From the NCBI GenBank assembly GCA_019745315.1, contig JAIETH010000002.1, positions 98,306 to 162,305 on the forward strand: DNA of 64,000 bases, read 5' to 3'. The notes beneath the pieces are model-generated. The model was not told where the DNA came from, did not search any database, and saw only the letters and a list, made by a program, of their open reading frames with translations. The stretch comes from Patescibacteria group bacterium (GTDB lineage Bacteria; Patescibacteriota; Minisyncoccia; Phycocordibacterales; UBA918). Below are positions 1 to 64,000 of this stretch, one piece after another. Positions within the stretch are counted from its first letter, which is position 1, and every line of letters starts with the position of its first letter. Made by a program: the position numbers and the translations under genes.

Positions 1-1723
1 CGTTTGAAACGTGGAGCGCAAAGTTTACTGATCCCAAGTTACATACCGCAGTTTCTGTTGCTGAGGTATTGAGGGTAATTTCTGTACACAGATTTGAAGT
101 GTGTACGATACCCGCATGATCTTGAGGAGAGCGAACATTTGATGGATCTTTAAAGGTAATCCATGGATGTCCTGTCTCAAAGAGAGACGCAAGCATTTTT
201 CTCCATAGATCGCGTGCCTTCATATGCTTGAAGAGCTTCATCTCTCCAGCACGAGCCATTGCTTCATACTTTGTGTAGAGTTCTTCAAACTTTTTACCGT
301 ATGTTTCGGTAAGATCTTTTGCTTCGTCTGGCGAGAAAAGTGTCCACTCCCCATCCTCTCGTACCCGCTTCATGAAAAGATCAGAGACCCATGACGCAGT
401 ATTCATGTCATGCGTGCGACGACGCTCGTCTCCTGTGTTTTTTCGAAGCTCTAGGAAGTCTTCAAAATCGTAGTGCCAGTTCTCAAGAGAAACACACGTT
501 GCACCACGTCTGCGACCAGAGCGATTGATTGCAACAGTAACGTCGTTGGCAACCTTAAGAAATGGAATAACTCCCTGACTTGTGATTCCTGAACCCTTGA
601 TGACAGCCCCCGTACCACGAAGCTTGCTCCATGAAGTACCAATACCTCCTGCCCACTTTGAGAGCTGCGCATTATCACCAAATACCTTAAAGATATGAGT
701 GAGGTCGTCCTCTACTATATTGAGATAGCATGATGAGAGCTGCGGGTGTGGCGTGCCTGAGTGGAACAATGTTGGAGTAGATGGAACAAAGCGCAATGTC
801 GACATAACGGTATAAAACTGCTCCGCACGCATTTCTTTGTGCTCCTCATTGAGTGCGATACCCATAGCAACGCGCATCCACATATACTGCGGAGTTTCAA
901 GAACTGTCTTTTCGTTGCTTCGAATGAAGTATCTGTCATTGAGTGTTTCAACTCCAAGGTATTCAAAGAGATCATCTCGCTCAGGAACCAAGAGAGTTGC
1001 AAGGTGTTCAAGATTGAAGCCAAGTATACGCTCATCAAGCTTCTTCTCTGCCACAGCCTGACGAATATTTCTTACAAACGCTGAACGGTACGAACTATCG
1101 AATGTGCTCGTTGAAAACGACTCTTTTCCAATTGCCTCTTTGTAAAGACGAGCACACAACTGGCGAGCAGCAACCTTAGCATACGCTGGATCAAGCTCAA
1201 TGCGTGCGCGGAGCACCATAGTGATCAATCGCGCAAGCTCAGATGTTTTAATATTTGCATACACCTCACGCTCAACCTGAGCGGCGATTGAATCAAGGTC
1301 TACCTCTGTTTCAAAACCACGCACAAATGATCGAAGCGACGCGAGAACTTTCTCTTTTGAAAAAGGCTCCATAACACCATTGCGCTTCTCTACCATCAAG
1401 CGGTTTTCTTCAATATCCTTCACGACACGCTCCTTTCTCTCTTTGGTGTGCTCAAAACGGTACAAAATATAGGACTTAGCAACGCGAAAGTATCCACGCT
1501 CCATCAATGTCTCCTCCACCGTATCCTGCACCTGCTCAACGGTAAGGAGTGTGTCGTGGAAAGCGCTCTCTATCTTTGCAACCACCCTATCGGTCATCTG
1601 ATCTATGACCACATCATCAATTGCTACATTTTCTGCAGCAAAAGCCTTTTTCATCACAATGATAATCTTCCCTTTATCAAAAGGGACAGTATCACCATTT
1701 CGTTTGCGTATTTCTGTGATCAT
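1..1723 (-). CDS. Ribonucleoside-diphosphate reductase large (alpha) subunit, partial: the N-terminal end is in the window and the C-terminus lies beyond base 1. It has an N-terminal ATP-cone.
   Basis: Reverse-strand translation from the ATG at 1721-1723 is continuous to base 1. It reads MITEIRKRNGDTVPFDKGKI... (ATP-cone), then ...GRRRGATCVSLENWHYDFEDFLELRKNTGDERRRTHDMNTASWVSDLFMKRV and the SNLCTEI active-site cysteine motif typical of class I/II RNR catalytic subunits. The ORF track does not list it because there is no stop inside the window. Confidence 0.85.
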   Translation of the reverse strand, partial: MITEIRKRNGDTVPFDKGKIIIVMKKAFAAENVAIDDVVIDQMTDRVVAKIESAFHDTLLTVEQVQDTVEETLMERGYFRVAKSYILYRFEHTKERKERVVKDIEENRLMVEKRNGVMEPFSKEKVLASLRSFVRGFETEVDLDSIAAQVEREVYANIKTSELARLITMVLRARIELDPAYAKVAARQLCARLYKEAIGKESFSTSTFDSSYRSAFVRNIRQAVAEKKLDERILGFNLEHLATLLVPERDDLFEYLGVETLNDRYFIRSNEKTVLETPQYMWMRVAMGIALNEEHKEMRAEQFYTVMSTLRFVPSTPTLFHSGTPHPQLSSCYLNIVEDDLTHIFKVFGDNAQLSKWAGGIGTSWSKLRGTGAVIKGSGITSQGVIPFLKVANDVTVAINRSGRRRGATCVSLENWHYDFEDFLELRKNTGDERRRTHDMNTASWVSDLFMKRVREDGEWTLFSPDEAKDLTETYGKKFEELYTKYEAMARAGEMKLFKHMKARDLWRKMLASLFETGHPWITFKDPSNVRSPQDHAGIVHTSNLCTEITLNTSATETAVCNLGSVNFALHVSN

Positions 1724-1984
1724 AGATGATTAAAATTAATATATAAAATATTTAGGGAGTCATAAGGACACCTATGGCATGTACCATAGCTGTCCTTGAG
1801 ATCCCTCCACCACACGAAGAAGAGCGTGCTTCATAGAGATTTTAGCATGCTTCAAAAAAGACGAAATTCTATCGAAAAACAAAAAGTGAGAAAGAATATA
1901 GACTTTTGGGACAATCACCTTTTTTCTCATGTGGATAACAATACCCACACGTTACATGCAAGACTTGAGTGCTTTTTAAAACCG

Positions 1985-2036
1985 TGTCACAAACAAGAAA
2001 GAGCGGCTTTTCGACCGCCCCTTCTTGTTTGTGACA
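1985..2036. terminator. Long imperfect inverted repeat/hairpin between mscL and the RNR gene, probably a bidirectional terminator
   Basis: gtgtcacaaacaagaaagagcgg...ccgccccttcttgtttgtgacac gives arms of about 22 nt immediately 3' of the mscL stop on the minus strand. Confidence 0.5.
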
Positions 2037-2042
2037 CTCTAT

Positions 2043-2432
2043 TTATCGTTTGTCACGAATCAAGTCTCGTATCTCTCCCAGAAGCCGTGCTTCGTGAGAG
2101 ATTATTTCTTTTGCATCTTCTACAATTCTTTCTTCTGCCCTCTTAAGGCGAGAAATACCTTTTACCGCCACAAAAATCACAAGCGCGATGATTAGAAAAT
2201 CAACAATGCTCTGCAGAAATAATCCGTACTGCACCACAACAGCACCGACGGTCAATGAAAGTGTTGAAAAATTCACTCCTCCCAGGAAAATGCTCAAAAA
2301 CGGCATAATAACCGTATCTACTAATGAGGAGACGATCTTGCCAAATGCAGTACCGATAATGACCGCAATCGCCAGATCAACAACGTTGCCCCGGACAGCA
2401 AAAGCTTTAAACTCTGTAATAAAAGCATTCAT
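2043..2432 (-). CDS. mscL: Large-conductance mechanosensitive channel MscL
   Basis: 129 aa, MNAFITEFKAFAVRGNVVDLAIAVIIGTAFGKIV...; two transmembrane segments and a charged C-terminal helix, the canonical MscL signature. Confidence 0.9.
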   Translation of the reverse strand: MNAFITEFKAFAVRGNVVDLAIAVIIGTAFGKIVSSLVDTVIMPFLSIFLGGVNFSTLSLTVGAVVVQYGLFLQSIVDFLIIALVIFVAVKGISRLKRAEERIVEDAKEIISHEARLLGEIRDLIRDKR

Positions 2433-2564
2433 ATAGCTATACCTAAAAAAGCTGCGCTAAATAAAAGCCAAACCCTGCCCCAATCGCAAACGAAAATACG
2501 CATGCAAAAATAATGTCATTTTTTCCCATTCCCATATTCTACCAGAGAGATACCTTGAAATCAT

Positions 2565-4124
2565 TTAATTATTTTTAGCAAAATACTCCTGAGCTATCTC
2601 TCGATACATATCCCGCTTCTCTTTCGACATTTTCTCGAGTAATTTAGGCATCATTGAGAGGCGGTGCTGTGAAGCGAAGAAGTCTCTGCGCTTTGCAATA
2701 AAGCTCCAATACAATGCTGTCCAAAGATCTTCCCATGACCCAGCTTTATACTTCGACATCTTTTTTATATAGCTACTTCCTGATATATAGGGCTTGGTAG
2801 CAAAAGTACCGCCGTCTGCAAACTGACTCATGCCATACACATTCGGAACCATAACCCAATCATAGGCATCAACATACATCGCCATAAACCATCGACACAC
2901 TTCATCCGGATGAGTTTCCGTAAGGAGCATAAAGTTGCCTATCACCATCAAGCGCTCGATGTGGTGACTATACCCCCATGAAAGAGCTCTGTTTATTGCT
3001 GAATCGAGAGGAACAACGCCAGTAGCACCCTTCCAGAAGCTTTCTCCCAAGGCTCTTGTGTGATTCCAAAAGTTTTTACTTCGCATACTCACTCCGTCGC
3101 ATTCGTAGCTTGCGCGAATAAACTCTCTCCATCCAATAACCTGCCGCACAAAACCTTCAATATTATTAAATTCAATATCATGCTTTTCTCCATACTCTAT
3201 GGCAGCCGATATAACTTCCTGTGGCGTCAATAGTCCACTATTCAGAAGTGGCGAGAGAGTTGAATGAAAGAGTCGCACATGATCCGTCTCAATGGCATCT
3301 TCAAAATCACCAAAATGCTGTAGTCTCTCCGTAATAAAAGCGTGGAGGTATTTTTGAGCGCCCTCATGAGTCCACGGTATCCATACCCTCGTGTCCCCAT
3401 AGCGCTCCGCACGAATTGTTGCAAGCCACTCTAATGCATCTTGTATCTCAGCACTCTCTGCATATTCGCTAATATCGTCAGGCAACAAAAAATCTTTAGG
3501 GATTTTTTTCCTATTTTCTGTGTCAAAACTCCATTCACCATAAAGAGGCGCAGCATCTTCCGTGACTAGTATTTTTTTATCGATACGAAGTTGTTTGTAA
3601 AAGCGGGCCATATGCTTCCCGCTCTTTTGGTAGCGCGTAACAGCTTCTTCTTTGGGTAGCATAAAGAGAGGTGATTCATATCGAACACGAATCAACTTAT
3701 GACGGCGAGACGACTCCTCTATACGCCGTTCAAGCCAATTATCCGTGGTGTCTACAATATGCACATGAGTGACCCCCTCTTTTGCGAGAATACCAAATAC
3801 ACTCGCAGTAGTACTCAAGTTCGCACTATCGAGATACACCACATCAAAGCCCTCACTTTGAAGTCGGCACTTATACGCTTGCATCGAAAGCCTATGGAGA
3901 AGTAACTTCTGAGTATGTATAGGAAACTCCGTGAGAAACAGAGATTCTTCAACTATATAAATAGTTCGCCCCTTCTCGATCGCTGGATGTTTTAAAAAGA
4001 GCTGATGCGGATATACGATTGTGACAGCCTTCATTGCAGTGAGTATACTAGAAATACCAATGCCTAAAAAACTGACAGAGACCAAGTTGTGTGTTGCCTG
4101 CAAGCTTCCCTTCTCCAACCGCAA
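2565..4124 (-). CDS. Cryptochrome/photolyase-family 'photolyase-related protein' (COG3046/TIGR03556-like). The true start is possibly an internal Met (MKAVTIVYPHQLF), about 30 codons in.
   Basis: 519 aa with a FAD-binding photolyase-like C-terminal half (WREF, DAYDWVMVPNVYGMSQFADGG, KPYISGSSYI) and an N-terminal alpha/beta domain; sits next to a TIGR03643-like gene. Confidence 0.75.
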   Translation of the reverse strand: MRLEKGSLQATHNLVSVSFLGIGISSILTAMKAVTIVYPHQLFLKHPAIEKGRTIYIVEESLFLTEFPIHTQKLLLHRLSMQAYKCRLQSEGFDVVYLDSANLSTTASVFGILAKEGVTHVHIVDTTDNWLERRIEESSRRHKLIRVRYESPLFMLPKEEAVTRYQKSGKHMARFYKQLRIDKKILVTEDAAPLYGEWSFDTENRKKIPKDFLLPDDISEYAESAEIQDALEWLATIRAERYGDTRVWIPWTHEGAQKYLHAFITERLQHFGDFEDAIETDHVRLFHSTLSPLLNSGLLTPQEVISAAIEYGEKHDIEFNNIEGFVRQVIGWREFIRASYECDGVSMRSKNFWNHTRALGESFWKGATGVVPLDSAINRALSWGYSHHIERLMVIGNFMLLTETHPDEVCRWFMAMYVDAYDWVMVPNVYGMSQFADGGTFATKPYISGSSYIKKMSKYKAGSWEDLWTALYWSFIAKRRDFFASQHRLSMMPKLLEKMSKEKRDMYREIAQEYFAKNN

Positions 4125-4213
4125 GCGCTGGAGCAGCCGAAAGCAGTGGGATGAAGTACGCTTTTGCTCGGAACGATGTAGAAAAGCAAAGTAATGACAC
4201 CTATCAAGATAGG

Positions 4214-4468
4214 TTACACAGCAAATTTTAGTCGTCGAGAGGTAACCTTTGAGTACGCTTCATGCTTACTACCTGCACCAGCTCTCCGACGTACTCGCTC
4301 TCGCCAACGTCGATACGAATTATGTGATTGGTGAACCCTCATAAAACGCACGAGCTCATTCTCATTCAAACCCCACTCTCGATGTATGACCTCATACGAA
4401 ATACTATCAGCCCATGCCATGAGAATAATATGCTCGACTTCACTTGGAGTAAAATTTCTTTTATTCAT
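4214..4468 (-). CDS. TIGR03643/DUF2805-family small protein, the usual partner of photolyase-related proteins. The start is taken at the internal Met MNKRNFTPSEVEHI.
   Basis: MNKRNFTPSEVEHIILMAWADSISYEVIHREWGLNENELVRFMRV is the conserved core of this family; the upstream 50 codons of the listed ORF look non-coding. Confidence 0.65.
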   Translation of the reverse strand: MNKRNFTPSEVEHIILMAWADSISYEVIHREWGLNENELVRFMRVHQSHNSYRRWRERVRRRAGAGSKHEAYSKVTSRRLKFAV

Positions 4469-4485
4469 ACTTTTTTCGAGTAATT

Positions 4486-4980
4486 TTGTATTATATACCG
4501 ATGCGTAAACTATGGAATCGTCCAAGCGTCCCAGTGTGGAGTCTTGTAACTCGAGATACAGATGGGAACATAAATATGAATATTTGTACGTATGTAACGA
4601 GCATATCGCTGCAACCAAAACTCATGCTAATTGCTCTCTATGCAGGCACAAAGACACTCAAAAATGTACTAGAAACCAAACAGGGTCTCCTGCAACTCTT
4701 AACAGAAGAACTGGCTCCTGTAGTCCGAGTATGTGGACGCACAACAGGCCATACGACTGATAAAATAGCGCGCCTGAAAAAACGGTATCTCCTAAGTGAA
4801 GTCGACGGCTTTTTGTATTTTACTCAAGCAGCTGGATATGTGACTCTCTCTTTTAAAGATGTGATCTCGACCGAAGGAGATCACATACTTGCGATCGCCG
4901 AGGTAATACATACAAAAAATCTGAATGACCTACCCCTCCTCACAACAGACTACCTCAAGAAACATAAATTCGTTCGGTAA
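4486..4980 (+). CDS. Flavin reductase-like (FMN-binding split-barrel) domain protein
   Basis: Motif VPVWSLVTRDTDGNINMNICTYVTSISLQPKLMLIAL resembles the flavin reductase/DIM6-NTAB family. Confidence 0.5.
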   Translation: MYYIPMRKLWNRPSVPVWSLVTRDTDGNINMNICTYVTSISLQPKLMLIALYAGTKTLKNVLETKQGLLQLLTEELAPVVRVCGRTTGHTTDKIARLKKRYLLSEVDGFLYFTQAAGYVTLSFKDVISTEGDHILAIAEVIHTKNLNDLPLLTTDYLKKHKFVR

Positions 4981-5010
4981 AAATTTGCATTGAGATGTAC
5001 CAGCGAGCAA

Positions 5011-5030
5011 AAAGCCCCTTTCGGGGCTCT
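5011..5030 (+). terminator. GC hairpin (agcccc-tttc-ggggct) 3' of the flavin reductase gene; a weak terminator candidate with no strong T-run
   Basis: perfect 6-bp GC stem with a 4-nt loop. Confidence 0.3.
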
Positions 5031-5039
5031 CGCAAATGT

Positions 5040-5059
5040 CTGGGCGGCTACAGTGAATC
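5040..5059 (-). repeat. Direct partial copy (20 bp, 1 mismatch) of the 3' end of tRNA-His
   Basis: ctgggcggctacagTgaatc here versus ctgggcggctacagGgaatc at 5218-5237. Confidence 0.8.
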
Positions 5060-5154
5060 CTCCTTTCCCAAATAATTTCTGTCGTGAACGACTTAGAAAT
5101 TATTCTCCTTAGGAGCCTAGAACTTTTGCTCAGACCAATGGCGCAAAAGTTTCC

Positions 5155-5177
5155 TTCGATTCCCTGTAGTCCTGCCC
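5155..5177 (+). repeat. Inverted partial copy of the tRNA-His T-arm/acceptor 3' half (ttcgattccctgtagtcctgccc)
   Basis: matches tRNA-His 3' half GGTTCGATTCCCTGTAGCCGCCC but sits on the opposite strand. Confidence 0.65.
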
Positions 5178-5220
5178 TTCATCACAAAACCTGACCATAT
5201 GGTCAGGTTTTGTTCTTCTG

Positions 5221-5293
5221 GGCGGCTACAGGGAATCGAACCCTGATTGAGGGCTCCACAAGCCCCAGTGTTAACCGTTACACCATAGCCGCC
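5221..5293 (-). tRNA. tRNA-His (anticodon GTG) with genomically encoded G-1
   Basis: Reverse complement reads G-1/GCGGCTA...TAGCCGC/C73. D-arm is GTGT/AACGGTTA/ACAC, anticodon stem-loop GGGGC-TTGTGGA-GCCCT, T-arm CAGGG-TTCGATT-CCCTG. CCA is not encoded. Confidence 0.85.
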
Positions 5294-5414
5294 ATCTCTC
5301 AACACCCCAATATAGAGGTATCTATTTATAACGATTTTACAGCTAAAAGTCGAGGACTCGCGTATCTATACTCAAAAACAAAAAGAGCCGACCGAAGTCG
5401 GATCTTTTTATTAG

Positions 5415-5496
5415 TGCCCAGGACTGGACTTGAACCAGCATGCAATTACGCGCTACCACCTCAAGGTAGTGGGTCTACCAATTTCCCCACCTGGGC
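5415..5496 (-). tRNA. tRNA-Leu (anticodon GAG), long variable arm
   Basis: Reverse complement reads GCCCAGG TG GGG...CCC A CTACC-TTGAGGT-GGTAG with a 13-nt variable arm, GCTGG-TTCAAGT-CCAGT and CCTGGGC A. Confidence 0.85.
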
Positions 5497-5551
5497 AACA
5501 TGCGCATCTCTACGCCGTAGCATTATGCACAAAAAACCATTTAGTATCAAG

Positions 5552-5583
5552 AAAAAAACGGAGCGTGTGCTCCGTTTTTTTCT
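5552..5583. terminator. Intrinsic terminator 3' of rplS (bidirectional hairpin)
   Basis: aaaaaaacggagc-gtgt-gctccgttttttt. Confidence 0.75.
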
Positions 5584-6180
5584 TTATACTACCTCTTCTT
5601 TCTTTTCTTCTGTCGGAGTCTCTTCTGGAGCTTCAGCAGGAACTTCTGGTTCTGGAGTATTGAGAGCTTCTTCTGCGGCCACGCGAGCTGCTTCGGCCTC
5701 CTCTGCAGCCTTGGCTTCAGCAGCGAGCGCTGCTGCCTTAGCCTCTTCTTCTGCCTTGTCTGCAGCGGCTTTTGCTACCCTCTTCTGCTCCACTTCAACA
5801 CCGCTTTCTGTTGCAAGAGATGCATTGGTCATACGGCGCATGAGACGACGAGCCTCACGAGCAACTTTCTCACGAATATGATAGAGCTTTGAACGTCGCA
5901 CTTTTGCGCGGCGGATAATCTCGATTTTGTCGATAAGTGGAGAATAGAGCGGAAAAATCTTCTCTACACCAATACCATCTACCACCTTTCGAACGGTAAA
6001 AGTACCTCCTGCTTCGTTTCCATGCTTACGAGCAAGCACAAGACCTTCGAAAAGCTGGATACGTGTCTTCCCTTTATCCTGAATCTTCTGATATACGCGA
6101 ACAGTATCGCCAGACTTGATGCCGATACTTGTGCGGTCCTCCATATTTACCGGAGAAATGATGACGCCTGTAGTGTTCAT
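5584..6180 (-). CDS. rplS: 50S ribosomal protein L19, with a roughly 70-aa Ala/Glu/Lys-rich low-complexity C-terminal extension. Start taken at MNTTGV.
   Basis: GDTVRVYQKIQDKGKTRIQLFEGLVLARKHGNEAGGTFTVRKVVDGIGVEKIFPLYSPLIDKIEIIRRAKVRRSKLY is a canonical L19 core; the tail reads AKAAADKAEEEAKAAALAAEAKAAEEAEAARVAAEEAL... Confidence 0.9.
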   Translation of the reverse strand: MNTTGVIISPVNMEDRTSIGIKSGDTVRVYQKIQDKGKTRIQLFEGLVLARKHGNEAGGTFTVRKVVDGIGVEKIFPLYSPLIDKIEIIRRAKVRRSKLYHIREKVAREARRLMRRMTNASLATESGVEVEQKRVAKAAADKAEEEAKAAALAAEAKAAEEAEAARVAAEEALNTPEPEVPAEAPEETPTEEKKEEVV

Positions 6181-6258
6181 ATAAACTATAAAATAGTACG
6201 CGGTACTGTACCACATGGTGATAAAAGCTGCAATCTTAAGGACTTTGTCGAGAAACCC

Positions 6259-6999
6259 CTAAGAAACCTTGCCTGCCCCGCCGTCAGCATCCATGACTTT
6301 CAGCGCTCGCTCAAACTCATCTGGGAGAGGAGCAATAAATGTCTGCTCTCCAGCGCTCGGAAGCATAATTTTCAGAGAATATGCATGAAGTGCAAGTCTC
6401 CCAAAACCTAAATCGCACGGAAATGTAGGCGCATAGAGCTGATCGCACACAATAGGATGGTTGATTGCCTTGAGATGTACACGAATCTGGTGCGTTCGAC
6501 CTGTCTTTGGCATCACACGCAGATACGCATGTGTGCCACTCTGACGTATCAGCTCCCAGTTAGTAACTGCCGGACGCAAGAGTCCTCGCGCGCCACGCTG
6601 CGCTGAGCGTTGACGAAAGTCTTTTGAGCTTCGACCTATTGGTCTATCGATAGTGCCCCACTCTTTTTTCATCGTGCCATATACACATGTTCTATACTCC
6701 TTCTCTACAAGTCGATCATGAAATTGTGCCTTAAGATGGAGAAAAACATCTTGTGTTTTTGCAAGAATCATCACTCCTGAAGTCTCTCGGTCAAGTCTAT
6801 GCACAATTCCCGATCGCGGTAGCGAGGCTCCATCACGCAGTCGCTCAACCTCACCTACACCATAGGAATCCGGGGAACGCTCTAAAAACCAGTCAACAAG
6901 TGTCGCTTCAGTACTCGCCTCAGTATCCTTATGTACCAACATGCCCCACGGCTTATTAACCACCAGCACGTCAGCGTCTTCGTATATAACGGTAACCAT
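6259..6999 (-). CDS. RluA-family 23S rRNA/tRNA pseudouridine synthase
   Basis: HRLDRETSGVMILAKT catalytic-Asp motif with the RluA-family core; no S4 domain. Confidence 0.85.
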   Translation of the reverse strand: MVTVIYEDADVLVVNKPWGMLVHKDTEASTEATLVDWFLERSPDSYGVGEVERLRDGASLPRSGIVHRLDRETSGVMILAKTQDVFLHLKAQFHDRLVEKEYRTCVYGTMKKEWGTIDRPIGRSSKDFRQRSAQRGARGLLRPAVTNWELIRQSGTHAYLRVMPKTGRTHQIRVHLKAINHPIVCDQLYAPTFPCDLGFGRLALHAYSLKIMLPSAGEQTFIAPLPDEFERALKVMDADGGAGKVS

Positions 7000-7007
7000 A
7001 CCTAAGA

Positions 7008-7694
7008 CTATATACCAAAATTGCGTTTTCGTGCGCTATAGCTCTCCAAAATTTCTAGAAACTCCTTTTCGGTAAATGCTGGCCATTCCGTTTTGGTAAA
7101 AAATAATTCGCTATAGACTGACTGCCATGGCAAAAAATTAGAAAGCCTCATCTCTCCTCCTGTTCGTATGATTAAATCGGGGTCAGGAATCCCTGCTGTC
7201 CATAAGTGAGACGCAAAGGTTTCTTCCGTCACCTCTTTTTCATCTTTCATTTTCTTTATCGCCTCAAGTATTTCAAGCCTTCCTCCATACGAAACCGCAA
7301 TATTCACAGTACGAACCTCCACGTGTGCAGTTCTGTGCTCCAGTGATTCCATTAACACTTGTGTGTCCAGAGAAAAACGCGTGCGGTCTCCTATAAAACG
7401 AACACGTACAGGATTTTCTAGATCACTGCATATTTTTTCTGCATCATGTATTAAAAATGTCTGAAAAAGCTTCAGCAAGTGACCAACCTCATCTTCTCCT
7501 CGTTTCCAGTTCTCAGTCGAAAACGCATACGCAACAACATGAGTAACTCCTGCCGTCTTCGCCCAACCCAAAAAATCCTTGAACCGCGCATATCCTTCAG
7601 TGTGACCTTCAAAAGAACGACGCTCATGAGCACGTGCCCAACGCCTATTGCCATCCATAATCACCCCAATGCACGCAGGAATAACACTATCCAT
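7008..7694 (-). CDS. uppS: Undecaprenyl diphosphate synthase (cis-isoprenyl transferase). Start taken at MDSVIPACIGVIMDGNRRWA.
   Basis: IMDGNRRWA, AFSTENWKR and SNFLPWQS motifs. Confidence 0.9.
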   Translation of the reverse strand: MDSVIPACIGVIMDGNRRWARAHERRSFEGHTEGYARFKDFLGWAKTAGVTHVVAYAFSTENWKRGEDEVGHLLKLFQTFLIHDAEKICSDLENPVRVRFIGDRTRFSLDTQVLMESLEHRTAHVEVRTVNIAVSYGGRLEILEAIKKMKDEKEVTEETFASHLWTAGIPDPDLIIRTGGEMRLSNFLPWQSVYSELFFTKTEWPAFTEKEFLEILESYSARKRNFGI

Positions 7695-7695
7695 A

Positions 7696-7974
7696 TTAGA
7701 CGTATACAATAGTGAAATCGTCAAAATGACCTGATGGTGCGCGCCAGTCAACCGCAACAGAGTCCACACGAGAAAGGATCGACCCCTCATGAAGCAGTTC
7801 GATATAACGCCTCAATGTATCTGGCTCCCCTTGTGCCACCACCTCTACCGATCCATCGGGTAAATTCTTCACCCACCCAACAAGATCAAAACCTCGAGCC
7901 TTGCGTTGCGCAAAATCTCGAAACATAACCATTTGCACCCTACCTTCTATACGACAGTGAATTTCCTCAAACAT
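7696..7974 (-). CDS. acyP: Acylphosphatase
   Basis: MFEEIHCRIEGRVQMVMFRDFAQRKARGFDLVGWVKNLPDGSVEVVAQGE is the acylphosphatase signature. Confidence 0.8.
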   Translation of the reverse strand: MFEEIHCRIEGRVQMVMFRDFAQRKARGFDLVGWVKNLPDGSVEVVAQGEPDTLRRYIELLHEGSILSRVDSVAVDWRAPSGHFDDFTIVYV

Positions 7975-8073
7975 ATAAATAGTTCCCTTACTGTACATTG
8001 TTTTTAGAAAGATTCATATTTAAAAAAACACCATACTCTCCTAAAAGTATGATGTTTGCAGAAATTTCACAGA

Positions 8074-8340
8074 CTAGCAGCATCGACGATCGTTGCGGCG
8101 ATGGTCGTTTCTACGGTTGGTACCACTTCGTTCGCGAGCACGCTGGTTCTGCTCTCGCCAGCTTTCTGGCCCCATGTCGCGCCACTGGGTACCAGTGCGA
8201 GGATCATAGATATATTCTCCTGAACCCTGGTAGCCACGTCCGTACCCTCGGTAATCTGTAACGGTATTAACGATCTTAAGTTCACCACAACCCGGGAGCA
8301 AGATCACGACGAGCACAAAAAGTGCGGTGCGGTATGACAT
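8074..8340 (-). CDS. Small predicted lipoprotein (signal peptide plus LPGC lipobox), hypothetical
   Basis: MSYRTALFVLVVILLPGC..., Arg/Asn-rich C-terminus. Confidence 0.45.
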   Translation of the reverse strand: MSYRTALFVLVVILLPGCGELKIVNTVTDYRGYGRGYQGSGEYIYDPRTGTQWRDMGPESWREQNQRARERSGTNRRNDHRRNDRRCC

Positions 8341-8450
8341 GGACGATTTCTCCCTTTCTGAATAAATTATACTATATTTATAGTAATTTGTCTATATATT
8401 CGCAAAAAGAAATTGAATAAATCTAATAACCGTGTACAATCGTATGCGTA

Positions 8451-8523
8451 GGGCGATTAGCTCAGTTGGTAGAGCGGCTCATTTACACTGAGATGGTCGG
8501 GGGTTCAAGTCCCTCATCGCCCA
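8451..8523 (+). tRNA. tRNA-Val (anticodon TAC)
   Basis: GGGCGAT TA GCTC AGTTGGTA GAGC...TTTACAC...GGGGG-TTCAAGT-CCCTC ATCGCCC A; close to E. coli tRNA-Val(UAC). Confidence 0.85.
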
Positions 8524-8530
8524 CAAATAC

Positions 8531-8566
8531 AAAAAGACAGGCCTCACGCCTGTCTTTTTGTATTTT
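8531..8566. terminator. Intrinsic terminator after tRNA-Val
   Basis: aaaaagacaggc-ctcac-gcctgtctttttgtatttt. Confidence 0.8.
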
Positions 8567-8706
8567 GCGATAAGGGACTTGAAGAGCGGAAGAAAACAGT
8601 CTGGGAGACTGTTTTCTGAGCTGGGGTCGAGAGCACTTAGACTTTTGCGAATACTTGGAGCAAAAGTCTAAGTGACTCGTGACCAAGCCCTCTCAATCGA
8701 GCCTCG

Positions 8707-8752
8707 CTTTCTCGGTCGGTAACTCACCTTGTTCGTGTCCTCCCGGCAGGAA
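8707..8752 (-). repeat. 46-bp perfect direct repeat, copy 1. It comprises the 3'-terminal 15 nt of tRNA-Arg(TCT) plus 31 bp of its 3' flank, and continues into a degenerate T-arm-like sequence.
   Basis: ctttctcggtcggtaactcaccttgttcgtgtcctcccggcaggaa is identical at 8856-8901. Confidence 0.85.
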
Positions 8753-8827
8753 GTTCGAAGTTTACAACTTCAGTACAGGTTGTCGCCATTTTGATTCGTA
8801 AAAACTCTCAAAATTGCTGGCAACCTT

Positions 8828-8847
8828 TTCGATTCCTGCACGAAAGC
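8828..8847 (+). repeat. Inverted T-arm-like fragment TTCGATTCCTGCACGAAAGC, related to the tRNA-Arg T-arm and to 15388-15410
   Basis: The sequence TTCGATTCCTGCACG[A/G]AAGC recurs, inverted, downstream of both tRNA-Arg genes. Confidence 0.6.
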
Positions 8848-8886
8848 ACCCCGTACTTTCTCGGTCGGTAACTCACCTTGTTCGTG

Positions 8887-8958
8887 TCCTCCCGGCAGGA
8901 ATCGAACCTACATCAAGAGCTTAGAAGTCTCCTGTTCTATCCATTGAACTACGGGAGG
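8887..8958 (-). tRNA. tRNA-Arg (anticodon TCT)
   Basis: Reverse complement reads CCTCCCG TA GTTC AATGGATA GAAC A GGAGA-CTTCTAA-GCTCT TGAT GTAGG-TTCGATT-CCTGC CGGGAGG A. There is one A/G mismatch at the base of the anticodon stem. Confidence 0.75.
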
Positions 8959-8964
8959 AATACA

Positions 8965-9372
8965 CTACTCTACCTTAATACCCCCAGTCTGCAAATCGAC
9001 TGTGGATTCTTCTTTTGCAGGCGTAGATGTTCCAGAAGTGGTTGTACTTATGGACGACTCCTCGGGAACGACCTTTATATCGAGCGCCTTAAATCTTTCT
9101 AATCGCGCACCATATTCTTGCACCATACGCACAACAAGATCCTCATCGTACGTCACATCAAGAGCCACATCCCCATTTACAACACCCTCATCAACCTGCT
9201 TGAGCGCAGAAGAAAAAAGTATATAGGCATACGACGCCCCCGCACACACGAGAGTGACCGCTAAAAGTACTCCTAAAAACCACTCACGTTCTGGGTATAT
9301 TTTTCTAAACTCACGAAAGCTCAATCGAGACTTATACGCTTCTATTACTTTACGGAAATTCCATTTCATCAT
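8965..9372 (-). CDS. Hypothetical membrane-anchored protein, last gene of the pilMNO operon and a possible PilP analogue
   Basis: N-terminal transmembrane segment (WFLGVLLAVTLVCAGASYAYILF), Thr/Ser-rich tail; only the operon position suggests a role. Confidence 0.4.
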   Translation of the reverse strand: MMKWNFRKVIEAYKSRLSFREFRKIYPEREWFLGVLLAVTLVCAGASYAYILFSSALKQVDEGVVNGDVALDVTYDEDLVVRMVQEYGARLERFKALDIKVVPEESSISTTTSGTSTPAKEESTVDLQTGGIKVE

Positions 9373-9905
9373 AGCGGTTTCTTTTTTACTACTGCAACCT
9401 CGAGAACACCTTTCCAATCTACTTCCTCACCTAATTCATTAGTCTGACTTAGAGAAACATTCATGACCTCAGACTGGTACGGTAAAGATTCAATAACTGG
9501 AAGAAACGCTTGGAGCTCGTCATACGCACCTGAAAGCTCTAAAGAAATATTGAGTGTTTCAAAATTAGTCACATCCTTTATCGGCACCACCTCAACGGAT
9601 TTAATTCGTGCTTCAAGCCCTTGATGTCGCGCGGCGCCTTCAATCAAAGCAAGTACATATGCTACATCCTCATGGGCAACCACAAATTCCGATAAGATTT
9701 TTCGATTCTCCTCTGAGTCTATATACATTTTTTCCAGCTCAGCAAACTGCTGATCACGCGCAACGCTTTCAGCATGAGCACGTGCCTGCTCTTTCACTTT
9801 TTTATCTTGTCGATTAACTTCATACAAAAGTCCCCCGTAAACACAAAGCGAAATACCTAATACGAGAAGCGATGTGAGGAGTATTTTTTTTGCAAACGGC
9901 GTCAT
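9369..9905 (-). CDS. pilO: Type IV pilus assembly protein PilO-like
   Basis: 178 aa, N-terminal transmembrane segment then a coiled-coil periplasmic domain; sits directly after pilN. Confidence 0.6.
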   Translation of the reverse strand: MTPFAKKILLTSLLVLGISLCVYGGLLYEVNRQDKKVKEQARAHAESVARDQQFAELEKMYIDSEENRKILSEFVVAHEDVAYVLALIEGAARHQGLEARIKSVEVVPIKDVTNFETLNISLELSGAYDELQAFLPVIESLPYQSEVMNVSLSQTNELGEEVDWKGVLEVAVVKKKPL

Positions 9906-9906
9906 A

Positions 9907-10452
9907 CTATGGTTTTTGCGCTACCAATAACGTCACTACAAATGCATTATCTACTTCAGGAGCAAGATCTGATACGGGAATACTAACACTACTCCAAAAT
10001 GAATCTTGTTTGAGTCTTTCCACAAATGACTGAAGGTCGCTGCGCGAACGTGCGCGACCCTCGACGCGAACCTGAGCAGCATGTACTTTTTTAGGGAGGT
10101 CCGGTGCAATCGCAATGCCCACAAGTGAAATACTCGGCGCAAGCGCCTGTTCTATGTGTGGCATCACGGCTGACGCATGAAGAGACTGTTTTGATGCAGA
10201 AAGCTGTGTAGCAAATATGTGCGCCTCAGCGAGCGTTTGTTTCATTTCATCAAACGTTTGTTGTTTTTGCGTACCACCATCCTCTGACATATCAGCTTGG
10301 AGACGGTGTACTGATAAAACGTACGTAGGTAGTAATAACGCTGCCGAAACAAAAAATGATAGTGCGCCAAGTATTATCCACACAGATAAAAACCGCGCGA
10401 CATACTCCCCTCCTATTCTTTTTTTTGCCCCTGGAGGAATGAGGTTAATCAT
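9907..10452 (-). CDS. pilN: Type IV pilus assembly protein PilN-like
   Basis: MINLIPPGAKKRIGGEYVARFLSVWIILGALSFFV is the conserved PilN N-terminus followed by a transmembrane segment. Confidence 0.7.
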   Translation of the reverse strand: MINLIPPGAKKRIGGEYVARFLSVWIILGALSFFVSAALLLPTYVLSVHRLQADMSEDGGTQKQQTFDEMKQTLAEAHIFATQLSASKQSLHASAVMPHIEQALAPSISLVGIAIAPDLPKKVHAAQVRVEGRARSRSDLQSFVERLKQDSFWSSVSIPVSDLAPEVDNAFVVTLLVAQKP

Positions 10453-11545
10453 GGTTTTTTAAAAAGTCTGTCAACGCAAGACCTATTGCCGTGGCATACC
10501 CATACGAGTGGGCGCGACCTATAGGAGGTATTTCTTCTGAAAAAAGAAATGCATTTTGCCATACTGCTGCCCGTTCAGTTGACACCTCAAGCTCTTCAGT
10601 CAAATACTCGGTGAGCCCTGCAAGATTAGCGCTTCCTCCACACAAAATAACTTTATCAATAGTACGACCCTTTGACCCCTCGCTTCGCAAGTTCCAGTAA
10701 TTGATTCGTATATTAAGCTCATCTTTAAGCGACGCAATACTCGCTACTATCGCCTTCACCACCTCGTCTCCCCCCTCACTACTTCTCAAGAGACCTTGCT
10801 CGTTTTTTATACGGGTTATTTCTTTTTCATCGATAGCACCGAGAGATCGACGCATAGCATCACTAATATGTACTCCTCCGATCTCGATTGTAGAGGTAAA
10901 CATCAACACTCCATTATGAACAATACCAATCCCCGTTCGGGTGTGTCCAAAGTCAACGATCATGTGAGTACCGGTATGCCCTGACGGAATAATGGCACGC
11001 GCAACGGCCTGTGCTTCCACTTCAAATGAAAGCGGGTAAAAACCTGCTTCACGGTATGACTCGTAATAGCCGGTTATCGTATCTCGAGCATACACGGCGA
11101 CACTTACCCGAGCCCCTCCTGTAACCGCATCTCTCCCTACAACCGTATAGTCAAACAATGCCTCACGCGGAGCAAGCGGAACGTTTTCTTCAAGATGAAA
11201 TTCAATCATGCTCCGAATAGCACTTGCTTCAACGCCCCTATCAAGGGTTGTTTCGAATAGATACGCTCGCTCCTCTGGTAGAGAAACTCGCACAAACTCT
11301 GTATGCAAACGACGACGCAGATCTTTGAGCACGGAGACGAGCGCATCTTTATTAACAACAGTGCCCCGAGCTACCGTCTCTGCAACGATGGGCATATCTC
11401 CCCATGATTCGAGAGTAAGTCTATGTCCTGCACCACGAAACTGTACGTACTTAAGCGACGCATCAGAAATATCGACTCCAACATTTGGAAGAGTCATAAA
11501 ACGAGGTGGTGGAAATACACGAGAAAACGCTTTGAGTATACTCAT
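10445..11545 (-). CDS. pilM: Type IV pilus assembly protein PilM (actin-like ATPase fold)
   Basis: 366 aa; GVDISDASLKYVQF and the overall FtsA/PilM-like architecture; pilN is adjacent. Confidence 0.8.
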   Translation of the reverse strand: MSILKAFSRVFPPPRFMTLPNVGVDISDASLKYVQFRGAGHRLTLESWGDMPIVAETVARGTVVNKDALVSVLKDLRRRLHTEFVRVSLPEERAYLFETTLDRGVEASAIRSMIEFHLEENVPLAPREALFDYTVVGRDAVTGGARVSVAVYARDTITGYYESYREAGFYPLSFEVEAQAVARAIIPSGHTGTHMIVDFGHTRTGIGIVHNGVLMFTSTIEIGGVHISDAMRRSLGAIDEKEITRIKNEQGLLRSSEGGDEVVKAIVASIASLKDELNIRINYWNLRSEGSKGRTIDKVILCGGSANLAGLTEYLTEELEVSTERAAVWQNAFLFSEEIPPIGRAHSYGYATAIGLALTDFLKNHD

Positions 11546-11603
11546 AGATACTGAGTATTATACGACGCACGCCCCGTTATTGCGTGGGGACATACTCACA
11601 TTC

Positions 11604-11933
11604 TTATTTTATTTTTGTACCAGGTGGAAGCGAACTGCTTGGCGACAAAAGAGCAAATGACCCCTCCGGAGTACTCGCAGCAAGAATCATTCCCTGACTC
11701 TCTATGCCACGTATGGTTCTATATTCAAGATTTATCAAGAAAGGAAGCGTCTGTCCTACAAGAATCTGTGGATCTTCAAAAAAAGTTCGAATACCCGATA
11801 CGATAGTACGCGGAGTTTCTTCTCCCACATCAACTGAAAGCTTCAGCAGTTTGTCAGCCCCTTCAACAACCTCTACCTCACGAATGAGACCAAGGGCTAT
11901 ATGCAGTTTTGCAAAATCGTCATATGAAATCAT
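11604..11933 (-). CDS. tRNA-binding domain protein (CsaA/EMAP-II-like OB fold)
   Basis: FAKLHIALGLIREVEVVEGADKLLKLSVDVGEETPRTIVSGI is a Myf/CsaA-type tRNA-binding domain. Confidence 0.75.
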   Translation of the reverse strand: MISYDDFAKLHIALGLIREVEVVEGADKLLKLSVDVGEETPRTIVSGIRTFFEDPQILVGQTLPFLINLEYRTIRGIESQGMILAASTPEGSFALLSPSSSLPPGTKIK

Positions 11934-12319
11934 GTTGTATGTTTTATCCGTGATAAATAGCTATTGAGAATAATAGTTGCTGCTGCAGCGTCTGTCATAT
12001 CATTTCTTCCCTGTTCACGAATGGCTTCTTGAGTAGTAAATACTTCAGACTCAAAATATACGGGGGTGTGAGAAATATCACCAAGCGCCGCGGCACATGC
12101 AGCAGCTCCTTCTGCTACAGGATTATCCTTCCCTCCGAGGGTGTGTGATTTACCAAAAACAATAGCGCCAACTTTCTCTTTTAGAACAAGCGAAGAGAGT
12201 ACCTCGACAAGATCTTTTGTGTTTGGAATAACACTATGGGGAAATGCCATAGCTCCTCCCTCATCAGAAAGGGAAATACCCACCCGCCGCGTACCATAAT
12301 CTATACCCATATACCGCAT
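11930..12319 (-). CDS. ruvX: Holliday-junction resolvase-like / pre-16S rRNA nuclease YqgF (RuvX). Start taken at the internal Met MRYMGIDYG.
   Basis: MGIDYGTRRVGISLSD...GKDNPVAEGAAACAAAL... is the YqgF signature. The 114 upstream codons of the listed ORF overlap tRNA-Ser and are non-coding. Confidence 0.8.
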   Translation of the reverse strand: MRYMGIDYGTRRVGISLSDEGGAMAFPHSVIPNTKDLVEVLSSLVLKEKVGAIVFGKSHTLGGKDNPVAEGAAACAAALGDISHTPVYFESEVFTTQEAIREQGRNDMTDAAAATIILNSYLSRIKHTT

Positions 12320-12409
12320 AAAAAGAGAATACCATAGCAGCCGCTTTTGTTGGAATCTGGAGGTATTTCTGATACTATCGTGTAACGCTTTTACCGAAGC
12401 GAGATTCCT

Positions 12410-12497
12410 GGAGGAGTCGCATAGTGGTTTAGTGCAGCGGTCTTGAAAACCGCCAGGCCGCAAGGTCTCGAGAGTTCGAATCTCTCCTCCTCCGCCA
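12410..12497 (+). tRNA. tRNA-Ser (anticodon TGA) with encoded CCA
   Basis: GGAGGAG...GCGGT-CTTGAAA-ACCGC, long variable arm CAGGCCGCAAGGTCTCG, GAGAG-TTCGAAT-CTCTC CTCCTCC G CCA. Confidence 0.9.
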
Positions 12498-12500
12498 CAG

Positions 12501-12530
12501 AAAAACAGCCCCTTATTAGGGGTTGTTTTT
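12501..12530. terminator. Intrinsic terminator after tRNA-Ser
   Basis: aaaaacagcccc-ttattag-gggttgttttt. Confidence 0.8.
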
Positions 12531-12634
12531 GTAGACAGCAGAGAGAAAGCTCTGGGAGAGCATTCGTGAAAGATTCGAAAAGGTTGTCGAGATTTTCTGA
12601 AAGAAAATATCATACAACCTGAACAGAATTTGTA

Positions 12635-12660
12635 GAATTCGAATCTCTCCTCCTCCGCCA
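12635..12660 (+). repeat. Direct copy of the last about 25 nt of tRNA-Ser, including CCA, 138 bp downstream of the gene
   Basis: gaattcgaatctctcctcctccgcca here versus gagttcgaatctctcctcctccgcca in the gene. Confidence 0.85.
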
Positions 12661-12667
12661 CAACAAT

Positions 12668-13684
12668 TTGTATATATTCCTTGTATACTTATTCTCAATG
12701 AGAAGTCTGTCTCTCTACCTTACACCCATACTGGCGCTGCTTTTTTTGTCTTCTTTTCTCACGGAAACACTCACAGGAAGCAGTCCTGTGAGTGTTTTTT
12801 TCCAACCTATTGTTTTTATACTTTTTATTACCGTCGGATATGGATTTCCCGTCCTCATTATTCGAGAAATATATGTGCGAAAAAATCTAAGTATTCTTAG
12901 TCTCTTTGTACTTGGTTTTGCGTATGGACTATGGAACGAAGGCCTCTTTGCACAAACAATTTTTTATCCACTTCATTCACCCATCTTGAGTTTCGCTGAA
13001 TATGGACTTATTGAAAATATCAGAGTTCCTTTTGCGCTCACCATAAGCTCGTGGCACGCACTCTATGCTGTTATATACCCCATTCTTTTTGTAAGTTATC
13101 TATTTCCAAAGTTACAAGAGACGCCGTGGATTTCTAAAAAAACTGCGTGGATTCTCGGAATTGCCAGCGTTCTTTTTGGAAGCCTTGGCTTTTTTAATAA
13201 TCTACGTGATGTTGAATTTGGAGAGATCGGAACACAGATTACTGGAAACCTTGAACATTACGTATTTCTACTGATTATCTCAATCATTCTGATAACCACT
13301 GCCCTAGTCCTACCGCGGCGACAAAAAACTGCATTCCCTAACAACACCACAATTTCAACAAAGAAACTTATTTTGTATGGCATTGCACTCTATTGTGCAG
13401 TTTTCTTTCTTCCCTATGTATTTTCACTTCTTAAGCTTCCCGCTCTACTATTTTTTGTATATTTCTTTTCTCTATGGAGCGCTGGAGCATACCTATACAC
13501 CCGACTGCCACCCCTCTCTCTTCGAGAAAAAGTACTTGTAGGCCTCTCAGGAGAGATTCCCGTTATGCTTCTTGGCCTCACACTTGCACTTCTGTCGTTT
13601 AATATACCGCAAAGTATTTTTGTATTCTTTCTTTTGTGTCTCTGCATCGTACTGATTCGATACGTACACATACAAAAAATATAA
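12668..13684 (+). CDS. Polytopic integral membrane protein, hypothetical
   Basis: 338 aa with about 9-10 hydrophobic segments and no recognised motif. Confidence 0.5.
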   Translation: MYIFLVYLFSMRSLSLYLTPILALLFLSSFLTETLTGSSPVSVFFQPIVFILFITVGYGFPVLIIREIYVRKNLSILSLFVLGFAYGLWNEGLFAQTIFYPLHSPILSFAEYGLIENIRVPFALTISSWHALYAVIYPILFVSYLFPKLQETPWISKKTAWILGIASVLFGSLGFFNNLRDVEFGEIGTQITGNLEHYVFLLIISIILITTALVLPRRQKTAFPNNTTISTKKLILYGIALYCAVFFLPYVFSLLKLPALLFFVYFFSLWSAGAYLYTRLPPLSLREKVLVGLSGEIPVMLLGLTLALLSFNIPQSIFVFFLLCLCIVLIRYVHIQKI

Positions 13685-13715
13685 CTGTAGCTGGCTTTTG
13701 TATTACAATCGCATT

Positions 13716-14324
13716 ATGAAAAAAACTTTTATTGGCATCATTTGTCTTGCATTGATTTTTGGCACTTATTTCTTTTTTATATACAAAACCCCTATCACCA
13801 ACAAAAACTCCACGGGACAAACCATAGTGGCTTTTGGTGATAGCTTGGTATATGGCACTGGATCAACACAAGGGAATGACTTTGTTTCACTTGTCTCAAA
13901 TGAACTCGGACAGCCTATTATTAACCTTGGGGTACCAGGAAATACCAGCGCCTCAGGACTTGCACGGATTGAGGAAGTTATTGCGCTTAAACCAAAGATT
14001 GTGATAGTTCTCTTTGGCGGAAATGACTTTTTACAGAAGATACCTATCGATACGACTTTCCAAAATATTGATGAGATAGTCACACGCATACACAATACGG
14101 GATCAGCGGTTATCCTCCTTGGAGTACGAGGAGGACTCCTTACCGATCCCTATGCAGATAGATTTGAAGAGATTGCAAAAAATCGCAATACTGCATATGT
14201 ACCAAATATTTTAAGTGGCCTTATTGGAAATACCTCACGCATGAGTGATGCAATTCACCCAAACGATACGGGATATAAAATAATTGCTGATAAGGTACTA
14301 ACTGTTTTTACTAAAGAATTCTAA
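13716..14324 (+). CDS. SGNH/GDSL-family hydrolase (TesA/arylesterase-like), secreted
   Basis: GDSLVYG block I, GGNDF block III, DAIHPN block V; N-terminal signal/transmembrane segment. Confidence 0.8.
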   Translation: MKKTFIGIICLALIFGTYFFFIYKTPITNKNSTGQTIVAFGDSLVYGTGSTQGNDFVSLVSNELGQPIINLGVPGNTSASGLARIEEVIALKPKIVIVLFGGNDFLQKIPIDTTFQNIDEIVTRIHNTGSAVILLGVRGGLLTDPYADRFEEIAKNRNTAYVPNILSGLIGNTSRMSDAIHPNDTGYKIIADKVLTVFTKEF

Positions 14325-14397
14325 TGCGATCACTCCAGAAAGCATATTCATAGAATAAAAAATATTTCTAGAAAATGTTCGTGCTAAAATAACAGCA

Positions 14398-14913
14398 ATG
14401 CGTTACGAAGAATATATTGGAGATCTTTCCCCTACCTCCGAAAACACAGGGAGGCTTCGTGAAATATCCTGGGAAGCACCTGAACACCATCACACTGAGA
14501 AAGGAAGTGATTGGTATTGGGCTCTCGGTATTATTACTATTGCCGGAGCAATTACTACCATTATCTTTGGCAATGTTCTTTTTGGAGTAGTTATATTACT
14601 CGCAGGTCTTATGACCGCGCTCATATCTTCTCGCCCGCCACGAACCGTCACCTACTCAATATCAGTCCGAGGAATTCGCATTGGAACAGAACTCTACCCA
14701 TACAGCAGCCTTACGTGTTTTTATATCAATGAAGAACATCATCATCATTTACAACTCCTGATTCAAACAACAAGCTTTTTTACCCCCCTTCTCGTCATTC
14801 CTATGCCAGACGAGGCACTTGAGGATGTAGAAGAGATTTTAGAGCCACGACTTCCTGAAAAGTACCTAGAAGAGTCTCTTGGTCAACGCATACTGGAATT
14901 TTTAGGATTTTAA
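14398..14913 (+). CDS. Hypothetical membrane protein with two His-rich patches
   Basis: 171 aa, two transmembrane segments, HHHTEKG and EEHHHH motifs. Confidence 0.4.
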   Translation: MRYEEYIGDLSPTSENTGRLREISWEAPEHHHTEKGSDWYWALGIITIAGAITTIIFGNVLFGVVILLAGLMTALISSRPPRTVTYSISVRGIRIGTELYPYSSLTCFYINEEHHHHLQLLIQTTSFFTPLLVIPMPDEALEDVEEILEPRLPEKYLEESLGQRILEFLGF

Positions 14914-15142
14914 GGTATGCTGGGTTTTATCGTATTTGCGTAATAGTAAATTCGAGCAGGAACTCTCCTTACAGGAGCTGTACACCTTTTGGATATTTTT
15001 GTTCGTTTTGTGAACTCTAAAAATATCTCAAAAGGTCCTGCGAAATCCTTTTACAAAGGCGGTATACCTTACAGACTTTTCCTTGAAAAGATCTGTAAGG
15101 TCTTGCGACATGCTCCCAGCATGTCTCACCCCGCACTTTCTC

Positions 15143-15214
15143 GCTCTCGTCGTTCAACGGATAGGACACAAGCTTGCGGAGCTTGTAATGTAGGTTCGAT
15201 TCCTGCCGAGAGCA
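15143..15214 (+). tRNA. tRNA-Arg (anticodon GCG), missed by the ORF track, which calls a 121-aa ORF here
   Basis: GCTCTCG TC GTTC AACGGATA GGAC A CAAGC-TTGCGGA-GCTTG TAAT GTAGG-TTCGATT-CCTGC CGAGAGC A. All stems pair, and the T-arm is identical to tRNA-Arg(TCT). Confidence 0.75.
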
Positions 15215-15222
15215 CTAAGAGA

Positions 15223-15253
15223 CACAAAACGAGACCTGCGTCTCGTTTTGTGC
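15223..15253 (+). terminator. Intrinsic terminator after tRNA-Arg(GCG)
   Basis: cacaaaacgagac-ctgc-gtctcgttttgtg. Confidence 0.8.
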
Positions 15254-15387
15254 GTTTAGTGAAGCGGAGCTATGTCGCCCCGCGACAGGCGAGCTCGGGC
15301 AGGAGCCGCTTAGCATCTTTCCGAATACTTGGAGGAAAGTGCTTAGCGAGCTGACGCCATACTTGTGCTCGAGAGGAAGCGCGGGGC

Positions 15388-15410
15388 GCTTCCGTGCAGG
15401 AATCGAAGCC
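15388..15410 (-). repeat. Inverted T-arm-like fragment (reverse complement ggcttcgattcctgcacggaagc) downstream of tRNA-Arg(GCG)
   Basis: near-identical to 8828-8847; lies within a GC palindrome gaagcgcggggcgcttc. Confidence 0.6.
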
Positions 15411-15558
15411 TGATTGAGCATTTTTTGGAAAGCTTTGCTTGAACAAAAAAATCCAATCAGGGTACTGGTTCTGTAGGAACCGAATTTCCTGGGAAAAGTA
15501 TAGAAGCAGGTTTCGCTTGAGCTGTCTTCTTCTGCACTTTCCAACAACCCACCTCAAC

Positions 15559-15588
15559 AAAAAAGACCCCGCGAGGGATCTTTTTTGT
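15559..15588. terminator. Terminator 3' of rpsT (an A-run precedes and a T-run follows the hairpin)
   Basis: aaaaagacccc-gcga-gggatctttttt. Confidence 0.7.
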
Positions 15589-15594
15589 CTTCAA

Positions 15595-15858
15595 CTACAC
15601 CATCTTCTTGATTTGGGCCGCAAGGCGAGACTTCTTTCGAGCGGCAGTATTTGGCTTGATAACGCCACGCTTTGCAGCTTTATCGATAGCCTGACTTACC
15701 TCTTTCATCATAGCTTCGGCATCAGCCTTGCTACCTGCAGTTACTTTTTGATACGTTTTTTTAAGAATGTCGCGCATTGCGTTTTGGCGACGCACGTTGT
15801 ACACACGCTTCTTGAGAGAAGACCGGAGTGCTTTTTTTGCTCCTTTGATAATTGGCAT
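15595..15858 (-). CDS. rpsT: 30S ribosomal protein S20
   Basis: MPIIKGAKKALRSSLKKRVYNVRRQNAMRDILKK...; 87 aa, basic. Confidence 0.9.
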   Translation of the reverse strand: MPIIKGAKKALRSSLKKRVYNVRRQNAMRDILKKTYQKVTAGSKADAEAMMKEVSQAIDKAAKRGVIKPNTAARKKSRLAAQIKKMV

Positions 15859-15951
15859 GTCCCGTACTGTACCTCAAAACTCTTGAAAGTGCAATACAGC
15901 GAGGAGTCTTTACGATTTTCCGTAGAGCCAGCTCTACGGTATGATGGTGGA

Positions 15952-16527
15952 ATGATACGCAGCGTTCAGGGAACCCTTATAGATATACGCGTAGGCCAGG
16001 TTGTTATTGATATCGGAGGCTTAGGATATCTCGTATTTCTCCCTTCGGGAGTGACTTCCGACCTCCAGATAGGGACACGTGCGATATTTCATACATACCT
16101 CGCCGTCCGAGAAGACTCACTCACCCTTTATGGCTTCGTAACCCGCGACGACCTTGAGATGTTTGAGCATCTTATAAATCTTCCCAAGATTGGACCGAAG
16201 TCAGCTCTTCAAATATTGTCCCAAGCGCCCATTGAGCTTATCAAAAAAGCAGTCGCCTCCGGAGATCCTGAACACTTAAGCAAGCTCTCAGGTATGGGCA
16301 AAAAAACTGCGGAGAAGATTGTGATTGGACTCAAAGATCTCTTTGGTGACGCTACACACTTCGGAACCCACGACCGCGGATCAAGCGATGTCGTTGATGC
16401 TCTACTCACATTGGGATACTCTCAAAAAGAAGCGCGTGACGTACTTGCTAAAATTGACCCAGAACTTATTGAGACAAATGCACGAGTCAAAGAGGCTCTT
16501 CGTATCCTCTCTTCCGAGAGAATGTAG
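15952..16527 (+). CDS. ruvA: Holliday junction DNA helicase subunit RuvA
   Basis: MIRSVQGTLIDIRVGQVVIDIGGLGYLVFLP...; two HhH motifs (LINLPKIGPKSA, LSKLSGMGKKTAEKI). The 170 upstream codons of the listed ORF are antisense to rpsT and are discarded. Confidence 0.9.
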   Translation: MIRSVQGTLIDIRVGQVVIDIGGLGYLVFLPSGVTSDLQIGTRAIFHTYLAVREDSLTLYGFVTRDDLEMFEHLINLPKIGPKSALQILSQAPIELIKKAVASGDPEHLSKLSGMGKKTAEKIVIGLKDLFGDATHFGTHDRGSSDVVDALLTLGYSQKEARDVLAKIDPELIETNARVKEALRILSSERM

Positions 16528-16536
16528 TATAGAAAA

Positions 16537-16570
16537 ATAAAAAACCCCGATTATCGGGGTTTTTTATTTT
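16537..16570. terminator. Bidirectional terminator between ruvA and the large surface-protein gene
   Basis: aaaaaaccccga-tta-tcggggttttttatttt. Confidence 0.85.
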
Positions 16571-16580
16571 TCTTTGTATT

Positions 16581-18767
16581 TTATTCTTCTGTAAAGATCG
16601 GCTTGATGGAGACGGTTCCAGTAACAGGTGAACCTCCCCACGTAGTACACGTCATGCTATATGTGGTTTCTCCGAGTACTGGTCCTGTAGTGCGTGAGTA
16701 GGTAGTGCCTGAAACCGCCACCGAATCAGCTGTTCCAGAAATATTTTCTCCCGCAATAACACACCCTGTATGACCATTAAGATTTCCTGATACAACCGTT
16801 GAACCATTTTTATCTACAACAGCTGGACTTACGCTCATTGTAGGTGGCGGCATTGGCAACTGCACATTAAGAGAAACGCTATCTGTCACTGGAGAACCAC
16901 CATTGTTACATGAGACCGTATATGAGATTGCACCTACTGATGGCTCACTCACGGCCGCATCACTATTTGTGGTTCCGCTTGTAGCTCCTCCCGTACTAAA
17001 GTTAAGTCCTGAACACGTACTCGCATTTGTTGAAGACCATCGGAGATCTACGTGCTGACCTTGTGCAATCTGGGCAGAGGTTGACCATGTAGAGCTTGCA
17101 CGAGGCTTAATCTCTAGTGTTGCCGTTGGAGATGGAGATGGAGGGTTTGCGCATGTAAAATCTTTTCCAGGAGTTGCAGCGCTCAATACTCCGTTATTAA
17201 TTCCATGCACCCACGTCCTATACGTTCTCCCTACTACTCCTGTAAACGGATAGCTGGTACTTGTGTAGTAATCTAGACATACATCGCCTGAGTTTTGAGT
17301 TGCGGCACAGCTCCCCACCCATGGATTACTTGTATCGTTGATACGCAACGCGTATGAGCTATTGTTGCTTCCTGCGCTCCAGCTCACATTTGCAGCTGTT
17401 CCAACACACGATGCCTGCAAATTTGTTGGCGTACTTGGACTATTACATCTAAATGTAACTATTCCAGCTGTTGGATTATATGGGGGGTCTGAGTGTACCC
17501 AAAAGTCGTAATTTTTGTCAGGCGAAATAGGCAGGTTTGCAACTGAGGTACCATATGGCCAATTATTAGTATAACAAGTACCAATACCATCTCCGACAGG
17601 AGCACCGTCAACCCATTGCCAACCAATACTGTCACAAGCCGCCTTTGTATAATCTCGAATACGTGGATGGTAGGTTGTTGCCCCAGGAACCGCATCCCAA
17701 TACGCAGTAGCGCTGGTGTTGCCGGCATTACAGGTCGCTCTCACATTTGTTGGGACAGCTGCTACGGGACAAGATATAGCTTGAGGTGAACCACCCAATA
17801 GAGGGTTGCCAGCATTACCATGAGATCCTTCATCAATAGCGTATACATAAAATGAGTGACTCGCTGTGTCTGGCAAAGCAATAGGGACTGAGTACGCATG
17901 ATATGCATTCCCTCCACAAACTCCTGCAAGGTCACCTCTGTGTAAATTGGCAACGCTCTGCCCTACATATATCCCACCACCACCCGCCGGCCCATCTCTG
18001 TACACATGCACAGAGAGCGGAGTATTGTAATTATTAGGATCACATGTCCACCCCCACACCTGCGAGCAACTTATTCCATCATGGTACCCTATTGGTGCAG
18101 CAGGTGTGGGCGGAGGTGGAGCACAGCTAAATGCTGGTCCTGCAACATAATTACTACATCCAGCTGCATTACACGCAGCAACTGACCACCTATAGTCTCC
18201 TCCATACAAACCTGACACTGTTTTTTGAGTACCGTATATATTCTCTTCTGGCCACTGATAGCTCGTCTGAGCATCATGAAGTACAAACTTTGTATATGTC
18301 GCAGAAGAAGGTACTGACCAATTTATCGTGGCCGTATTACTTGAACAACTCGCAGATCCATTTGTAGGCTCGCCTGGAGGAGGCATGCACGAACCGTCCC
18401 CTGCTCGCAAAAATCGATACTCACGACCAGCTTGCCCATCTCTGTACTGCCACCACTGCCAATCATTAGCTCCTCCCTCGGCTCCCGTACAATATGTATT
18501 CCAACACTCTTCGCTTGTGTGAGGATAATTCGACTCGCACGAAGCAGGAACAAGAGAGCCGCCACTTACCCCCAAGGGAGAGTGAGATGCGTACTCTAGC
18601 TCTGCACGATGCATGCTGTCATCTTGGGTCAAATAAACCACACCTACCAAAGATATAAATAACCCAAGTACGATACCAAATAAAGGTAAGGAGATTTTTT
18701 TATTTTTTATAAAAAGTGTACTTCTTTTAAAAACGCGCCCATACGACCTGAGTAAATGTTTAAACAT
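16581..18767 (-). CDS. Large secreted/cell-surface protein rich in Cys, Gly, Trp and Thr with repeated beta-sandwich-like segments. Hypothetical adhesin-like.
   Basis: 728 aa; N-terminal transmembrane/signal segment (ISLPLFGIVLGLFISLVGVVYL) and more than 30 Cys. Recurring segments (for example ...SCS/C[A/V]APPPPTP...) are possibly Fn3/PKD-like, but this cannot be confirmed by eye. Confidence 0.5.
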   Translation of the reverse strand: MFKHLLRSYGRVFKRSTLFIKNKKISLPLFGIVLGLFISLVGVVYLTQDDSMHRAELEYASHSPLGVSGGSLVPASCESNYPHTSEECWNTYCTGAEGGANDWQWWQYRDGQAGREYRFLRAGDGSCMPPPGEPTNGSASCSSNTATINWSVPSSATYTKFVLHDAQTSYQWPEENIYGTQKTVSGLYGGDYRWSVAACNAAGCSNYVAGPAFSCAPPPPTPAAPIGYHDGISCSQVWGWTCDPNNYNTPLSVHVYRDGPAGGGGIYVGQSVANLHRGDLAGVCGGNAYHAYSVPIALPDTASHSFYVYAIDEGSHGNAGNPLLGGSPQAISCPVAAVPTNVRATCNAGNTSATAYWDAVPGATTYHPRIRDYTKAACDSIGWQWVDGAPVGDGIGTCYTNNWPYGTSVANLPISPDKNYDFWVHSDPPYNPTAGIVTFRCNSPSTPTNLQASCVGTAANVSWSAGSNNSSYALRINDTSNPWVGSCAATQNSGDVCLDYYTSTSYPFTGVVGRTYRTWVHGINNGVLSAATPGKDFTCANPPSPSPTATLEIKPRASSTWSTSAQIAQGQHVDLRWSSTNASTCSGLNFSTGGATSGTTNSDAAVSEPSVGAISYTVSCNNGGSPVTDSVSLNVQLPMPPPTMSVSPAVVDKNGSTVVSGNLNGHTGCVIAGENISGTADSVAVSGTTYSRTTGPVLGETTYSMTCTTWGGSPVTGTVSIKPIFTEE

Positions 18768-18806
18768 ATAGCTACATTGTAACTGAAAAAAAACTCAATT
18801 TATTAG

Positions 18807-19613
18807 TTATTCACTTCTTTTTGTGCGAACTAGTAGAAGATTTGCCTCCACTGATGCGAGCGTTGCTCGATACCCTTCTTCGTATACTCGAGGATCATTC
18901 CCAGGATATGCTCCCCCCCATCTCTCCGGATTCATTGAGAGAAAGCCATTTTGGGACTTTTGCAAAAACTTCTCTGCTTCTTCGTACTCGCCTCTATTGA
19001 GCAATGCCACGCCGAGAGCATTTGCGAGCCATGGGTTATCAGGCGAATACTCCAAGCCTTGCCGCGCATATTTTTCTGCATTAATAAAATCTGCCTGCCT
19101 AAAAAAAACCCAAGCAATATCGTTATGCCCCGCCCAACTAGTCGGTCTCTCTTCAAGAAATCTTTTAAAATCCTCTACCGCAGCACTGAATTGACCCAAG
19201 TAGCCGTAGGTAAGACCACGCATATAATATGCCTGCATAAACGTAGGATCTTCCTCTAGTTGTGTATTGAAATAAAGAACCGCCTCATCTAAATCACCTT
19301 TTATGAAGGCGATCCGCCCCACTTGGTAGTAAATAGGATTTTTGTCAGAGTTTTCAAATACAAGAGCCTGCTCAAAACTCCACAAAGCAGCATCTAAATC
19401 ATAGGCCTTGCCTCCAAAATAATAATTCCCCCGCTCAAAAAGCAAGGTTGAGGTAGAGAACCTCCCCTCTTTTATGAGTTCCCATGTATTTCCTGTGTAC
19501 AAAAAAAATCCAGCGTATGTAAGTACCGCCACCACGAGCGCACCCAATATCGCTCTGACAAATACACTACTGGAGTATTTGTCAGAAAAAAACTGCAGAC
19601 GTTGCATATGCAA
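18807..19613 (-). CDS. Membrane-anchored tetratricopeptide-repeat (TPR) protein
   Basis: N-terminal transmembrane segment then about 6 TPR-like 34-aa repeats (AxxxxxAxxYY/NLG pattern). Confidence 0.65.
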   Translation of the reverse strand: MHMQRLQFFSDKYSSSVFVRAILGALVVAVLTYAGFFLYTGNTWELIKEGRFSTSTLLFERGNYYFGGKAYDLDAALWSFEQALVFENSDKNPIYYQVGRIAFIKGDLDEAVLYFNTQLEEDPTFMQAYYMRGLTYGYLGQFSAAVEDFKRFLEERPTSWAGHNDIAWVFFRQADFINAEKYARQGLEYSPDNPWLANALGVALLNRGEYEEAEKFLQKSQNGFLSMNPERWGGAYPGNDPRVYEEGYRATLASVEANLLLVRTKRSE

Positions 19614-19677
19614 GAATTATACATCCTTGGTATTACTTTTAAAAAACCCCTCCTAACGCTTTTGCTATACTTACGCT

Positions 19678-21501
19678 ATGTTCAAATTCTTGCAAAACGA
19701 GTACAGACTATACCTTTCCCATCAAAGACGCCGTGATGCTTTTTTTATATGGATTCAAAAGAGTCTTCACGAAAAATCAGTGGTCTATGTAAAAGATGTG
19801 CAGTTATGGGGTACTCAAATATATAGCGTAGAAAAAGGTAGCGCCAAGAGAATACGCCAAGAGAATCAAATAGACTATATATTACGCACCCCTCACGAAG
19901 TAGTTGAAGAAATTAGATCTCATGAATGGTCTATGATTTTTAAAACACCAGTTTTAGAAATATGGAAAAAAACAAGTGTACGCACTAAATATGTATTCGA
20001 TACTGAGCTTAGTAAAGATGAAATGAGCTCTTTATCGAAGTCAGTACGCCTTATGCTCAAGGAGTATCTAGAAACCCACAAACGTCCTCATCACCCATTT
20101 CTTCAGAATGCTAAATTTAGCAAATCATATGGCGTCGATATAGGTTTGTGGGTATCGGGGAAAATGCATGGATCAAAGATATCTTTCAAAAATACCTTGC
20201 GAGAAAGCTTGGTTGAAGCCCTCATGGCGTCTGCCACCGATGAACGCTTTAAGGCGTTTACACTTAACGATTTACCAAACACGATCATTGAAATTTCTAT
20301 ACTTTCAACATTGCACATCCCTCTCAGAAAAGAAGAGATTGCATCTCACCAAATCTATTTTGATATGGGTTATGTTGCTCAAAAACATGGCAAGCCCGTA
20401 GGTTGGTATATACCAATGGTTTTCAATGATATGACCCACTTCAAAAGCTTTAGTGACTTTACAGAAAGCCTTGTTTTTAAAAAAGCGACACTCCCTGACA
20501 GGTCTTCTTTAGATGTAGATATCAACGTGTTTACGGTACACAACTTTATTGAGTCCGCTAACCACTCTGGCACACTACCACTTCAAGGTCCTATTCCCCT
20601 ATACACTCAAATAAATACTTCTGACCTATTCCAGCGTACTGCTGAGTGGATTATTCAAAATACGCACACAGATGGATATATAGAACCCGTAACTACACAA
20701 CCACCTAGAGAAATTGCGCTTGACGTAGTGCGGCAGATGTTTACCGCATATGCATTAGCGGCATATAGCATCATTACACTAAACAACGGAGGTCTGGCAG
20801 CTGCTAGAAAAATTGCATTATTCGCTCATTCGCATATCCCTCATATAACAAACGAGAATCAATCGCTCCTTGCAGAAATATATTACGCCCTCTATCTTGA
20901 TGTACTTGGTGAAAAAAAACTAGCATCCGCCATATGCACTCTTGTCAGCAAATCTATTTCTGAAAAGACAGATACTATCACTCTGTCGCAATTTACCATC
21001 TTAAGCACAAGAGTAACCCCCCATAAACTTGAAGAAATATCTAAATATATAGCAATTCTTTTAAAGCGCTTTAAACACTCACAGGAACACGCCTCTTTAG
21101 CAGAATACGCTGAACTTTTACCACTCACCAAAAAATATAATGAAGTGATTTACCCATCCATCTCTCGCTGGTACATCTCGCTCCAGCATGAATTAGGTTA
21201 TTTCCCTAACAAAAAAAATGATGGTTTTTACTACACCAGAGGGACTGGAAAAGTACTAGAGGCATGCGCAGCAAGTGGTGACTTCACAGAAGAAGTCAAA
21301 AAGGGTCTTGTGTGGCTTGCGCGCTCTCAATATACAGACGATACGCTGTACCACATACCAACACGCGAACGAGGGCGATATCGTGGAGGATTCCGCCACG
21401 ATATCTTTAATCGAGATGCTTGGGTCGACTCAGCAGGCCACGCACTACTGACTGGCGTATATTTATTAAAAAATCAGCTTAATACGTCTTTGAAACAATA
21501 G
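19678..21501 (+). CDS. Hypothetical protein (607 aa), no motif recognised
   Basis: long ORF with normal codon use, unrecognised. Confidence 0.45.
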   Translation: MFKFLQNEYRLYLSHQRRRDAFFIWIQKSLHEKSVVYVKDVQLWGTQIYSVEKGSAKRIRQENQIDYILRTPHEVVEEIRSHEWSMIFKTPVLEIWKKTSVRTKYVFDTELSKDEMSSLSKSVRLMLKEYLETHKRPHHPFLQNAKFSKSYGVDIGLWVSGKMHGSKISFKNTLRESLVEALMASATDERFKAFTLNDLPNTIIEISILSTLHIPLRKEEIASHQIYFDMGYVAQKHGKPVGWYIPMVFNDMTHFKSFSDFTESLVFKKATLPDRSSLDVDINVFTVHNFIESANHSGTLPLQGPIPLYTQINTSDLFQRTAEWIIQNTHTDGYIEPVTTQPPREIALDVVRQMFTAYALAAYSIITLNNGGLAAARKIALFAHSHIPHITNENQSLLAEIYYALYLDVLGEKKLASAICTLVSKSISEKTDTITLSQFTILSTRVTPHKLEEISKYIAILLKRFKHSQEHASLAEYAELLPLTKKYNEVIYPSISRWYISLQHELGYFPNKKNDGFYYTRGTGKVLEACAASGDFTEEVKKGLVWLARSQYTDDTLYHIPTRERGRYRGGFRHDIFNRDAWVDSAGHALLTGVYLLKNQLNTSLKQ

Positions 21502-23075
21502 ATTTCATTAGCAAATGTTGTTACGAAAACTAAGTTGTCTTTAAATAAAACAGGGTTGGTGATACGTTCTGAAACAATCTGACTGGCATGTATAGCGCCC
21601 GTCTCACTATTACATATATATAACATCCCATCATTACTCCCAACATATACTCTATTTTTTTGCACTACCGGGGAGGAAAATATTCTTCCTTCTGTCTCTC
21701 TTTCCCATACAATGGTCTTTTTCTCTAGATCAATACAATATATGTATTTATCTAGAGAAGTCACATACGCACGAGAACCCACTACGCATGGCGTTGCATG
21801 AAGCCACTCCGCAACAGGAATTTCAAAACGCATCTTCCCAGATAATACAGACAGAGAAACGAGTAATCCTTTTTGTGTCGAAAATAGCACACCCCTTTCT
21901 TCGTCATACACAGATCCTGCATCCTCAACGCCGTCAACTTTTTGAGACCACATAGTCTTTCCTGAGTTTACTTGCAAGCAATGTACCACGCCATCAGAGC
22001 CTTGAAATATAAGGCTATCTGAAACCTGTGTGAAATTACCAGACACAGCGCCAGCAACCTGTCGCTCCCATACTATCTCCCTTCGTGACAAGGAATACCC
22101 TATTATGGCAGAGCGGTACAAAGGACCACCAACCTTCACAGCACAGCACAAAATATCTCCTTTAATTACTGGAGCTGATGTAATCCTCTCTCCAAAAGAT
22201 TCTTTATATAAAATTTTACCTTTGAGATCTAGCACGTACAAAGAACCGTTTATACTCCCCACGTAAAGTCGATCTCCATGGAGAAGTAAGTCGGTAAAGG
22301 TTGCCTTCTTTTTGCGAACACGCCACATCAACAACTTGCTCCATAGCACCTTTCCTGTTCCAGTATCAATACACCATATATATCCAGAGTCTGAGGTTGC
22401 ATACAAAAACTCCCCAAAAAGTACTGGCTGGGATCTCTTTTCTACTAAGGGAAAGTGTGGTTTTACTGGACCAAAATACCACATGCGATCTAAAGTCTTT
22501 TTTTGCTGACCTCTACTTGCTTTTAAAGCTAGATCTTCCAATGAAAAGAGTGAATAAATTTTAATTCCACGTTCAGTAAAAAAAGAATATGCAGAATCAT
22601 CAAAAAAACGCACAATAGCAAAGATCGCATAGACCCTCTTTCCCTCTTTTTCAAGAATATGAACCTGTTTCTCAAAACTTGCCCCCGTATTCAAAACATC
22701 ATCGACAAGCACGATAGGCAAATCGGTAACAATTCCCTCTATTTGCTTTGACTCTCCCTTTTTTTTGCGTGACTTACGAATATAAAAACCTGACGCATTT
22801 TCTTCTTTCATCACACACGCTGTGATAATAGGAAGAGACGCGGACTCAAGTCCACCAATCTGTATTTGGCTTCCCTCACCCAAAACTTTCCAAAAAAGAC
22901 TTGCGACCGCCTCTAAAAAGGCTTTTTCAAAAAGAATGTTCCTGAAATCAAAAAAAAATGCTATCTGGGAATGTTGGAAACTTAGAAGTGAATCTTTATA
23001 CCTTTCCCTATCAAAATAGGCTTTTTCCAAAATACACTTTTTAACATATTCCCGCATATCTTTCATATAAAACAT
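21474..23075 (-). CDS. Fusion protein: an N-terminal type-I phosphoribosyltransferase domain and a C-terminal PQQ-like beta-propeller repeat domain
   Basis: PRTase PRPP-binding loop IVLVDDVLNTGASF within an OPRT-like N-terminus. About 7 repeats follow of the form ...LY[AVC]GSxDGxLYxLDxxTGxxxWxxx..., typical of PQQ/BamB-like propellers. Confidence 0.6.
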   Translation of the reverse strand: MFYMKDMREYVKKCILEKAYFDRERYKDSLLSFQHSQIAFFFDFRNILFEKAFLEAVASLFWKVLGEGSQIQIGGLESASLPIITACVMKEENASGFYIRKSRKKKGESKQIEGIVTDLPIVLVDDVLNTGASFEKQVHILEKEGKRVYAIFAIVRFFDDSAYSFFTERGIKIYSLFSLEDLALKASRGQQKKTLDRMWYFGPVKPHFPLVEKRSQPVLFGEFLYATSDSGYIWCIDTGTGKVLWSKLLMWRVRKKKATFTDLLLHGDRLYVGSINGSLYVLDLKGKILYKESFGERITSAPVIKGDILCCAVKVGGPLYRSAIIGYSLSRREIVWERQVAGAVSGNFTQVSDSLIFQGSDGVVHCLQVNSGKTMWSQKVDGVEDAGSVYDEERGVLFSTQKGLLVSLSVLSGKMRFEIPVAEWLHATPCVVGSRAYVTSLDKYIYCIDLEKKTIVWERETEGRIFSSPVVQKNRVYVGSNDGMLYICNSETGAIHASQIVSERITNPVLFKDNLVFVTTFANEIYCFKDVLS

Positions 23076-23105
23076 ACTGTACTATATATTGATATAGAAC
23101 GTAAT

Positions 23106-23567
23106 ATGAATTTATTTTTTAAAAATCTTATGACACAACCTGCCATCACCACAGGACTCACAGTACTTATTACAGCCCTAGTAGTATCTTGCGCAATATA
23201 CCTCACGCCCCTTAAGCACCTCAATATCATTGAGCCTACCATCAATGATATACCAGCAACAGACTTCCAAGAGCTATACACTCAAAATAAAGATGAATAC
23301 CTCTTTATCGATGTACGATCTCCTCAGGCATATGCAGATGGACATGCCGAAGGATCTATCAATATACCCCTCCATGAGTTTTACAATCAGCGCACTTTCT
23401 TTCCCAAGAAAGGAAAAGAAATTATACTTATCTGTAGTGGTGGAGTCGCTTCTGGTGTTGCATACAGCTACCTAGAGCATTATGGATTCTTCAACATGAA
23501 GCGCATAGAAGGCGGCATAGAGTCTTGGAGAGCGTCAGAGTTACCTATGGTGTATAAAAGTGAGTAA
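23106..23567 (+). CDS. Rhodanese-domain sulfurtransferase, membrane-anchored
   Basis: FIDVRSPQAYADGHAEGSINIP...ICSGGVASGVA gives the active-site Cys loop; N-terminal transmembrane segment. Confidence 0.75.
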   Translation: MNLFFKNLMTQPAITTGLTVLITALVVSCAIYLTPLKHLNIIEPTINDIPATDFQELYTQNKDEYLFIDVRSPQAYADGHAEGSINIPLHEFYNQRTFFPKKGKEIILICSGGVASGVAYSYLEHYGFFNMKRIEGGIESWRASELPMVYKSE

Positions 23568-23592
23568 ATAATTACTGTTAAAATTCAAAATT

Positions 23593-23841
23593 ATGAGCGA
23601 GCAAAGAAAAAAAGTTAGTCGATTCATGCGGTCTTTTGTATACGGGGGTATATTTTTTATGGTTACCTATATAACCTCTTTGCCTGTTTTTTCTAGAAAC
23701 TTCTCAAATCAAGCTCCCGTTATTCCTTCAGCACTTGCTGATATTCCCTCAGATAGCTATATTCCTCCAACTAGCGATGGTGACGGCTCTTGTGACGGTA
23801 GCTCTGACGCCCCAAGTGACTGCAGCGATAGTCCTGAGTAA
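23593..23841 (+). CDS. Small membrane/secreted protein with an acidic Asp/Ser/Cys-rich tail, hypothetical
   Basis: 82 aa, a single transmembrane segment; DGDGSCDGSSDAPSDCSDSPE tail. Confidence 0.35.
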   Translation: MSEQRKKVSRFMRSFVYGGIFFMVTYITSLPVFSRNFSNQAPVIPSALADIPSDSYIPPTSDGDGSCDGSSDAPSDCSDSPE

Positions 23842-23852
23842 TTTTTAAAATC

Positions 23853-24953
23853 ATGTCTACAACAAAAACCTTATATATATTACTAGGAATACTTACTATC
23901 ATTTTAGCAGGACTTTCATATTACTTTCTACGTCACACAGAAAAAGATTCTTCTCCGACCCCTGAAAAAGGAAGCATAGAAGAACTATATTCTGAAAGAC
24001 AAGGAAGTACATTCCTGATTGCAAACACGGCATTTAATGCTCGTCTTTACAACCCTGACTCACGACCACTCCTAGAGCAATCGCTCCTTGAGGCAACCTC
24101 ACCCATCCAGGAGGCACATATTAAATACAAAATCGCCCTTACGTACACTTACGAAAACCCGACTCGAGCGGTTGAGCTTATGAAAGAGATTGCAGCAAAT
24201 GCAACATATCCTTCTCAACAAAAAGCATACGCGCTCCAGCATATATTCAGAATGTACAGTAGCCTTGTTTCAGGTCAAATTCCTTTAGCAAAAATATTTG
24301 AAGGAGATCCTTACCAGTCATTTTACACACAAGGAGATACCCCTCTTTCTTTAAAGAAGTTTCACGAATACACACTTTCTTTTGGAGAAAGTCCAATAAG
24401 CACAGCCGAGCTTGCTATTTGGTATGCTGATGAGGTTGCAAATAACGCAGACCTCTCTCAGTCAGAGAAAGAGAATTATGTAGTTCTTGCAAAAGAATTT
24501 ATAGCAACTTCTGAAAAGTATGTGGATGAAAAGAGTGAAGTGATGAACGACAAAGAGCTTATACCTAAAACTCTCGTAACGCTTGCGTCCGCATATGGTT
24601 TTCTTGCGCAGGCAAATATTGAACCTTACCGTAGCAACTATGGAGATATGTTCATAAGAGCTATTACTGTGAGCGATCTTGGCAACACCTATCAGAGCAA
24701 TGGAGCTCGTGATGCATACGCATACTTCTCTCTTTCACTCAAAGATGAAGCTGAGTGGGCGCGAGCACAAGTACTTTTTGATGAACTCATAGATAACATT
24801 GATTCATTTGGAACCATGAAGGCTGTATACATGAGAAGACAGCTGAATCCATCTGACTATCGAGATCGTACCGTATTTGTTGCAAATGAATATTCCAAGT
24901 TTAAGGATTTCTTGATAACACTCGGGTGGACAGAAGAAGACTTTGCCCGCTAA
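23853..24953 (+). CDS. Hypothetical membrane-anchored protein
   Basis: 366 aa, N-terminal transmembrane segment, helical. Confidence 0.45.
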   Translation: MSTTKTLYILLGILTIILAGLSYYFLRHTEKDSSPTPEKGSIEELYSERQGSTFLIANTAFNARLYNPDSRPLLEQSLLEATSPIQEAHIKYKIALTYTYENPTRAVELMKEIAANATYPSQQKAYALQHIFRMYSSLVSGQIPLAKIFEGDPYQSFYTQGDTPLSLKKFHEYTLSFGESPISTAELAIWYADEVANNADLSQSEKENYVVLAKEFIATSEKYVDEKSEVMNDKELIPKTLVTLASAYGFLAQANIEPYRSNYGDMFIRAITVSDLGNTYQSNGARDAYAYFSLSLKDEAEWARAQVLFDELIDNIDSFGTMKAVYMRRQLNPSDYRDRTVFVANEYSKFKDFLITLGWTEEDFAR

Positions 24954-24959
24954 AATAAA

Positions 24960-25655
24960 ATGCTTCAATACACCAAATATATATCGAGACATACCGTACT
25001 CGCCTCTTCTCTGGCCCTATTACTCGTACTTGTTTCCAGTTATATATATATTGAAAAAGAAAGAAGTACTTTACAGGACGACGCTGAACAGAAACAAATA
25101 GAGACTAATAAAAAGCTACTCTTACTTCCCACAAAAAACGATGTGGTTATTAACCCTGGCAATAAGATCACAATAGTCGTCTACGAAGACACGGACTGCA
25201 GGTTCTGTAGAGAGTATGAACATATACTTGACTCTGTCGCACAAAAGAACCCCGACGTTGTTAGTCTTTACTTTCGATATAAACTACTCCCAATCTACAG
25301 ACACTCCCGAGTAGAGGCTGAGCTTTTAGAGTGTGTAAAAAAAATAAACACCCCAGCGTACTCTGACTTTAAAAAAGATCTTTTCAGTATCAACTCTTCT
25401 GAAAATCTTGATCTTGAAAAGTTACTGTCTATGGCATATATGTATGCCGATAAAAATACACTGCGTACGTGCTCTGAAGACACAGAAGCGGGGAATACTG
25501 TTCGAGATATTGAAGCTACTGCCTCTATTCTTGGTGTAACCAAAGTACCTTATACTTTTATATTTAGCGAAACATCTCCCCTCATTACTCTTGTAGGCGT
25601 TCAATCTGAAAGCGCCCTAAAACAGATTATTGAAAACATACAAACATATGAATAG
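24960..25655 (+). CDS. DsbA-like thioredoxin-fold thiol:disulfide oxidoreductase, membrane-anchored
   Basis: YEDTDCRFCREY CxxC active site; N-terminal transmembrane segment. Confidence 0.6.
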   Translation: MLQYTKYISRHTVLASSLALLLVLVSSYIYIEKERSTLQDDAEQKQIETNKKLLLLPTKNDVVINPGNKITIVVYEDTDCRFCREYEHILDSVAQKNPDVVSLYFRYKLLPIYRHSRVEAELLECVKKINTPAYSDFKKDLFSINSSENLDLEKLLSMAYMYADKNTLRTCSEDTEAGNTVRDIEATASILGVTKVPYTFIFSETSPLITLVGVQSESALKQIIENIQTYE

Positions 25656-26133
25656 ACGGATCAGGCTAGCAGCATTCTTTTCAGTTGTTTTTTTAACTAC
25701 ACTCTATTTTTTTTCACTGATTGCAAACGGATCCTCTACCATTACGACACTCTCAAGCCCTCTTCCCTTTTTGCTTAAAATACATCTTTTTTTTCAAGCT
25801 CCCTATCTTACGTATTTAAATACTTCTTTATTAGCGTTTTTTATTTTTTTGGTTAATATTTTGCTAACCTCAATCTATATATTCCAAATACGCTATAAAC
25901 TAGAAATCGTTCGGGCACTACGCTCAGCATACGGATTATCTGGATCTTTTTTAAGCATACTGAGTGTTGGGTGTGTTGCATGCGGCTCTTTTATTACACC
26001 AACCGCGCTCTTGCTGGGGCTAGGCATCCCCTTTTCTGCTCTCTCACCTCTCACGTTAGGTGTTGGACTTTTTGGTACAGGATTACTTATACTAGGAAAT
26101 ATTGTCCTTTATCGACACATACGACCCCTGTAG
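25630..26133 (+). CDS. Polytopic membrane protein with an intramembrane CxxC (GCVACGS). A possible DsbB/VKOR-type redox partner of the upstream DsbA-like protein.
   Basis: 167 aa, 4-5 transmembrane segments, CxxC in a transmembrane segment; overlaps the upstream gene by 26 nt. Confidence 0.35.
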   Translation: MKTYKHMNRRIRLAAFFSVVFLTTLYFFSLIANGSSTITTLSSPLPFLLKIHLFFQAPYLTYLNTSLLAFFIFLVNILLTSIYIFQIRYKLEIVRALRSAYGLSGSFLSILSVGCVACGSFITPTALLLGLGIPFSALSPLTLGVGLFGTGLLILGNIVLYRHIRPL

Positions 26134-26145
26134 CGCCACGCATGC

Positions 26146-26826
26146 ATGAACCAATTTCTTGGAAACAATACACGCGTTATTCTCATGCCTGGAGGCAGCG
26201 GGGTTTTAGGAAATGCGCTACACGATCTTCTTGATAAGGAGGAATTTTTCTTTATCAACATAAGCAAAAAGACTCCGCTTAAGGGAGAGAATGTACACAA
26301 TTACTATTGCGATCTACGTGTAACAAACCTTGAAAAGATAGTTTCCAATATCGCCAACATAACGCCACGACTAGACTTTATAGTAAATGCTGCTTACTCC
26401 CACGACTTTAGATCTGTTACTAAACTTGAAAAAAATATCTTTCTTGAGGAAGTCTATCTCGATTCATACGTACCAATAAAACTCAGCCTCTTGTGTGCTG
26501 AACATTTTTGGTCTCCTATAGATAAATCTTATAACATTGAAACAGGTCGAACAGTGATAAACATATCAAGCGGAGCGTCACTTGGAAGAACGCAACGCCC
26601 CGAACTTGCTTCATACGGAGCAGCAAAGGCAGCGCTCAACATACTAACAAGCTATCTTCACGATGAATTATGGAGCAATTATGGTGTTTCTGCACACATA
26701 CTAACCCCAGGAAGCTTTTCAGATAAAAATACTCTAACTCAAACCGCCAATACCATTGCTGGGCTCATCGGATCAAAAGAGAGTGGTATAATTGATCCCT
26801 ATGTCGACATTTCTCGAAAGATTTAA
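26146..26826 (+). CDS. Short-chain dehydrogenase/reductase (SDR) family oxidoreductase
   Basis: GGSGVLGNAL Rossmann motif; SGAS...YGAAKAA catalytic Ser-Tyr-Lys. Confidence 0.8.
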   Translation: MNQFLGNNTRVILMPGGSGVLGNALHDLLDKEEFFFINISKKTPLKGENVHNYYCDLRVTNLEKIVSNIANITPRLDFIVNAAYSHDFRSVTKLEKNIFLEEVYLDSYVPIKLSLLCAEHFWSPIDKSYNIETGRTVINISSGASLGRTQRPELASYGAAKAALNILTSYLHDELWSNYGVSAHILTPGSFSDKNTLTQTANTIAGLIGSKESGIIDPYVDISRKI

Positions 26827-27610
26827 AACAACCCTTGAAAAGAAATATCTTGCCACACAAGAATCAGTTGATCTTGATACATATATACAAAATAAAAAAA
26901 TAGAAATAACACAAAGCCCCTTCCCTCATCTGACGGCGGACAATTTTTTTAACAACGAGATACATTCAGAAATAAAAAAGTACTTTAGTAGTGTATTTTC
27001 ACGAGGGCTTGTAGAAAATCAAGACCCAAACTACTTTAAACCTTTTATATATAAAAATTCTTCTCGCGAATACGATGGATATCTGTACACACCTCGACAC
27101 AACGAGGACGCTATATTAAAGACTTTTTTTAGTAATACGTGGAATTTATTTTTCTCAAATCTTTTTTCTCAACCTACTGGTATTTGTACATCGCTTGCGC
27201 TTCACTACCATCCTCCGGGTGACAAAACCGGGTTTGTTCATCATGATTTTGCTCCAAAATGGTTTTCTGCACTCGACACAGCAGGAAATAACATGCTGTA
27301 TCGAGATCGATCAGAGCCAGTTGGCATAAATCTCACAAAACAAATGCGTGCAATAACGCTGATTTATTATATTGATTTAGATAAAAATGTATGGAAAGAA
27401 GGGGATGGTGGAGAGACAGGAATTTATGAAAAAAAAGACGGTGAGCCTGTTAAACTCATAACTCCCAAAGATAATAGATTATTTGCATTTCAAGTATCAC
27501 CTCACTCATTCCATGCATTTCAGGCAAATCAAAAGCCTCGTGCATCAATTATTCAATGGTTCCATATAGACCCTGCGTGGTGTGAAAAAAAGTATAAGAC
27601 GAAATCATAG
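26792..27610 (+). CDS. Putative 2-oxoglutarate/Fe(II)-dependent oxygenase-like protein
   Basis: A spacing like HxD...H is present (FVHHDF ... SPHSFHAF). No clear homolog can be named from sequence alone. Confidence 0.35.
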   Translation: MIPMSTFLERFKTTLEKKYLATQESVDLDTYIQNKKIEITQSPFPHLTADNFFNNEIHSEIKKYFSSVFSRGLVENQDPNYFKPFIYKNSSREYDGYLYTPRHNEDAILKTFFSNTWNLFFSNLFSQPTGICTSLALHYHPPGDKTGFVHHDFAPKWFSALDTAGNNMLYRDRSEPVGINLTKQMRAITLIYYIDLDKNVWKEGDGGETGIYEKKDGEPVKLITPKDNRLFAFQVSPHSFHAFQANQKPRASIIQWFHIDPAWCEKKYKTKS

Positions 27611-27661
27611 ATAGAAAAAAGGCTGCGGCTTTCAAGCAGCAACCTTCTAGAATCTTCTGGA

Positions 27662-28228
27662 TCACCGGGAGGGCGCAATCTCCACCCTGGAAGCCGTGAT
27701 CTGGAGAATGGGGCCATGACGCCCGTCCGGCATCCTGCCGGGGGGCATGAACTGCCTCATCTCGAGCGCCACACCCGACAGCGCACCCGACGTGACGATC
27801 GTCGCCTCCCCTGTCCGCGGAATCGACGAGCCGCCAAGACCGTCAAGGCATCGAACCCTCGCGACCTGGAGGCTCATGCCGGCCACCATACGTTCCTCAC
27901 GTCCGAGAAGCTCGCAGTCGCGCACCTCGCGCGACGCCCGGTTCTCGAAGTAGTCCTGGTAGCGACAGGTAGAGAAGCCTTCATTCCATCGCTTCCCCAC
28001 CTCCAGACTGTCCGGCGGCAAGTAGCAGGAGAAGAGCAGCCCCCCCGCTTCTTCTTGGCGACCAGGTCCCGTATTGATGCCCGGACGGAGATTCTCGCGA
28101 TCGTACATGACGACCATAGCCCGAGCTTCTGGGTTGCGCGAAGAAACGGGACGGGAATCATTCCCTCCCGTGACACACCCCCCAAGAATGATTGCTGCCG
28201 CAAGGAGCGGACCGATTGACTGCCTCAT
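27662..28228 (-). CDS. Lipoprotein of unknown function encoded in a sharply high-GC island. Start taken at MRQSIGPLLAAAIILGGC.
   Basis: Signal peptide plus lipobox ILGGC. GC content is well over 60% across 27645-28270 against a low-GC background. The antisense Arg-rich ORF is an artefact. Confidence 0.55.
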   Translation of the reverse strand: MRQSIGPLLAAAIILGGCVTGGNDSRPVSSRNPEARAMVVMYDRENLRPGINTGPGRQEEAGGLLFSCYLPPDSLEVGKRWNEGFSTCRYQDYFENRASREVRDCELLGREERMVAGMSLQVARVRCLDGLGGSSIPRTGEATIVTSGALSGVALEMRQFMPPGRMPDGRHGPILQITASRVEIAPSR

Positions 28229-28321
28229 CTTTCGAAGTCCTCCATTTTTCAGCAACACGATCGTCACCGAAATCTAAAAGGACTATACCATGCTCACAAT
28301 TTTTGTCAAAAAAATATTTAC

Positions 28322-29212
28322 TTACCCGATATGAGTATCTCCTAGCATTTCTGTTCTGGTGACATAGGTGTGCCCTGGACGTGCCGCAACAAACTTAACT
28401 TCTGGATTCATAAAACGCATAGCCCAATCAAACTCTTCTTCAACTACAGCGCTCGGGCGAACATACTCCATCAAACCATTCCATACACTCTTGTTGTAAC
28501 AACCAATAAGTGAAACAACTTTTGTTTGTATTCTATGCGCCAAAAGAGCAGCTTGACCTGGGCTTAAACAGGATAATTCAGATATGGAACGATTTCCTTC
28601 CGCGTCTTTTATCTGTAGAGAATTTCCACTCGCATTTACAAATAACACATCTACATTCAAGTTATTAAATTTTTCCCAGACAGCATCCAATGTGAGCATC
28701 TGCCTATTGCGATTGCCTGCGGGATCGGCGATATGTAAAAGTGATCCTTGCTTACTAAATACATGCCACGCAAGATGTCCTGAGACTGTATGAGTATAGG
28801 CACGGATAGTCAAAGAACCTATAGTACAAGATTCCCCATCCACAAATCCTTGCGCGCGCACATCAAGCCCTTTTTCTCTAAAAAGAGAGTCTAAAATATC
28901 TTGATTGTCTTTTTTGAGCGTCGGATATCCAAACAGAGGTGATGAAGCGGTTGTTTTTGAAAAAATATCTAGTATATCTTTTTTGGGTGCATGGTGAGTA
29001 TGAAAATGGGAAACAAACACAGCGTCAACAGGCATATATTCCTCAACATTTGCATATCCTTGAGGCAACTGAAAATCAATAGTGCTGTGCCCCACAAGAC
29101 TTTCAAGAACAGGATACTTTACCGTACTGCTGGTAAACCATGGATCAATCAAAATATGAGTATCTCCTTCGCGAATACTTATTCCTGCATGTGCTATAAA
29201 CTGTATTTTCAT
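28322..29212 (-). CDS. Metallo-beta-lactamase-fold hydrolase
   Basis: FVSHFHTHHA is an HxHxDH-type motif, with a Gly/Asp-rich beta-sheet core. Confidence 0.7.
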   Translation of the reverse strand: MKIQFIAHAGISIREGDTHILIDPWFTSSTVKYPVLESLVGHSTIDFQLPQGYANVEEYMPVDAVFVSHFHTHHAPKKDILDIFSKTTASSPLFGYPTLKKDNQDILDSLFREKGLDVRAQGFVDGESCTIGSLTIRAYTHTVSGHLAWHVFSKQGSLLHIADPAGNRNRQMLTLDAVWEKFNNLNVDVLFVNASGNSLQIKDAEGNRSISELSCLSPGQAALLAHRIQTKVVSLIGCYNKSVWNGLMEYVRPSAVVEEEFDWAMRFMNPEVKFVAARPGHTYVTRTEMLGDTHIG

Positions 29213-29317
29213 AAGATAGGTATTATATCAAAAAATAATTTTAAGCGTCTTTGGCCAGTAAATAACCCTGGCTCAAGCTATTGTGTCAGAAAAAGCGTTC
29301 TGAGATATACTATAGGG

Positions 29318-30619
29318 ATGGACACGATACTTTATAATCTGAAGAAGCTCGTTCCCCACCAACTCTTGGCACTTCTTCGACCTCCCTATCATTATATACT
29401 CACGCTCTGTGGGGCAGTATTCTATGGCTTCCCTTCTCGTGAAATAACCGTTATTGGAGTTACGGGAACAAAAGGAAAATCAACGGTAACTGAGCTCATC
29501 GCCGCAATCTTTGAAGCCGATGGTAAGCGCACGGCTGTTGCGAGCACAATACGATTTAAGATCGGCGAACGGAGCGAACCAAACCTCTATAAGATGACTA
29601 TGCCCGGACGATTTTTTATACAAAAATTTCTTCGTGATGCAGTCTCTGCTGGATGTACTGTTGCCATTGTCGAGATGACGAGCGAAGGAGCTCGTCAGTA
29701 CCGGCACAAGTTTATTGATCTTGATGCTCTGGTGTTCACCAACCTTTCTCCCGAGCATATAGAATCTCATGGGTCATTTGAGAAATACAAACAGGCAAAA
29801 CTATCGCTTGCTCATGCCCTCGAAGAATCCCGAAAACGACCTCGCCGTATCATTGCAAACGTTGATGACATACACGGGAAAGACTTCTTATTTATTGATG
29901 TTGAGAAAAAAATACCATACTCACTACAAGACCCAGAGCTTCATACACTTACAAAAGATGGCGTGAGCGTTGTGTTTAATGGAATCACAATCCGCACACC
30001 ACTTGTTGGTCTCTTTAATGTATATAACGTAATTGCAGCTATTTCTTGTGCTGAATCTTTTGGCATACCTCTCAAAATTATTGAGCGCGCCTTAGGAAGC
30101 CTCGCACCCATTAAAGGTCGTGTTGAAAAAATATCAACTCCTTCTGGCGCATCAAAAAATATTACTGCAGTTGTTGATTACGCCCATACACCAGACTCGC
30201 TTGAGAAACTCTATAAAGCTTTCAATGATATTCCGAAGATTTGCGTGCTGGGGAATACAGGAGGTGGACGCGATACATGGAAGCGACCAGAAATGGGTCG
30301 CATTGCTGGAGAATATTGTGATCATGTAGTGTTAACTGACGAAGACCCCTACGACGAAAATCCAAATCTTATTGTTGAAGCAATGAAAAATGGTATTACC
30401 GATCAAAACAAAGTGACTGTGATAATGGATCGTCGCGAAGCAATACGCCATGCGCTGCGCATTGCGCCCGATAAGTCCGTAGTTCTTATTAGCGGCAAAG
30501 GTACAGACCCATACATAATGGGACCTCGAAATACAAAAACTCCGTGGAGTGACGCCGAAACTGTTCGAGGAGAAATTGCATACCTTTTTCCAGTAGAATC
30601 ACGAAAACGCCATGGCTGA
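29318..30619 (+). CDS. murE: Mur ligase family protein, probably UDP-N-acetylmuramoyl-L-alanyl-D-glutamate--2,6-diaminopimelate ligase (MurE-like). Start taken at MDTILYN.
   Basis: VIGVTGTKGKSTV P-loop; Mur ligase middle and C-terminal domains (DYAHTPDSL, GNTGGGRD). The upstream 109 codons of the listed ORF are antisense to the MBL gene. Confidence 0.75.
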   Translation: MDTILYNLKKLVPHQLLALLRPPYHYILTLCGAVFYGFPSREITVIGVTGTKGKSTVTELIAAIFEADGKRTAVASTIRFKIGERSEPNLYKMTMPGRFFIQKFLRDAVSAGCTVAIVEMTSEGARQYRHKFIDLDALVFTNLSPEHIESHGSFEKYKQAKLSLAHALEESRKRPRRIIANVDDIHGKDFLFIDVEKKIPYSLQDPELHTLTKDGVSVVFNGITIRTPLVGLFNVYNVIAAISCAESFGIPLKIIERALGSLAPIKGRVEKISTPSGASKNITAVVDYAHTPDSLEKLYKAFNDIPKICVLGNTGGGRDTWKRPEMGRIAGEYCDHVVLTDEDPYDENPNLIVEAMKNGITDQNKVTVIMDRREAIRHALRIAPDKSVVLISGKGTDPYIMGPRNTKTPWSDAETVRGEIAYLFPVESRKRHG

Positions 30620-30830
30620 TGAAAAAGGTGGAGGAGGAGGAGGTGACAGCGGACTTGGATTCTTTTTAATATTTTTTGGAGCAATTTTTGCTTTCTGGCT
30701 CATCTCAGGCGGAGGGCAAGGAGGAGGTATTTTTGGAAACGCAACGTCTTCCTTCTTTGGCGTATACAGCAGTACAACCATAGAAAGCTACACATCAGAA
30801 GAAAGTAACCAAGGTTCTTTTGTAAGATAA
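30612..30830 (+). CDS. Small Gly-rich membrane protein, hypothetical
   Basis: 72 aa; GGGGGGD...GGGQGGG flanking one transmembrane segment; overlaps the murE stop by 8 nt. Confidence 0.35.
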   Translation: MADEKGGGGGGDSGLGFFLIFFGAIFAFWLISGGGQGGGIFGNATSSFFGVYSSTTIESYTSEESNQGSFVR

Positions 30831-30859
30831 CTCTGGTCTAATTTTTATATACCCCACTT

Positions 30860-31231
30860 ATGCTCTCGATATTCCCCATCATGTTCTTGTCGTTACTGGC
30901 TCATGCAATTCTACGCGTAGCAACTGGGGCTGTACTCATCGCTTTTGGAATTCAGAATTTTCGAAAGATACAGAGCGGCACTCAACATACACACCTTTTC
31001 CTCGTGACCATCTGTGCCCTTTATGAAGTGGTATGTGGAGCACTTTTGGTGGTTGGGTACTTAACGCAAGCAGCCGCACTTACTCTTGTGGGATACGCAC
31101 TCCTTATTTCTTTTGTGCGAAGAAGCGGAGTCTCGACACTGCCGGCGTCGACTCGTATTTTGTTAGCTGGTATAGGTCTCTCACTTTTTATAACAGGAGC
31201 AGGCGCATTTGCTGTTGACATGCCTTTTTAA
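30860..31231 (+). CDS. DoxX-family membrane protein
   Basis: 123 aa, 4 transmembrane segments, RVATGAVLIAFGIQNF DoxX-like N-terminus. Confidence 0.6.
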   Translation: MLSIFPIMFLSLLAHAILRVATGAVLIAFGIQNFRKIQSGTQHTHLFLVTICALYEVVCGALLVVGYLTQAAALTLVGYALLISFVRRSGVSTLPASTRILLAGIGLSLFITGAGAFAVDMPF

Positions 31232-31320
31232 TCACTTTTTTGTAAGTGGTGACATTTCACAAAATACTGGTATAGTGGACGCGAGCGTAAGCTCTTTTTT
31301 GTTTTGTAGAAACAAAAGAT

Positions 31321-31500
31321 TATATCCGCCCGTGGCTCAGTCAGGTAGGCGTAGAAAGTACCCCGCACTTTCTACCCTTTTAAGGAGAAGATCTTCATCC
31401 AAACACAATATATCCGCCCGTAGCTCACATCAGTGAGCGTAGACAGCATCCCATGCTCTCTACCCTTTTAACGAGAAGGTACATTTATCGTTAACACATA
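31321..31500 (+). repeat. Two tandem units of about 89 bp, each a degenerate tRNA-Lys 5' half carrying a 9-11-bp hairpin insertion and an anticodon-loop-like CCCTTTTAA(G/C)GAGAAG, immediately upstream of the intact tRNA-Lys
   Basis: Units start atatccgcccgtGgctca (31321) and atatccgcccgtAgctca (31409); the gene starts atccgcccgtagctca (31501). Hairpins are gtagaaagt-acccc gc-actttctac and gtagacagcat-ccc-atgctctctac. Confidence 0.8.
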
Positions 31501-31502
31501 CA

Positions 31503-31578
31503 TCCGCCCGTAGCTCAGTCGGTAGAGCAGCTCCCTTTTAAGGAGATGGTCGTAGGTTCAATTCCTACCGGGCGGACC
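31503..31578 (+). tRNA. tRNA-Lys (anticodon TTT) with encoded CCA
   Basis: CCGCCCG TA GCTC AGTCGGTA GAGC A GCTCC-CTTTTAA-GGAGA TGGTC GTAGG-TTCAATT-CCTAC CGGGCGG A CCA. Confidence 0.85.
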
Positions 31579-31618
31579 AAAAGAAAAAACAGCACGCAGG
31601 TGCTGTTTTTTCTTTTGG
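31576..31618 (+). terminator. Long intrinsic terminator after tRNA-Lys
   Basis: ccaaaagaaaaaacagcac-gcag-gtgctgttttttcttttgg. Confidence 0.85.
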
Positions 31619-31739
31619 TCCGAAACAGAGCCATGTCGCAAGGCGACGGCGAGTTGGGGTCGCGAGATTTTCTTTAGAAAATACTCGTGACGACCTTTTA
31701 GCCCGAGGCGCAGCTATGTCGCTTTTGCGACCGCGAGTC

Positions 31740-31778
31740 GGGATCACAAATAAATTTCCGTAAGGAAATTTATTTGTG
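31740..31778. other. Perfect 17-bp inverted repeat (ATCACAAATAAATTTCC-gtaa-GGAAATTTATTTGTGAT) 3' of holA. A terminator or protein-binding palindrome.
   Basis: exact palindrome, AT-rich. Confidence 0.5.
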
Positions 31779-31799
31779 ATGACAAATTGTCCGAGCCCC

Positions 31800-32495
31800 C
31801 TACACCCGAAGCAGAAACCTCTCTAAATCAATACTCATATCGCCTTCGCTATGCCCTCTATGGTACACAGCAAGGAGTGAATTTGATATATCCACCAGAC
31901 TTTCTTTGGTAAAGAGCTTGAGAGCGCCCTTTGCTTTCTTATACGGATACTCTTTCATACCAGCTTGCTCTGCACTCTGTGCAACAGTCACTAGCAGTAA
32001 TGATTTAATTTGCCAAAACAACACTCCTGCAACCTCTTCTGGTGAAACACCTGAAGCATATGCACGCATAAGCAATACCCATAAAGACTTTTTATCTCTT
32101 CGCAAAAAAGCGTCAGCAAGTAGAAATGTGTTGAAGCCTTCTTTTTCATCACGCTCTTCGCTCTCTGTATATTTCTCAGCATGAATACGTAATTTTTTTT
32201 CATACGCTGCCCGAGGTTTGGTATCAAGTAAAACGAAGACCCGTTCTGACTGTGCGTAAAGGTCAATATCTTCCTCAAATGATTCAAGGGCTCCATCTGC
32301 TTCAGAGAGAAAGTCGAGAACTACAGGACCAGGACTCTCTCCAAAAAGAGATTGCGCGTATACATGATCAATGAGCATGCCTGGACTATATGACTCTGCA
32401 GTTATACGAACCACCTCTCCTTCCAATGTGTCTAAAAAAACATGCGCATCTTTTCGCACAACAACACCGTCATTACCTACAAATACATAGAGCAT
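31800..32495 (-). CDS. holA: DNA polymerase III delta subunit-like (HolA-like), short form
   Basis: 231 aa; the position immediately downstream of polA and the helical clamp-loader-like C-terminus suggest the call. The sequence match is weak. Confidence 0.4.
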   Translation of the reverse strand: MLYVFVGNDGVVVRKDAHVFLDTLEGEVVRITAESYSPGMLIDHVYAQSLFGESPGPVVLDFLSEADGALESFEEDIDLYAQSERVFVLLDTKPRAAYEKKLRIHAEKYTESEERDEKEGFNTFLLADAFLRRDKKSLWVLLMRAYASGVSPEEVAGVLFWQIKSLLLVTVAQSAEQAGMKEYPYKKAKGALKLFTKESLVDISNSLLAVYHRGHSEGDMSIDLERFLLRV

Positions 32496-32519
32496 ACAAA
32501 AAGTGAGCTTACTACCATT

Positions 32520-34946
32520 TTATGTGAGGTCTTTTTTAATTTTCTTCATATCTCCCCAGCTAGCTCCGACCGCAACCTCTGCAACAATTGGTACACCCTC
32601 ACGTTTCTCGTGCGGCAAAACTTCTTCCAAAATTTCTTTTATCTTCCATATAGGAGCACGGTCGCCCTCCCTAACTTCAAATACCAACTCATCATGAACC
32701 TGCAAAAGCATGTGAACACCTTCGATATTTTTTAAATAGTCATCAATACGTATCATAGCAACACGAAGCATATCCGCTCCTGTACCCTGAACAGGGGCAT
32801 TAATCGCCATGCGTTCAGCGCTCGCTCGCACAAACGGTATAGTTGAACGAATGCCTGGGAAATACCGACGTCGTCCAAAGAGAGTTTCGGTGTACCCATG
32901 CTTGTATGCAAACGCCTTCGTGTCTTCAAGATACTGAGTAAGTTTAGTAAACGTATGGAAATATGCATTTAAGAACTCCTGCGCCTCAGCACGCGTTGTG
33001 CCTTCTCCTAAATTGGCACGGAGCGCATTAACCCCCATACCGTAGAGAATACCGAAGTTGATGACTTTTGCTTTCCTGCGCATCTCTGCATCAACTTTTT
33101 CTTGAGGCACTCCAAATACACGCGATGCAACACCGCTATGTACGTCTTCGCCTCGTGCAAAAATCTCAATGAATTTCGGATCACATGAAAGGAATGCAGC
33201 GATACGCAACTCAATCTGAGAGTAATCGATTGAAACCAGCTCAAAACCTGGAGCGGCAATAAATGCTTTTCGAATAGCTCTCCCCTCTTCCGTGCGAATA
33301 GGAATATTTTGGAGGTTAGGATTTTGAGAAGACATTCGTCCTGTTGTTGTACCTGCCTGAAGAAAGGTTGTATGAATACGACCATCTGCGCCAACAAGTG
33401 TAGGCAAGCTGTCGACATACGTAGAAAGGAGTTTTTGTAACTCTCTATATCTAAGAATCTGATCAATAATAGGATGTTGATCTCGCAACTTTTCGAGCTC
33501 TGACTCTCGGGTCGAACGCTGTCCCGTAGCAGTACGTTTTTGATTTTTTACTCCGAGACCAAGCACATCATACAAAATGTCCCCCATTTGTTTTGGTGAA
33601 TTAATATTGAAGACCTGCCCTGCAATACGATGAATCTCATCTTCTTTTTCTTTTAATTCTTTATGGAAAATAACCGAAAGCCCCTTGAGATACTCAATAT
33701 TAAGAGTAATTCCATACTTCTCCATAGTACGCAGTACAGGCATCAGTGGAACTTCAATATCTTCATATACTTTTTTTAACGAGAGACGATCAAGTTCTGC
33801 AAAAATAAAAGCTTTTGTTTCAGAAAAATTTGACGCCTTCCCTTCGGTGCGCCCAAATTCCAAAATTTCTTCTAACGTAGGATTTGTAGTATCTGATCGC
33901 AAAACCCAGAGAGCCAAGGCTGTGTGTGCAACTTCATCTTCAGGAATCACCTCCTCTTCTTTTTGCTGCTCCTCTACAAGAACACCTCCAAAGAGCGTCC
34001 TAATGCGGTCAGAGAGCGTCCGGAAACCGAGCTCTGCAAAAAGCGTAAGCACAACCTCTGTATCGAGAGCTTCGCGCCACGAAGTATGTGGCAAAACAAA
34101 GTCTATCGGGGCGTCTATTCGTATAGTAGCGAGCATCTTAGAAAAACGCGCCTCTTCTTCATTATCTTTGAGGAGATTAATGATTCGAGGAGTGAGACCC
34201 AAGCGCGCAACAGATGCCTCATCCTTCTTAAGCACAGCGTACATTTTTTCTATAGTGCGGTACTCAGAAATTAATATGGTTGCTGTTTTTTCCCCAATAC
34301 CCACAATTCCAGGAATATTATCTGAAGGATCCCCACGCAAACCCTTATAGTCAGGTATTGATGTCGGCCCAAAACCAAAACGCTCAACCACAGCTTTTTC
34401 ATCATACATAACGGTATCTTTTATACCCTTCCGTAGGGTATACACCTGCACACGAGTACCCTCAATGAGTTGGAGGGTATCCATATCTCCCGAAGCAATA
34501 ACAACATCAATATCTTTTCTATTCTTCATCGTATGGGCAATAGTGCCGAGCATATCGTCTGCTTCGAAACCACCATATTCGACGAGCGGAATACCGAAAG
34601 CCGCAAACACATCTCGAGAACGATTTATCTGAGCAACAAGAGCTTCGTCCGTCTTCACACGTCCGGCCTTATACCCCTCAAATGCCTGATGTCTGTAGGT
34701 TGGCTCAGGCAGATCAAAACATGCAACGATATATGTGGGCTTAAGTTCTTCGACAATCTTTAGCACCATTGTCACAAGGCCGTAGAGAGCGCCCGTCGGC
34801 TCACCTTTTGGAGAAGCGAAATCAGGGAGAGCGTGGTACGCGCGGTGCAATATTGCATGAGCATCAAGCAACACAAGGCGCTCTCGCGTAGCGTTTTCTT
34901 TTTTTACACGAACCTTCGCGCTTTTTTTTGAAACAGAGTCAGTCAT
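32520..34946 (-). CDS. polA: DNA polymerase I (5'-3' exonuclease plus polymerase domains). Start taken at MTDSVSKK.
   Basis: 5' nuclease motifs (LVLLDAHAILHRAYHAL, GIPGIVGIGEKTA); pol motifs A (DYSQIELRI), B (RRKAKVINFGILYGMG) and C (QVHDELVFE). Confidence 0.9.
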   Translation of the reverse strand: MTDSVSKKSAKVRVKKENATRERLVLLDAHAILHRAYHALPDFASPKGEPTGALYGLVTMVLKIVEELKPTYIVACFDLPEPTYRHQAFEGYKAGRVKTDEALVAQINRSRDVFAAFGIPLVEYGGFEADDMLGTIAHTMKNRKDIDVVIASGDMDTLQLIEGTRVQVYTLRKGIKDTVMYDEKAVVERFGFGPTSIPDYKGLRGDPSDNIPGIVGIGEKTATILISEYRTIEKMYAVLKKDEASVARLGLTPRIINLLKDNEEEARFSKMLATIRIDAPIDFVLPHTSWREALDTEVVLTLFAELGFRTLSDRIRTLFGGVLVEEQQKEEEVIPEDEVAHTALALWVLRSDTTNPTLEEILEFGRTEGKASNFSETKAFIFAELDRLSLKKVYEDIEVPLMPVLRTMEKYGITLNIEYLKGLSVIFHKELKEKEDEIHRIAGQVFNINSPKQMGDILYDVLGLGVKNQKRTATGQRSTRESELEKLRDQHPIIDQILRYRELQKLLSTYVDSLPTLVGADGRIHTTFLQAGTTTGRMSSQNPNLQNIPIRTEEGRAIRKAFIAAPGFELVSIDYSQIELRIAAFLSCDPKFIEIFARGEDVHSGVASRVFGVPQEKVDAEMRRKAKVINFGILYGMGVNALRANLGEGTTRAEAQEFLNAYFHTFTKLTQYLEDTKAFAYKHGYTETLFGRRRYFPGIRSTIPFVRASAERMAINAPVQGTGADMLRVAMIRIDDYLKNIEGVHMLLQVHDELVFEVREGDRAPIWKIKEILEEVLPHEKREGVPIVAEVAVGASWGDMKKIKKDLT

Positions 34947-35412
34947 TATGTATGCCAAACACCTTAACGTTTCGCACCCCATCCCCCACAACAATAAAGT
35001 CTATATGGAGGGTTTCTTTGAGTGCGGCATGCATACGCTCAACCCATTCAACCACAACAAGAGAGTGCTCGCTACTAAGGATATTCTCTATATCAAGAGA
35101 ACGAAGCTCGCGAGCATCTTCAATGCGATACGCGTCCATGTGAATAAAACTGGCAAAATCAGGGTGTGTGGTTGTATATCGTTTTTGTATTACAAATGTA
35201 GGACTTGTTACGATTTCAGCAACTCCAAGAACTCGAGCAAGAGACTGACTAAATGTCGTTTTGCCTGCGCCTAAATCTCCAGAAATTCCACACACAGTCG
35301 CCCCTATCTTGGGACGGTGACGTAGAAGCATATCAAGAACCTCCGAAGCAAATATATCGACTTCTGCAAGGGTGATGTTTTTTTCTACGAGAAGAGATAG
35401 TGTTGGATCCAT
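34939..35412 (-). CDS. tsaE: tRNA threonylcarbamoyladenosine biosynthesis protein TsaE (YjeE P-loop ATPase)
   Basis: GDLGAGKTTF Walker A, SPTFVIQKRY; the start is uncertain (internal Met MDPTLS used). Confidence 0.75.
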   Translation of the reverse strand: MDPTLSLLVEKNITLAEVDIFASEVLDMLLRHRPKIGATVCGISGDLGAGKTTFSQSLARVLGVAEIVTSPTFVIQKRYTTTHPDFASFIHMDAYRIEDARELRSLDIENILSSEHSLVVVEWVERMHAALKETLHIDFIVVGDGVRNVKVFGIHND

Positions 35413-35509
35413 ATCAGAGAGAAGTATAGCAATAAATACACGGGGCGTCAGATACGAGAAACTGTTATTTTCCAACAAACAACCGTGTCGCTCGTGCTAC
35501 CATACAGAC

Positions 35510-37165
35510 ATGGCTCAATTTGACGATCTTTCCCATAAAGTATCTGAACTCTACCGCACAGAGGAAGAGGAGCTCATGAAAGCCCTCTCGGTGCGATATG
35601 GACACCAATACATAAATCTTATGGGTGTAGTGATAAACACCGAGGCATTACGACTTATAGACGAAAAAACCGCCAAAATAGCAGAGTGTGCTGTTTTTGC
35701 GCGAAGCGCCACCAAACTATCTATAGCAGTACGAAATCCTAATAAAAAAGAAACTGTCGACCTGCTTCAATCTCTCAAAGAGCGGAATTTTTCTACACAA
35801 ATTTTTATGGCTTCAACCGGGAGTCTTTCCCATGCATGGGAAAGATATCACGACGTCGTCCCTGCAACAGCGAGCGAAAAAGGTGTGCTTGGTATTACCT
35901 CAGCAGAAATTGCACATATGGCTGAGACACTTACCACCGTCGCGGATGTGACCACGACAGTAAATAACCTCCAAATTAGTGACGGGCATCGCAACGTGTC
36001 TACTATTCTTACCGCACTTTTGGGAGGAGCTCTTTCGCTTGGTGCGTCTGACCTTCATGTTGAACCCGAAGAAGACACCACCCGTATCCGCTATCGACTT
36101 GATGGAGCATTGTTTGATATTTGTACTGTAGATACCCATTCATACTCACTTATTCGTGCACGACTCAAGCTACTTGCAGGACTGAAGTTAAATATTACAA
36201 ATCAAGCGCAAGATGGCCGCTTTACTATCGATGTAGGCTCTAAGCAGTACGAGATACGTCTTTCTGCTATACCTGGCGCATACGGAGAATCTATTGTTAT
36301 GCGTTTTCTTGACCCATCAAGCATTCAAGTCAAAATTGAAGACTTTGGCATTAATGAATATTTACTCCCTATCATCCACCGCGAATTAAAACGACCTGAA
36401 GGAATGATAATCACAACAGGTCCGACAGGGTCTGGAAAAACAACAACACTCTATACATTTTTACAAATGGTACACAATTCTGAGGTCAAAATTATCACAC
36501 TTGAAGATCCTATTGAATATCATCTCGATGGCGTTGTGCAAACCCAGATTGCCGACAAGTATTCCTTTGCCAGCGGCTTACGTTCTATTCTGCGCCAAGA
36601 CCCTGATGTAATTCTTGTAGGAGAAATTCGAGACAGCGAAGTAGCTGAAACCGCAATGAATGCCGCACTCACAGGACACCTTGTCTTTTCAACGCTTCAC
36701 ACAAACAGCGCAGCGGCAGCGTTCCCACGACTCCGCGATCTCGGCATTGACCCACGAACAATGGGGAGCGGACTCCACTTGGTTCTTGCGCAACGCTTAG
36801 TCCGAAAACTATGCCTTACATGCAGAAAAGAACGAGCGCTCGAAGAATCTGAGCGTGAACTGTTTACTCATATATTAGAAACATATCCGACCCACGTGTC
36901 ACTTGAAAATGCTCAGGTATTTGAGCCTGTAGGATGTCCAGCATGCGGAGGAAGCGGATACAAAGGACGAATGGGTGTATATGAAGGCATTTGTATTGAC
37001 GAGCAGGTAAGCGAAGTTTTACTTTCGGATATGCGAGAGCGCGCCATCATTGAAGCGGCTCAGCCACAAAAAATCCCCTCTCTTAAGCAAGATGGGGTTA
37101 TGAAAGTCCTCTCTGGAATTACAGCTCTTTCTGAGCTTGAAAAAGTCGTTGATTTACATGGATAA
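35510..37165 (+). CDS. pilB: Type IV pilus assembly ATPase PilB / GspE-family secretion ATPase
   Basis: MAQFDDL... start; GPTGSGKTTT Walker A; Asp box; His box (TLHTNSAAAA); tetra-Cys zinc site CLTCRK...CPACGGSGYKGR. Confidence 0.9.
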   Translation: MAQFDDLSHKVSELYRTEEEELMKALSVRYGHQYINLMGVVINTEALRLIDEKTAKIAECAVFARSATKLSIAVRNPNKKETVDLLQSLKERNFSTQIFMASTGSLSHAWERYHDVVPATASEKGVLGITSAEIAHMAETLTTVADVTTTVNNLQISDGHRNVSTILTALLGGALSLGASDLHVEPEEDTTRIRYRLDGALFDICTVDTHSYSLIRARLKLLAGLKLNITNQAQDGRFTIDVGSKQYEIRLSAIPGAYGESIVMRFLDPSSIQVKIEDFGINEYLLPIIHRELKRPEGMIITTGPTGSGKTTTLYTFLQMVHNSEVKIITLEDPIEYHLDGVVQTQIADKYSFASGLRSILRQDPDVILVGEIRDSEVAETAMNAALTGHLVFSTLHTNSAAAAFPRLRDLGIDPRTMGSGLHLVLAQRLVRKLCLTCRKERALEESERELFTHILETYPTHVSLENAQVFEPVGCPACGGSGYKGRMGVYEGICIDEQVSEVLLSDMRERAIIEAAQPQKIPSLKQDGVMKVLSGITALSELEKVVDLHG

Positions 37166-37276
37166 AAAAACTGATTTGAGCGTGCACATATATATAGCGT
37201 GCGGTCAATATTTCTCTTAAGGACGTATATGCTATAGTCGAAGAGAAGTGCTCTTTTGAGATGAAATCCAGAATAT

Positions 37277-37400
37277 AACCCTCTTTGCAAACCTTTTGAA
37301 TGAAAAGTGACAAACAACGCTAAGGTGTGCCCCAGTGATTTTTGCGTAAAGCAAAAGACCAAAGCATCCTCGTATAGTTGCCAACGTTGCAAAGAGGGTT
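37277..37400. other. Inverted repeat of about 15 nt (aaccctctttgcaaac ... gttgcaaagagggtt) enclosing about 92 nt in the 350-bp pilB-ruvB intergenic region. Candidate structured RNA or regulatory element.
   Basis: the two arms are perfect complements apart from a 1-nt bulge. Confidence 0.3.
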
Positions 37401-37521
37401 ATCGTCTGGATTAACGAAACCCGAGTATATAATTGTGGTGAGCGCCTTAAACCATAGTGGTATAAGGAAAGAAATTCCGATTTCAACCGGAAAGGAACAT
37501 ACACAAAAATATTAGCATGGA

Positions 37522-38502
37522 TTGATTTTTATGTCAAGTACTACACCAACCTCACATCTTGATCAAACACTCCGTCCCATTTTATGGGAAGAATATGTGG
37601 GTCAAAGTAAGGTTAAAGAAAACCTTAGAATCCTACTCACCGCCGCACGAGAACGCGGCCACGCAGCAGAACACATCCTCCTTTACGGACCCCCAGGACT
37701 AGGAAAGACGACCCTTGCCCACCTCATAGCACGAACACTTGGAACAAATATGCGCATAACGTCCGGACCAGCCATTGAGCGTGTTGGAGACCTTGCGGCA
37801 ATACTTACCAATCTTGCTCCTGGCGACGTACTTTTTATAGACGAGATACACCGACTCTCAAAATCAATTGAAGAAGTACTCTACCCTGCCATGGAATCTG
37901 GCGTACTCGATATTATTATAGGCAAAGGGCCATCAGCACGAACTGTTCAGCTTGATTTACCTCCATTCACCTTGGTGGCAGCAACAACGCGCATATCACT
38001 TCTCTCCGCCCCCCTTCGTTCTCGATTTTCGGGAGGAACCTTTCGTCTTGAGTTTTATTCAGATGATGAAATGATCACCATCCTTAAGAGATCGGCGTCT
38101 GTGCTTGGTATACCAGCGGACGATGTAGTTTTTTCTCATATTGCATCTCGAAGTCGTGCGACGCCGCGAACTGCAAACTACCTTCTCAAGCGATGCAGAG
38201 ATCTCGCACAACTTGAAGGAAGCGAACTGACTGCTTCTATCATCGACAGAACATTTGCACTTCTTGATATCGATACAAAAGGACTGCATGCACCGGACAG
38301 AGAGCTCTTGCGAACCATTATTGAGAAATTTAAAGGAGGGCCTGTCGGACTTAACACCCTGGCTGCAGCTCTAAGTGAAGAACAAGCGACTATTGAGGAT
38401 GTTATTGAGCCATATCTCCTTCGACTCGGTCTTATTGAACGAAGTCCTCGTGGTCGCATGGCAACCCATAAGGCATATGAACATCTAGAGCGTGAAGGAT
38501 AA
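37522..38502 (+). CDS. ruvB: Holliday junction DNA helicase RuvB
   Basis: GPPGLGKTTLA Walker A, DEIHRL Walker B, RuvB winged-helix C-terminus. Confidence 0.95.
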   Translation: MIFMSSTTPTSHLDQTLRPILWEEYVGQSKVKENLRILLTAARERGHAAEHILLYGPPGLGKTTLAHLIARTLGTNMRITSGPAIERVGDLAAILTNLAPGDVLFIDEIHRLSKSIEEVLYPAMESGVLDIIIGKGPSARTVQLDLPPFTLVAATTRISLLSAPLRSRFSGGTFRLEFYSDDEMITILKRSASVLGIPADDVVFSHIASRSRATPRTANYLLKRCRDLAQLEGSELTASIIDRTFALLDIDTKGLHAPDRELLRTIIEKFKGGPVGLNTLAAALSEEQATIEDVIEPYLLRLGLIERSPRGRMATHKAYEHLEREG

Positions 38503-38519
38503 ACCAAAAACTATTTAGT

Positions 38520-39059
38520 ATGTCGGGACACAATAAGTGGTCAAAAATAAAACACAAGAAGGCTGCAACTGACGCGCGTAAGAGTAAAGTTTTTACCAAA
38601 CATGCACGATCTATTGCTATAGAATCAAAAAAAGTTGACGGTAACAAGAATTCGCCAAGTCTTCGTGCCGCAATTGAGCGTGCACGAGCAGATTTAATGC
38701 CAAATGAAAATATAGAGCGAGCGATCTCAAAAGGAATAGGCGCTGATGTTGAAATAACTGAAGAAATTCTCTACGAAACATATGGTGGTGGAGGTGTAGG
38801 AATTTTAATAAGCACGATCACAGATAACAGAAACCGCACGAGCCAAGAGATAAAACACATTCTTTCAAAGTTTGGATATCAACTTGGTGTCCCTGGATCT
38901 GCTTCGTGGGCTTTCACAAAGCGTGAGAACGGTTTTGTTCCGAACGCCCCTATTGTTCTATCTGAAGAACAAGGAGAGAGTTTAGCACTCTTTGTTGAGG
39001 CGCTTGAGGAACATGACGATGTTCAAGATGTGTATACTACAGCAGATGATGCCTACTAA
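38520..39059 (+). CDS. yebC: YebC/PmpR-family DNA-binding regulator (short form)
   Basis: MSGHNKWSKIKHKKAATDARKSKVFTKHARSIAIE is the conserved YebC N-terminus. Confidence 0.8.
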   Translation: MSGHNKWSKIKHKKAATDARKSKVFTKHARSIAIESKKVDGNKNSPSLRAAIERARADLMPNENIERAISKGIGADVEITEEILYETYGGGGVGILISTITDNRNRTSQEIKHILSKFGYQLGVPGSASWAFTKRENGFVPNAPIVLSEEQGESLALFVEALEEHDDVQDVYTTADDAY

Positions 39060-39060
39060 T

Positions 39061-39531
39061 ATGCGCGTACTCGCCATAGATCCTGGATATGATCGACTTG
39101 GTGTTGCCGTTCTTGATAAAAACCTAAAGAATGGTGACCTTTTGTTTTCTACGTGTATTATCACTGAAAAAGCAGATGATTTTTCAGTGCGGATGAAACA
39201 TATTGCACACAAAGTAGAAAATTTACTCCTTACATACAAGCCGACCATCGTAGCGCTTGAGCGACTTTATTTTAATACGAATCAGAAGACTGCTTTACAG
39301 GTTGCAGAAGTACGGGGTGTTATGGTATATCTTGCAAAGACTCATTCATGCACCTTGGTCGAGTACACTCCACAAGAAATAAAGGTGGCAGTAACTGGCT
39401 ACGGTAAGAGTGATAAAAAGCAAGTTGCCTTTATGGTGAAGCGGCTTATCACTAACGTAAAAGAAGGGGCGCTTGATGATGAGTATGACGCAATTGCTAT
39501 AGGGATAACGGCTTTGGCACGCGAACGCTAG
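39061..39531 (+). CDS. ruvC: Crossover junction endodeoxyribonuclease RuvC
   Basis: MRVLAIDPGYDRLGVAVLD...; catalytic Asp/Glu positions, ALERLYF, DEYDAIAIGITA. Confidence 0.9.
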   Translation: MRVLAIDPGYDRLGVAVLDKNLKNGDLLFSTCIITEKADDFSVRMKHIAHKVENLLLTYKPTIVALERLYFNTNQKTALQVAEVRGVMVYLAKTHSCTLVEYTPQEIKVAVTGYGKSDKKQVAFMVKRLITNVKEGALDDEYDAIAIGITALARER

Positions 39532-39644
39532 AAGCGTAAACACATAACGCTCCCTATGTGGATGCATTATCCACATAGGAGGTTGTAAAGAAAAAAATTA
39601 CTACGTACACTCTCATACAACTACTAATAAGAAACGATATCGAC

Positions 39645-39944
39645 ATGCTTGCATTTGTACAACACGATGACGAAATAGAAGAAGAGATCGATGAAGACGA
39701 TCTCGTTCTTCCGGCTGAGGGGATTGAACTACCAGAGGAGGATGAGGAGGAGCTTGCTGAGGATGTTATCGACGGCCTCGGACTTGACCCAGCACTCATT
39801 GACGGCGACCTCGTAGAAGAGGTTGCAAAAGAGAAGCCTGTAGAGGATATTGATGCCCTTGATGAGCCACCAGCAGCATACGAAGAGGATGAAGATGGAG
39901 ATCTCGAAGGAGATTACGACTCATTTGATGATGAGGACGAATAA
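39645..39944 (+). CDS. Small highly acidic protein (about 45% Asp+Glu), hypothetical
   Basis: 99 aa MLAFVQHDDEIEEEIDEDDLV...; followed by a perfect 22-bp-arm terminator hairpin. The antisense Ser-rich ORF is rejected. Confidence 0.5.
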   Translation: MLAFVQHDDEIEEEIDEDDLVLPAEGIELPEEDEEELAEDVIDGLGLDPALIDGDLVEEVAKEKPVEDIDALDEPPAAYEEDEDGDLEGDYDSFDDEDE

Positions 39945-39979
39945 AAAAAGCCCCGTACGGGGCTTTTTTTATTCGTCCT
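39932..39979 (+). terminator. Strong terminator: 22-bp perfect inverted repeat with a GTAC loop and flanking A/T runs
   Basis: gaggacgaataaaaaaagcccc-gtac-ggggctttttttattcgtcctc. Confidence 0.85.
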
Positions 39980-39998
39980 CACTCTTTGGTTAGCATCA

Positions 39999-42221
39999 TT
40001 GACAATAGGGTTTACGCTAAGTATGGTACTATTTTACTTACATATGCATAAACTATCAGAGAAAACAAAGCAAAGAATCATACATATCGGCATAGATGTT
40101 GCCATTGGAGTAGGTGTGCTTGGACTACTTATCGGAGGAGTGCTTCTTTTATGGGTCTCTACCCTCGAAATCCCTGACCTATCAGCGTTCGAGCAGCGTC
40201 GCGTCCTCCAATCAACAAAGATATATGATCGCACAGGCGAGGTGCTTCTCTATGACCTTCATCAAGATGTCAAAAGAACAATTGTGCCGTATGAAGAAAT
40301 ATCGCGTCACATAAAGAACGCCACCGTTGCCATTGAGGACGACAGTTTCTTTGAGCATAGTGGTATTCGTCCCCTTTCTATAATTCGTGCAGTACTTGCA
40401 AACCTCCAGGGAGGAAACCTCCTCGGAGGACAGGGAGGATCAACCATAACTCAGCAAGTGATAAAAAACTCAGTACTCATGCAGGAAAAAACTCTTTCAC
40501 GGAAAGTAAAAGAGTGGATCCTCGCTTTGAAGCTCGAACGGGAATTAAGCAAGGATCAAATCCTTGGTCACTACCTCAATGAATCTCCGTACGGGGGAAC
40601 ACTGTATGGTGTGGAAGAAGCAAGCCGTGCTTTTTTTGGTAAATCCGCAAGCAACGTAACCTTGGCAGAAGCAGCGTATATCGCTTCCCTTCCCCAAGCG
40701 CCGACATATCTCTCTCCATACGGACAACACAGAGACGCCCTTGAGGCACGCAAAAATCTAACTCTCAAGCGCATGTATGAATTGGGGTCTATTACAGAAG
40801 AAGAATATAACGCCGCTCTTACTGAGGAGGTTTCCTTTAAAACTCAAATAACCACAGGGATCAGAGCCCCGCACTTCGTGTTTTATGTACGCGAATATCT
40901 TGCGCGAACATATGGCGAAGAACTACTTGCAGAGCGAGGGTTTAAGGTCATCACCACTCTTGACGCAGAACTTCAAGAAAAAGCCGAGGAGATAGTAAAG
41001 AAGTATGCTCTACAAAACGAAACTACCTATAATGCTGAAAATGCAGCACTCGTTGCCACAGATCCAAAAACTGGAGACATTTTGGTTATGGTTGGGTCAC
41101 GCGATTATTTTGATGAAAATATAGATGGTGAATACAACATCGCTCTTGCAAACCGTCAACCAGGGTCTTCTTTTAAACCTTTTGTGTACGCGACGGCTTT
41201 CAAAGAGGGTTATACTCCTGATACCGTAGTATTTGATCTTAAAACACAGTTTTCTACCAGCTGTGAACCCTCTTTCCTTGAAACAACTGACACCTGTTAC
41301 GCCCCTGGAAACTATGATGATGCATTCCGTGGGCCAATGTCTTTTAGAAATGCCCTTGCTCAATCAATAAACGTACCGGCTGTTAAGGCTCTTTATCTCG
41401 TAGGTATCTCTGACGCCATTAAAACTGCTCAAGATCTTGGAATAACTACCCTTGCGGATAAGGCGCGCTATGGGCTCACATTAGTACTTGGAGGTGGAGA
41501 GGTAAAGCTTTTAGAGATGGTTGGAGCATACGGAACATTTGCTAATGAGGGAGAGCGTAACGACGTCACTGGCATCCTTCGCATTGAGGACGCGAGCGGA
41601 AACATTGTTGAAGAACAAAAGCTTAATCCTCGTCGGATGATCGATCGGCAAGTAGCACTTCAAATCTCTGACGTGCTCTCTGACAATGCAGCACGCACAC
41701 CTTCGTATGGAGCAAGCTCCCCTCTTCATTTTCCTGGACGAGATGTGGCTGTAAAAACAGGAACGACGAACGACTATCGTGATACATGGATAGTAGGATA
41801 CACACCTACAATTGCGGTTGGTGCGTGGGCAGGAAATAATGATAATAGTTCAATGGCGAAAAAGGTTGCTGGTTTTATCGTTTCTCCTCTATGGCGTGAA
41901 TTTATGGACTTTGCCATAACAAAACGTCCTGACGAAAATTTTGCTGAGCCGGAAGCAACTCCTACCAACCTAAAACCTATATTGCGAGGCATATGGTTTG
42001 ACACAGACACTCTTTCTTCAAGAAGCGGAAGTATCCCTGACACCTCTCTCCAGAACACTATTTCTAGTGCACATGATATTTTGTACTTCGTAGACAAAGA
42101 CAATCCACAAGGACCTAACCCACGTAATCCAGAGAATGATCCTCAATTTTCATACTGGGAATACCCTGTTTCTTTGTGGAAGTCAGGGCTTATTGGTGCT
42201 TCACAAACAAGCGGAAACTAA
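39999..42221 (+). CDS. Class A penicillin-binding protein (PBP1A; glycosyltransferase plus transpeptidase)
   Basis: GT51 motifs (EDDSFFEHSGIRP, GGSTITQQV); transpeptidase SxxK (SSFKPF), SxN and KTGT motifs. Confidence 0.9.
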   Translation: MTIGFTLSMVLFYLHMHKLSEKTKQRIIHIGIDVAIGVGVLGLLIGGVLLLWVSTLEIPDLSAFEQRRVLQSTKIYDRTGEVLLYDLHQDVKRTIVPYEEISRHIKNATVAIEDDSFFEHSGIRPLSIIRAVLANLQGGNLLGGQGGSTITQQVIKNSVLMQEKTLSRKVKEWILALKLERELSKDQILGHYLNESPYGGTLYGVEEASRAFFGKSASNVTLAEAAYIASLPQAPTYLSPYGQHRDALEARKNLTLKRMYELGSITEEEYNAALTEEVSFKTQITTGIRAPHFVFYVREYLARTYGEELLAERGFKVITTLDAELQEKAEEIVKKYALQNETTYNAENAALVATDPKTGDILVMVGSRDYFDENIDGEYNIALANRQPGSSFKPFVYATAFKEGYTPDTVVFDLKTQFSTSCEPSFLETTDTCYAPGNYDDAFRGPMSFRNALAQSINVPAVKALYLVGISDAIKTAQDLGITTLADKARYGLTLVLGGGEVKLLEMVGAYGTFANEGERNDVTGILRIEDASGNIVEEQKLNPRRMIDRQVALQISDVLSDNAARTPSYGASSPLHFPGRDVAVKTGTTNDYRDTWIVGYTPTIAVGAWAGNNDNSSMAKKVAGFIVSPLWREFMDFAITKRPDENFAEPEATPTNLKPILRGIWFDTDTLSSRSGSIPDTSLQNTISSAHDILYFVDKDNPQGPNPRNPENDPQFSYWEYPVSLWKSGLIGASQTSGN

Positions 42222-42511
42222 ATGAGTGCTTGAGGGGTTTGCGACCCTAATTCTTCTGAGCACTTCTCAAGAATTTGTTTTTTTCTCAAAAGTAATTCTG
42301 TTTTAGCTGGACCAGAAAGAGTTATAGAGAGTGTTTTATTGTGTGCGTTATATCGCACATATTCTTTTTTTAGAGCAAAACCACATACTTCATATACGAC
42401 TTTTATACAAACCTGTACAACAGTACCTTGTGGGGCTTTAAGGTTTTTATATTTTAAAAGGAGGTTACCTACTGTTTGTATATTTTTTCCTCGAACACCT
42501 CCGTGATCCAT
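42218..42511 (-). CDS. DUF721/DciA-like small protein downstream of dnaN
   Basis: 97 aa; the conserved dnaN-adjacent position and a central PQGTVVQVC...LSITL region suggest the family. Low sequence certainty. Confidence 0.45.
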   Translation of the reverse strand: MDHGGVRGKNIQTVGNLLLKYKNLKAPQGTVVQVCIKVVYEVCGFALKKEYVRYNAHNKTLSITLSGPAKTELLLRKKQILEKCSEELGSQTPQALI

Positions 42512-42512
42512 A

Positions 42513-43607
42513 TTATTTATTCATCGGCATTACAAGGTAGCGAATGGTGTTTTCCCGTACACTCTCCATAACCATAGGCCTTCCTACGCCCGCAAAATGC
42601 ATCACAACGCTTTCTCCAGGCATATGTGCGAGTGGATCACTTAAATACTTCTGATTGAAGCTGAGGGCTAACTCTTCTCCTTCTAGAGATGCTGGCACCC
42701 TGCCCTCTGTTTTCCCTGACTCGCCTCCATCACTCGAGACCACAAGAGTATTCTGATTGAGGGTTAACTTCACCTGTAGAAACTTGTTTGCAAATAAGTT
42801 TGTCATTTTAAGCGCATGCTCGAGATCAGCACTCAACAGCGTGACATGCGAAACAAACTCTTTTGGAATAATTTGCACATAATCAGGAAAAGATCCTTCT
42901 GTGAGTCGTGTTGTTATATATGTTCCGTCTTTAAAATAAAATGCCATTTGACCCTCCCCAACCACACAATCAGGGTCAGAGCCCATAACCTCAAGGACTC
43001 GAGCAATTTCAAGAGCGTTTTTCTGAGGAATGAGAAGTGGGTTTTCAAGAGTTATATTTGACTGAGAAACTGTTTTTTCCACCAAACGAAATGAGTCTGT
43101 CGCAACAAACGTAAGACTTCGTTCTTTCTTTTGAGCAACATATACACTCCCCAACTCTGGCTTAATCGTCGATTGGGATGCAGCGAAGGCTACAGTCTTT
43201 ATACCAAGAGCAAACAGTGCTCCATCAAGTCGTTCTTTTTTTCCTTGCAACTCTGGTATATGAGGAAACTCTTGTGGTGGAAATACGTTTACGGTAGTTT
43301 GTGAACCTCGAGAGTTTATAACTAAAACCTCTCCATCTGTCTTCAGTGTAATAACGTCATCCTGCATAAGAGAGATCGTTTGAAGGAGAAGTGAACTTGG
43401 AACAGCAACAGTCCCTTCCTCAGAAACAACACCAGAAACGAGTGAGGTAATACCTATCTCTAAATTAGTTCCCGAAAAGAGGGCGCCATTCTCCACTGTT
43501 GTTATAGAGACACATTGAAGTATTGGAAGCGTAGGATGTTTTGTTGCGACTCGAGCTATAAGCTCTAGCTTTTTCAACAAGTCATTCTTTTTAATTTCTA
43601 TGTGCAT
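42513..43607 (-). CDS. dnaN: DNA polymerase III beta sliding clamp
   Basis: 364 aa, three-domain clamp; MHIEIKKNDLLKKLELIARV N-terminus; dnaA is adjacent. Confidence 0.9.
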   Translation of the reverse strand: MHIEIKKNDLLKKLELIARVATKHPTLPILQCVSITTVENGALFSGTNLEIGITSLVSGVVSEEGTVAVPSSLLLQTISLMQDDVITLKTDGEVLVINSRGSQTTVNVFPPQEFPHIPELQGKKERLDGALFALGIKTVAFAASQSTIKPELGSVYVAQKKERSLTFVATDSFRLVEKTVSQSNITLENPLLIPQKNALEIARVLEVMGSDPDCVVGEGQMAFYFKDGTYITTRLTEGSFPDYVQIIPKEFVSHVTLLSADLEHALKMTNLFANKFLQVKLTLNQNTLVVSSDGGESGKTEGRVPASLEGEELALSFNQKYLSDPLAHMPGESVVMHFAGVGRPMVMESVRENTIRYLVMPMNK

Positions 43608-43855
43608 AACTTTATTGTATCTTTTTAATTAAAAAATATTTTTACTATTAGGGGTGTTGATATGGGTATTTCTCTATAAAACGTTTTAAAATAAAGTCTT
43701 TTTACCCCCAGACTATTAGAGAGATGTGTAATTTGTATCCACAGACAGAAATATTTTTTTGCATGTGGGTATAACTACACCCTTTGGAGTACCTCTTTGT
43801 GTTGATAGGAACAATTTTTCCTACATATACACATGAGAAATCCACACCTTATCCC
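43608..43855. other. Candidate oriC: the dnaA-dnaN intergenic region carries DnaA-box-like 9-mers and an AT-rich unwinding stretch
   Basis: tgtatccaca, aaatccaca, ttatccctc and tgtgggtataa (reverse complement ttatacccaca), plus ttttaattaaaaaatatttttac. The rpmH-dnaA spacer (45254-45432) carries further boxes: tatcccaca, tgtgtatag, tctccacag. Confidence 0.6.
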
Positions 43856-45253
43856 TCACTTTAAAAGAGCACGAATCTGACCAAGTTCTTCTTCGAGGAG
43901 TGTATCCCCTTTTAAATCTTTTTTAATCTTTTCGCATGAGTGGATTACTGTAGTGTGATCTCTTCCTCCCATCTTTTGTCCGATGGCTGGGTACGATATT
44001 TGGAAATCTTCTCGAAGGATATACATAATGAGTTGTCGAGGCTTCACCACCTCTTTCCGACGAGTCTTCTCATAAATACTTTCAGGTTCAATATCAAAGA
44101 AGCGTGCTATTTTTTCAACAACATCTGCTACTGCAAGAGACTTACGTGGACGAGTGCTGTTTTTTATAAGAGATTTTACTTCGTCTATCTCAAGTGCGCG
44201 TCCAGAGAGCTGAGACTGACACATGATGGTGTTAAGTGCTCCTTCGAGCTCACGAATATTTCCCTCAATTGTTTGAGCAAGGTGTTCGATAACGCTCTCG
44301 GTAAGCATTATGTTGTTTTGTGCCGCCTTTGCACGAAGTATTGCTATGCGTGACTCAAAATCAGTGCGAGGTATATCAACAATCATTCCCTGCGCAAATC
44401 GTGACTGAAGACGCTCTTCCATGTTGTGCATAAGGCGCGGATGAACATCAGATGAAAACACAATCTGCTTGTTATTGTCGTGAAGCGCATTAAATAGATG
44501 AAAGAGCTCTTCTTGAGTTTTCTCCTTATTAGAGAGAAACTGCACATCGTCCATGATGAGTGTGTCGTACTGGCGGTACTTGTCCTTAAAGTTATTGGCG
44601 GTTCCGTTTTGAAGAGAGTTCATATAATCCACAGTAAAACGCTCGCTCGTGACGTAAAAAACTTTTTTCCCTTGTTTTTTAAGGTGGTTACCAATCGCTT
44701 GGATCAAGTGTGTCTTTCCGTGACCTGTAGGTCCATATATAAACAGTGGGTTGTAGGCTATTCCAGGCTCACGAGCAACTGTCTGAGCAGCTGCATGGGC
44801 AAGTTGATTAAATGGACCAACAACAAAACTCTGAAAGGTATATTTCGGATTAAGATTGTCGCTCTTATTTATGTAGTACTCCTCAAGAGGGAGCGCCGCA
44901 TTCACTGTTTGAGGCTTTACCTTATCTATTTTCTTGTCAGTGCGTGCAACAACCGTATATTCGACATTCCGCACATGGTGTGAAAGGTCGCGCAGTGTTT
45001 TTAGTATGAGGCTATGGAATTTATCGGAAAGCCAGTCACGTACAAACACACTTGGTACACCGAGGGTTATGGTCCCATCTTCGAAAGACACTATATGTGT
45101 ATCTCGGAACCACGTTTTAAAGTTAGCAGTTGATATTGAGAGCTCAATATTGACCAACGAATTGTCCCACAGCTGTTTTACATCAAGATATTCAGTACGA
45201 AGTGCATGTATTGAGGTTTGAGAAGAAGCATTCATACAAAAAGTCTTAAGCAT
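43856..45253 (-). CDS. dnaA: Chromosomal replication initiator DnaA. Start taken at MLKTFCMNASS, which is preceded by GGAGAG.
   Basis: GPTGHGKTHL Walker A, AAA+ box VII, C-terminal DnaA-box-binding HTH (YPAIGQKMGGRDHTTVIHSCEKI). The 94 upstream codons of the listed ORF fall in the AT-rich origin spacer. Confidence 0.9.
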   Translation of the reverse strand: MLKTFCMNASSQTSIHALRTEYLDVKQLWDNSLVNIELSISTANFKTWFRDTHIVSFEDGTITLGVPSVFVRDWLSDKFHSLILKTLRDLSHHVRNVEYTVVARTDKKIDKVKPQTVNAALPLEEYYINKSDNLNPKYTFQSFVVGPFNQLAHAAAQTVAREPGIAYNPLFIYGPTGHGKTHLIQAIGNHLKKQGKKVFYVTSERFTVDYMNSLQNGTANNFKDKYRQYDTLIMDDVQFLSNKEKTQEELFHLFNALHDNNKQIVFSSDVHPRLMHNMEERLQSRFAQGMIVDIPRTDFESRIAILRAKAAQNNIMLTESVIEHLAQTIEGNIRELEGALNTIMCQSQLSGRALEIDEVKSLIKNSTRPRKSLAVADVVEKIARFFDIEPESIYEKTRRKEVVKPRQLIMYILREDFQISYPAIGQKMGGRDHTTVIHSCEKIKKDLKGDTLLEEELGQIRALLK

Positions 45254-45432
45254 TATACTCTCCACAGTCTGCATGTAAACAGCTGAGCGTAAAAAATACA
45301 AAACTAGTGTGAAATAACGATATCCCACACCCAAAATAGATGACTGTGTACAACTCTGTGTATAGCTGTATATAAAAAAGCTCGTCAAGTACGGTGGTTG
45401 AAATATGTTTGTGTATGGTGTATTGTGTGCGC

Positions 45433-45570
45433 ATGTCAAAAAGAACCTATCAGCCAAAGAAGCGCAAGCGTGCAACCACCCACGGTTTCTTGGCGCGCAC
45501 AAAAACAGCAGGAGGAAAGGCTGTGCTTCAGGCACGTCGAAGAAAGGGACGAGCTAAATTAGCTGTCTAA
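45433..45570 (+). CDS. rpmH: 50S ribosomal protein L34
   Basis: [45 protein letters not shown], 45 aa. Below the ORF-track length cutoff, so not listed there. Confidence 0.95.
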
Positions 45571-45571
45571 T

Positions 45572-45919
45572 ATGCTGAAAGCGAGCGCTCGTCTCTCTCG
45601 AGAGGAGTTTATGAAAGCTTTTAAAGGCGCACGAAGAGTGCGCTTTCCTGGTATTCAGGTTTTGTATTCCCCAGACTCGTCCTTCAAGGTTTCGGCAGTT
45701 GTTTCTAAAAAAATAGCCTCTACGGCGGTGAGGAGAAATTATATGCGTCGGTCAGTCTATGCTGCTGCACGAGACTGGTATACGAGTGCTCCACACGCTA
45801 CGGGTACATATATATTTGTCCTCCAGTCTGACGCAAAATCTATATCCATAAGCACACTTCATGATTCTGTGATGCTGGGTATAGAATCTTTCCTTCCCCC
45901 AACCACGTATTCAAGGTAG
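45572..45919 (+). CDS. rnpA: RNase P protein component
   Basis: basic 115-aa protein directly after rpmH; RNR-like motif KIASTAVRRNYMRR. Confidence 0.85.
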   Translation: MLKASARLSREEFMKAFKGARRVRFPGIQVLYSPDSSFKVSAVVSKKIASTAVRRNYMRRSVYAAARDWYTSAPHATGTYIFVLQSDAKSISISTLHDSVMLGIESFLPPTTYSR

Positions 45920-45929
45920 AATAGCGACC

Positions 45930-46670
45930 ATGTGGACTACCATTTGGCATACTTTCTTTTTTGATCCAACATACAACCTTCTTATTTTTATTGCTGGGCT
46001 TGTGCCTGGAGGGGATGTTGGTATTGCTATTATTGCATTCACCATCGTGATGAAGCTTATACTCCTCCCCCTTTCCCTAAAGGCTGCGCATACACAGTAT
46101 GTTATGCGACTGTTGGAGCCTCGTCTAAATGAGATTAAAGAAAAGTATAAAGAAAATAGAGAGGAGCTTGCTAAGAAAACAATGGCTGCCTACAAAGAGG
46201 CTGGTGTTAATCCACTCCTGAGCATTCTTCTGTTGTTCATCCAAATTCCAATACTCATAGCACTTTTCTTTGCAGTTGCTTCTGGAGGGGGCGTTAAGTT
46301 GCCCGATGTTAATGTGGATCTTCTGTATTCATTCATCTCGCACCCAGGGATGCTCACCATGCAGTTTTTTGGTGCCTTCGATATAACTCAAAAGAGTATC
46401 GTGCTAGCACTCTTGGCGGGTGTTACACAATATATACAAGGACATATATCCCTTCCCCCTCTTAAGGAAAAGACGAGTACAGAGCCAAATCTTAAAGACG
46501 ACCTTGCACGTAGTATGCAGCTCCAAATGAAGTATATGATGCCTATCGTCATCGCTATCGCTGCATTTACTACCTCTGCTGCGATTGCTCTCTACTTTGT
46601 GGTCAGTAACCTCATGGCTATTGCTCAAGAGTATGTTGTACGGAAACAGATTCCTAATCGCCACGTATAA
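45930..46670 (+). CDS. yidC: Membrane protein insertase YidC (short form)
   Basis: 246 aa, 5 transmembrane segments, MKLILLPLSLK, GVNPLLSILLLFIQIPILIALF. Confidence 0.9.
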   Translation: MWTTIWHTFFFDPTYNLLIFIAGLVPGGDVGIAIIAFTIVMKLILLPLSLKAAHTQYVMRLLEPRLNEIKEKYKENREELAKKTMAAYKEAGVNPLLSILLLFIQIPILIALFFAVASGGGVKLPDVNVDLLYSFISHPGMLTMQFFGAFDITQKSIVLALLAGVTQYIQGHISLPPLKEKTSTEPNLKDDLARSMQLQMKYMMPIVIAIAAFTTSAAIALYFVVSNLMAIAQEYVVRKQIPNRHV

Positions 46671-46676
46671 ACAAAG

Positions 46677-46706
46677 AAAAAGACCTCGCAAAGCGAGGTG
46701 TTTTTC
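46677..46706. terminator. Terminator after yidC
   Basis: aaaagacctcgc-aaag-cgaggtgttttt. Confidence 0.8.
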
Positions 46707-46729
46707 TAGTTGCTTTCAACTCTTGTAAA

Positions 46730-47917
46730 TTACTGAGGTATGTTATGAAGCCAAAGGCTGTCATCCTTTTTATTTTTGAAAATTGCTCGATATTCGGACA
46801 CGCGTAGGTCTAGCACATCTATCTCTTCTCGAGATTTCTGAGTCAGGTCAAGCGCCACAGAAGTCGCCCCTGTCGATGTTCCCACGGTAAAGAGTGTATC
46901 TGCGTAGGAGACAGTGCCTCTATACCAGTCAACAGGAAATGAGGTTGTTTTCGCGCTATCACTTGCCGCACACAACATGCGTATCTCTGACGCCCCACAT
47001 TTCTCTCGCAAAGTTGCGAGAGAGACAAAGTTTCCAATCCCCGTTTGTATGTTTAAAAGAAGTCCGTACGGATCACTTCCTGAGTTTTTGGTAACCAAGA
47101 GTGTATTGGCATCTATGCGGAGAGCCACAAGGTTTTTTGATTGGTCTATTTTAACGAGATTGTTTCCTGATATTCCGTACAGATAGCCCATAAATCCAAT
47201 CGCTGGTTTTGTGTAGACGTAATGTTTTTTATTCTCCCAGATATCCCACAAAACGGCTCCTTCTCCGAAAGGTAGAGAGAAGATTTGTGAAGCCGTACCA
47301 CTTTGGAGGTTTCGTGAATACCCCAAAAGACCACCCTCCGTACTCTTTCGTGTATAAAAGAGTTGTCCTTGTGCTCCAAATGCAATATTTTCTAGGCGTG
47401 GCGTTTCTTCAAGTGATATTTCAACAGATCCGCTATCTCCTGTGGCGAGGCTTCCAATGAATGTTTCTCCTTGTGTGCCATCTATATCGGTAATAATAAC
47501 GACGCGATTACCCGATGGTGACCAATATGATTCTACAACATACGGAATTGTTTGATTTGACACTCGTGTTTCTATCCCTGTTTCAAGTGAGATGTCGTAT
47601 ACATGCCCTGTACCCTTAGTCATGTAACGTACTACAAGCCCATCCGTGGTTGAGGCGATTACAGCCCCGGCTACAGGCCGTTCGGTGAGCTTGGTAAGCT
47701 CTGCTCCGATAGGTATTGTTCTGTCTTCTTCATAGTCGTCGACCTGATCTTCCAAGGCAACAGGAGTGGGCCCCGTGCTTACTGTAGTATTTTCACCAAA
47801 GATATTGTCCCGAATATCCTCAATGCTTTTTGGAGCACCATTGAGTAATAGATATATCCATACTCCCCCAAGAATGAGGATAAGAAGTACAAGGATGAGT
47901 ATAAATATTTTTTTCAT
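46730..47917 (-). CDS. Secreted protein (signal peptide), beta-rich; last gene of the T4SS-like cluster
   Basis: 395 aa, N-terminal transmembrane/signal segment MKKIFILILVLLILILGGVWIYLL. Confidence 0.5.
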   Translation of the reverse strand: MKKIFILILVLLILILGGVWIYLLLNGAPKSIEDIRDNIFGENTTVSTGPTPVALEDQVDDYEEDRTIPIGAELTKLTERPVAGAVIASTTDGLVVRYMTKGTGHVYDISLETGIETRVSNQTIPYVVESYWSPSGNRVVIITDIDGTQGETFIGSLATGDSGSVEISLEETPRLENIAFGAQGQLFYTRKSTEGGLLGYSRNLQSGTASQIFSLPFGEGAVLWDIWENKKHYVYTKPAIGFMGYLYGISGNNLVKIDQSKNLVALRIDANTLLVTKNSGSDPYGLLLNIQTGIGNFVSLATLREKCGASEIRMLCAASDSAKTTSFPVDWYRGTVSYADTLFTVGTSTGATSVALDLTQKSREEIDVLDLRVSEYRAIFKNKKDDSLWLHNIPQ

Positions 47918-47958
47918 AAAGTATTAATTAAAAGAAAGATCATGCATATAAAAAGTTT

Positions 47959-48612
47959 TTAAGGTACAAGACCTGTACATCTTCGACAAATACCTCCTGC
48001 AGCTCTACATTGCGGCACATTATTTTCCGCACAACAAAGTACTGTGTTGGTGTCGCATGTCCTACATTCAGGAGTTCCGTCTGGAAATCTTCTCCCTGTA
48101 AAGTTTAGATTGCTTCCTGTGCAACCAGCGACGTCGCTCGTGGTCGCTGTCCCCCCAGTAGTCGCTCCAGGGCTTTGTGTTGCAATCGAAACCGGAGGTG
48201 CACCACGTAACGGATCAAGTTTTATCTCTCCTGAAATAGTCTCCAAAATGAGTACCGTGGAAAGTATTAAGAGAAGCCCCGCAAGAGACGCAGTTATGGT
48301 TGCTTTTGCCTCCCCCATCCCCCCATGATTCCCAGCCGAAGAGAGGTATTTGAAACCAGCAAAGCTAATTTGGAATACTGCAGCAAGTGCACCAATGGTT
48401 ATGGCAAGTCGGTACCCAGCATTTAAGAGGTTTACGAGTCTATCCTCATCTCGTCCACCTATGTCGGTGAGTCCTGGGATACCAGCGAGAGGTTGGAATT
48501 CTTGAGCAAAGGTATGGGTTGGGGCTATATATACAGAAAGAAGGAGGATAGCGAGAATATAAAAATACAGAAAAAAGAAAAGTCCTACTGAAGCTTTTTT
48601 ATTTCTAACCAT
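47959..48612 (-). CDS. VirB2/TrbC-like pilin-family protein, paralog 1: a signal peptide, a two-transmembrane-helix pilin-like core, and a short Cys-rich C-terminal tail
   Basis: Core QEFQPLAGIPGLT...LAITIGALAAVFQISFAGFKYL...ATITASLAGLLLILSTVLILE; tail with CxxC pairs (CRTCDTNTVLCCAENNVPQCRAAGGICRRC). Confidence 0.45.
   Translation of the reverse strand: MVRNKKASVGLFFFLYFYILAILLLSVYIAPTHTFAQEFQPLAGIPGLTDIGGRDEDRLVNLLNAGYRLAITIGALAAVFQISFAGFKYLSSAGNHGGMGEAKATITASLAGLLLILSTVLILETISGEIKLDPLRGAPPVSIATQSPGATTGGTATTSDVAGCTGSNLNFTGRRFPDGTPECRTCDTNTVLCCAENNVPQCRAAGGICRRCTGLVP
48163..48531. repeat. 369-bp segment 100% identical to 49080-49448, the shared core of the two pilin-like genes
   Basis: Exact nucleotide identity checked by eye from ccccagtagtcgctccagggc... 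to ...caaaggtatgggttgg. Both flanks diverge. Confidence 0.9.
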
Positions 48613-48703
48613 AATTAGTAGTCACAAAGAAATATCTTGCGTATCGTCATGTGTATCTATGATACCACTGGTTTCTGCGTGGATAAGTATATGTACACAA
48701 ACA

Positions 48704-49564
48704 TTACTGGGTTAGATAACAGGTGCCACCTCTGGGATCATACCCCTCTCTACATTCAGTTTCTATAGTTCCGTACGAGTACAAAAGACATCCTGCTTGC
48801 CCTCCTCCGGGGGGTTGTACGAATTGATACCCGGATTCGCACTGCGCATCTCCAGAAGGTTCTGTAAGTAGTGGTACGCATCCAGAGTTACCCCACTGCA
48901 CATTGAGACTGCCATCACATCCAACTTCTATATATATAGGCTCAGGCTCACGTTCAGTGCTGGTTTCTATTGGGGGAGTCGTGTTCGGGGTGCAATTTGT
49001 TGACGATCCTTGTGATGCTCCAGGTTGACAGACTCTGCCGATCTCAGGATTTCCTGTTCCGCCTGTCAGTGCTCCACTCCCCCCAGTAGTCGCTCCAGGG
49101 CTTTGTGTTGCAATCGAAACCGGAGGTGCACCACGTAACGGATCAAGTTTTATCTCTCCTGAAATAGTCTCCAAAATGAGTACCGTGGAAAGTATTAAGA
49201 GAAGCCCCGCAAGAGACGCAGTTATGGTTGCTTTTGCCTCCCCCATCCCCCCATGATTCCCAGCCGAAGAGAGGTATTTGAAACCAGCAAAGCTAATTTG
49301 GAATACTGCAGCAAGTGCACCAATGGTTATGGCAAGTCGGTACCCAGCATTTAAGAGGTTTACGAGTCTATCCTCATCTCGTCCACCTATGTCGGTGAGT
49401 CCTGGGATACCAGCGAGAGGTTGGAATTCTTGAGCAAAGGTATGGGTTGGTGTTCCGTGCAGAGAGAAAATAATATTCCCAAGAAGGATTGCGTGGGCAA
49501 GAAAGAACAATACTTTTGATCCTCGCATACTACTTAAAGTCCACCCTAAAGGTGTTTTCTGCAT
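48704..49564 (-). CDS. VirB2/TrbC-like pilin-family protein, paralog 2: a different signal peptide, an identical core, and a longer Cys-rich C-terminal domain
   Basis: 286 aa; C-terminal 130 aa has 8 Cys (VCQPG...NCTPN...GCDGS...GCVPL...CESGY...CLLYS...CREGY...CYLTQ). Confidence 0.45.
   Translation of the reverse strand: MQKTPLGWTLSSMRGSKVLFFLAHAILLGNIIFSLHGTPTHTFAQEFQPLAGIPGLTDIGGRDEDRLVNLLNAGYRLAITIGALAAVFQISFAGFKYLSSAGNHGGMGEAKATITASLAGLLLILSTVLILETISGEIKLDPLRGAPPVSIATQSPGATTGGSGALTGGTGNPEIGRVCQPGASQGSSTNCTPNTTPPIETSTEREPEPIYIEVGCDGSLNVQWGNSGCVPLLTEPSGDAQCESGYQFVQPPGGGQAGCLLYSYGTIETECREGYDPRGGTCYLTQ
49080..49448. repeat. Second copy of the 369-bp identical pilin-core segment
   Basis: see 48163-48531. 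Confidence 0.9.
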
Positions 49565-50504
49565 ACTGAGAAAGCACTGCGAGATTGCGAAGAGAGAAAC
49601 CGATGGTCGATACTCCTCCAGATCCTGATTTCTGAAGTGTGATTACTTGAGGATCACTCGTTGTATTATTCACACGCCCACCGTCTATTGTCCAACCATA
49701 TTCTGCGTTGTTGTATACAGTCGAGTCTATTGAATACGGCTGCGCACGGAGAGTCACTTCGTTTGTTGTTTGATAGTAAGAATCTTGTATTGCATTTCTA
49801 GAGAGTCCTGTAAGTGGACTGTAGGTATAAAATTGTAACGAAGGCTCCTCGGTCTCAATATAAAATGTCTTTTCATAGGTAGCTGATCCGTCGCGAGATG
49901 TTGCTGACAGAAGTACTAACGGGCTTCCGAATATTGGCAAAACCAGATCAAGAACAGGTCGCCCGCCATTCTCAATTATTTTATCGTCTACATTCCAACT
50001 ATAAAGTACGTCAGAGGGAGGAACTGGGGTGCCATTTGCATAGAACATCCGCGGAGCTGCGGTAATGCGAGCACGTGTTCCAATACTCGGAGTTGCTCTT
50101 CCTTGGTAAAAATAAGGAGCCATACTGGTGCCCTCTGTAATAATGTCTATTTCTTGAGGAACTACTATAGTGGAGATCTTCCCTCCTCCGCGAGAAACTT
50201 CTATTTTCATAGGTTCACCGAAGGCCGGAGCTACAAGCACAATAGCCATCTGATTTTTTTTATCAGGTTGCAGTACGCCGTTTATATACCAGGAAATATC
50301 GCCGCTGCCCAAAGTACCACTGTAATCTCCTAGGCGAGCAGTGAAGTTTGCCCCAGCTGTCACATTTAAAGGAGACAGTTCAATTGCTGCTGCTTGTCCG
50401 CCAAGGCTAGTTGTTTGTGCTGAAGCTTGATTCCCCCCAAGTATCAAAAATGCACAAAAAATAAGACCTAGAAAAATAGAATGCGTAGTGTTAGATGAAA
50501 TCAT
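49530..50504 (-). CDS. Secreted hypothetical protein of the T4SS-like cluster
   Basis: 324 aa, signal peptide (IFLGLIFCAFLILGGNQASA); overlaps neighbouring genes by 4 and 35 nt. Confidence 0.5.
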   Translation of the reverse strand: MISSNTTHSIFLGLIFCAFLILGGNQASAQTTSLGGQAAAIELSPLNVTAGANFTARLGDYSGTLGSGDISWYINGVLQPDKKNQMAIVLVAPAFGEPMKIEVSRGGGKISTIVVPQEIDIITEGTSMAPYFYQGRATPSIGTRARITAAPRMFYANGTPVPPSDVLYSWNVDDKIIENGGRPVLDLVLPIFGSPLVLLSATSRDGSATYEKTFYIETEEPSLQFYTYSPLTGLSRNAIQDSYYQTTNEVTLRAQPYSIDSTVYNNAEYGWTIDGGRVNNTTSDPQVITLQKSGSGGVSTIGFSLRNLAVLSQYAENTFRVDFK

Positions 50505-50935
50505 GCGTTATTTAAAGATGCTCTGCGGGCAACAATTTCAGATCGTCGTATACGTTGCTGACGTCTCATTTCTTGCTGAGCTTCTTCTAGTCTAGCATTT
50601 TGTTGTGCTCTCTCCTTGTCTTCAAGGCGAGAAGTGTGAATGACTCGCCATGTCCACCACGTAAGAGAAGGCATAAATTGCCCTGCAAGCGGTGTAAATT
50701 CAGATATAAAAACCACAAAAATGCTTTTAGTAGTAAAAGGTGTTACGTTGCTTATCATAAAGATAAAGCTATAGACAACGAGTATAAAAATTGTAAGGGC
50801 AAAGCTGAGCGCAATGGCAACTATCGAAAATACAAGGGTAAAAAAAAGAAATCCAAGTAGTACTTGAATTCCGTCACAAATTATAGCGAACAACAGTAAT
50901 CCAAATCGTGTTGTGTCTGAAATGCGGTGTTCCAC
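50501..50935 (-). CDS. Small polytopic membrane protein of the T4SS-like cluster
   Basis: 144 aa, 3 transmembrane segments, basic coiled C-terminus. Confidence 0.45.
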   Translation of the reverse strand: MEHRISDTTRFGLLLFAIICDGIQVLLGFLFFTLVFSIVAIALSFALTIFILVVYSFIFMISNVTPFTTKSIFVVFISEFTPLAGQFMPSLTWWTWRVIHTSRLEDKERAQQNARLEEAQQEMRRQQRIRRSEIVARRASLNNA

Positions 50936-50941
50936 AAAATA

Positions 50942-52756
50942 CTATTGAGTAGCGTTTAATTCCTCGCGGGCTTTTTTGATCTGCAAAAGTTGTGATGGAT
51001 CAGATGTTATGATCTGGTCTTCAGTATAGGACGCTATGATTTTAATAGCGACATGTTTAAGTCCCGCAAAGAAAATTCCTTCCCCTACTCCCGACTCGAG
51101 AAGAAGGAATTTTTCTTCGTCGGTGAGGTTAAATGCTTTTTGGAGACTATCAATCGTTGTTGGAGATTGCTTCATTAAGAGCTGTATGGAAGAGTTTGTG
51201 AGCATTGGAACTCCATATGGAGAGTTAAGAAAGTCGTTTACATCTTGAGTGATGGTTGCAAGTCCCAAATAGTACTTACGGCCACGTTTCGCAATACCAA
51301 AAAGGAATGACGCAGTATCTTCTGACTTCATCATCCACCACGCTTCATCTATCACAAGAAGTCGCTTCTTAAGTGTGCGGCGTACTGCGCTCCAGATATG
51401 GTGCGTAATCATGTACATAGCAATGGTTTTCAATTCCTCCTCCATGTCGCGAAGTGAAAACACGATAAAGTGCTCATTAATATCAACATTTGTTGGACGA
51501 TTCATGAAGCCTTCCCATGTACCTCGTGTGTATTTAGAGAGGCGCTGTACCAACGACTCGCTTCCCTCCATGCCAGAAAGTATCATTTCAAGATCTGAAA
51601 GAAGTGGTGGCTCCATGCCACTAAAGTCACTGTGCTGGGTTATGTCCTTAAGGGCATATGTCTCAGTGATAGCCCTATCGATGATTGCGTCCTCGTCAGG
51701 AGTGAGGCCGGAAAGCATAAGTCTAAAGAGACCCACAAGATTTATGATATGAGAGCGTAACACCTCCTCTGGTGTTTCGTCTGCAAGAAGTTCAGGCAGG
51801 TCAAAGGGGTTGATGTGGTGAGGTGACGAAAGTGAGATATTGAAGAAGCGCCCCCCTGTCGCTTCTGCGAGGTATTCGTATTCATGCTCAGGGTCTATGA
51901 CGATCACTTCCGTACCAAACATAAGCGAGCGAAGGATTTCGAGCTTTGCGGCGTACGACTTACCTGATCCAGACGTTGCAAATGTTACTGAGTTGTAGTT
52001 TTCAAGAGAGAATCTATCAAAGAGTACGAGAGAAGAGTTGTGTCTATTGATACCGTAGAGAATCCCTGTATCAGCGGTAAGGTCAAATGAGGTAAAGGGG
52101 AAAAAGCTTGAAAGAGGCTCCGAGTTGAACTTCGAGTTCACAGAAAGCTCGTCGTTTCCTATTGGTATAGACGAGCGAAACCCTTCTTCTTGTTGAAAGA
52201 GAGCTGGTTTAAGGTAGATCAGGCGTGAGTCAAGAATTGATCGAACATCAGACTCCGTCTTGTCCAACTCTTCTTCGTTCATTCCGTAGATGGTGATATA
52301 GAGACCTACATCAAAAAGCCTCTCTTCAGCTTGTTGGAGTTTATCGCGGAGAGCTTCAAGGTTTTGATACGCAGCTTCGAGCTGCGGATCTCGCACAAAC
52401 CCCTTCTCTTCCCTCGTGCTCATCTGGCTTTGAACCTCAGCAACCTTTTTTCTGAAGCTCTTAAGGACATCATTTGTATCCATTGGGTGCACAAAAATGG
52501 ATACATCAAAAACTTTTTCCAAGTTAAGTATTGGTTCAAGCCATCCCTCACTCAGATAGCGAGGATATGCAACAACAAAAAAAGATCGAGCAAGGCGGCC
52601 GCTGACATTGATCTGACGAGGTGTTACCCCTATCGCCGAGGGGGCTATAACATCCTTAAGGTCAAGCGAGCTGGCATCATAAATCTCCTGAGGGAGCGCT
52701 CCTTCAGCGTCTTGTCCTTTTTTCTTTTGTATAAAGTCAAATAATCCCATGCTCAC
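50942..52756 (-). CDS. VirB4/TrbE/CagE-family conjugal-transfer-type ATPase, C-terminal (ATPase) portion. It is separated from its N-terminal domain by a single in-frame TAA.
   Basis: Walker A TSGSGKSY, Walker B LLVIDEAW, VirB4-typical RKYYLGLATITQ; the listed start is a GTG. Confidence 0.8.
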   Translation of the reverse strand: MSMGLFDFIQKKKGQDAEGALPQEIYDASSLDLKDVIAPSAIGVTPRQINVSGRLARSFFVVAYPRYLSEGWLEPILNLEKVFDVSIFVHPMDTNDVLKSFRKKVAEVQSQMSTREEKGFVRDPQLEAAYQNLEALRDKLQQAEERLFDVGLYITIYGMNEEELDKTESDVRSILDSRLIYLKPALFQQEEGFRSSIPIGNDELSVNSKFNSEPLSSFFPFTSFDLTADTGILYGINRHNSSLVLFDRFSLENYNSVTFATSGSGKSYAAKLEILRSLMFGTEVIVIDPEHEYEYLAEATGGRFFNISLSSPHHINPFDLPELLADETPEEVLRSHIINLVGLFRLMLSGLTPDEDAIIDRAITETYALKDITQHSDFSGMEPPLLSDLEMILSGMEGSESLVQRLSKYTRGTWEGFMNRPTNVDINEHFIVFSLRDMEEELKTIAMYMITHHIWSAVRRTLKKRLLVIDEAWWMMKSEDTASFLFGIAKRGRKYYLGLATITQDVNDFLNSPYGVPMLTNSSIQLLMKQSPTTIDSLQKAFNLTDEEKFLLLESGVGEGIFFAGLKHVAIKIIASYTEDQIITSDPSQLLQIKKAREELNATQ

Positions 52757-52762
52757 TGTTTG

Positions 52763-53386
52763 TTATTGTGGCGGCAGTGCCTTCTTCCCTTCGTTAGGAT
52801 TAAATATGTGATAAAAGAGGTCAACAACTTCATTTGTTCCAAGGGTGACTGTTCGTACTCCAACGCGCGCAAGTCCCTGCTCCACCACTGCGATGCGTTG
52901 TTCGAGCTGAGAACGATCCTCCTCAAATGCATCGTCAGGCAAGACATTCTTTTTTTTGGAATTTCCAAAGAGTGACTTCAATCCTTTCGACACATCAACT
53001 TTTGCGGGAACATACGAAACAATGACAAAAAAGCTCTTTGTCATAATATCAGTATCATGAGCAAATGATCGAATAAAACCGATGTATTCTCGCAACTGTA
53101 CCTTCATGAGATCGTTCTTTTGTCCGGCTTCGCGCGAAGCAAGGAGTTCGAGATAGGGATTGATATCAAGCTCTCGTGATTGTACGTAGAATTGTACTGA
53201 AAAATCGAGGGTGTTGAGGAAGTTTTGAAATTGACTGAGTATCGCCTGTTGCTCATCACTTGATTTAAGCGCAAAGTTAATTGAAGAAGCCATAAGAACA
53301 GCACGCAGGCTCCCATCCTTAAGAACCACGACCCCGTCACGGATCTCCTCAAGTGGTACAAATGATTGGGTTGGGTCAGTCGCCAT
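52763..53386 (-). CDS. VirB4-family N-terminal domain, encoded as a separate ORF
   Basis: SFVPLEEIRDGVVVLKDGSLRAVLMASSINFALKSSDEQQAI is the characteristic VirB4/TraC N-terminus. It ends with TAA at 52763-52765, in the same frame as the downstream ATPase ORF. Confidence 0.7.
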   Translation of the reverse strand: MATDPTQSFVPLEEIRDGVVVLKDGSLRAVLMASSINFALKSSDEQQAILSQFQNFLNTLDFSVQFYVQSRELDINPYLELLASREAGQKNDLMKVQLREYIGFIRSFAHDTDIMTKSFFVIVSYVPAKVDVSKGLKSLFGNSKKKNVLPDDAFEEDRSQLEQRIAVVEQGLARVGVRTVTLGTNEVVDLFYHIFNPNEGKKALPPQ

Positions 53387-53389
53387 ATA

Positions 53390-53800
53390 CTATCGTTTGT
53401 TTTGTAGGGCATTAATTTCAAGCTTACGCGCCATAGATGCAAGGCTGCTTGAGCTCGGAGGAACATAGCTTTGTGTGGCTGCGCCCTCTTTCTTCACTAT
53501 CTTTTTACTCTCTTTTCTCCACAGGTACAGTTTTGAGTGCATGAGATATCCAACAAATGATTCGAGGGTATTCACAAAGGGGCGCTCATTGTATCTATAG
53601 AATGCGAGCGCAACGGCGAGTGCCGCTATAGGTGTTCCGAATATAATGACAAATATAAATGGCAAAAAAGTGTAGAGAATAAAGAGTGAGCCCGCTCCTC
53701 CCACAAGATAAATAAATTGCTTCCACGTAAAGGGGCCAAAAATTTTATCTTCAATCTCGATAAATTGAGGGACTTCAAAACGCATACACGTATTATACAT
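53390..53800 (-). CDS. PrgI/TcpE-like small membrane protein (VirB3 analogue of Gram-positive-type T4SS)
   Basis: EVPQFIEIEDKIFGPFTWKQFIYLVGGAG followed by two transmembrane segments. Confidence 0.55.
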   Translation of the reverse strand: MYNTCMRFEVPQFIEIEDKIFGPFTWKQFIYLVGGAGSLFILYTFLPFIFVIIFGTPIAALAVALAFYRYNERPFVNTLESFVGYLMHSKLYLWRKESKKIVKKEGAATQSYVPPSSSSLASMARKLEINALQNKR

Positions 53801-53832
53801 GTGACGAGCGTATAGTTACGCACAGTGCTGTA

Positions 53833-54360
53833 TTACTCAGGCTTTTCTCTGTAGGGATCCTCAGTGTACTGAGGCATATTCGTCAGAGGTTTTGTGTATG
53901 ACGGAGGTTGGTATTGGGGAGTTGCTAAAGGTGAGGCTGATACGGGAGTGGCTTCTTCGATCAAGCGTTTTTGAAACACAGGCGTTGATTTTGCTACAGG
54001 CATGGTCTCCTTTGGAAGACTTGCTTCATGCACCTTTCTTTCATTCCATGCCTGCTTCATCTCTTCTCGCGCTTCCACAAAAATCGTTGTATCAATATCG
54101 CGTGCGATACTTGTAGCAACTGAGCCTGGGATGAGTAATTCTTCCATGATACGTTCCTCAAAACGATTACTGTCTTCAAAAGTGAGAAGTGTTAAGGTAA
54201 CCATTTCTCGAAGAATGCCAGCTTTGTCTTCAGGTAAGCGATGTTTTTCTGCAACAATCTGCACCGAAGAAGCAAGAGAGGGACGCATGATCAGGTTCTG
54301 CAGTTTTTCCGGCAGGCTCTCGAAACGTTCTCGTAATAGTGTAATAAATTGAGGATCCAT
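53833..54360 (-). CDS. Hypothetical protein of the T4SS-like cluster
   Basis: 175 aa, helical, no transmembrane segment. Confidence 0.4.
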   Translation of the reverse strand: MDPQFITLLRERFESLPEKLQNLIMRPSLASSVQIVAEKHRLPEDKAGILREMVTLTLLTFEDSNRFEERIMEELLIPGSVATSIARDIDTTIFVEAREEMKQAWNERKVHEASLPKETMPVAKSTPVFQKRLIEEATPVSASPLATPQYQPPSYTKPLTNMPQYTEDPYREKPE

Positions 54361-54380
54361 ATACTTTCTATGTCTTTAAT

Positions 54381-56288
54381 TTAATGATGGTCTCCACCCC
54401 CGCCACCATGTCCACCACCTCCGTGATCATCTCCGTGACCGCCGCCAGCATCAGGCTTGTGATCATCTTTTGGTTTTGATTCTCCACCCCCACCTCCTTT
54501 TTCCTTAGCTTTCTTTTCGGGTGGTTTATATTCTTCGCCCTTTTTAGCACTCTTTTTTTGCTTCTCAATATCATCTTTAATTGCTTTTTCAATAGCTCCC
54601 CCTTCTTTTTTATCATGCCCCGCTACGAGTCGACTGAACCAACTTCTGTCTTTTACTATCTGTGCGTATGAAGCTTGATTGGCGGTTTCTTTCTTTGCGA
54701 TTTCAGCCCGCTTGTCTGAAGAGCTTTCTTTATAATATTCCATCTCCATCTTTGCCTTCTCTGCCGCTTCTTTGTTTTTCTCTCTATTTGCTTCTTTGAG
54801 CTTTTCCTCTGCGGCATGAAGTGCGTCTGTGTCTTTTTTGAGAGCAGCTTTTTCAGCTTCTATTTCAGGAGTATCCTTCACATTAAGTGATCGAGCATAA
54901 TCCGCTTCGTCTTGTTTTTTACCTTTCAGCCAAGATTCGTAGTTTTCTTTTGAAGCTTTGCCTACGTCAAGATCCATTCCTTTTGTAAATTTACCGACGA
55001 GCCCATTAGCGCGAGCATCAAAAGAGCTTTTCTGTACCGATGTAATTCCTCCTGCGCCTACCCGAGCAAGTCCTCGGGTTATAGCCCAACTATTTTTGTT
55101 TGCTTGAACGCTCTTCAGGCCAGCAAGTCTTTTTTGAACAGCCTCACTATTGGCTGCTCGACCGATGGTCATTCTGCCCATATATCCGGTTGCTCCAAGA
55201 CTCGCTCCTACAGCTTTTCCTGCCCACCCCATCATTTTTGTGGTTTGAGACGCTCCTGCTGTGCTCATCTGTTTTGCCATTTTTGTTGTGCCTACTATCA
55301 GCACCATTGCAACAATGTAAAACATGAGAGTAGCGAGCGCAGCACTTTTGTCTCCCGGCAAGAAAAGTCCTCGTAGATTACCACTTTGTCCGTAGGGGGT
55401 GCCTTGAAGTATTAGCAAAGAAATATAGAGACCAAAAAGGTATATAGGGGCAAGAAATGCTTGGCTTGTGAGAGTAGACCACCACTGTTTTTTGTATTTA
55501 CCAAGCATAGGAACTTCACTTGGTAGAAATGCAATTGGAGACGTGATCATAAGTATAATAAGCATTGCAAATCGAGTGATGAGAAGAAAGGCCCCAAGTC
55601 CAAATGCTATTGCAAGAAGAAACATGAGGATACTACCTCCTACGGTGTATACAACTGCGTATGCGATACCTCCGCCATTTGGCTGCATAAATTGACTGAG
55701 CGCAGCTCTCTGCCCCGCACTATCTCCGCCTGCTTGAATAGACATGATGCCCATGCGAGCCATAAAAGCATCACTTATACCTCGCCCTTCTGCGCGACTC
55801 GCTGCATCAGATACCATTTTTTTATATACCGAGTCAGCAACAATATTAGAGACATCAATAATTGCTTTGGTAAAGAAGAGGCTAAAGTTTACGAGGAGCG
55901 CTGCGACAATAACTGAGGCGAGTCCTTTTTTAAGCCCCCCCATGCTGCCATGTACAATGGTCATAATACCTATGTATATAAGAGAGAAAACAAAAGTAAG
56001 GTTAACGATATCTCTAAACACAGACCATAATTGATCGATAGAAGATCCAAAGCCTTGCGTGCGAACCATTCCACCCATACCGATCACAAGTTGTGTTACG
56101 GCAAGGTTAAGGAGCCACCCCATAACACCCAAGAACCAGCCAAAAAGACTCAAGATTCCTACAAGAAGCCACATCACAACATCACCGACTGCGTCAGTGA
56201 TTCCCCAGAATGCAGAAGCTTCGTGGGGAATACCAAAAAGTCCAATGAGTACAAGTGCTGCTGTGCTGTAAAAAGTAACGCGTTTCAT
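54381..56288 (-). CDS. VirB6/TrbL-like polytopic membrane protein with a long Lys/Glu-rich and terminal Gly/His-rich cytoplasmic tail
   Basis: 635 aa; at least 7 transmembrane segments in the first 350 aa; tail ...GGGGGESKPKDDHKPDAGGGHGDDHGGGGHGGGGGDHH. Confidence 0.45.
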   Translation of the reverse strand: MKRVTFYSTAALVLIGLFGIPHEASAFWGITDAVGDVVMWLLVGILSLFGWFLGVMGWLLNLAVTQLVIGMGGMVRTQGFGSSIDQLWSVFRDIVNLTFVFSLIYIGIMTIVHGSMGGLKKGLASVIVAALLVNFSLFFTKAIIDVSNIVADSVYKKMVSDAASRAEGRGISDAFMARMGIMSIQAGGDSAGQRAALSQFMQPNGGGIAYAVVYTVGGSILMFLLAIAFGLGAFLLITRFAMLIILMITSPIAFLPSEVPMLGKYKKQWWSTLTSQAFLAPIYLFGLYISLLILQGTPYGQSGNLRGLFLPGDKSAALATLMFYIVAMVLIVGTTKMAKQMSTAGASQTTKMMGWAGKAVGASLGATGYMGRMTIGRAANSEAVQKRLAGLKSVQANKNSWAITRGLARVGAGGITSVQKSSFDARANGLVGKFTKGMDLDVGKASKENYESWLKGKKQDEADYARSLNVKDTPEIEAEKAALKKDTDALHAAEEKLKEANREKNKEAAEKAKMEMEYYKESSSDKRAEIAKKETANQASYAQIVKDRSWFSRLVAGHDKKEGGAIEKAIKDDIEKQKKSAKKGEEYKPPEKKAKEKGGGGGESKPKDDHKPDAGGGHGDDHGGGGHGGGGGDHH

Positions 56289-56294
56289 GTGTCT

Positions 56295-57872
56295 TTAGTC
56301 GCCACCTCCTCCACCATCATTATTGCCACGTGATCTTCGTGGGCACGGTTGAATCTCTGACGCCAATGCTTCAATGGTGGGTATTTTTTGATCCACCTCA
56401 AATTTGATGCCTGAATTTGTAATTGAAGTGTGTAGTGTTCCGGAAGACAGTATGGTTCCAAATTTCGTATACGACGAAAGCTTTTCTTCTTCAGATCCTT
56501 CATCTACCTTCTTTTGAAGCACCACAAGTTCCTCTACCGTTTTTTCTGATGCGACAATAGCAGAAAGAGCGATATCTTTTTCATCTTGGGCTTTTTTAAT
56601 CACCATATCATTTATGGTACACACTATAACTTCTTCTCCTTCAAGAATATCTTCTTCTGATGCAGCCGCTTCATCTTTTGCTTTTGTGATAATTGCGTCA
56701 GCAGCATTAACAATGCGTCGCTGTATTGCTTGGTATGTTTTTTCATCACTTATTGCAACAGCTATGGATCCTGCACCTGAGTAACCAACTGTGCCGCCGC
56801 TGCTGTACCCAGGATTACAGCCTTCAGTATTGATCTGTTCTATGTAGGTAAGTGAGTTACACAAATCGCTATTGCCCGCGCTTCCATCAAATCGCGAGGA
56901 GCTGTAGGTGTTGCTACTCCCCGTCAAAAGTCCTCGCGCCGCGGTAAGTCCTTGTTTAAGTGCTTGTCCAAGCAATGCTCCTATGATTTCGTTAATTTCG
57001 TCAGCCTCCAGAAGGGCTCGTTCTGTACCTTGGACAGTAAAGGAGAGTGACTGTGCGATAGTATCTCCCGGGGTTACGGTACGACATTTTTTAGGAGTTG
57101 CTTCGATCGGTGCGCCACTTTGTGTAGGTCCTTGTTGTGCGCCGCCAGTACATACTTCCCTACTTAAGAAGCCTCTTCCCCAATTTGCTTGGGTTTGGGC
57201 TCTTCCTTGGCTGCTAGAAATACTCGCTTGAAGTTGGATCGAACCAAAGACCCCCGACCCCATGGTTGAATTGATTGGACTTGTATTGATATCAAGCCAT
57301 GCTGGCCAGCCTCCAGCCATAAAGTTTCCTTGGATAAAGCGATCAACGTTTCCGACTGCGCCGCTCAATGTACACTGGACAGGTTTTCTGTTTCGTGAAT
57401 TTTGATATGCAAGATTGAGGCTAATACGAAGGTTGATAGGGCTACAAAGAAAGGCAAGATCGCTTCCATAAAGCACCTCTCCTGCTGCTTCGTCTGCAAT
57501 ATTGAGCATAAACGCCTGTGGATCCGTCATAAACATCGGACTTCCCTGGAATCCGCTATTGATCCAGCTTACTGTGCTTCGCGCCATCTCGGTTGCCACT
57601 CTTTTGGCAAGGAAGAATGCGACGCCATCAAGTGTCCACTCTTTTAAGTTCATTGCACTGAGCATTGAGGCGTTTATGCTTGTGCCGGCTGCGGTAATTG
57701 TATCTTGAAGCCATGACCCCCAGCTTTGAGGTGTGGCGTCAGCGACAACCTCTACAGGTATGGCGTGTGTTGTTTGAGGATTAATCGTTAATACTGAAGA
57801 GGCGAAAAGTATTGCCAAAAAGAAAGAGGCGAAAGTCTTGTTCTTTAAAAATAGAATATTTGAAAATTTCAT
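56295..57872 (-). CDS. Large secreted hypothetical protein of the T4SS-like cluster
   Basis: 525 aa with a signal peptide; 4-nt overlap with the upstream gene. Confidence 0.45.
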   Translation of the reverse strand: MKFSNILFLKNKTFASFFLAILFASSVLTINPQTTHAIPVEVVADATPQSWGSWLQDTITAAGTSINASMLSAMNLKEWTLDGVAFFLAKRVATEMARSTVSWINSGFQGSPMFMTDPQAFMLNIADEAAGEVLYGSDLAFLCSPINLRISLNLAYQNSRNRKPVQCTLSGAVGNVDRFIQGNFMAGGWPAWLDINTSPINSTMGSGVFGSIQLQASISSSQGRAQTQANWGRGFLSREVCTGGAQQGPTQSGAPIEATPKKCRTVTPGDTIAQSLSFTVQGTERALLEADEINEIIGALLGQALKQGLTAARGLLTGSSNTYSSSRFDGSAGNSDLCNSLTYIEQINTEGCNPGYSSGGTVGYSGAGSIAVAISDEKTYQAIQRRIVNAADAIITKAKDEAAASEEDILEGEEVIVCTINDMVIKKAQDEKDIALSAIVASEKTVEELVVLQKKVDEGSEEEKLSSYTKFGTILSSGTLHTSITNSGIKFEVDQKIPTIEALASEIQPCPRRSRGNNDGGGGGD

Positions 57873-58771
57873 ATATTCTCTAGGGAATTTTTTAAGGCAA
57901 TCAAGAAATACCCGGGCTCCAAAAGATCATAGGTAATTCCTTGAGAAGTAAGGTTGTTTGTAACTCCAATAAAAGCTTGTCCGAGCATCTCTGCCTCAGG
58001 AAGGTATTGCTGAAATCTCATGAGCGCAGGTAGTGGATCTGTTGGCATGTTACGCATTGCAAGTATGGTTGCATAGATAACCTGAAGTTGATTCAACAGG
58101 GCTAGATGTTCTTGGACAATGCTTTTGGGTACAACTACAGCGCGCACATCTTTGATAGTTCCTTCGTATGTTGCAATGATCGGATCTAGATCCTTTAGTT
58201 CTTCGTCATTTTCTGATTCAACTGCACGTTTAAATATTAGAAGCTCTCCTTCGTTTTTTAGTGGATGGTTAATAAATGCTGTGGCGAGACTATTGCCGTA
58301 GGCTCGTAGGGTCTCAGCATCTATTGCATTTGTCACAACAATATCTCTCTCAGTAAGGAGTCTGTCATTAACTACCATGTTCATGTCAACTAGGGAGCGT
58401 TCAAGCATTTTCTGCTTCTCTTCATCGGTCATTGATGTTTCTCCGGTCTTTTGGAGAAATTCACCAAAAAAGCGTTGTGCAAAGCGACTTGTGACAGTAT
58501 CAGGTACGGAAACAGGCTCAGCAGCTTTCTTTTTTGTTTCTGGAGAAGTATCTTTTACGAGAGGATTGGTGCCCTGGAGCTCCTCTTCCCAATCGAGTAC
58601 GCCATCGCCATCGGTATCTTTTACTCGTTGATAGTCGCGTGTTTCAGTTGAAGTGATCACTACCGCAGCGTTTTCCGTGCTGTCGCTCACTTGAGGACGT
58701 AAAAAGAGCGCGGTACCCATAAGTCCCACTGCGAGAAATGCAGCCCCTCCAATTTTCTTGTTCACACGCAT
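57869..58771 (-). CDS. Membrane-anchored hypothetical protein, first gene of the T4SS-like cluster (possible VirB8-like topology)
   Basis: 300 aa, a single N-terminal transmembrane segment, periplasmic domain. Confidence 0.4.
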   Translation of the reverse strand: MRVNKKIGGAAFLAVGLMGTALFLRPQVSDSTENAAVVITSTETRDYQRVKDTDGDGVLDWEEELQGTNPLVKDTSPETKKKAAEPVSVPDTVTSRFAQRFFGEFLQKTGETSMTDEEKQKMLERSLVDMNMVVNDRLLTERDIVVTNAIDAETLRAYGNSLATAFINHPLKNEGELLIFKRAVESENDEELKDLDPIIATYEGTIKDVRAVVVPKSIVQEHLALLNQLQVIYATILAMRNMPTDPLPALMRFQQYLPEAEMLGQAFIGVTNNLTSQGITYDLLEPGYFLIALKNSLENI

Positions 58772-58824
58772 GTTCCTGACACCTCTAGTATAGCAGGTGC
58801 ATACTTCTTTCTTCCTGGATCTTA

Positions 58825-59619
58825 TTACAAATTGGGTATTTCTTTCGCGAGTTCAACCCATTTTTCTATCGGTAAATCCTCTCCGCGAGCATCAGGTGGT
58901 ATTTTGAGGTTGGTAAAGATTGACACAAGGTTTTCTCGAGAGGTGAGCACAGAGAGATTGCCCAGCAAATGCTTTCGTTTAGCTTTGAGACCCGTCTTTA
59001 TCACAGTAAAAAAGTGATCTTCTGCAACTCCTCCCAATCTTTGTTTAGATATATTACTTATTTGCAGTATTGCAGAGTCTACTCCTGGTATCGGAGAGAA
59101 GTTTCCGCGGGAAACGGTATCGATATAGCGAGGTATGCCATAGATCTTGATCGAAAGAGATAGTATTGACTCCTTTTTGCTCCGCGCAATACGCTCTGCA
59201 ACCTCTTTCTGAACCAAAAAAACGATAGTCTCAGGCTGGTGGTTCTGTTCAAGCATGGCTGCAAAGAGCATTCCTGAGAGATAGTACGGGATATTGGCTG
59301 CCACTTTGTATTTTTCTGGCAAAGTAAGTGTTTGCAGGTCGAGCGTGCGCATATCTCCATGGACAAGCGTAAGAAGTCCGCTCCGTATCTCCTCTCTGAA
59401 AGTTTCTTCGAGGGTTTCAATTGCGCGAATATCGGCCTCAACAGCAATAACTCGTGCTCCTTCATGTATAAGAGCTCGTGTGAGCATCCCTGTTCCTGGC
59501 CCAATCTCAAAAACGGTATCACCCGGCGTTATGAGTGCAGATTGTGCTATTTTCTCTGCAATTTTGGGGTTAGTAAGGAAATTTTGCCCAAGAGATTTTT
59601 TGGCGAGGAATGGGTACAT
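58825..59619 (-). CDS. rsmA: 16S rRNA (adenine1518/1519-N6)-dimethyltransferase
   Basis: LGQNFL, FEIGPGTGMLT SAM motif, NIPY. Confidence 0.9.
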   Translation of the reverse strand: MYPFLAKKSLGQNFLTNPKIAEKIAQSALITPGDTVFEIGPGTGMLTRALIHEGARVIAVEADIRAIETLEETFREEIRSGLLTLVHGDMRTLDLQTLTLPEKYKVAANIPYYLSGMLFAAMLEQNHQPETIVFLVQKEVAERIARSKKESILSLSIKIYGIPRYIDTVSRGNFSPIPGVDSAILQISNISKQRLGGVAEDHFFTVIKTGLKAKRKHLLGNLSVLTSRENLVSIFTNLKIPPDARGEDLPIEKWVELAKEIPNL

Positions 59620-59760
59620 GGGTTTTAGTATAGCTCGCGCACTGTTTCGGTGAAAGAGTCTTTAGGGAGCCATCAGCGAAGTGGTATTGATATTTAAAAA
59701 CCAGACCTACCCCAACCTTTTTAAATATCAATACCACTTCGCTCCTTTCAAGAGAATTAT

Positions 59761-61698
59761 TTAGTCCAAGTATACAGTACGTTCATAACCAGACTCCTTA
59801 GGATTTGCTGAAACAATATGCGCCTCACTTATGTCTGAAATAAATGATGAAGGAGCATTAATGCGTTGACTGCCGTAGACGGTGCGGATTCCTGCAAATG
59901 AGAGAAATACTTTCTTTTCGGCTCGAGTGAGCGCCACATAGAAGAGACGGCGTTCTTCTTCGTCGTCTGTCTTTTCGTCTCCCATGCGCTCGTGTGGAAA
60001 CAGTCCTTCTTCGAGGCCAGCAATGAATACGTATGGGAATTCGAGTCCTTTTGCGGCGTGTACGGTCATGAGCTTCACCCCCTCTTTGTTCTGGTCTTTC
60101 TCATCAAGTGCGTCCTGATCGCTTTGGAGTGCTGCATCTTCAAGTAACTTCTCTGCACCAGTAAGTTCTGTGTACTCGTCGTAGCGTGTTGCGAGAGATA
60201 CGAGCTCTCCAATGTTTTCAAGTCGTTCAAGTTCCGCCTCCCCTCCTGTTTTGAGCTCACCTTCAAGTCCACTTGCGCGAATTATGTATTTGAGCGCTGT
60301 GGAGAGCGGTTTTGTACTGAGTTCCGCTCGTATTGTATCCATCATTTCATAAAATGCACTTACTTGTGCGCGTGTTTTGCCTGAAATAGTATCAGTCTTT
60401 CCTTCAAGAAGCTTAAGAACTGTCACTTTACCAATGCCGCGCGCAGGAACGTTAATGATCCGAGCAAGATCATTCGTGCTCTGGGGATTGAGTGCGAGGC
60501 GTACATAGGAAAGCACATCTTTTACCTCTCGTCGCTCAAAGAAACGAGTTCCCAACATCTGATACTGAACGTTATATTCAAGAAAAGCATCTTCTAATAC
60601 GCGTGATTGAAAATTTGCTCTATACAAAACGGCAATTCCTGAGGGATCTGCTCCATCGCGAATCAAGTCTCGTGCTGTTCGCGCTATGTAAGAAGCCTCT
60701 TCCGTTTCGTTGAATGCAGCATAGAGAGAAAGTGGCTCACCTTCAGCATTTTTTGTGAATACTGTTTTTGGTATGCGTTCCTTATTTTTTTCTATAACGT
60801 CATTAGATGCTGCAATGATTGTTTGTGTTGAGCGATAGTTTTCTTCGAGGAGAACCACTTCTGCGCCCTTGAAATGTCGTTCAAACTGAAGAATATTGTG
60901 CATATCTGCTCCACGCCACGAGTAGATATTTTGATCCACGTCCCCTACCGCGCAGAGATGCGCAGCTTCTCCTGCGAGGAGGCGCATAATCTCGTACTGA
61001 ACTTTATTCGTGTCCTGATACTCATCGACATGGATGTATCGAAAGCGTTCTTGGTAGTGTATTCGTACATGCTCATGGTTTCGGAGCATGGTAAGGGTTC
61101 GAAGGAGGAGGTCGTCAAAATCCAATGCTTCATTTTCTCGCAGTATGGTTTCATATCGCGCCCATACATCTTTTACCACACGCTCAATATAGGATGATGC
61201 TTTTTCTCCATAGTCCTGCGCTGTCTGGGCATCCCCTTTTGCTTTCGATATATGGCTCAAGATTTTCCGAGGTTCAAATTGCTTTGTACCATACCCAAGA
61301 GCTTCAAGCCCTTGTTTGACTGCGGTAAGAGAGTCCGCTCTATCATAGATGGTGAAGTGCTTCTTAAGGCCAAGTACTTGGTGTTGTTCCCGTAGCAACA
61401 TGACTCCGAGAGAGTGAAATGTTGATACTGTCGGGCTTGTATCAGGGAGAATGCGACCGAGCGCCGGGTTTGTTTTAATGAGCTTTATAACTCGTTCGCG
61501 CATCTCACGCGCTGCTTTGTTAGTAAATGTTACAGCGAGAATGTTATGAGGTAGCACTCCTTTATCTATAAGATGGAGGATTCTGTAGGTAATCACGCGT
61601 GTTTTACCCGATCCAGCGCCCGCAAGTACCAACAGAGGGCCTTCTGTTTTCGTTACTGCACTTTGCTGTGCCTGATTAAGCTCTTTGAGATACTCCAT
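59761..61698 (-). CDS. pcrA: ATP-dependent DNA helicase PcrA/UvrD (superfamily 1A)
   Basis: AGAGSGKTRV Walker A, helicase motifs II (VDEYQDTN), IV and VI (VALTRA). Confidence 0.9.
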   Translation of the reverse strand: MEYLKELNQAQQSAVTKTEGPLLVLAGAGSGKTRVITYRILHLIDKGVLPHNILAVTFTNKAAREMRERVIKLIKTNPALGRILPDTSPTVSTFHSLGVMLLREQHQVLGLKKHFTIYDRADSLTAVKQGLEALGYGTKQFEPRKILSHISKAKGDAQTAQDYGEKASSYIERVVKDVWARYETILRENEALDFDDLLLRTLTMLRNHEHVRIHYQERFRYIHVDEYQDTNKVQYEIMRLLAGEAAHLCAVGDVDQNIYSWRGADMHNILQFERHFKGAEVVLLEENYRSTQTIIAASNDVIEKNKERIPKTVFTKNAEGEPLSLYAAFNETEEASYIARTARDLIRDGADPSGIAVLYRANFQSRVLEDAFLEYNVQYQMLGTRFFERREVKDVLSYVRLALNPQSTNDLARIINVPARGIGKVTVLKLLEGKTDTISGKTRAQVSAFYEMMDTIRAELSTKPLSTALKYIIRASGLEGELKTGGEAELERLENIGELVSLATRYDEYTELTGAEKLLEDAALQSDQDALDEKDQNKEGVKLMTVHAAKGLEFPYVFIAGLEEGLFPHERMGDEKTDDEEERRLFYVALTRAEKKVFLSFAGIRTVYGSQRINAPSSFISDISEAHIVSANPKESGYERTVYLD

Positions 61699-62008
61699 GG
61701 TTTCAAACTATAGCACGCGCATTCCGACTACAGGTGTGTATAGGCCTTTTTAAAAAACGCTCTTTTTTATTACATCTTTTAAAATAAGAAACAAAAGTAA
61801 TATCAAGTCAATAGCTTAAAAGTGACTGTATATAAGGGTGAAATACGCATTTTTTCTGTCTGTGGAAAACGTTGATGTATTCCATTGACGCACCTTTTGG
61901 GCGGGATATAGTAATGCTTGTCCACACGTTGTGGGCGTTCATCTGGGGTGATGAATAGAGCTGAGGCTCTATTTTCTTTCCTCCCCTTTCCCGAAAATAC
62001 AGTCACGG

Positions 62009-63082
62009 TTGTATGGCGGCGCGTCCGTAATAACACGACTTATTCAACCCTACTTTAAAAATCTAATGCTGCGCGCAAGGGCGATGGCTGAAGTGACATA
62101 TACGTACAAACGAACGTCTCTCACGCGATCTTTTATCGTTTCAGCGTTGCTCCTCCTGTCTCCTCTCTTTGTGCATGCGGGTGTTTTTGATGCGCTCCTT
62201 GGTTTTGTTGCAGAGGCAGACTCTGCTCCTGTTGAGACTGCTGATAATCCTCAAACGATCTCTCTTTTGCATGGAGGTATGGGAACCGACGGTGCTCTAG
62301 GAGGGGGAGATATTCTGGTAAGTGAAGACGGTACCCTTGTGCCTGGTGGTCCAGGAGGTGGCGAGGTCGGAGATTACTCAGGAGAAATTAGTGAATATGT
62401 GGTGCGTGAAGCTGACTCGCTGTCTCAAATTGCCGATATGTTCGGCGTTTCCGTGAACACTATTCTGTGGGCAAATGAAATTAAGGATTCAAATACTATA
62501 CAGCCAGGTGATACCTTGATTATCCTCCCTGTCTCAGGTGTTCGCCATGTGGTGAAGGCGGGTGATACGCTCAAAGCGATTGCGGCTAAGTACCAGGGAG
62601 ATATTGATGATATTGTTGCGTATAACTTACTTACAGATACAACGAACCTTGTTCCTGGAACCACGATTGTCGTTCCGGGGGGAGAAGTTAAGTCTGAGAC
62701 TCCAAAGAAGGCTGCAGGAAAAGCAGCCGGTGGTGGCGGAAAATACTTTATACACCCACTTCCAGGATCAGTTCGTACACAAGGTATTCACGGGTATAAC
62801 GGTGTTGACCTCGGTGCTTCTGCTGGAACTCCAATACGTGCTGCTGCTGACGGAACCGTTATCCTCTCTCGATCAGGAGGATGGAATGGAGGCTATGGAA
62901 ACTATGTTGTGATTAAGCATGGAAATGGTACCCAGACACTCTATGCGCATAACAGTAGTAATGCTGTTGCTACAGGAGAAACTGTTACCCAGGGTCAAGT
63001 TATTGGCTATGTAGGTTCGACGGGCCGCTCAACAGGTATGCATCTACACTTTGAAGTTCGAGGAGCAACCAATCCTTTTTAG
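62009..63082 (+). CDS. Secreted peptidoglycan hydrolase with two LysM domains and a C-terminal M23 metallopeptidase domain
   Basis: LysM (YVVREADSLSQIADMFGV, HVVKAGDTLKAIAAKYQG); M23 HxxxD/HxH (GIHGYNGVDL ... GRSTGMHLHFEV). Confidence 0.85.
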   Translation: MYGGASVITRLIQPYFKNLMLRARAMAEVTYTYKRTSLTRSFIVSALLLLSPLFVHAGVFDALLGFVAEADSAPVETADNPQTISLLHGGMGTDGALGGGDILVSEDGTLVPGGPGGGEVGDYSGEISEYVVREADSLSQIADMFGVSVNTILWANEIKDSNTIQPGDTLIILPVSGVRHVVKAGDTLKAIAAKYQGDIDDIVAYNLLTDTTNLVPGTTIVVPGGEVKSETPKKAAGKAAGGGGKYFIHPLPGSVRTQGIHGYNGVDLGASAGTPIRAAADGTVILSRSGGWNGGYGNYVVIKHGNGTQTLYAHNSSNAVATGETVTQGQVIGYVGSTGRSTGMHLHFEVRGATNPF

Positions 63083-63103
63083 TCAGTCTCCATGGAAGAA
63101 TTA

Positions 63104-63136
63104 TAAAAAAACCTCTAGATATCTAGAGGTTTTTTT
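63104..63136. terminator. Bidirectional terminator between the M23 peptidase gene and the convergent pilin gene
   Basis: aaaaaaacctctagat-atctagaggttttttt. Confidence 0.85.
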
Positions 63137-63161
63137 ATAAACATACTTTTGTTGGTATGGC

Positions 63162-63659
63162 TTACGGGCATCGCGCGACGCCACCACTTATAAGTGGTGC
63201 CCCCGTTGAACCAAAGTTGATAGACACTTCCTTTGCAGCGCCTCCCGCATCCACGCACCAGCCAGTATTTGATCCTGTTGGACTATGCAGAGGAAGTGCA
63301 AGAGCCCATGAGTCAGCATATACCGCACAAAAAGTGCGACCACTTGGTATGGTGCTTTGAATACTATTCATCATCACTCCAATGCCATCACTCAAAGCGT
63401 CATCAAATACTGTATTTAGGAGCAAATTACATTCACCAATGGTGTCTTGATGACTCGCGCTTCCAGTATTTGTATACGAACCACGGTTGGCAAAAAAGAG
63501 CGCGGCTTGTTTGCGTGCCTGCTCCATTTGAGACTTAATTGCAGCATCACGAGACTTAGTTCGTGCCGTACTGAGGCTTGTAAGTACGATGCTTGCAAGG
63601 AGGCCTATGATCGCAATCACTACAAGAAGTTCAATAAGAGTAAAGCCGGACTTTTTCAT
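63162..63659 (-). CDS. Type IV prepilin (N-terminal cleavage/methylation domain); a PilA-like major pilin candidate
   Basis: [26 protein letters not shown] is the class III signal sequence with G-1/F+1/E+5; Cys pair near the C-terminus. Confidence 0.85.
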
Positions 63660-63704
63660 ATACGAAAATTTAAAATCACGTATATCAATACTATCACGAT
63701 AGTT

Positions 63705-64000
63705 CTATAGGCGTGTTCGGTACTGAAGGGCCTCAAGTATATGAGAAATTTCAATTGTATCTGAGCTAGCAAGGTCAGCGATGGTGCGCGCTACTTTAAT
63801 GGTGCGGTGATATCCTCGTGGAGAGAGTTTTAATTTTGTTGCAGATTCAGCAAGAATCTGAGCCACTTCTGCCCTAAGTGGAATATGATTTTCTATATCC
63901 CGTGCACTCATTGTCGCATTTGTTTTTATTTCAGATTGAAATCGCTCGCATTGCCGTGCACGTGCTTTGAGTATCGCGCTTCGCGCATGTGCGGTTTCTT
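63705..64000 (-). CDS. YifB/ComM-family Mg-chelatase-like AAA+ protein, C-terminal end only (partial; the N-terminus lies beyond the window)
   Basis: ...LSPRGYHRTIKVARTIADLASSDTIEISHILEALQYRTRL is the conserved ComM/YifB C-terminus. The reading frame stays open to base 64000. Confidence 0.65.
   Translation of the reverse strand, partial: ETAHARSAILKARARQCERFQSEIKTNATMSARDIENHIPLRAEVAQILAESATKLKLSPRGYHRTIKVARTIADLASSDTIEISHILEALQYRTRL

Follow-up and report, generated by a model that had tools for sequence, protein, structure and literature searches.

Gene-less structured modules at tRNA 3′ ends in a Patescibacteria genome as candidate site-specific insertions

Most tRNA genes of the source bacterium, a member of the candidate phyla radiation, carry hairpin-rich modules without genes downstream. 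The gene is followed, in most cases after a terminator hairpin (T), by an antisense copy (A) of the stretch from the tRNA T-loop to its 3′ end, a structured insert or core (X), and a sense copy of the same stretch (S2), with A paired to S2 in the stem that closes X. Across Patescibacteria, small structured modules of this kind are widespread at the 3′ ends of tRNA and tmRNA genes. They have no coding capacity, and their gain and loss resemble those of mobile elements; we found no earlier account of them in the literature. We tentatively propose, at a probability of roughly 45%, that they are gene-less site-specific insertions that rebuild the tRNA 3′ end and probably act as folded single-stranded DNA with a putative enzyme.

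Anatomy of the modules in the window

In the window, the 64-kb stretch of DNA analyzed here, tRNA genes were called with ARAGORN, and an Rfam search was also performed. The full architecture was found at tRNA-His, Val, Arg(TCT), Ser and Arg(GCG), and a reduced form at tRNA-Lys; ARAGORN also called a tRNA-Leu (5414-5496, minus strand). The recurrent order of gene, terminator, inverted fragment and direct copy, described in a first-pass annotation, was borne out by the repeats, the inverted copies and the score controls given below. The modules span ~100-250 nt, and only 100-180 bp separate the direct repeats, which leaves no space for an integrase gene. Further long palindromes occur elsewhere in the window.

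The tRNA-His(GTG) gene (5220..5292, minus strand; ARAGORN, Rfam), which contributes its T-loop-to-3′ segment as S1 to the His unit, adjoins a perfect terminator-like palindrome T (5184..5213, an inverted repeat) lying within a larger palindrome found by blastn (5155-5240). On the same strand, A (5155..5177) is the antisense of the T-loop, T-stem and acceptor 3′ strand, with 15 nt perfectly inverted (5155-5169 vs 5226-5240) and the rest imperfect. It is followed by X (5060..5154), which contains three hairpins (DNA fold, z -7.5), and by S2 (5039..5059), 20 of whose 21 nt match the gene end (95%; 5039-5059/5217-5237). Directly 3′ of S2, the sequence contains a second terminator hairpin unlike the first (5003..5033, minus strand), which, judged from sequence, would be the original tRNA-His terminator. 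The His locus of relative L015 is laid out likewise, and a different second terminator 3′ of S2 at these loci fits the view that S2 and this terminator were the original gene end.

At tRNA-Val(TAC) (8451..8524, plus strand; ARAGORN, Rfam), a terminator palindrome T with 18-bp arms (8525..8565) is followed by A (8567..8583; 16 of 17 nt inverted, and perfect in strain L002), a B-type insert (8584..8683) with a GGG-loop 5′ hairpin and then a GGGGTCGAGAGCACTTAG...CTAAGTGACTCGTGAC hairpin, and a degenerate S2 with indels, recognized by sequence and fold (8684..8703), all on the plus strand. The insert matched model R1 (8554-8691, 99 bits) and was included in alignment A3. This locus had been regarded as the weaker one; its direct copy is indeed degenerate, but the previously unlisted 17-nt inverted copy at 8567-8583 is the strongest of all.

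The tRNA-Arg(TCT) gene (8886..8958; ARAGORN, Rfam) and its module lie on the minus strand. The reported 46-nt perfect direct repeats were confirmed: copy 1 (8856..8901) consists of the last 16 nt of the tRNA and a 30-nt trailer, and copy 2 (8707..8752; 46/46 identical) of S2 and the trailer. Between them, in the filled allele only, lies a 103-nt type-1a core (8753..8855; R2 match 8739-8863, 103 bits), containing the rest of the hp hairpin, CGTG, the 12-nt inverted copy A_T (8828-8839), P1, GTACTG (8771-8776), P2 (8758-8770) and CGAAC. No terminator separates gene and module here, so a terminator is not present at every locus as had been stated.

At tRNA-Ser(TGA), which encodes CCA (12410..12497, plus strand; ARAGORN, Rfam), the plus strand carries in order a bidirectional terminator hairpin T (12501..12530), an hp hairpin with a GGG triloop followed by GTG (12545..12565; sequence and fold), A_T of the T-loop and T-stem 3′ strand (12568..12579; 11/12 inverted, 92%), a type-1a core with a P1 hairpin, GAACAG and P2 with a TGTAG loop (12580..12633; R2 match 12542-12658, 93 bits), and S2 including CCA (12634..12662; 28/29, 97%, against 12471-12499). 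The inverted fragment previously placed at about 12545-12569 is thus a separate small hairpin, and the true inverted copy is 12568-12579.

Two units follow tRNA-Arg(GCG) (15143..15215, plus strand; ARAGORN, Rfam). Beyond its terminator hairpin T (15223..15252, plus strand, an inverted repeat) lie a diverged B-type unit (15257..15365, plus strand; R1 match 15232-15365, 48 bits, E 5e-10) and a type-1a unit (15370..15499, plus strand; R2 match, 118 bits; fold computed) comprising hp (15375-15393), A_T (15396-15407), P1/P2 (15408-15480) and a degenerate S2 (~15481-15492). The inverted fragment noted earlier is therefore real and 12 nt long (15396-15407), and a direct copy, said to be unclear, exists in degenerate form. 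A relic type-1 module in reverse orientation abuts the 5′ end of this gene (14940..15142, minus strand; partial R2 match 14963-15036(-), 46 bits). In the reduced module at tRNA-Lys(TTT) (31504..31579, plus strand, CCA encoded; ARAGORN), the terminator palindrome (31580..31622, plus strand; 31573-31622 by blastn) has a stem reaching into the CCA end of the tRNA (GGACCA ... TGGTCC), and two diverged tandem B-type units follow (31623..31784, plus strand; R1 match 31599-31699, 34 bits, E 1.4e-6), the second of which was assigned by eye.

The tRNA-end copies downstream are real and far above chance. When the 3′ 26 nt of each tRNA were locally aligned to the 350 nt downstream in five genomes, 13 of 20 loci reached an antisense score of at least 11 and 10 of 20 a sense score of at least 10, compared with an upstream mean of ~6.5 and 6.3 +/- 1 in shuffles. 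The predicted pairing of the inverted fragment with the direct copy also held: in the computed folds of all five full window modules (His, Val, Arg(TCT), Ser and Arg(GCG)), A and S2 pair to close the structure (z -4.0 to -8.6), and equal stability was reached in 0/200 shuffles. The pairings S1:A and A:S2 are mutually exclusive, and the hp hairpin leaves the module at the acceptor/T-stem junction, the point where the other arms branch in a real tRNA.

Core families and their distribution

Two core families were defined in the window: a covarying type-1 core common to Ser, Arg(TCT) and Arg(GCG), and a B core common to Val, Arg(GCG) and Lys. The His insert, unmatched by models R1 and R2, belongs to another family. 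Intervening sequences had been described as different between loci, which is wrong for three of them, because the Ser and Arg(TCT) modules align over 112 nt (69.6%, E 1.7e-6) and those of Arg(GCG) and Arg(TCT) over 125 nt (67%, E 2e-3) by blastn. In the type-1 core, 95.5% of cells are paired (55% in shuffles), both sides have changed in 11/11 pairs, and every core that could be parsed (19/22 matches) has a Y-GTA-R loop at P2. The B core shows compensatory changes in 15/25 pairs, a G.T invariant in 115/115 copies, and a G.T:A.C ratio of ~78:25 on the tRNA-sense strand. The earlier suggestion of a family of tRNA-derived structured elements thus holds in that there are several conserved structured families, but only the arms are tRNA-derived and the cores are unrelated to tRNA. 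No Rfam family matches the modules.

Insert helices are nearly pure Watson-Crick on both strands. CG[N]AG occurs in 62/119 inserts, with 9.2 expected and 2 on the antisense strand. No GNRA or UNCG tetraloop occurs in the set of 116 apical loops predicted, and DNA-type C-GNA-G triloops are the commonest specific class. GNA mini-hairpins mark sites that are recognized in single-stranded DNA, and their RNA counterparts are far weaker (PMC13037366), so that these loop statistics, on which the argument rests, would favor DNA over RNA. A shuffle-controlled folding test of the modules showed no strand asymmetry, and the window modules have no replication-strand bias (2 vs 4).

The same architecture was found in six related Patescibacteria genomes (L009, L010, L014, L015, L018 and L019), where orthologous tRNAs carry different insert types or none, the same type occurs at different tRNAs, and the arms match the local tRNA in every case. 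tRNA-Arg(GCG) carries some module in each genome examined; that of L009 is of the same type as the type-1a unit in the window, with helix sequences changed on both strands. A strict B pattern matched at least 120 metagenome contigs, and 62 of 93 assessable matches lay on the same strand as, and at most 250 nt downstream of, a tRNA (58) or tmRNA (4), spanning at least 21 anticodon types. Exact S2 copies begin at tRNA position 56 (C56) in 21/23 loci, with a median length of 19 nt. In 40/67 units, the stretch preceding the insert exactly matches the reverse complement of upstream sequence over at least 9 nt, as against 0/67 with shuffled arms. S2 tracks the tRNA sequence and does not compensate mismatches in A, indicating that S2 is a copy and not a selected pairing partner. 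In many units a variable antisense segment sits between the conserved hp and the conserved core, an arrangement more reminiscent of a programmable guide than of a simple att arm. A minority of copies follow non-tRNA sequences, their arms being copied from whatever precedes the terminator, which is as compatible with fold-back copying as with targeting. Copies in sense and antisense orientation take turns from one hairpin to the next, S1-T-A is often a single seamless palindrome that includes the last bases of the tRNA, and arrays or tandem whole units occur in L067, at L010 Ser and Val, and in L018.

Gain, loss and competing explanations

Comparison with relatives for empty sites, as suggested in the first-pass annotation, revealed one at Arg(TCT): the L002 contig (99.2% identical) lacks exactly 149 bp, that is, one 46-bp repeat and the 103-nt core. 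Similarly, a single 127-nt unit with an 18-nt repeat at its bounds distinguishes L050 from L107 (98.9% identical). Both polymorphisms can equally be read as direct-repeat deletion or as duplication without transposition. The Arg(TCT) repeat takes in 30 nt of non-tRNA trailer, and there is microhomology at the indel boundaries (GAGAAAG, TTCGA), a pattern that template switching would leave. No recombinase, HUH nuclease, reverse transcriptase or integrase fragment was seen in the 64-kb window, and no mobility gene was linked to any copy seen; neither excised nor circular units were observed. A canonical terminator lies between tRNA and insert at 44/62 loci and no promoter signal was found inside the modules, both of which argue against an RNA product.

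The modules might instead be functional cis-acting RNAs, read-through 3′ trailer domains in which A is paired either to S2 or, across the terminator, to the 3′ half of the tRNA, forming a switch or an acceptor/T-arm minihelix mimic that serves processing, stabilization or sensing. Conserved, covarying cores in which the tRNA-sense strand is biased toward G.U, the mutually exclusive pairings, the tRNA-like hp branch point and the constant presence of a module at tRNA-Arg(GCG) speak for this reading; we nevertheless consider it rather unlikely, given the terminators and missing promoter signals, the DNA-type loops without GNRA or UNCG (PMC13037366), the dispensability of the Arg(TCT) module in a 99%-identical strain, the other modules or none at orthologous tRNAs, the erosion of S2 through indels at older loci (for example Val), and the lack of an Rfam family. 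For the L002 allele, the varying orthologs, the 44/62 terminators and the loops, the lineage-specific 3′ processing or termination module offered earlier is likewise disfavored. An RNA could also act in SINE-like spread, with core-bearing read-through tRNA transcripts inserted at tRNA genes by target-primed reverse transcription, the direct repeats being target duplications of variable length and the conserved 3′ hairpin the reverse-transcriptase recognition site. Repeat lengths from 5 to 46 nt or more plus whole S-T-A units, the conserved 3′-terminal hairpin adjoining the junction, T-loop microhomology there, strand-specific structure, and partial and multimeric units would agree with it, but this seems improbable considering that reverse transcriptase is absent from the window and from the flanks of the copies seen, upstream terminators restrict template RNA, loops are DNA-type and the antisense copy is left unexplained.

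Replication errors offer an unlikely, purely mutational origin, in which long perfect terminator palindromes provoke fold-back or template switching that places an inverted copy of the upstream flank behind the hairpin as A and, at the next hairpin, yields S2, microhomology switches between loci bring in cores that are REP-like selfish hairpins without dedicated targeting, and unequal recombination completes the unit. Consistent with this are the sense/antisense alternation, the seamless S1-T-A palindromes, A as reverse complement of the sequence before the terminator at non-tRNA sites, microhomology at both ends of the Arg(TCT) indel, the self-palindromic T-loop TTCGAA/TCGA, the nearly pure Watson-Crick helices and the other long palindromes in the window. 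Such errors leave unexplained the exact onset of S2 at position 56, why tRNA and tmRNA genes are strongly favored over the many other terminators, and why the tRNA-adjacent terminator is unlike the one 3′ of S2. The mutational reading is also at odds with A lying, in many units, behind the conserved hp hairpin instead of following the terminator immediately, and with core families conserved over distant genomes. T-loop-to-3′ direct repeats at tRNA and tmRNA targets are said, in work by Williams from 2002, to be a classic integration signature. On these grounds (PMC9897764) the repeats could be scars of integrase-borne prophages or islands with deleted interiors and attL and attR left side by side. 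We regard this as very improbable and rejected it, as the inserts, present at hundreds of loci, form a conserved, covarying element family and not random remnants, the window has no integrase fragments, three module patterns had no genuine match among IMG/VR viral contigs, and filled and empty alleles differ by exactly one 149-bp unit.

A model of site-specific insertion

For the gene-less insertions that we prefer, the unit would consist of S (the 3′ part of the working gene, from T-loop to end), T, A, core X and S2. S-T-A-X may integrate site-specifically between positions 55 and 56 of the tRNA T-loop (55|56), and a second class of units at the extreme tRNA 3′ end. Insertion would give the gene a new 3′ end and terminator and shift the former 3′ end downstream, where it would persist as S2; arrays and unit-sized gain and loss could then arise through repeated integration or through arms recombining unequally. 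Pairing of S with A across T would form a hairpin stem mimicking the double-stranded target, and the presence of the antisense copy would follow from the element working as a folded single strand. X, rich in C-GNA-G DNA-type mini-hairpins, may be a single-strand recognition or priming module. The occurrence of one core family with arms for >20 different tRNAs counts against this insertion reading, and the model gives no account of it. Also against it stand the negative search for a recombinase, HUH nuclease or reverse transcriptase in the window, the equal fit of both polymorphisms to deletion or duplication, the guide-like position of the antisense segment, the copies at non-tRNA sites, the trailer and microhomology at Arg(TCT), and the missing strand asymmetry and replication-strand bias.

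Partial tRNA copies are a mark of integration (PMC9897764), and the proposed duplication of S and S2 follows the same bookkeeping as attL/attR. The att-like reading of the first-pass annotation therefore survives in its duplication logic, in line with position 56 in 21/23 loci, gain and loss between strains, arrays and tmRNA targets, but not as scars of large excised elements, because what lies between the repeats is a conserved covarying element in its own right. Single-strand hairpins are known to recombine with a duplex target (PMC3442271, PMC4792948, PMC5027507). By analogy with the CTX-phi attP hairpin and integron attC, in which a folded single strand is used by a tyrosine recombinase, S-T-A may be recombined likewise.

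Repeated tRNA ends and hairpin modules in the window

Seven tRNA genes were identified in the window by ARAGORN. The first-pass annotation had reported direct repeats of tRNA 3′ ends at several of them, and the repeat finder recovered these at tRNA-Arg(TCT) (8707-8752 and 8856-8901, 46 nt, perfect), tRNA-Ser (12471-12499 and 12634-12662, 29 nt at 97%) and tRNA-His (5039-5059 and 5217-5237, 21 nt at 95%), with a spacing of 149-178 bp. Inverted copies of the tRNA 3′ part were likewise present as described (15 nt at His, 12 nt at Arg(TCT) and Arg(GCG), 12 nt at 92% at Ser); the strongest of all, a 17-nt copy at tRNA-Val (8567-8583), had been overlooked, and at tRNA-Arg(GCG), where no clear direct copy had been seen, a degenerate one is present at approximately 15481-15492. 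At tRNA-Lys, the terminator palindrome extends into the CCA end of the gene. The units comprise a segment S (or S1) from the T-loop to the tRNA's 3′ end, a terminator hairpin (T), an antisense copy (A), a core or insert (X) and a second sense copy (S2). Folding, which had been proposed as a check, showed that A and S2 form a closing helix in every module of the window (z −4.0 to −8.6). When the last 26 nt of the tRNA were compared with the 350 nt downstream at 20 tRNA loci of five genomes, 13 loci reached an antisense score of at least 11, the background being 6.3 ± 1, and similarity to the tRNA 3′ end was much higher downstream than upstream or in shuffled sequences. The hairpin modules occupy much of the non-coding space of the window. 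The repeat pattern at the tRNA loci is real and highly non-random.

The sequences between the repeats had been taken to differ from locus to locus, but this does not hold for Arg(TCT), Ser and Arg(GCG): in blastn, the Arg(TCT) module matched those of Ser (69.6% over 112 nt, E = 1.7e-6) and Arg(GCG) (67% over 125 nt, E = 2e-3). The three share a layout, type-1 (model R2), which runs from a small hairpin (hp, often with a GGG loop) through (C)GTG, the T-arm part of A, a long hairpin P1, GTACYG, a short hairpin P2 (loop YGTAR) and CGAA to S2; the T-arm part consists of 12 nt complementary to the T-loop and the 3′ strand of the T-stem. In eight copies, P1 and P2 were 95.5% paired, compared with 55% in shuffles, and 11 of 11 pairs changed on both sides, a signal that was lost when the register was slid. 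Type-1 modules were frequent among the metagenome loci as well, where just after a tRNA gene lay 15 of the 22 matches (Gln, Tyr, Arg, Ser, Leu, Asp, Met, Trp and Ala). A second family, B (model R1), was found at Val, Arg(GCG) and Lys; the 64 kb contain exactly three B-like copies, each directly 3′ of a tRNA gene and on the tRNA strand. The His insert belongs to neither family. A relic type-1 module (14940-15142, minus strand) adjoins the 5′ end of tRNA-Arg(GCG) in the opposite orientation and has no tRNA gene upstream on its own strand; it consists of a GGG-loop hairpin, a long hairpin, P1, GTACAG and CTCC-TGTAA-GGAG, followed by AGTTCCTGC.

The window also contains dnaN (42513-43607), dnaA (43856-45535) and yidC (45930-46670), and the chromosomal replication origin is probably located near 45.5-45.9 kb, which places the tRNA loci 30-40 kb away. 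Relative to dnaA, no replication-strand bias of the window modules was detected (2 vs 4). Other long palindromes, up to a perfect 50-mer, lie away from tRNA genes (16508-16597, 39932-39981, 59675-59743 and 63101-63140), and long hairpin terminators seem to be a general trait of this genome. A 373-bp perfect direct repeat (48150-48522 and 49078-49450, 928 bp apart) is located within two adjacent ORFs without a Pfam match (47959-48612 and 48704-49564), near a TraG-like ATPase gene (50942-52756), and may have arisen by recent duplication within a secretion or conjugation-like cluster. Ribosomal protein L19 (5584-5850; 210 aa, Pfam domain ending at residue 123) has a long Ala/Glu/Lys-rich C-terminal extension.

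Modules in related genomes and metagenomes

The window lies on a Patescibacteria contig. Syntenic loci were compared in six relatives (L009, L010, L014, L015, L018 and L019; PilM 53-68% identical), and the architecture of the window recurred in all six, with A and S2 fitting the local tRNA in every case. At tRNA-His, L015 carries a type-1 module, compared with another insert in the window, and the B insert found at tRNA-Val in the window is located at tRNA-Leu in L015. A search of orthologous loci for empty sites, also suggested in the first-pass annotation, found tRNA-Arg(TCT) without a module in four relatives; tRNA-Arg(GCG) has a module in all relatives, its type varying. Stacked units were observed in L010, with three antisense copies at tRNA-Ser and a repeated S-T-A at tRNA-Val, and in L018, where a type-1 unit at tRNA-Arg(TCT) is followed by another unit. 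A genome-contig search with PilM returned a single Saccharibacteria locus (32% identical), which was of no use for comparison, and the S20 look-up returned the same strain only.

The related contig L002, with 99.2% identity to the window across 3.6 kb, lacks exactly 149 bp at tRNA-Arg(TCT), corresponding to one 46-bp repeat plus the 103-nt type-1 core. Two further contigs, L050 and L107 (98.9% identical), differ by one 127-nt B unit, and this indel is flanked by an 18-nt repeat of the antisense arm; in another, L067, the whole S-T-A-B unit is repeated identically. At the His loci, another terminator, different from the first, lies after S2, as expected if S2 and this terminator represent the original gene end.

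A small ORF beside tRNA-Val (window 8074-8340; L002 3948-4349) diverges sharply, with many indels, between two sequences that are otherwise near-identical across the tRNA region. In L014 (6844-7300), the Arg sense copy is separated from the tRNA-Arg(GCG) module by the body of a tRNA-Lys (positions 7-64 of the Rfam model), which has a terminator and a Lys-matched module to itself. If this is genuine, one unit encloses an entire tRNA gene together with its module; this locus was kept out of the evidence because of an 'NN' at the junction, a possible scaffolding artefact. In L019 (19535-19741), the tRNA-Val module is followed by a sense copy that reads CAAGTCACTCATCGCGTAC, and the T-arm of the adjacent gene is TTCGAGCCTCTC; the copy is nearer to the tRNA-Val T-arm of other lineages than to the adjacent gene and would fit an older version of the tRNA-Val 3′ end. 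Contig L016 (68-1102) carries a 344-aa ORF with a faint LAGLIDADG_3 match between RuvX and tRNA-Ser, upstream of the tRNA, which is missing from the window and the other relatives. On the 5′ side of tRNA-Arg(TCT) in L018, a prophage- or island-like stretch (13800-21095) contains rve/IS30-like transposase, HTH, ImmA-like and large serine recombinase genes, and a LOOT RNA (20280-20396, 64.8 bits) overlaps the start of the last.

A strict two-part B pattern matched at least 120 metagenome stretches. Among the matches listed, 93 had enough upstream sequence, and 62 of these had a same-strand tRNA (58) or tmRNA (4) gene within 250 nt upstream; several matches without a called tRNA are preceded by uncalled tmRNA-like 3′ ends. 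At least 21 tRNA anticodon types were represented next to B units. The order at B loci is constant, namely gene, terminator, A, B and at once S2, where A consists of an acceptor part, often hp, and a T-arm part ending in ...ATCGAA, and B has the form AGNCNGNAG ... GGGGTCGMGARCACTTAG ... CTTAGTGAYTYGTGAC. A canonical terminator separates gene and insert at 44 of the 62 loci among the matches listed. In 21 of 23 metagenome loci, again among the matches listed, the exact S2 copy (median, 19 nt) begins at tRNA position 56. A second class of arms comprises the last ~5 nt of the tRNA and the first ~5 nt of the trailer, and in rare copies behind non-tRNA terminators A is the reverse complement of whatever is 5′ of the hairpin. 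The 15 nt 5′ of B had an exact reverse complement of at least 9 nt upstream in 40 of 67 units among the matches listed, compared with 0 of 67 shuffled arms. Duplications measured ~5 nt (3′-end class), 19, 21, 29 and 46 nt, and up to whole S-T-A units. The core is conserved and the arms are locus-specific, matching the local tRNA, and in many units conserved parts flank the variable antisense segment on both sides, an arrangement reminiscent of a guide segment. The modules constitute a widespread tRNA/tmRNA-associated hairpin family in the candidate phyla radiation (CPR) that is apparently new to the literature; no earlier description was found in the searchable open-access literature, which by itself does not prove novelty.

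Fold, strand and possible mode of action

In an alignment of 115 unique B units, RNAalifold yielded 25 pairs, and compensatory changes were seen at 15 (such as CG46/GC32/AU23/UA8). The fold contains one invariant G.T pair and conserved G.T and T.T mismatches, and the G.T:A.C ratio of ~78:25 indicates that it is read on the tRNA-sense strand. A strand test by folding energy, in which the sense strand was more stable in 17 of 19 regions, was discarded as a composition artefact because the effect was gone after the shuffle control. The apical loops are atypical of RNA. Of 119 inserts, 62 contained the loop CG[N]AG (expected, 9.2; antisense strand, 2) and 19 contained GCG[N]AGC (expected, 0.4). 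Triloops accounted for 65 of 116 apical loops, among which there were no GNRA or UNCG tetraloops. In type-1 modules, the P1 tips are GCGAAGC, GCGTTAGC and CCGAAGG, and the P2 loop is a GTA triloop closed by a Y-R pair. Loops of the GNA type form hyperstable mini-hairpins in DNA, their RNA versions being much weaker, and their natural sites serve single-stranded DNA recognition in the phage G4, St-1 and alpha3 origins, ssiA and the phage N4 promoters (PMC13037366). Promoter scans inside the modules gave no signal above chance. Taken together, the loop type, the terminator in 44 of 62 loci and this lack of an internal promoter signal favor a module that acts at the DNA level as a single-strand structure. 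The ssoA CS-6 hexamer TAGCG[AT] was weakly enriched (13 of 115 vs 3.5 expected), too little for a claim.

We tentatively propose, with a probability of about 0.45, that S-T-A-X units integrate site-specifically at tRNA genes as folded single strands. A unit S-T-A-X would recombine with the gene inside S to generate tRNA5′-S1-T-A-X-S2. S would pair with A across T, and the resulting folded strand would imitate the duplex target, which would explain the inverted copy; CTX-phi with XerCD and integron attC provide examples of folded single-strand recombination sites (PMC3442271, PMC4792948, PMC5027507). A fixed junction at 55|56, the use of tmRNA genes as targets, the formation of arrays and indels the size of one unit fit a site-specific reaction such as that of tRNA-targeting integrases (PMC9897764). 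Of the three explanations offered in the first-pass annotation, the att-like one comes closest, but what was taken there for a spacer is the element itself. The proposal is weakest with respect to the enzyme, the free form and the arms for more than 20 tRNAs on one core. It is rather doubtful that the modules are previously unrecognised gene-free mobile elements, made up of an attachment hairpin and a recognition/priming module, that use host enzymes, enter at position 55|56 in the T-loop of practically any tRNA/tmRNA gene and carry a programmable antisense segment. Such an element would be a minimal single-stranded DNA (or guide-bearing) unit whose self-folding hairpin imitates the tRNA 3′ end; if the internal antisense segment were a programmable specificity determinant, the service of one core family to more than 20 different tRNAs would be explained.

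Other origins have to be weighed against integration of folded strands. The modules are unlikely to be functional RNAs produced by read-through: the DNA-type loops and terminators stand beside the compensated B fold, and a search against Rfam 15 returned tRNAs only at the gathering score and generic hairpin noise alone at E ≤ 5, the miRNA-like matches being long-hairpin noise. By-products of fold-back or template switching, combined with REP-like hairpins, are a still less probable source; the modules do contain short imperfect extragenic palindromes in mosaics and arrays, and their junction is fixed at position 56 in most exact copies. Retro-insertion in the manner of a SINE appears improbable, and Pfam detected no integrase, reverse transcriptase or HUH protein in the 50 window ORFs, which include all those flanking the five loci. 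Scars of ordinary islands hardly come into consideration. As at attL/attR, a direct repeat of the tRNA 3′ segment surrounds the insert and one copy completes the gene; however, no tyrosine or serine recombinase gene or remnant was found in or beside the inserts among the 50 window ORFs, and no kilobase-scale foreign cargo lies between the repeats, which are spaced by 149-178 bp; the filled and empty alleles at tRNA-Arg(TCT) differ by 149 bp.

The inserts, of 100-180 bp, contain no ORF. Searches of viral contigs with three patterns gave one match, a chance match inside a coding region, and no phage link. That A copies the tRNA 5′ strands, as in a degenerate second tRNA, was ruled out at the T50.G64 wobble of tRNA-Arg, where the sequence of A is GCAGG, which complements the 3′ strand, instead of GTAGG. 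Sequence and Rfam gave no support for hammerhead or other small ribozymes, box C/D or H/ACA guides, retron msr/msd, Y RNA, or split or intron-containing tRNAs.

If mobile, the modules, which carry no genes, would rank with the smallest elements known to integrate site-specifically and would be a major shaper of intergenic DNA in reduced CPR genomes. The locus-matched antisense segment hints at programmable targeting of tRNA genes, which would be relevant to work on recombinases and guided transposition. If they are functional RNAs instead, they would form a new, very widespread tRNA-linked RNA class. In CPR genomes, long palindromes and partial copies of tRNAs beside tRNA genes also disrupt assemblies and mislead tRNA annotation. 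With two covariance models and a simple DNA pattern, the question is testable in public metagenomes and metatranscriptomes on either reading.

Comparison with known systems

Williams, in 2002, is said to have distinguished the T-loop and the 3′ end as sublocations of integration within tRNA genes. Like the modules, tRNA islands and prophages have their junction either within the T-loop or at the very 3′ end and accrete in tandem at one tRNA. In both, the 3′ part of tRNA or tmRNA genes is targeted, an element-borne copy restores the gene, and what stays behind as a direct repeat is a copy of part of the tRNA (5 to 46 nt or more) (PMC9897764). Islands, however, measure 9-120 kb, whereas the modules span 100-250 bp without an integrase or any gene, carry an inverted copy of the target and have one core at more than 20 different tRNAs. 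Their size, lack of genes and inverted copy are novel with respect to tRNA-targeting integrase elements.

CTX-phi-type IMEX and integron attC share with the modules an internal inverted repeat that folds into a stem mimicking the double-stranded target, and there host-encoded recombinases can suffice (PMC3442271, PMC4792948, PMC5027507). Strand-specific structure, conserved mismatches or unpaired bases, a fold kept while the sequence varies, and arrays are further common features. As in an IMEX half-site, S and A are inverted repeats of 12-26 nt with the terminator hairpin between them, and the S:A stem carries the sequence of the 3′ part of the tRNA gene. The module target, the T-loop or 3′ end of a tRNA, is clearly neither dif (CTX-phi) nor attI (integrons); the modules, for which we infer a single-stranded intermediate, have no cargo genes. 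They lack the R''/L''...L'/R' boxes of attC (RYYYAAC ... GTTRRRY) with their extrahelical bases: the conserved module ends are AGNCNGNAG... and ...GTGAC|CGA, the T-loop GTTCGAA is unlike GTTRRRY, and the conserved G.T and T.T mismatches are arranged otherwise than in attC.

REP, BIME, REPIN and MITE sequences are, like the modules, short, gene-less, extragenic hairpins, often behind terminators, that combine several motif families into mosaics and arrays and differ from strain to strain. The ends of REPs and MITEs are constant in all copies and their target duplication is short and fixed, whereas the modules take their arms from the tRNA next to them and have a long duplication of variable length. 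In place of identical terminal inverted repeats, the arms follow the local tRNA, and the duplication ranges from ~5 nt to whole S-T-A units. Neither a RAYT-type (HUH Y1) protein among the 50 window ORFs nor a conserved GTAG foot was seen. An intrinsic terminator, that is, a GC-rich hairpin and T-run directly after the gene, describes T only (Ser; 44 of 62 metagenome loci among the matches listed) and leaves A, X and S2 unaccounted for.

Single-strand initiation and promoter hairpins (G4, St-1 and alpha3 origins, RSF1010 ssiA, N4 promoters) resemble the modules in being strand-specific and in their C-GNA-G or GCGNNAGC apical loops, and GCGAAGC, GCGTTAGC and CCGAAGG are heptamers or octamers identical between the two (PMC13037366), although the homology is confined to the loops. 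With respect to guide RNAs, no TnpB, IscB or IS110 gene lies near the modules and no Rfam match resembles an omega-RNA or bridge RNA; the module arms pair mutually, and target duplication is foreign to these systems. The modules nevertheless share with TnpB/IscB omega-RNA and IS110 bridge RNA a variable 10-24-nt target-complementary segment between conserved structured parts, and 19 nt of flanking target follow right after the core, as does the 3′ guide in TnpB omega-RNA.

Follow-up and report, generated by a model that had tools for sequence, protein, structure and literature searches.

Within the window, the whole 64-kb stretch of patescibacterial DNA analysed here, one short GC-rich island stands out, and what it represents is an ordinary kind of feature, a probable horizontally acquired orphan gene, now well documented. 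In our judgment the island is probably a self-contained gene unit that was acquired from a high-GC lineage, has been maintained by selection, and encodes an exported, tethered lipoprotein. A preliminary description had reported a single-gene, high-GC island in lower-GC DNA that encodes a predicted lipoprotein lacking a recognizable domain, and both observations hold: G+C content reaches 61.3% across 27645–28270 against 43.6% for the whole window, and the minus strand carries, at 27662–28228, the 188-aa ORF with MRQSIGPLLAAAIILGGC, whose product matches no sequence in Pfam, NCBIfam or the PDB. The island is one complete minus-strand gene unit, with promoter, ribosome-binding site, open reading frame and terminator, and its features and immediate neighbors are laid out as follows.

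26792–27610, plus strand: native 2OG-Fe(II) oxygenase gene, convergent with the island gene (Pfam 2OG-FeII_Oxy_3/_4).
27615–27648, minus strand: intrinsic terminator, a GC-rich hairpin (AGAAGGUUGCUGC-UUGAAA-GCCGCAGCCUU) followed by U6.
27662–28228, minus strand: CDS of 188 aa, with predicted signal peptide, lipobox L-G-G-C (Cys18), tether and beta-rich domain.
27716–28219, plus strand: antisense Arg-rich ORF of 167 aa, a phantom.
28229–28281, minus strand: 5' leader, with the Shine-Dalgarno sequence GGAGG at 28243–28239, 10 nt upstream of the ATG.
28282–28309, minus strand: sigma-70-type promoter, TTGACA at 28309–28304, a 16-nt spacer and a TG-extended TATAGT at 28287–28282.
28322–29212, minus strand: native MBL-fold hydrolase gene, directly upstream of the island gene and in the same orientation (Pfam Lactamase_B_2/_3).

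Composition sets the island apart by several measures. Windows of 600 bp average a GC fraction of 0.436 (sd 0.033) and exceed 0.52 at a single peak, 0.618 at 27651 (z=5.5), with a sharp shift at either edge of the island; by tetranucleotide distance from the remainder of the window, the island ranks first among 191 windows of 650 bp (z=6.3). Sliding-window GC and tetranucleotide analysis, both proposed as checks in the preliminary description, agree in making the island the extreme. Once GC content is normalized the dinucleotide bias is only moderately atypical, being exceeded by 10 of the 191 windows. The coding sequence itself has a G+C content of 63.1% and GC1/GC2/GC3 values of 0.65/0.53/0.71, where host GC3 is 0.378±0.056. 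Its product carries 22 arginines to one lysine, giving an R/(R+K) of 0.957 against 0.49±0.13 in the host, and a GARP residue fraction of 0.38 against 0.24±0.04. The high-GC origin suggested at the outset is compatible with this codon usage and amino-acid composition, whose foreign look favors uptake from a high-GC lineage prior to the divergence of the sampled strains.

The expression signals are all in place. The promoter agrees with the consensus at 11 of 12 positions, has TG ahead of the −10 hexamer and lies in AT-rich intergenic DNA past the stop codon of the MBL gene. It is 100% identical in two contigs from other samples, L007 and L008, its hexamers are intact in two more, L010 and L011, and its A-tract does not vary in length between strains; the motif TTGACAAAAA occurs once in the 64-kb window. 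The GC-rich part of the leader begins at GTGACGATCG (28267–28258). At the other end, the terminator RNA folds at −20.1 kcal/mol (z=−2.7 versus shuffles), and the region is 98–100% identical in other strains. A match of this DNA to Rfam ar35, an alphaproteobacterial sRNA, reached 24 bits against a gathering score of 45, with 46 model positions missing, and was dismissed because it is mainly based on the terminator hairpin. Nor is the unit an integron gene cassette: its 3' hairpin is a plain terminator with U6 and lacks a GTTRRRY core, it has its own promoter, and no integron integrase occurs among the Pfam-annotated neighbors.

The start codon deserves comment, as the databases differ on it. 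NCBI annotates residues 38–188 (P0001, 151 aa, beginning at Met38), a protein without the signal peptide, while ENA calls all 188 aa (P0035). The upstream ATG at 28228 is favored by the GGAGG 10 nt before it, the promoter 54 nt upstream, and the ENA call. From that start the protein reads as a putative bacterial lipoprotein, a candidate Lgt/LspA substrate of the PROSITE PS51257 type: M-R-Q-S-I-G-P-LLAAAIIL, with Arg2 in the n-region, leads through a hydrophobic h-region to the lipobox and an invariant Cys18, after which a tether rich in Gly, Ser, Pro and Asn extends to about residue 36. In a strain about 95% identical the h-region remains hydrophobic (I13M, I14V, L15I), and the lipobox reads I-G-G-C in L010 in place of L-G-G-C, with Cys18 conserved. 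Unlike most bacterial lipoproteins, the protein has an uncommon Gly at −2, which falls outside the strict [LVI][ASTVI][GAS]-C consensus but is accepted by the broader PROSITE-style pattern; unlike members of known lipoprotein families, its mature part matches no Pfam or NCBIfam entry. Motif searches of the 64-kb window, translated in six frames, recovered neither Lgt nor LspA.

Judging from these motifs, the product would most likely cross the membrane through Sec, receive its lipid at Cys18 and be cut by signal peptidase II, ending up anchored on the outside of the cell membrane via a flexible linker of about 20 residues. Beyond the linker a small, beta-rich globular domain would carry two disulfide bonds: it holds four cysteines (68, 88, 105 and 127), and every Cys in the protein is conserved between the strains compared. 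Those disulfides could be formed by two proteins encoded 2 kb from the island, a DsbA-like Thioredoxin_4 protein (24960–25655) and a conserved CxxC membrane protein with a GC(V/A)ACGS motif (25630–26133). AlphaFold2 models the mature part mostly as beta strands (pLDDT 58). A binding or surface role may be more apt than a catalytic one; this functional statement is weak because the model is of low confidence and matches no known fold.

How the gene may have arrived can be sketched in outline. The ancestor of a species-level patescibacterial population would have acquired a single-gene unit of about 700 bp from a donor lineage with roughly 58–65% G+C, and the unit would since have been retained under purifying selection. 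This transfer is a reading of composition, as no donor or homologue was found. The junctions bear no integrase or transposase, tRNA or flanking direct repeats; the neighbors are metabolic, the nearest tRNA lies at 31504, the sole repeat flanking the island is an imperfect A-rich 11-mer (one mismatch), and no convincing target duplications or tandem repeats occur at the island. No close relative with the site empty turned up, and scanning metagenomes with the 2OG oxygenase gave only marine relatives 28% identical.

The gene nevertheless resembles the atypical acquired ORFans known as single-gene islets, being short, lineage-restricted, homologue-less and deviant in codon and amino-acid usage, and sitting between conserved genes with its own expression signals. 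It differs from typical islets in having no mobility genes, tRNA or repeats at its borders, and from typical ORFan islets in that purifying selection on it can be demonstrated and that it is fixed in populations about 5% apart. It is also GC-richer than its host, where acquired genes and ORFans tend to be AT-richer. A survey of horizontal transfer in groundwater-MAG Patescibacteria offers a further parallel, likewise describing single transferred genes in streamlined genomes, not very recent and probably from unsampled donors, but the survey needs a donor–recipient pair where the present case draws on composition with no donor homologue (PMC12455944).

The surroundings of the island are informative as to possible donors. 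Pfam confirms the SDR, 2OG oxygenase, MBL-fold hydrolase, rhodanese and DsbA-like genes named in the preliminary description, although the view of them as accessory does not stand in the sense of strain-specific, as the cluster recurs in relatives whose MBL hydrolase is 45–55% identical. That hydrolase has 32 homologues, of which the closest apart from itself is 55% identical, and the hydrolase gene served as the anchor for fetching related loci (L001–L006); the 2OG oxygenase gene has the lowest GC in the window (GC 0.358, GC3 0.278). GC content among relatives that share the MBL cluster spans 44% to 59%. For example, L004 is 58.6% GC, with a GC3 of 0.62–0.81 and an R/(R+K) of 0.67, and belongs to the same clade: its MBL hydrolase is 54% identical, and its 165-aa neighbor shares 77% identity with the one in L002. 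As a donor, an unrelated high-GC host is no more plausible than a high-GC member of this patescibacterial clade, and most individual transfers into Patescibacteria are reported to come from other Patescibacteria (PMC12455944). The window's 728-aa protein was considered as the YcaO protein seen in relatives, and is not YcaO.

The same loci raise a different account, in which the position beside the MBL/2OG/DsbA/rhodanese cluster acts as a cassette-like expression slot, a shared native promoter and leader being joined in each lineage to a different foreign, GC-rich gene for a small secreted protein, so that every lineage would have a surface protein of its own. In L001, two GC-rich signal-peptide genes (147 aa and 193 aa) adjoin the MBL gene, so that three unrelated genes of this kind, with the 188-aa gene of the window, occur at MBL in two lineages, with GC3 of 0.71–0.77 against 0.38 and about 0.49. 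L003 adds a fourth small secreted-protein gene (151 aa) in the slot. Each gene has its own strong promoter, each mature protein an even number of cysteines, and promoter and leader likeness links the window gene with both L001 genes, and L001 with L003. The window and the L001 upstream region share, in order and at identical spacing, TTGACAAAAA, 12 nt, the −10 hexamer and CCTT.TAG.TT...GTGACG.TCG, agreeing at 34 of 52 positions. This local alignment beats 2000 of 2000 shuffles and is the best blastn-short match among L001–L006; within it, the leader block CCTTTTAGATTTCGGTGACGATCG agrees with the leader of the L001 147-aa gene at 18 of 24 positions with the same spacing from the −35 element.

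Against such a slot, the sample comprises two or three lineages only, the similarity statistics are marginal (the leader match has an E of 0.03–0.04 against real sequence), and L002, L004 and L005 have ordinary genes at the equivalent position; searches revealed neither a recombination site or integrase nor flanking repeats or silent paralogous copies. The likeness between the window and L001 leaders is therefore best taken as suggestive only, and we consider it unlikely that the shared TTGACAAAAA ... CCTT.TAG.TT...GTGACG.TCG element drives unrelated disulfide-bonded secreted proteins or lipoproteins in each lineage, and the slot as a whole equally so. A search for the leader motif in viral contigs gave one match, inside a phage Hsp20 coding sequence, which we attribute to chance. 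The two L001 proteins found no match in a scan of the genome-contig collection, which is without this species and L001 (a scan with the MBL protein found no match either).

Should GC-rich genes for secreted proteins prove to recur beside the cluster, this would point to a preferred entry site for such genes; were the slot real, it would mean cassette-like renewal of surface proteins in ultra-small, host-dependent bacteria. The vsp, vlp and vsa loci of Mollicutes come to mind, where a reduced-genome, host-dependent bacterium likewise has small surface lipoprotein genes whose 5' promoter and leader seem more conserved than the coding part. The resemblance goes no further: the island gene is single-copy, with no paralogues, silent cassettes, tandem repeats, A-tract length variation or nearby recombinase, and is not a member of that class of variable surface lipoprotein locus.

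Shared upstream sequence could also be a relic of common descent. On this account the gene is ancient and vertically inherited, the window gene and the L001 147-aa gene descend from one ancestor, and their coding parts have diverged while promoter, leader and high GC were kept by selection or local bias. The presence of the L001 signal-peptide gene (GC 0.626, GC3 0.77) beside MBL and the equally spaced upstream match speak in its favor. However, the two proteins show no similarity (Smith-Waterman against shuffles, p=0.22; BLASTP E=3.4), and the window gene is constrained to much the same degree as MBL (pN/pS 0.19 versus 0.17), yet MBL keeps 55% identity. The genes also lie on opposite sides of MBL in different orientations, and the leader match is not only marginal but, in a 20-base version, extends to the unrelated phage Hsp20 gene. 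We regard common descent as rather improbable, and acquisition from a high-GC lineage remains our preferred reading.

Searches for homologues were extensive and bear directly on the donor. Among about 15 billion proteins in all, the island protein has no homologue: a word-indexed search of 5.8 billion returned near-identical copies only, and an exhaustive phmmer search of 1.84 billion representatives found nothing further at E<=0.001. Matches were likewise absent from JGI metagenome contigs, IMG/VR, phage tblastn, and plasmid blastn and tblastn; P0001, the 188-aa protein and the MBL protein had no record in exact-protein look-ups, no paralogue occurs in the 64-kb window or related loci, and no homologue occurs at the MBL loci L001–L006. 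The distribution is accordingly narrow, five contigs carrying the gene, and the loci L001–L006 yielded no orthologue of equally high GC that would mark the gene as ancestral.

These searches also speak to the idea that the bacterium took the gene from the high-GC cell on which it lives, for instance an actinobacterium. BLASTP matches in high-GC taxa had been predicted and did not appear among the 5.8 billion and 1.84 billion proteins, leaving an actinobacterial or host-derived origin without support. In its favor are the composition (63% GC, Arg-rich), the epibiotic lifestyle general in cultivated Patescibacteria, and the record of horizontal transfer into Saccharibacteria (PMC7427843), and nothing else. 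Yet no homologue turned up in any sequenced organism, the very well sampled Actinomycetota included, the plasmid tblastn was negative, and Actinomycetota are among the rarest donors to Patescibacteria, accounting for 1 of 131 transfer events (PMC12455944). A host-cell source is thus very improbable. A foreign lipoprotein with no relative among about 15 billion proteins is, for all that, a candidate for lineage-specific host interaction, given that attachment to host cells in these uncultivated epibionts is most likely mediated by surface proteins.

That the GC-rich stretch encodes protein at all follows from the pattern of substitution. The lipoprotein frame is under purifying selection. Compared with L009 and L010 together, its pN/pS is 0.19, while the other frames tested give 2.3–3.0, and of 22 differences to a strain about 95% identical 14 are synonymous in this frame, with only 2–3 synonymous in any other. 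Neighboring genes range from 0.03 to 0.17, the 2OG oxygenase having 0.026 and the MBL gene 0.17. Selection does not show in the N-terminal part, where codons 1–37 contain no synonymous difference: the strain differences there, four in L010 plus P27L in L007, are all non-synonymous. The Arg-rich antisense frame that the preliminary description called a phantom does exist (15.5% Arg) and behaves as non-coding, with 2 synonymous and 17 non-synonymous differences (pN/pS 3.0). No reading frame of the island other than that of the lipoprotein, the antisense included, has a Pfam match or a plasmid tblastn match.

It is therefore highly improbable that the stretch encodes a structured RNA or a gene on the opposite strand, or that its ORF arose by chance in GC-rich DNA poor in stop codons. 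Such a view could draw on the habit of GC-rich DNA to carry long ORFs in several frames and on a translation with no homologue or domain and low AlphaFold2 confidence, but beyond the pN/pS contrast it must contend with GC3 > GC1 > GC2 in the lipoprotein frame, a Shine-Dalgarno sequence and lipobox signal peptide at the first ATG, and the failure of the island to match any Rfam family at the gathering threshold.

Least credible of all is an assembly chimera, in which the assembler would have joined a piece of a high-GC genome into a patescibacterial contig: the metagenomic origin of the genome, the sharp edges and the ending of JGI contigs L009 and L010 inside the island, 52 bp apart, fit it and indicate a region that is hard to assemble, but an independent ENA assembly from another sample (L007) is collinear and gapless with window positions 25181–29912 at 98.67% identity, across both junctions, and, with 63 substitutions, represents a different consensus. 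At least one junction is also spanned by each of four further contigs from three other samples, L008 and L009 the 3' one and L008, L010 and L011 the 5' one, and the unit of promoter, Shine-Dalgarno sequence and terminator fits the intergenic space exactly. The chimeric join offered earlier as an alternative is refuted by these contigs, whose sequence differences exclude a shared origin in one contaminated read set. A sharp, single-gene GC spike in a CPR MAG need not, then, mean contamination or misassembly; here it is a fixed, selected gene, probably for a cell-surface protein.

The same contigs date the island relative to its carriers. Its copies in the five contigs are 93–99% identical to that of the window, those from two ENA samples at 98.7–99.4% and the JGI/Logan contigs at 93–95%, and feature by feature the island diverges as its flanks do, with a synonymous divergence (pS) of 0.11 where flanking genes have 0.08–0.20. 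The gene still looks acquired, as had been proposed, but calling the acquisition recent requires qualification: the island is common to populations about 5–6% diverged and its pS is like that of the flanks, which makes it older than that split.

The high-GC stretch at window positions 27645-28270 is a single gene unit on the minus strand. On one side it is bounded by the stop codon of a gene for an MBL-fold hydrolase (MBL), on the other by the end of a gene for a 2OG-Fe(II) oxygenase (2OG), which converges with it.

Gene unit and flanks (window coordinates)
28322-29212, minus: MBL-fold hydrolase gene, flank
28309-28282, minus: near-consensus sigma-70 promoter, TTGACA-16 nt-TATAGT with TG ahead of the -10 (11/12 positions)
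Upstream of 28228, minus: leader of ~50 nt in which GGAGG sits 10 nt ahead of the ATG (28228), read from sequence
28228 to 27662, minus: 188-codon ORF, from ORF and translation
27648-27615, minus: hairpin then U6, -20.1 kcal/mol
26792-27610, plus: 2OG gene, flank, convergent with the island gene

The protein's N-terminus, MRQSIGPLLAAAIILGGC, is a signal peptide that includes a lipobox-like LGGC. A stretch rich in Gly, Ser, Pro and Asn comes next and leads into a domain for which almost exclusively beta strands are predicted; its cysteines are at 68, 88, 105 and 127. NCBI annotates residues 38-188 only ('hypothetical protein K2X96_02460', MBX9906736.1, 151 aa), a Met38 start that leaves out the signal peptide and lipobox. 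Given the Shine-Dalgarno sequence, the distance to the promoter and the presence of a signal peptide, we prefer the upstream ATG as the probable start; the ENA gene call, which covers the full 188 residues, also favors it. A known RNA was considered as the island's identity and set aside, as no Rfam family matched at threshold; the 24-bit match to ar35 falls below it and rests mainly on the terminator hairpin.

Compositionally, the preliminary description of a high-GC single-gene island was accurate. The window averages 43.6% G+C, the island 61.3% and the ORF within it 63.1%. Across 600-bp sliding windows of the 64 kb (mean 0.436, sd 0.033), the highest value, 0.618 (z=5.5), belongs to the stretch from 27651, and the remainder never exceeds 0.52; at 50-bp resolution, the rise starts near 27626 and the fall is finished by about 28270. 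In tetranucleotide distance to the rest of the window the island exceeds all 191 other 650-bp windows (z=6.3), while a GC-normalized dinucleotide measure finds it only moderately unusual, with 10 of the 191 scoring higher. The evidence pointing to a foreign origin is compositional and operates at two levels. At codon third positions, GC3 is 0.70-0.71 versus 0.378±0.056 for 57 other window ORFs. At the level of amino acids, a signal independent of synonymous sites, the protein carries 22 Arg and a single Lys, giving R/(R+K) of 0.957 where the host has 0.49±0.13 (maximum 0.82), and its Gly+Ala+Arg+Pro fraction is 0.38 against 0.24±0.04. Such a bias needs long residence in a GC-rich genome, and cannot stem from the local AT-rich DNA. 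The lowest G+C of the window (0.36-0.40; GC3 0.28-0.35) belongs to the nearby DsbA-like, CxxC membrane protein, SDR and 2OG genes (24960-27610), which sharpens the island's contrast and hints at a separate compositional history for that part of the cluster.

A chimeric assembly join had been raised as an alternative source of this contrast, and it fails against copies from other samples. The protein's 90%-identity cluster supplied two further members from other sources, which led to five contigs from four other samples.

Contigs carrying near-identical copies of the island
L007, ENA ERZ27249650, 4732 bp: matches window 25181-29912, 98.67%, gapless
L008, ENA ERZ27249658: matches window 27545-29115, 99.4%
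L009, JGI 3300043334: matches window 22152-28017, 95.0%
L010, JGI 3300043334: matches window 28070-29611, 93.3%
L011, Logan ERR4869788: matches window 28209-29364, 93.6%

L007 runs gaplessly through both junctions. It carries 63 substitutions relative to the window and is therefore an independent consensus. The 3' junction is also crossed by L008 and L009, and the 5' junction by L008, L010 and L011. In each strain the island is as similar to the window as its flanks are: 99.3% versus 99.1-100% for L007 and L008, and 95.5-96.2% versus 93.2-97.4% for L009 and L010. The island is real, not an assembly artefact. Because island and flank identities agree, it was already present in the common ancestor of populations now ~5-6% diverged. 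L009 and L010 each break off within the GC-rich gene, their ends separated by 52 bp (window 28017-28070), although each enters from native sequence. These ends show that the region assembles poorly, and they suggest that coverage fell or that strains were heterogeneous over the high-GC DNA when it was assembled.

The same divergence allows coding status to be addressed, by setting the window against the strain of L009 and L010, which is about 95% identical to it. In the lipoprotein frame, 14 synonymous and 8 non-synonymous differences give a pN/pS of 0.19 (pS 0.11), alongside 0.03-0.17 (pS 0.08-0.20) for neighboring genes. Read in the Arg-rich antisense ORF of 167 aa, the same substitutions give 3.0, and in the remaining two minus-strand frames 2.3-2.4. 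This substitution pattern marks the minus-strand ORF as a genuine gene subject to purifying selection; the antisense ORF is a phantom, as had been proposed. Cysteine conservation in the protein is 5/5 across strains, and the three amino-acid differences of the closest strains (T20A, P27L and G50D) fall in the tether or first loop.

The searches pointed to no donor for the gene. It is absent from the corresponding loci of six relatives (L001-L006; MBL 42-55% identical). Matches in high-GC taxa had been anticipated, with an actinobacterial host as possible donor; neither finds support, because near-identical copies were all that came back from a word-indexed search of 5.8 billion proteins and from exhaustive phmmer against 1.84 billion representatives. 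Metagenome, viral, phage and plasmid searches yielded nothing, and Pfam, NCBIfam and PDB sequences no match. The donor could plausibly lie within the phylum. L004 (Logan SRR33673741 contig, 3634 bp) comes from the same clade: its MBL is 54% identical, and the neighboring 165-aa protein shares 77% identity with its L002 counterpart. At 58.6% G+C, with GC3 at 0.62-0.81 and an R/(R+K) of 0.67, it shows that G+C in the clade spans at least 44-59%. In a published survey (PMC12455944), most transfers into Patescibacteria had other Patescibacteria as donors. Looking for an integrase, a tRNA, a flanking duplication or tandem repeats at the island gave nothing, which counts against a classical island. 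Nor is it an integron cassette, as it has neither attC nor integrase and carries its own promoter, or a Mollicutes-type variable lipoprotein locus, being single copy, without repeats and with no promoter A-tract variation. On compositional grounds, the island gene is apparently a horizontally acquired, atypical orphan, a known kind of feature, encoding a probable lipoprotein. It is unusual in three respects only: the 20-point GC contrast, the lack of relatives, and the fact that its authenticity and constraint can be demonstrated from independent metagenomes.

Neither sequence-family nor structure searches matched the protein to a family or fold. Single-sequence AlphaFold2 models the mature part as a beta-rich domain (pLDDT 58), for which Foldseek against the PDB returned nothing at TM >0.3. 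The best-supported reading is generic: transcribed from its own strong promoter, the product would be exported by Sec and lipidated at Cys18, tethering outside the membrane a predicted beta domain held by two disulfides. The DsbA-like protein and CxxC membrane protein, encoded two kilobases away, together could supply oxidative folding. As to function, binding or a part played at the surface seems likelier than catalysis. The CxxC membrane protein (25630-26133, plus; 167 aa, multi-pass, conserved GC(V/A)ACGS motif) is conserved in L001 at 33% identity but lacks any Pfam or NCBIfam match, and is a candidate DsbB/VKOR-like partner. Its gene overlaps the end of the DsbA-like gene (24960-25655), which shows an in-frame length difference of 24 nt between the window and L009.

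One relative also carries GC-rich secreted-protein genes beside MBL. In L001 (GCA_021733405.1; MBL 55% identical; locus 49% G+C), small high-GC signal-peptide genes flank it on both sides, whereas GC3 of the other genes averages about 0.49.

Signal-peptide genes flanking MBL in L001
7421-7864, minus: 147-aa signal-peptide gene, GC 0.626, GC3 0.77
9003-9584, plus: 193-aa signal-peptide gene, GC 0.584, GC3 0.76

In L003 the same slot is occupied by a gene for a secreted protein of 151 aa. These three proteins and that of the window show no sequence resemblance to one another. Upstream, window 28258-28316 (minus) and L001 7855-7915 (minus; 147-aa gene) agree at 34/52 positions with identical spacing: TTGACAAAAA, 12 nt, the -10 hexamer, then CCTT.TAG.TT...GTGACG.TCG, in which GTGACG marks the start of GC-rich DNA in both. 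The alignment, the window intergenic region's best among L001-L006, beats 2000/2000 shuffles, but against real sequence its E is only about 0.03, which is marginal. The likeness is suggestive and unexplained: it could reflect a shared regulatory element, an old common gene origin or, improbably in our estimation, a preferred slot near MBL for incoming secreted-protein genes. A 20-base leader motif in an unrelated phage gene is a chance match.

The neighboring genes, earlier regarded as accessory, are not strain-specific. They recur together, in rearranged order, in L001, L002, L003, L005 and L006.

Recurring cluster, window 19678-29212
19678-21501: AMMECR1-domain protein
21474-23075: PQQ-type beta-propeller with phosphoribosyltransferase (PRTase) domain
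23106-23567: rhodanese
Rest of cluster: 366-aa protein, DsbA-like protein (thioredoxin fold), CxxC membrane protein, SDR, 2OG, MBL

YcaO joins the cluster in some relatives and lies nearby in L001, and L006 encodes a YcaO-nitroreductase fusion and a 55-aa ORF directly upstream of MBL; this hints at a pathway that modifies peptides (RiPP-like) or is related to sulfur. As a whole, the window looks like and is ordinary chromosome. It encodes a type II/IV secretion ATPase, dnaA and a TraG/VirB4-like P-loop ATPase of the sort found in type IV secretion systems of Patescibacteria (35372-37165, 43856-45535 and 50942-52756), together with PilM, UvrD, a class A PBP and DNA polymerase I.

Follow-up and report, generated by a model that had tools for sequence, protein, structure and literature searches.

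In Escherichia coli, the rtT region at tyrT consists of 178-bp tandem repeats that carry the 3′ 19 nt of tRNA-Tyr, lie downstream of the tRNA gene and are co-transcribed with it. Quasipalindrome template-switch mutations and tandem inversion duplications are likewise known from bacterial genetics, and known att duplications copy the 3′ part of a tRNA and flank an integrase-bearing element. tRNA fragments that derive from integration are common (PMC9897764). Phages encode SegB, a GIY-YIG endonuclease that makes its cuts within tRNA genes and causes unstable amplification in tandem via homologous recombination (PMC2330249; PMC13096335).

Here we analyze a tRNA-Lys locus within a 64,000-nucleotide stretch of DNA (the window) from a Patescibacteria (CPR) genome, in which two tandem units, U1 and U2, precede the intact gene. 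Like rtT, they are tandem repeats beside a tRNA gene, each with a piece of that tRNA; unlike rtT, which lies downstream and has no palindromic plug, they are upstream 5′ fragments interrupted by a palindromic insertion that we call the plug, and an Rfam search returned no match of the units to rtT (RF00391). They share with the partial tRNAs of integrative elements the presence of truncated direct copies beside an intact, regenerated gene, a variable copy number and a patchy occurrence (PMC9897764), but here the 5′ part and leader are copied, the copies follow one another directly at a distance of 88–90 bp, and a palindrome breaks each of them. A structured, tRNA-related leader with a hairpin beside a U-run recalls T-box and other tRNA-related riboswitches. 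The window leader, however, copies the tRNA rather than complementing it, has neither a specifier nor a T-box and precedes a tRNA gene rather than an mRNA, and the units gave no T-box match in Rfam at E ≤ 10. Finally, quasipalindrome and tandem-inversion events have counterparts here in a loop inversion between strains, in perfect Watson-Crick palindromes and in tRNA 3′ ends arranged direct-inverted-direct, but alone they explain neither a plug sequence common across loci and lineages nor its association with a nuclease.

The units are not an ordinary tRNA pseudogene, nor do they correspond to any known leader RNA; they fit the familiar pattern in which mobile or recombinational activity leaves behind fragments of tRNA genes. 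Our best explanation, to which we give about an even chance, takes U1 and U2 as ORF-less scars, or derivatives or non-autonomous relatives, of a break-driven segmental duplication that regenerates the tRNA, and not as a dedicated regulatory RNA. Part of this explanation, and as finely balanced in our judgement, is that both would be non-functional 5′ pseudo-fragments of the tRNA-Lys(UUU) gene.

Two plugged 5′ copies precede an intact tRNA-Lys gene

The tRNA-Lys(UUU) gene is intact, encodes its CCA and occupies positions 31504–31579 of the plus strand (ARAGORN; Rfam RF00005, 71.7 bits). An earlier sequence-only reading had described three repeat units with a period of about 89 bp, the third alone being an intact tRNA-Lys(TTT), and our analysis bears out both points. 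Tandem Repeats Finder reports a repeat at 31321–31524 with a period of 88, 2.3 copies and 76% matches; a repeat search places TATATCCGCCCGTRGCTCA in three in-register copies, spaced by 88 and 90 nt, and finds three in-register copies of CCCTTTTAA(G/C)GAGA as well. ARAGORN and Rfam recognize a tRNA only in the third unit. ARAGORN makes no call in U1 or U2, which have no Rfam match at E ≤ 10 and lack both a cloverleaf with a T arm and the 3′ acceptor strand of a functional tRNA. The repetition far exceeds chance: relative to shuffled sequence, ATCCGCCCGTRGCTCA occurs exactly three times, versus 0.37 expected even with three mismatches allowed, and TCTACCCTTTTAASGAGAAG twice, versus 0.01 expected. 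Both motifs are confined to the tRNA-Lys locus within the window.

Each unit follows the same order, established by alignment to the tRNA: a few leader bases, tRNA positions 1 to ~25 (segment A), a 25-nt palindromic plug, positions 30–48 (segment C) and a spacer of 20–25 nt. On the plus strand, U1 (31326–31413, 88 nt) comprises segment A1 (31326–31350), the plug GTAGAAAGTAC-CCC-GCACTTTCTAC (31351–31375), segment C1 (31376–31393) and a spacer (31394–31413). U2 (31414–31503, 90 nt) comprises segment A2 (31414–31438), which contains a D-arm-like 6-bp hairpin, the plug GTAGACAGCAT-CCC-ATGCTCTCTAC (31439–31463), segment C2 (31464–31481) and a spacer (31482–31503). Alignment and repeat finding agree on both units; U1 is present in the related strain L123, and U2 is missing there. 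Because this near-identical, independent assembly carries U1, the units are not an assembly artefact. A search of the remainder of the window and of the other window-type loci examined found no additional copies of the tRNA-Lys A, C or D segments, and the lone distant D-segment match, ~22.6 kb upstream, lies within the T arm of tRNA-Arg(tct).

The anatomy thus agrees in outline with the earlier description of 5′ tRNA fragments that carry a hairpin insertion and no T arm, with three amendments. The units do open with the acceptor/D segment, but the leading AT that had been included belongs to the leader, and the acceptor starts at CCGCCCG. The plug stands where the 5′ strand of the anticodon stem should be, and it further replaces position 26 and the last part of the D stem; the D-arm 5′ strand and D loop, which had been counted as replaced, are retained. 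The hairpins, read as perfect over 9–11 bp, are not perfect throughout: that of U1 continues from nine perfect base pairs into an A·C mismatch and one further pair, and that of U2 contains one C·C mismatch among its 11 pairs.

The units are inserted in the leader of the tRNA-Lys gene

The locus is flanked by genes for a Mur ligase, a DoxX-like protein, a holA-like protein of 231 aa (31800–32495) and polA. The relatives of this polA are Patescibacteria/CPR metagenome-assembled genomes (Kaiserbacteria, Paceibacterota) with identities of at most 66%, and tRNA-Lys adjoins polA/holA in most of them. Upstream of the units, a promoter-like block on the plus strand (31249–31276) consists of a −35 element GTGACA, a 16-nt spacer and a TG-extended −10 element TATAGT, and is the best sigma-70 match of the region (10/12 with TG). 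In an alignment of seven related tRNA-Lys loci, TGACA-N16-TGnTATAGT is unchanged. The block is followed on the same strand (31283–31306) by a leader hairpin with a GNRA loop, GAGC-GTAA-GCTC (31283–31294), and a U-rich run. The hairpin is kept in the window and in L125–L131 with the GNRA loops GTAA, GCAA, GCGA and GAAA.

In L129, L130 and L131, the promoter, GNRA hairpin and U-run directly abut tRNA-Lys, which, judged from the sequence, is the unit-free ancestral state. In the window, L123 and L126, the units are inserted between this block and the tRNA. Since the conserved block abuts the tRNA directly in L129–L131, the units represent an insertion polymorphism in the leader. Their location downstream of the conserved promoter and 5′ hairpin makes it most likely that they are transcribed; by position, U1 and U2 are probably part of a leader of ~220 nt. 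The spacers of U1 and U2 lack the GNRA hairpin and so are not copies of the ancestral leader, and a simple tandem duplication of the basal locus therefore fails to explain the first unit. Of the earlier proposal of a leader duplication, the placement of the units inside the leader survives, but not the copying of leader sequence into the spacers.

At the other end of the gene, a repeat search identified a perfect 23-bp palindrome (31573–31622, plus strand), a terminator whose stem extends over the tRNA 3′ end CGGACCA. Its loop is GCAG in the window and inverted to CTGC in L123.

Copy number varies among close relatives

Strain L123 is 99.9% identical to the window over 1353 nt of polA (the 3′ part, 0.1% divergent), and its holA is 3.3% divergent. 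It has one unit only, a clean 90-bp indel taking out exactly U2, and that unit combines features of both U1 and U2. Compared with U1, it has differences at 8 out of 88 sites (9%), mostly in the part spanning segment C and the spacer (C-spacer). Since 5.8% of the four-fold degenerate holA sites differ between the window and L123, the C-spacer part shows no sign of constraint.

An unbiased sample was assembled from 16 tRNA-Lys loci reached via polA and holA, without reference to the repeat. An A-plug-C unit is present in three of them (L011, L123 and L126), two more (L125 and L127) have a variant with a different acceptor-strand minihelix, and the remaining loci carry nothing. A single pattern scan of metagenome contigs yielded 102 loci, and in about 20 of these the only tRNA-Lys gene follows a copy of its own first ~24 nt that is not itself a tRNA. 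Relatives carry zero, one or several units per locus. An ordinary single tRNA-Lys in relatives, which the sequence-only reading had named as a finding that would speak against it, is seen in L129–L131, L001 and L003, but units are carried by L123, L126, L011, L038, L046, L055, L067 and L078. The units are dispensable and variable in copy number. The synteny of the window is common to L038, L046, L055, L067, L078 and L101.

The 5′ strand of a unit always matches the cognate tRNA, even where acceptor stems vary among lineages, which indicates gene conversion or recent formation. L038, L046 and L055 have a complex unit in common despite different acceptor strands, and at each locus the unit is a perfect match to the tRNA beside it. 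This pattern suggests long persistence with concerted evolution, which could also reflect selection and to that extent counts against our best explanation. At non-Lys tRNAs, 5′ copies occur in 2 of 206 cases across all sequence examined, a contrast to be read with the bias of the Lys sample, which came from a repeat-based search.

The plug belongs to a family of palindromes around tRNA genes

Window-type plugs are built from the arms GAAAG/CTTTC, a centre that varies and a triloop of either CCC or GGG. All five such hairpins found in a scan of the window flank tRNA genes: one lies upstream of tRNA-Arg(gcg), one downstream of tRNA-Val, one downstream of tRNA-Ser, and one each in U1 and U2; shuffled sequences gave none. 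In a set of 18 members drawn from the window and from related loci, pairing extends to 89.9% of positions, compared to 60% in shuffles, with 65 double changes; the set was picked as hairpins, and the pairing therefore shows variation within a family rather than proof of function. The inner pairs are Watson-Crick in 137 of 144 cases. Considered as a test for selection on RNA, the same hairpin-selected set combines many double-sided changes with G·U at 2 of 144 pairs and with loops that differ in orientation between loci, CCC at some and GGG at others. The near-pure Watson-Crick stems, flipped loops and inverted terminator loop point to DNA-level palindromes and template switching rather than to an RNA helix selected on one strand. 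By its sequence, the plug is a family member and not a palindrome that arose de novo.

Plugs also break up tRNA-fragment copies beside the Arg, Val and Ser genes and in L124, L126 and L127. At tRNA-Arg(gcg) in the window, and in L003, L046, L124 and L126, the plug lies between a T-arm copy and an acceptor copy. It also makes up the 3′ portion of a more extensive conserved module, M, with the order P1 hairpin (a covarying stem with a TTACA loop), GTAYACCTT, a second hairpin, AAGGTCTTGCG, plug and TCTCACC. Two copies of M lie upstream of tRNA-Arg(gcg) at about 14962–15131; further copies are embedded in the Lys units of L038, L046 and L055, and inverted ones lie downstream of tRNAs. An RNA-level processing stem between the upstream and the downstream inverted modules is unlikely, as intrinsic terminators lie between them. 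Kinship with REP/RAYT-like GTAG palindromes was likewise rejected, because the GTAG comes from the D arm and the plugs lie only beside tRNAs in the window scan.

Nearly all tRNAs in the window have direct or inverted copies of their own 3′ end 115–250 nt downstream, so that U1 and U2 are indeed, as had been proposed, the 5′ counterpart of 3′-end copies at other tRNAs. Downstream of tRNA-Lys itself, repeat search and sequence reading reveal two tandem units of ~83 bp on the minus strand (31612–31790), which we call R units. Read on that strand, each contains a long hairpin, a T-arm-like piece, the palindrome GTCGC-loop-GCGAC and an acceptor-3′-like CGGAC(C)A, from which we infer that they are inverted pseudo-3′ tRNA fragments. 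L123 has three to four R units, and the family also occurs downstream of tRNA-Val and tRNA-Arg(gcg). The Lys units of the window thus exemplify a modular system of repeats that surrounds tRNA genes throughout the lineage. CPR genomes are extremely streamlined and their tRNA genes are single-copy, yet most tRNA flanks here are interrupted tRNA-fragment arrays.

Small GIY-YIG genes adjoin similar units in other CPR lineages

A second group of units carries a constant, GC-rich plug, TCCGCCAGCTGGCGGA, at the same place in tRNA-Lys, between GGTAGA and CTTTTAAG. These cassettes contain tRNA positions 1–23, the plug and positions 32–46, so that the plug, with the consensus (T/C)CCGCC-N4-GGCGG(A/G), replaces about positions 24–31. 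The family was defined from L032, L060, L065, L098, L109, L133, L136 and L141. ORFs of 85–90 aa encoding GIY-YIG proteins adjoin this layout in L032, L060, L065, L109, L133 and L136; in the first four they lie directly beside or between the units and encode a GIY-YIG catalytic domain (Pfam E = 3e-15). Homologs of the cassette ORF are CPR proteins. L133 has three identical upstream units, followed by tRNA-Lys, the ORF and a plugged full-length pseudo-copy with the original terminator. L136 presents the GIY-YIG/plug theme at tRNA-Lys(CUU). In L141, tRNA-Met is followed by five tandem 351-bp modules of ORF plus pseudo-tRNA-Met, in which the plug replaces positions 38–47, and in L098 the plug lies in a pseudo-tRNA-Thr. 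In every case the cassette plug replaces part of the anticodon arm. We found no description of small GIY-YIG genes with plugged pseudo-tRNA arrays in the searchable literature, and this association in CPR is apparently undescribed.

By analogy, phage SegB is the nearest precedent for these cassettes. The tandem arrays of nuclease gene plus tRNA piece in L141, L133 and L065 resemble the SegB loci of the T4/T6 tRNA clusters. SegB, however, has ~220 aa with a DNA-binding part and is phage-borne, whereas the CPR proteins have 85–90 aa, consist of the catalytic domain only and are chromosomal. SegB amplifies whole tRNA genes; the CPR copies are pseudo-tRNAs with a constant palindromic plug.

The window shares the layout of the cassettes, with a plug at ~24–31 of tRNA-Lys and tandem units upstream of an intact tRNA, and the unit boundaries in the window, L011 and L126 are the same as in L032, L060, L061, L065, L075 and L133. 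Its plugs lack the constant cassette sequence, the two plug families being unrelated in sequence. Nor does it have a nuclease gene, in which it also differs from the SegB loci: a six-frame search of the 64-kb window with an HMM built from five cassette ORFs gave a best E of 0.14, and tblastn gave no match. No ORF-bearing version was found among ~12 loci with the window-type plug, and a search for GIY-YIG or other small ORFs near window-type units was also negative. Architecture alone links the window units to the GIY-YIG cassettes, by analogy, and this, like the lack of a nuclease gene at window-type loci, counts against our best explanation and in favor of keeping its rivals in view.

Origin of the repeat units

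The duplication that we favor builds on the observed anatomy, leader position, dispensability and copy-number change, plug family and GIY-YIG association elsewhere. The starting event would be a break or a stall near positions 24–31 of the tRNA-Lys gene, repaired by copying that involves a portable palindromic module; this would leave a plugged, truncated copy upstream and a regenerated intact tRNA. The copy number would then change through additional rounds or through unequal crossing-over among the repeated 5′ segments, and the units would be kept up and resized through unequal recombination and gene conversion. The unit leader would be transcribed and then removed by RNase P cleavage at 31504, and the plug may keep the fragment from forming a tRNA-like anticodon arm. 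Going by the cassettes of other CPR lineages, the trigger may have been a small GIY-YIG nuclease.

A bolder extension, which we advance only tentatively, is that CPR harbour undescribed selfish elements that nest in tRNA genes, with the U1/U2 units of the window, and the plug, M and R modules around its other tRNAs, as members that lack autonomy and are mobilised in trans. In its autonomous form, such an element would be an 85–90-aa GIY-YIG gene set between host-tRNA copies whose anticodon-arm region has given way to a palindromic plug; the plug could serve as the nuclease's own site or as an immunity determinant, the intact tRNA would be regenerated, and the element would amplify in tandem. 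In a further variant, the host may keep plugged copies as decoys or repair templates that protect its single-copy tRNA genes. If the arrays do record nuclease- or break-driven copying that restores the tRNA, they would represent a mobile-element strategy and a cause of genome instability undescribed for bacterial chromosomes, for which the very recent phage SegB work is the sole experimental parallel.

We consider it unlikely that the units are instead selected parts of the pre-tRNA-Lys leader that act in cis, whether as an attenuator (a hairpin followed by CUUUUAA), a competitor for the tRNA 3′ acceptor strand, an element for processing or folding, or a decoy that captures proteins recognizing the 5′ half and anticodon loop of tRNA-Lys. 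The conserved promoter upstream of the units, the retention of hairpin structure while sequence changes and the covariation of the 5′ strand and C segment with the cognate tRNA across lineages are all consistent with such a role, as are the GC-rich-type hairpins directly followed by CUUUUAAG and the pairing of the U2 acceptor strand with the tRNA 3′ end predicted by an MFE fold of the whole precursor. Many spacers, moreover, carry TACAAT or TATAAT 7–13 nt before the tRNA, which hints at a role in expression and counts against our best explanation. The patchy presence of the units, the one-unit indel between near-identical strains, the divergence of the C-spacer part at or above the silent-site rate, the poor terminator features and the DNA-type palindromes, with nearly all-Watson-Crick stems and alternating CCC/GGG loops, argue against a dedicated RNA function. 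The same plug, furthermore, occurs in inverted fragments beyond terminators, and the units match no Rfam family. As for the terminator features, none was called in a scan, the stems being AT-rich with CC(C) between stem and UUUU; the U-run lies 2–6 nt away from the stem in the window type, reads GUUU in L126 and CUCUUAA in the tRNA-Lys(CUU) units, and is absent in the Met and Thr versions. An attenuator, attractive for TCCGCC-type units, was rejected on this displacement or absence of the U-run, and an antiterminator in which the acceptor strand would pair with the plug was rejected as not conserved.

An origin with no selfish or portable element at all, in which spontaneous template switching at hairpins, akin to tandem inversion duplication, and unequal crossing-over were followed by neutral drift, strikes us as rather improbable. 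It would account for the GCAG-to-CTGC loop inversion between strains, the direct-inverted-direct tRNA 3′ ends and the terminator palindromes that reach into tRNAs, the indel of exactly one period and the near-perfect Watson-Crick palindromes. The arms and flanks GCG-GAAAG..CTTTC-TCTCACC, however, are common to different tRNA loci and to lineages with 50–66% polA identity, and the plugs are for this reason copies of a family rather than local inventions. Spontaneous switching also sits poorly with the fact that two plug families, unrelated to each other and one of them travelling with a nuclease gene, occupy the same place in tRNA-Lys, and with the scarcity of 5′ copies at non-Lys tRNAs in the sequence examined.

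Serial site-specific integration, in which a tyrosine integrase acting at the 5′ half or anticodon loop of tRNA-Lys would have accreted elements in tandem whose bodies were then deleted, leaving attL-type remnants, is very unlikely. Direct repeats of the leader and the tRNA 5′ part that end near the anticodon or variable region do resemble att identity blocks, and other tRNAs of the window have direct 3′-end copies 130–150 nt downstream. In all window-type loci, however, just 20–55 nt separate a unit from the next copy, and no integrase or element body was seen in these loci, the window itself having been scanned in part for integrase genes. The repeats flank no integrase-bearing body but are contiguous, with an 88–90-bp period and no ORF between the copies, and what is duplicated is the leader and positions 1–48, not the 3′ portion. 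The right-hand limit of homology, moreover, ranges from position 46 to 57, recombination leaves the plug inside the fragment unexplained, and the plug patterns occur on no phage or viral contig. The earlier suggestion of a serial-integration remnant is closest in spirit to the duplication that we favor, but with no integrase or integrated element seen, the evidence points to segmental duplication by breakage or recombination with a portable palindromic module, not to classic accretion at att sites.

Least probable are independent small-RNA genes, each with its own weak promoter in the preceding spacer and an end at the hairpin and U-run, that would yield a ~55-nt tRNA-Lys 5′-half mimic acting in trans: several leader bases (AYATAT) are repeated before each acceptor strand, the spacers contain the −10-like hexamers CACAAT and TATCGT, and UUUU follows the hairpin, but the hexamers are weak and uncalled by a promoter scan, the terminator features are poor, the units are dispensable between strains and the palindromes bear a DNA-level signature. 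The sRNA array once proposed for this locus is without support.

Other candidates were rejected as well. A role of CTTTTAAG, the C segment, as a −35 box in a proximal promoter is at odds with a distance to the tRNA that varies from 14 to 59 nt, and its AAGGAG, read as a Shine-Dalgarno sequence, is specific to the stem sequence of this tRNA and missing in other lineages. A split or permuted tRNA or an intron would need a 3′ partner, of which there is none, and an intact gene is present. Viral or phage origin was set aside after the two plug patterns gave no matches in viral contigs and phage blastn matched the tRNA body only; a first viral pattern scan had returned only phage tRNA arrays. Units of this kind can be miscalled as tRNA pseudogenes or regulatory leaders. 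Several contigs end at such repeats, and the units break assemblies.

Sequence differences between two near-identical strains at the tRNA-Lys locus

The terminator of tRNA-Lys(UUU) is a perfect 23-bp palindrome (31573-31622) that incorporates the 3′ end of the tRNA itself (CGGACCA). Its 4-nt loop reads GCAG in the window and the reverse complement, CTGC, in the near-identical strain L123, which is a textbook signature of template switching. We also compared the two strains across the neighboring genes (31800-34994). The 3′ part of polA differs by 0.1%, whereas the adjacent holA-like gene (31800-32495) differs by 3.3% overall and by 5.8% at four-fold sites. This mosaic divergence suggests a recombination boundary adjoining the tRNA-Lys locus.

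Repeats and leaders flanking the tRNA genes

For nearly all tRNAs in the window, the gene's own segment from the T loop to the 3′ end recurs 115-250 nt downstream in direct and/or inverted orientation. Such copies accompany tRNA-His (~5042-5059 and ~5154-5171), tRNA-Val (8567-8584), tRNA-Arg(tct) (~8737-8753, where 30 nt of the trailer are repeated as well), tRNA-Ser (12634-12661), and tRNA-Arg(gcg) (15396-15407). For tRNA-Val and tRNA-His, the inverted copy lengthens the terminator into a ~30-36-bp palindrome.

A second family, R, lies downstream of tRNA-Val (8618-8680), tRNA-Arg (~15255-15370), and tRNA-Lys, where the window carries two tandem copies (31612-31790) versus three to four in L123; members also occur in the related loci L129-L131. 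R is laid out as CCGAG, GTCGC-loop-GCGAC, GAGYTGGGGTCG, a long AT-rich hairpin, and ACTCGTGAC. Read on the opposite strand, R resembles the 3′ fragment of a tRNA bearing a plug, the palindrome that replaces part of the anticodon arm in tRNA-fragment copies.

The conserved M module is present in two copies (14962-15131) and also sits beside tRNA genes in loci L005, L013, L038, L046, L055, L126, and L127; in L046 it flanks tRNA-Lys on both sides in inverted orientation. The module begins with a hairpin whose 4-5-bp stem covaries around an invariant TTACA loop, followed by C-N-GTAYACCTT, a second hairpin closed by ACCTT/AAGGT, CTTGCG, a plug, and TCTCACC. Alignment folding reveals double-sided changes at seven of 13 pairs, and a search of Rfam for the module returned no match.

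Upstream of tRNA-Lys (31249-31306) and tRNA-His (~5330-5365) lies a promoter block, TGACA-N16-TGnTATAGT, that is conserved in L125-L131 as well. Within 6-7 nt of this block comes a hairpin of 4-7 bp, capped by a GNRA tetraloop and trailed by a U-run, so that the pre-tRNA would be predicted to begin with a 5′-terminal hairpin. L125 and L127 contain a variant leader element upstream of tRNA-Lys, in which the acceptor 5′ strand is copied (CCGCCCGTA) and pairs with a nearby complement to form a minihelix resembling an acceptor stem; between this and the tRNA lie a second, AT-rich hairpin and GCTYCTCAYTT.

Related loci and irregular tRNA calls

In CPR genomes, tRNA-Met, Lys(UUU), Lys(CUU), and Thr genes harbor nested GIY-YIG ORFs of 85-90 aa, each accompanied by pseudo-tRNA copies with TCCGCCAGCTGGCGGA in place of part of the anticodon arm. 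These loci are L065 8900-9500, L098 480-910, L133 900-1560, L136 1090-1760, and L141 743-2600 (contig ERZ28493331 ctg4073947, 167 kb), the last being a tandem array of five 351-bp modules, one with a frameshift.

The repeats at tRNA-Lys evidently disrupt short-read assembly, since several independent assemblies from the window's clade (L122, L123, L124, and L125) end in or beside them. A register shift of one base leads ARAGORN to label the tRNA-Lys(UUU) at L009 10237-10310 'tRNA-Stop (tta)', and the program makes no call for a tRNA-Lys at L101 ~6670. The latter carries CCTTTAAG, with an anticodon loop one T short, which may reflect a sequencing error or mark a pseudogene adjoining a unit (a 5′ tRNA pseudo-fragment). 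Phage tRNA arrays in IMG/VR contigs L016 (~4760-4890) and L017 (~9610-9730) include isolated 3′ and 5′ tRNA halves, possibly representing tRNA genes that are disrupted or split; in one example, GTAGCTCAGTTGGTAGAGCAC runs into unrelated sequence.
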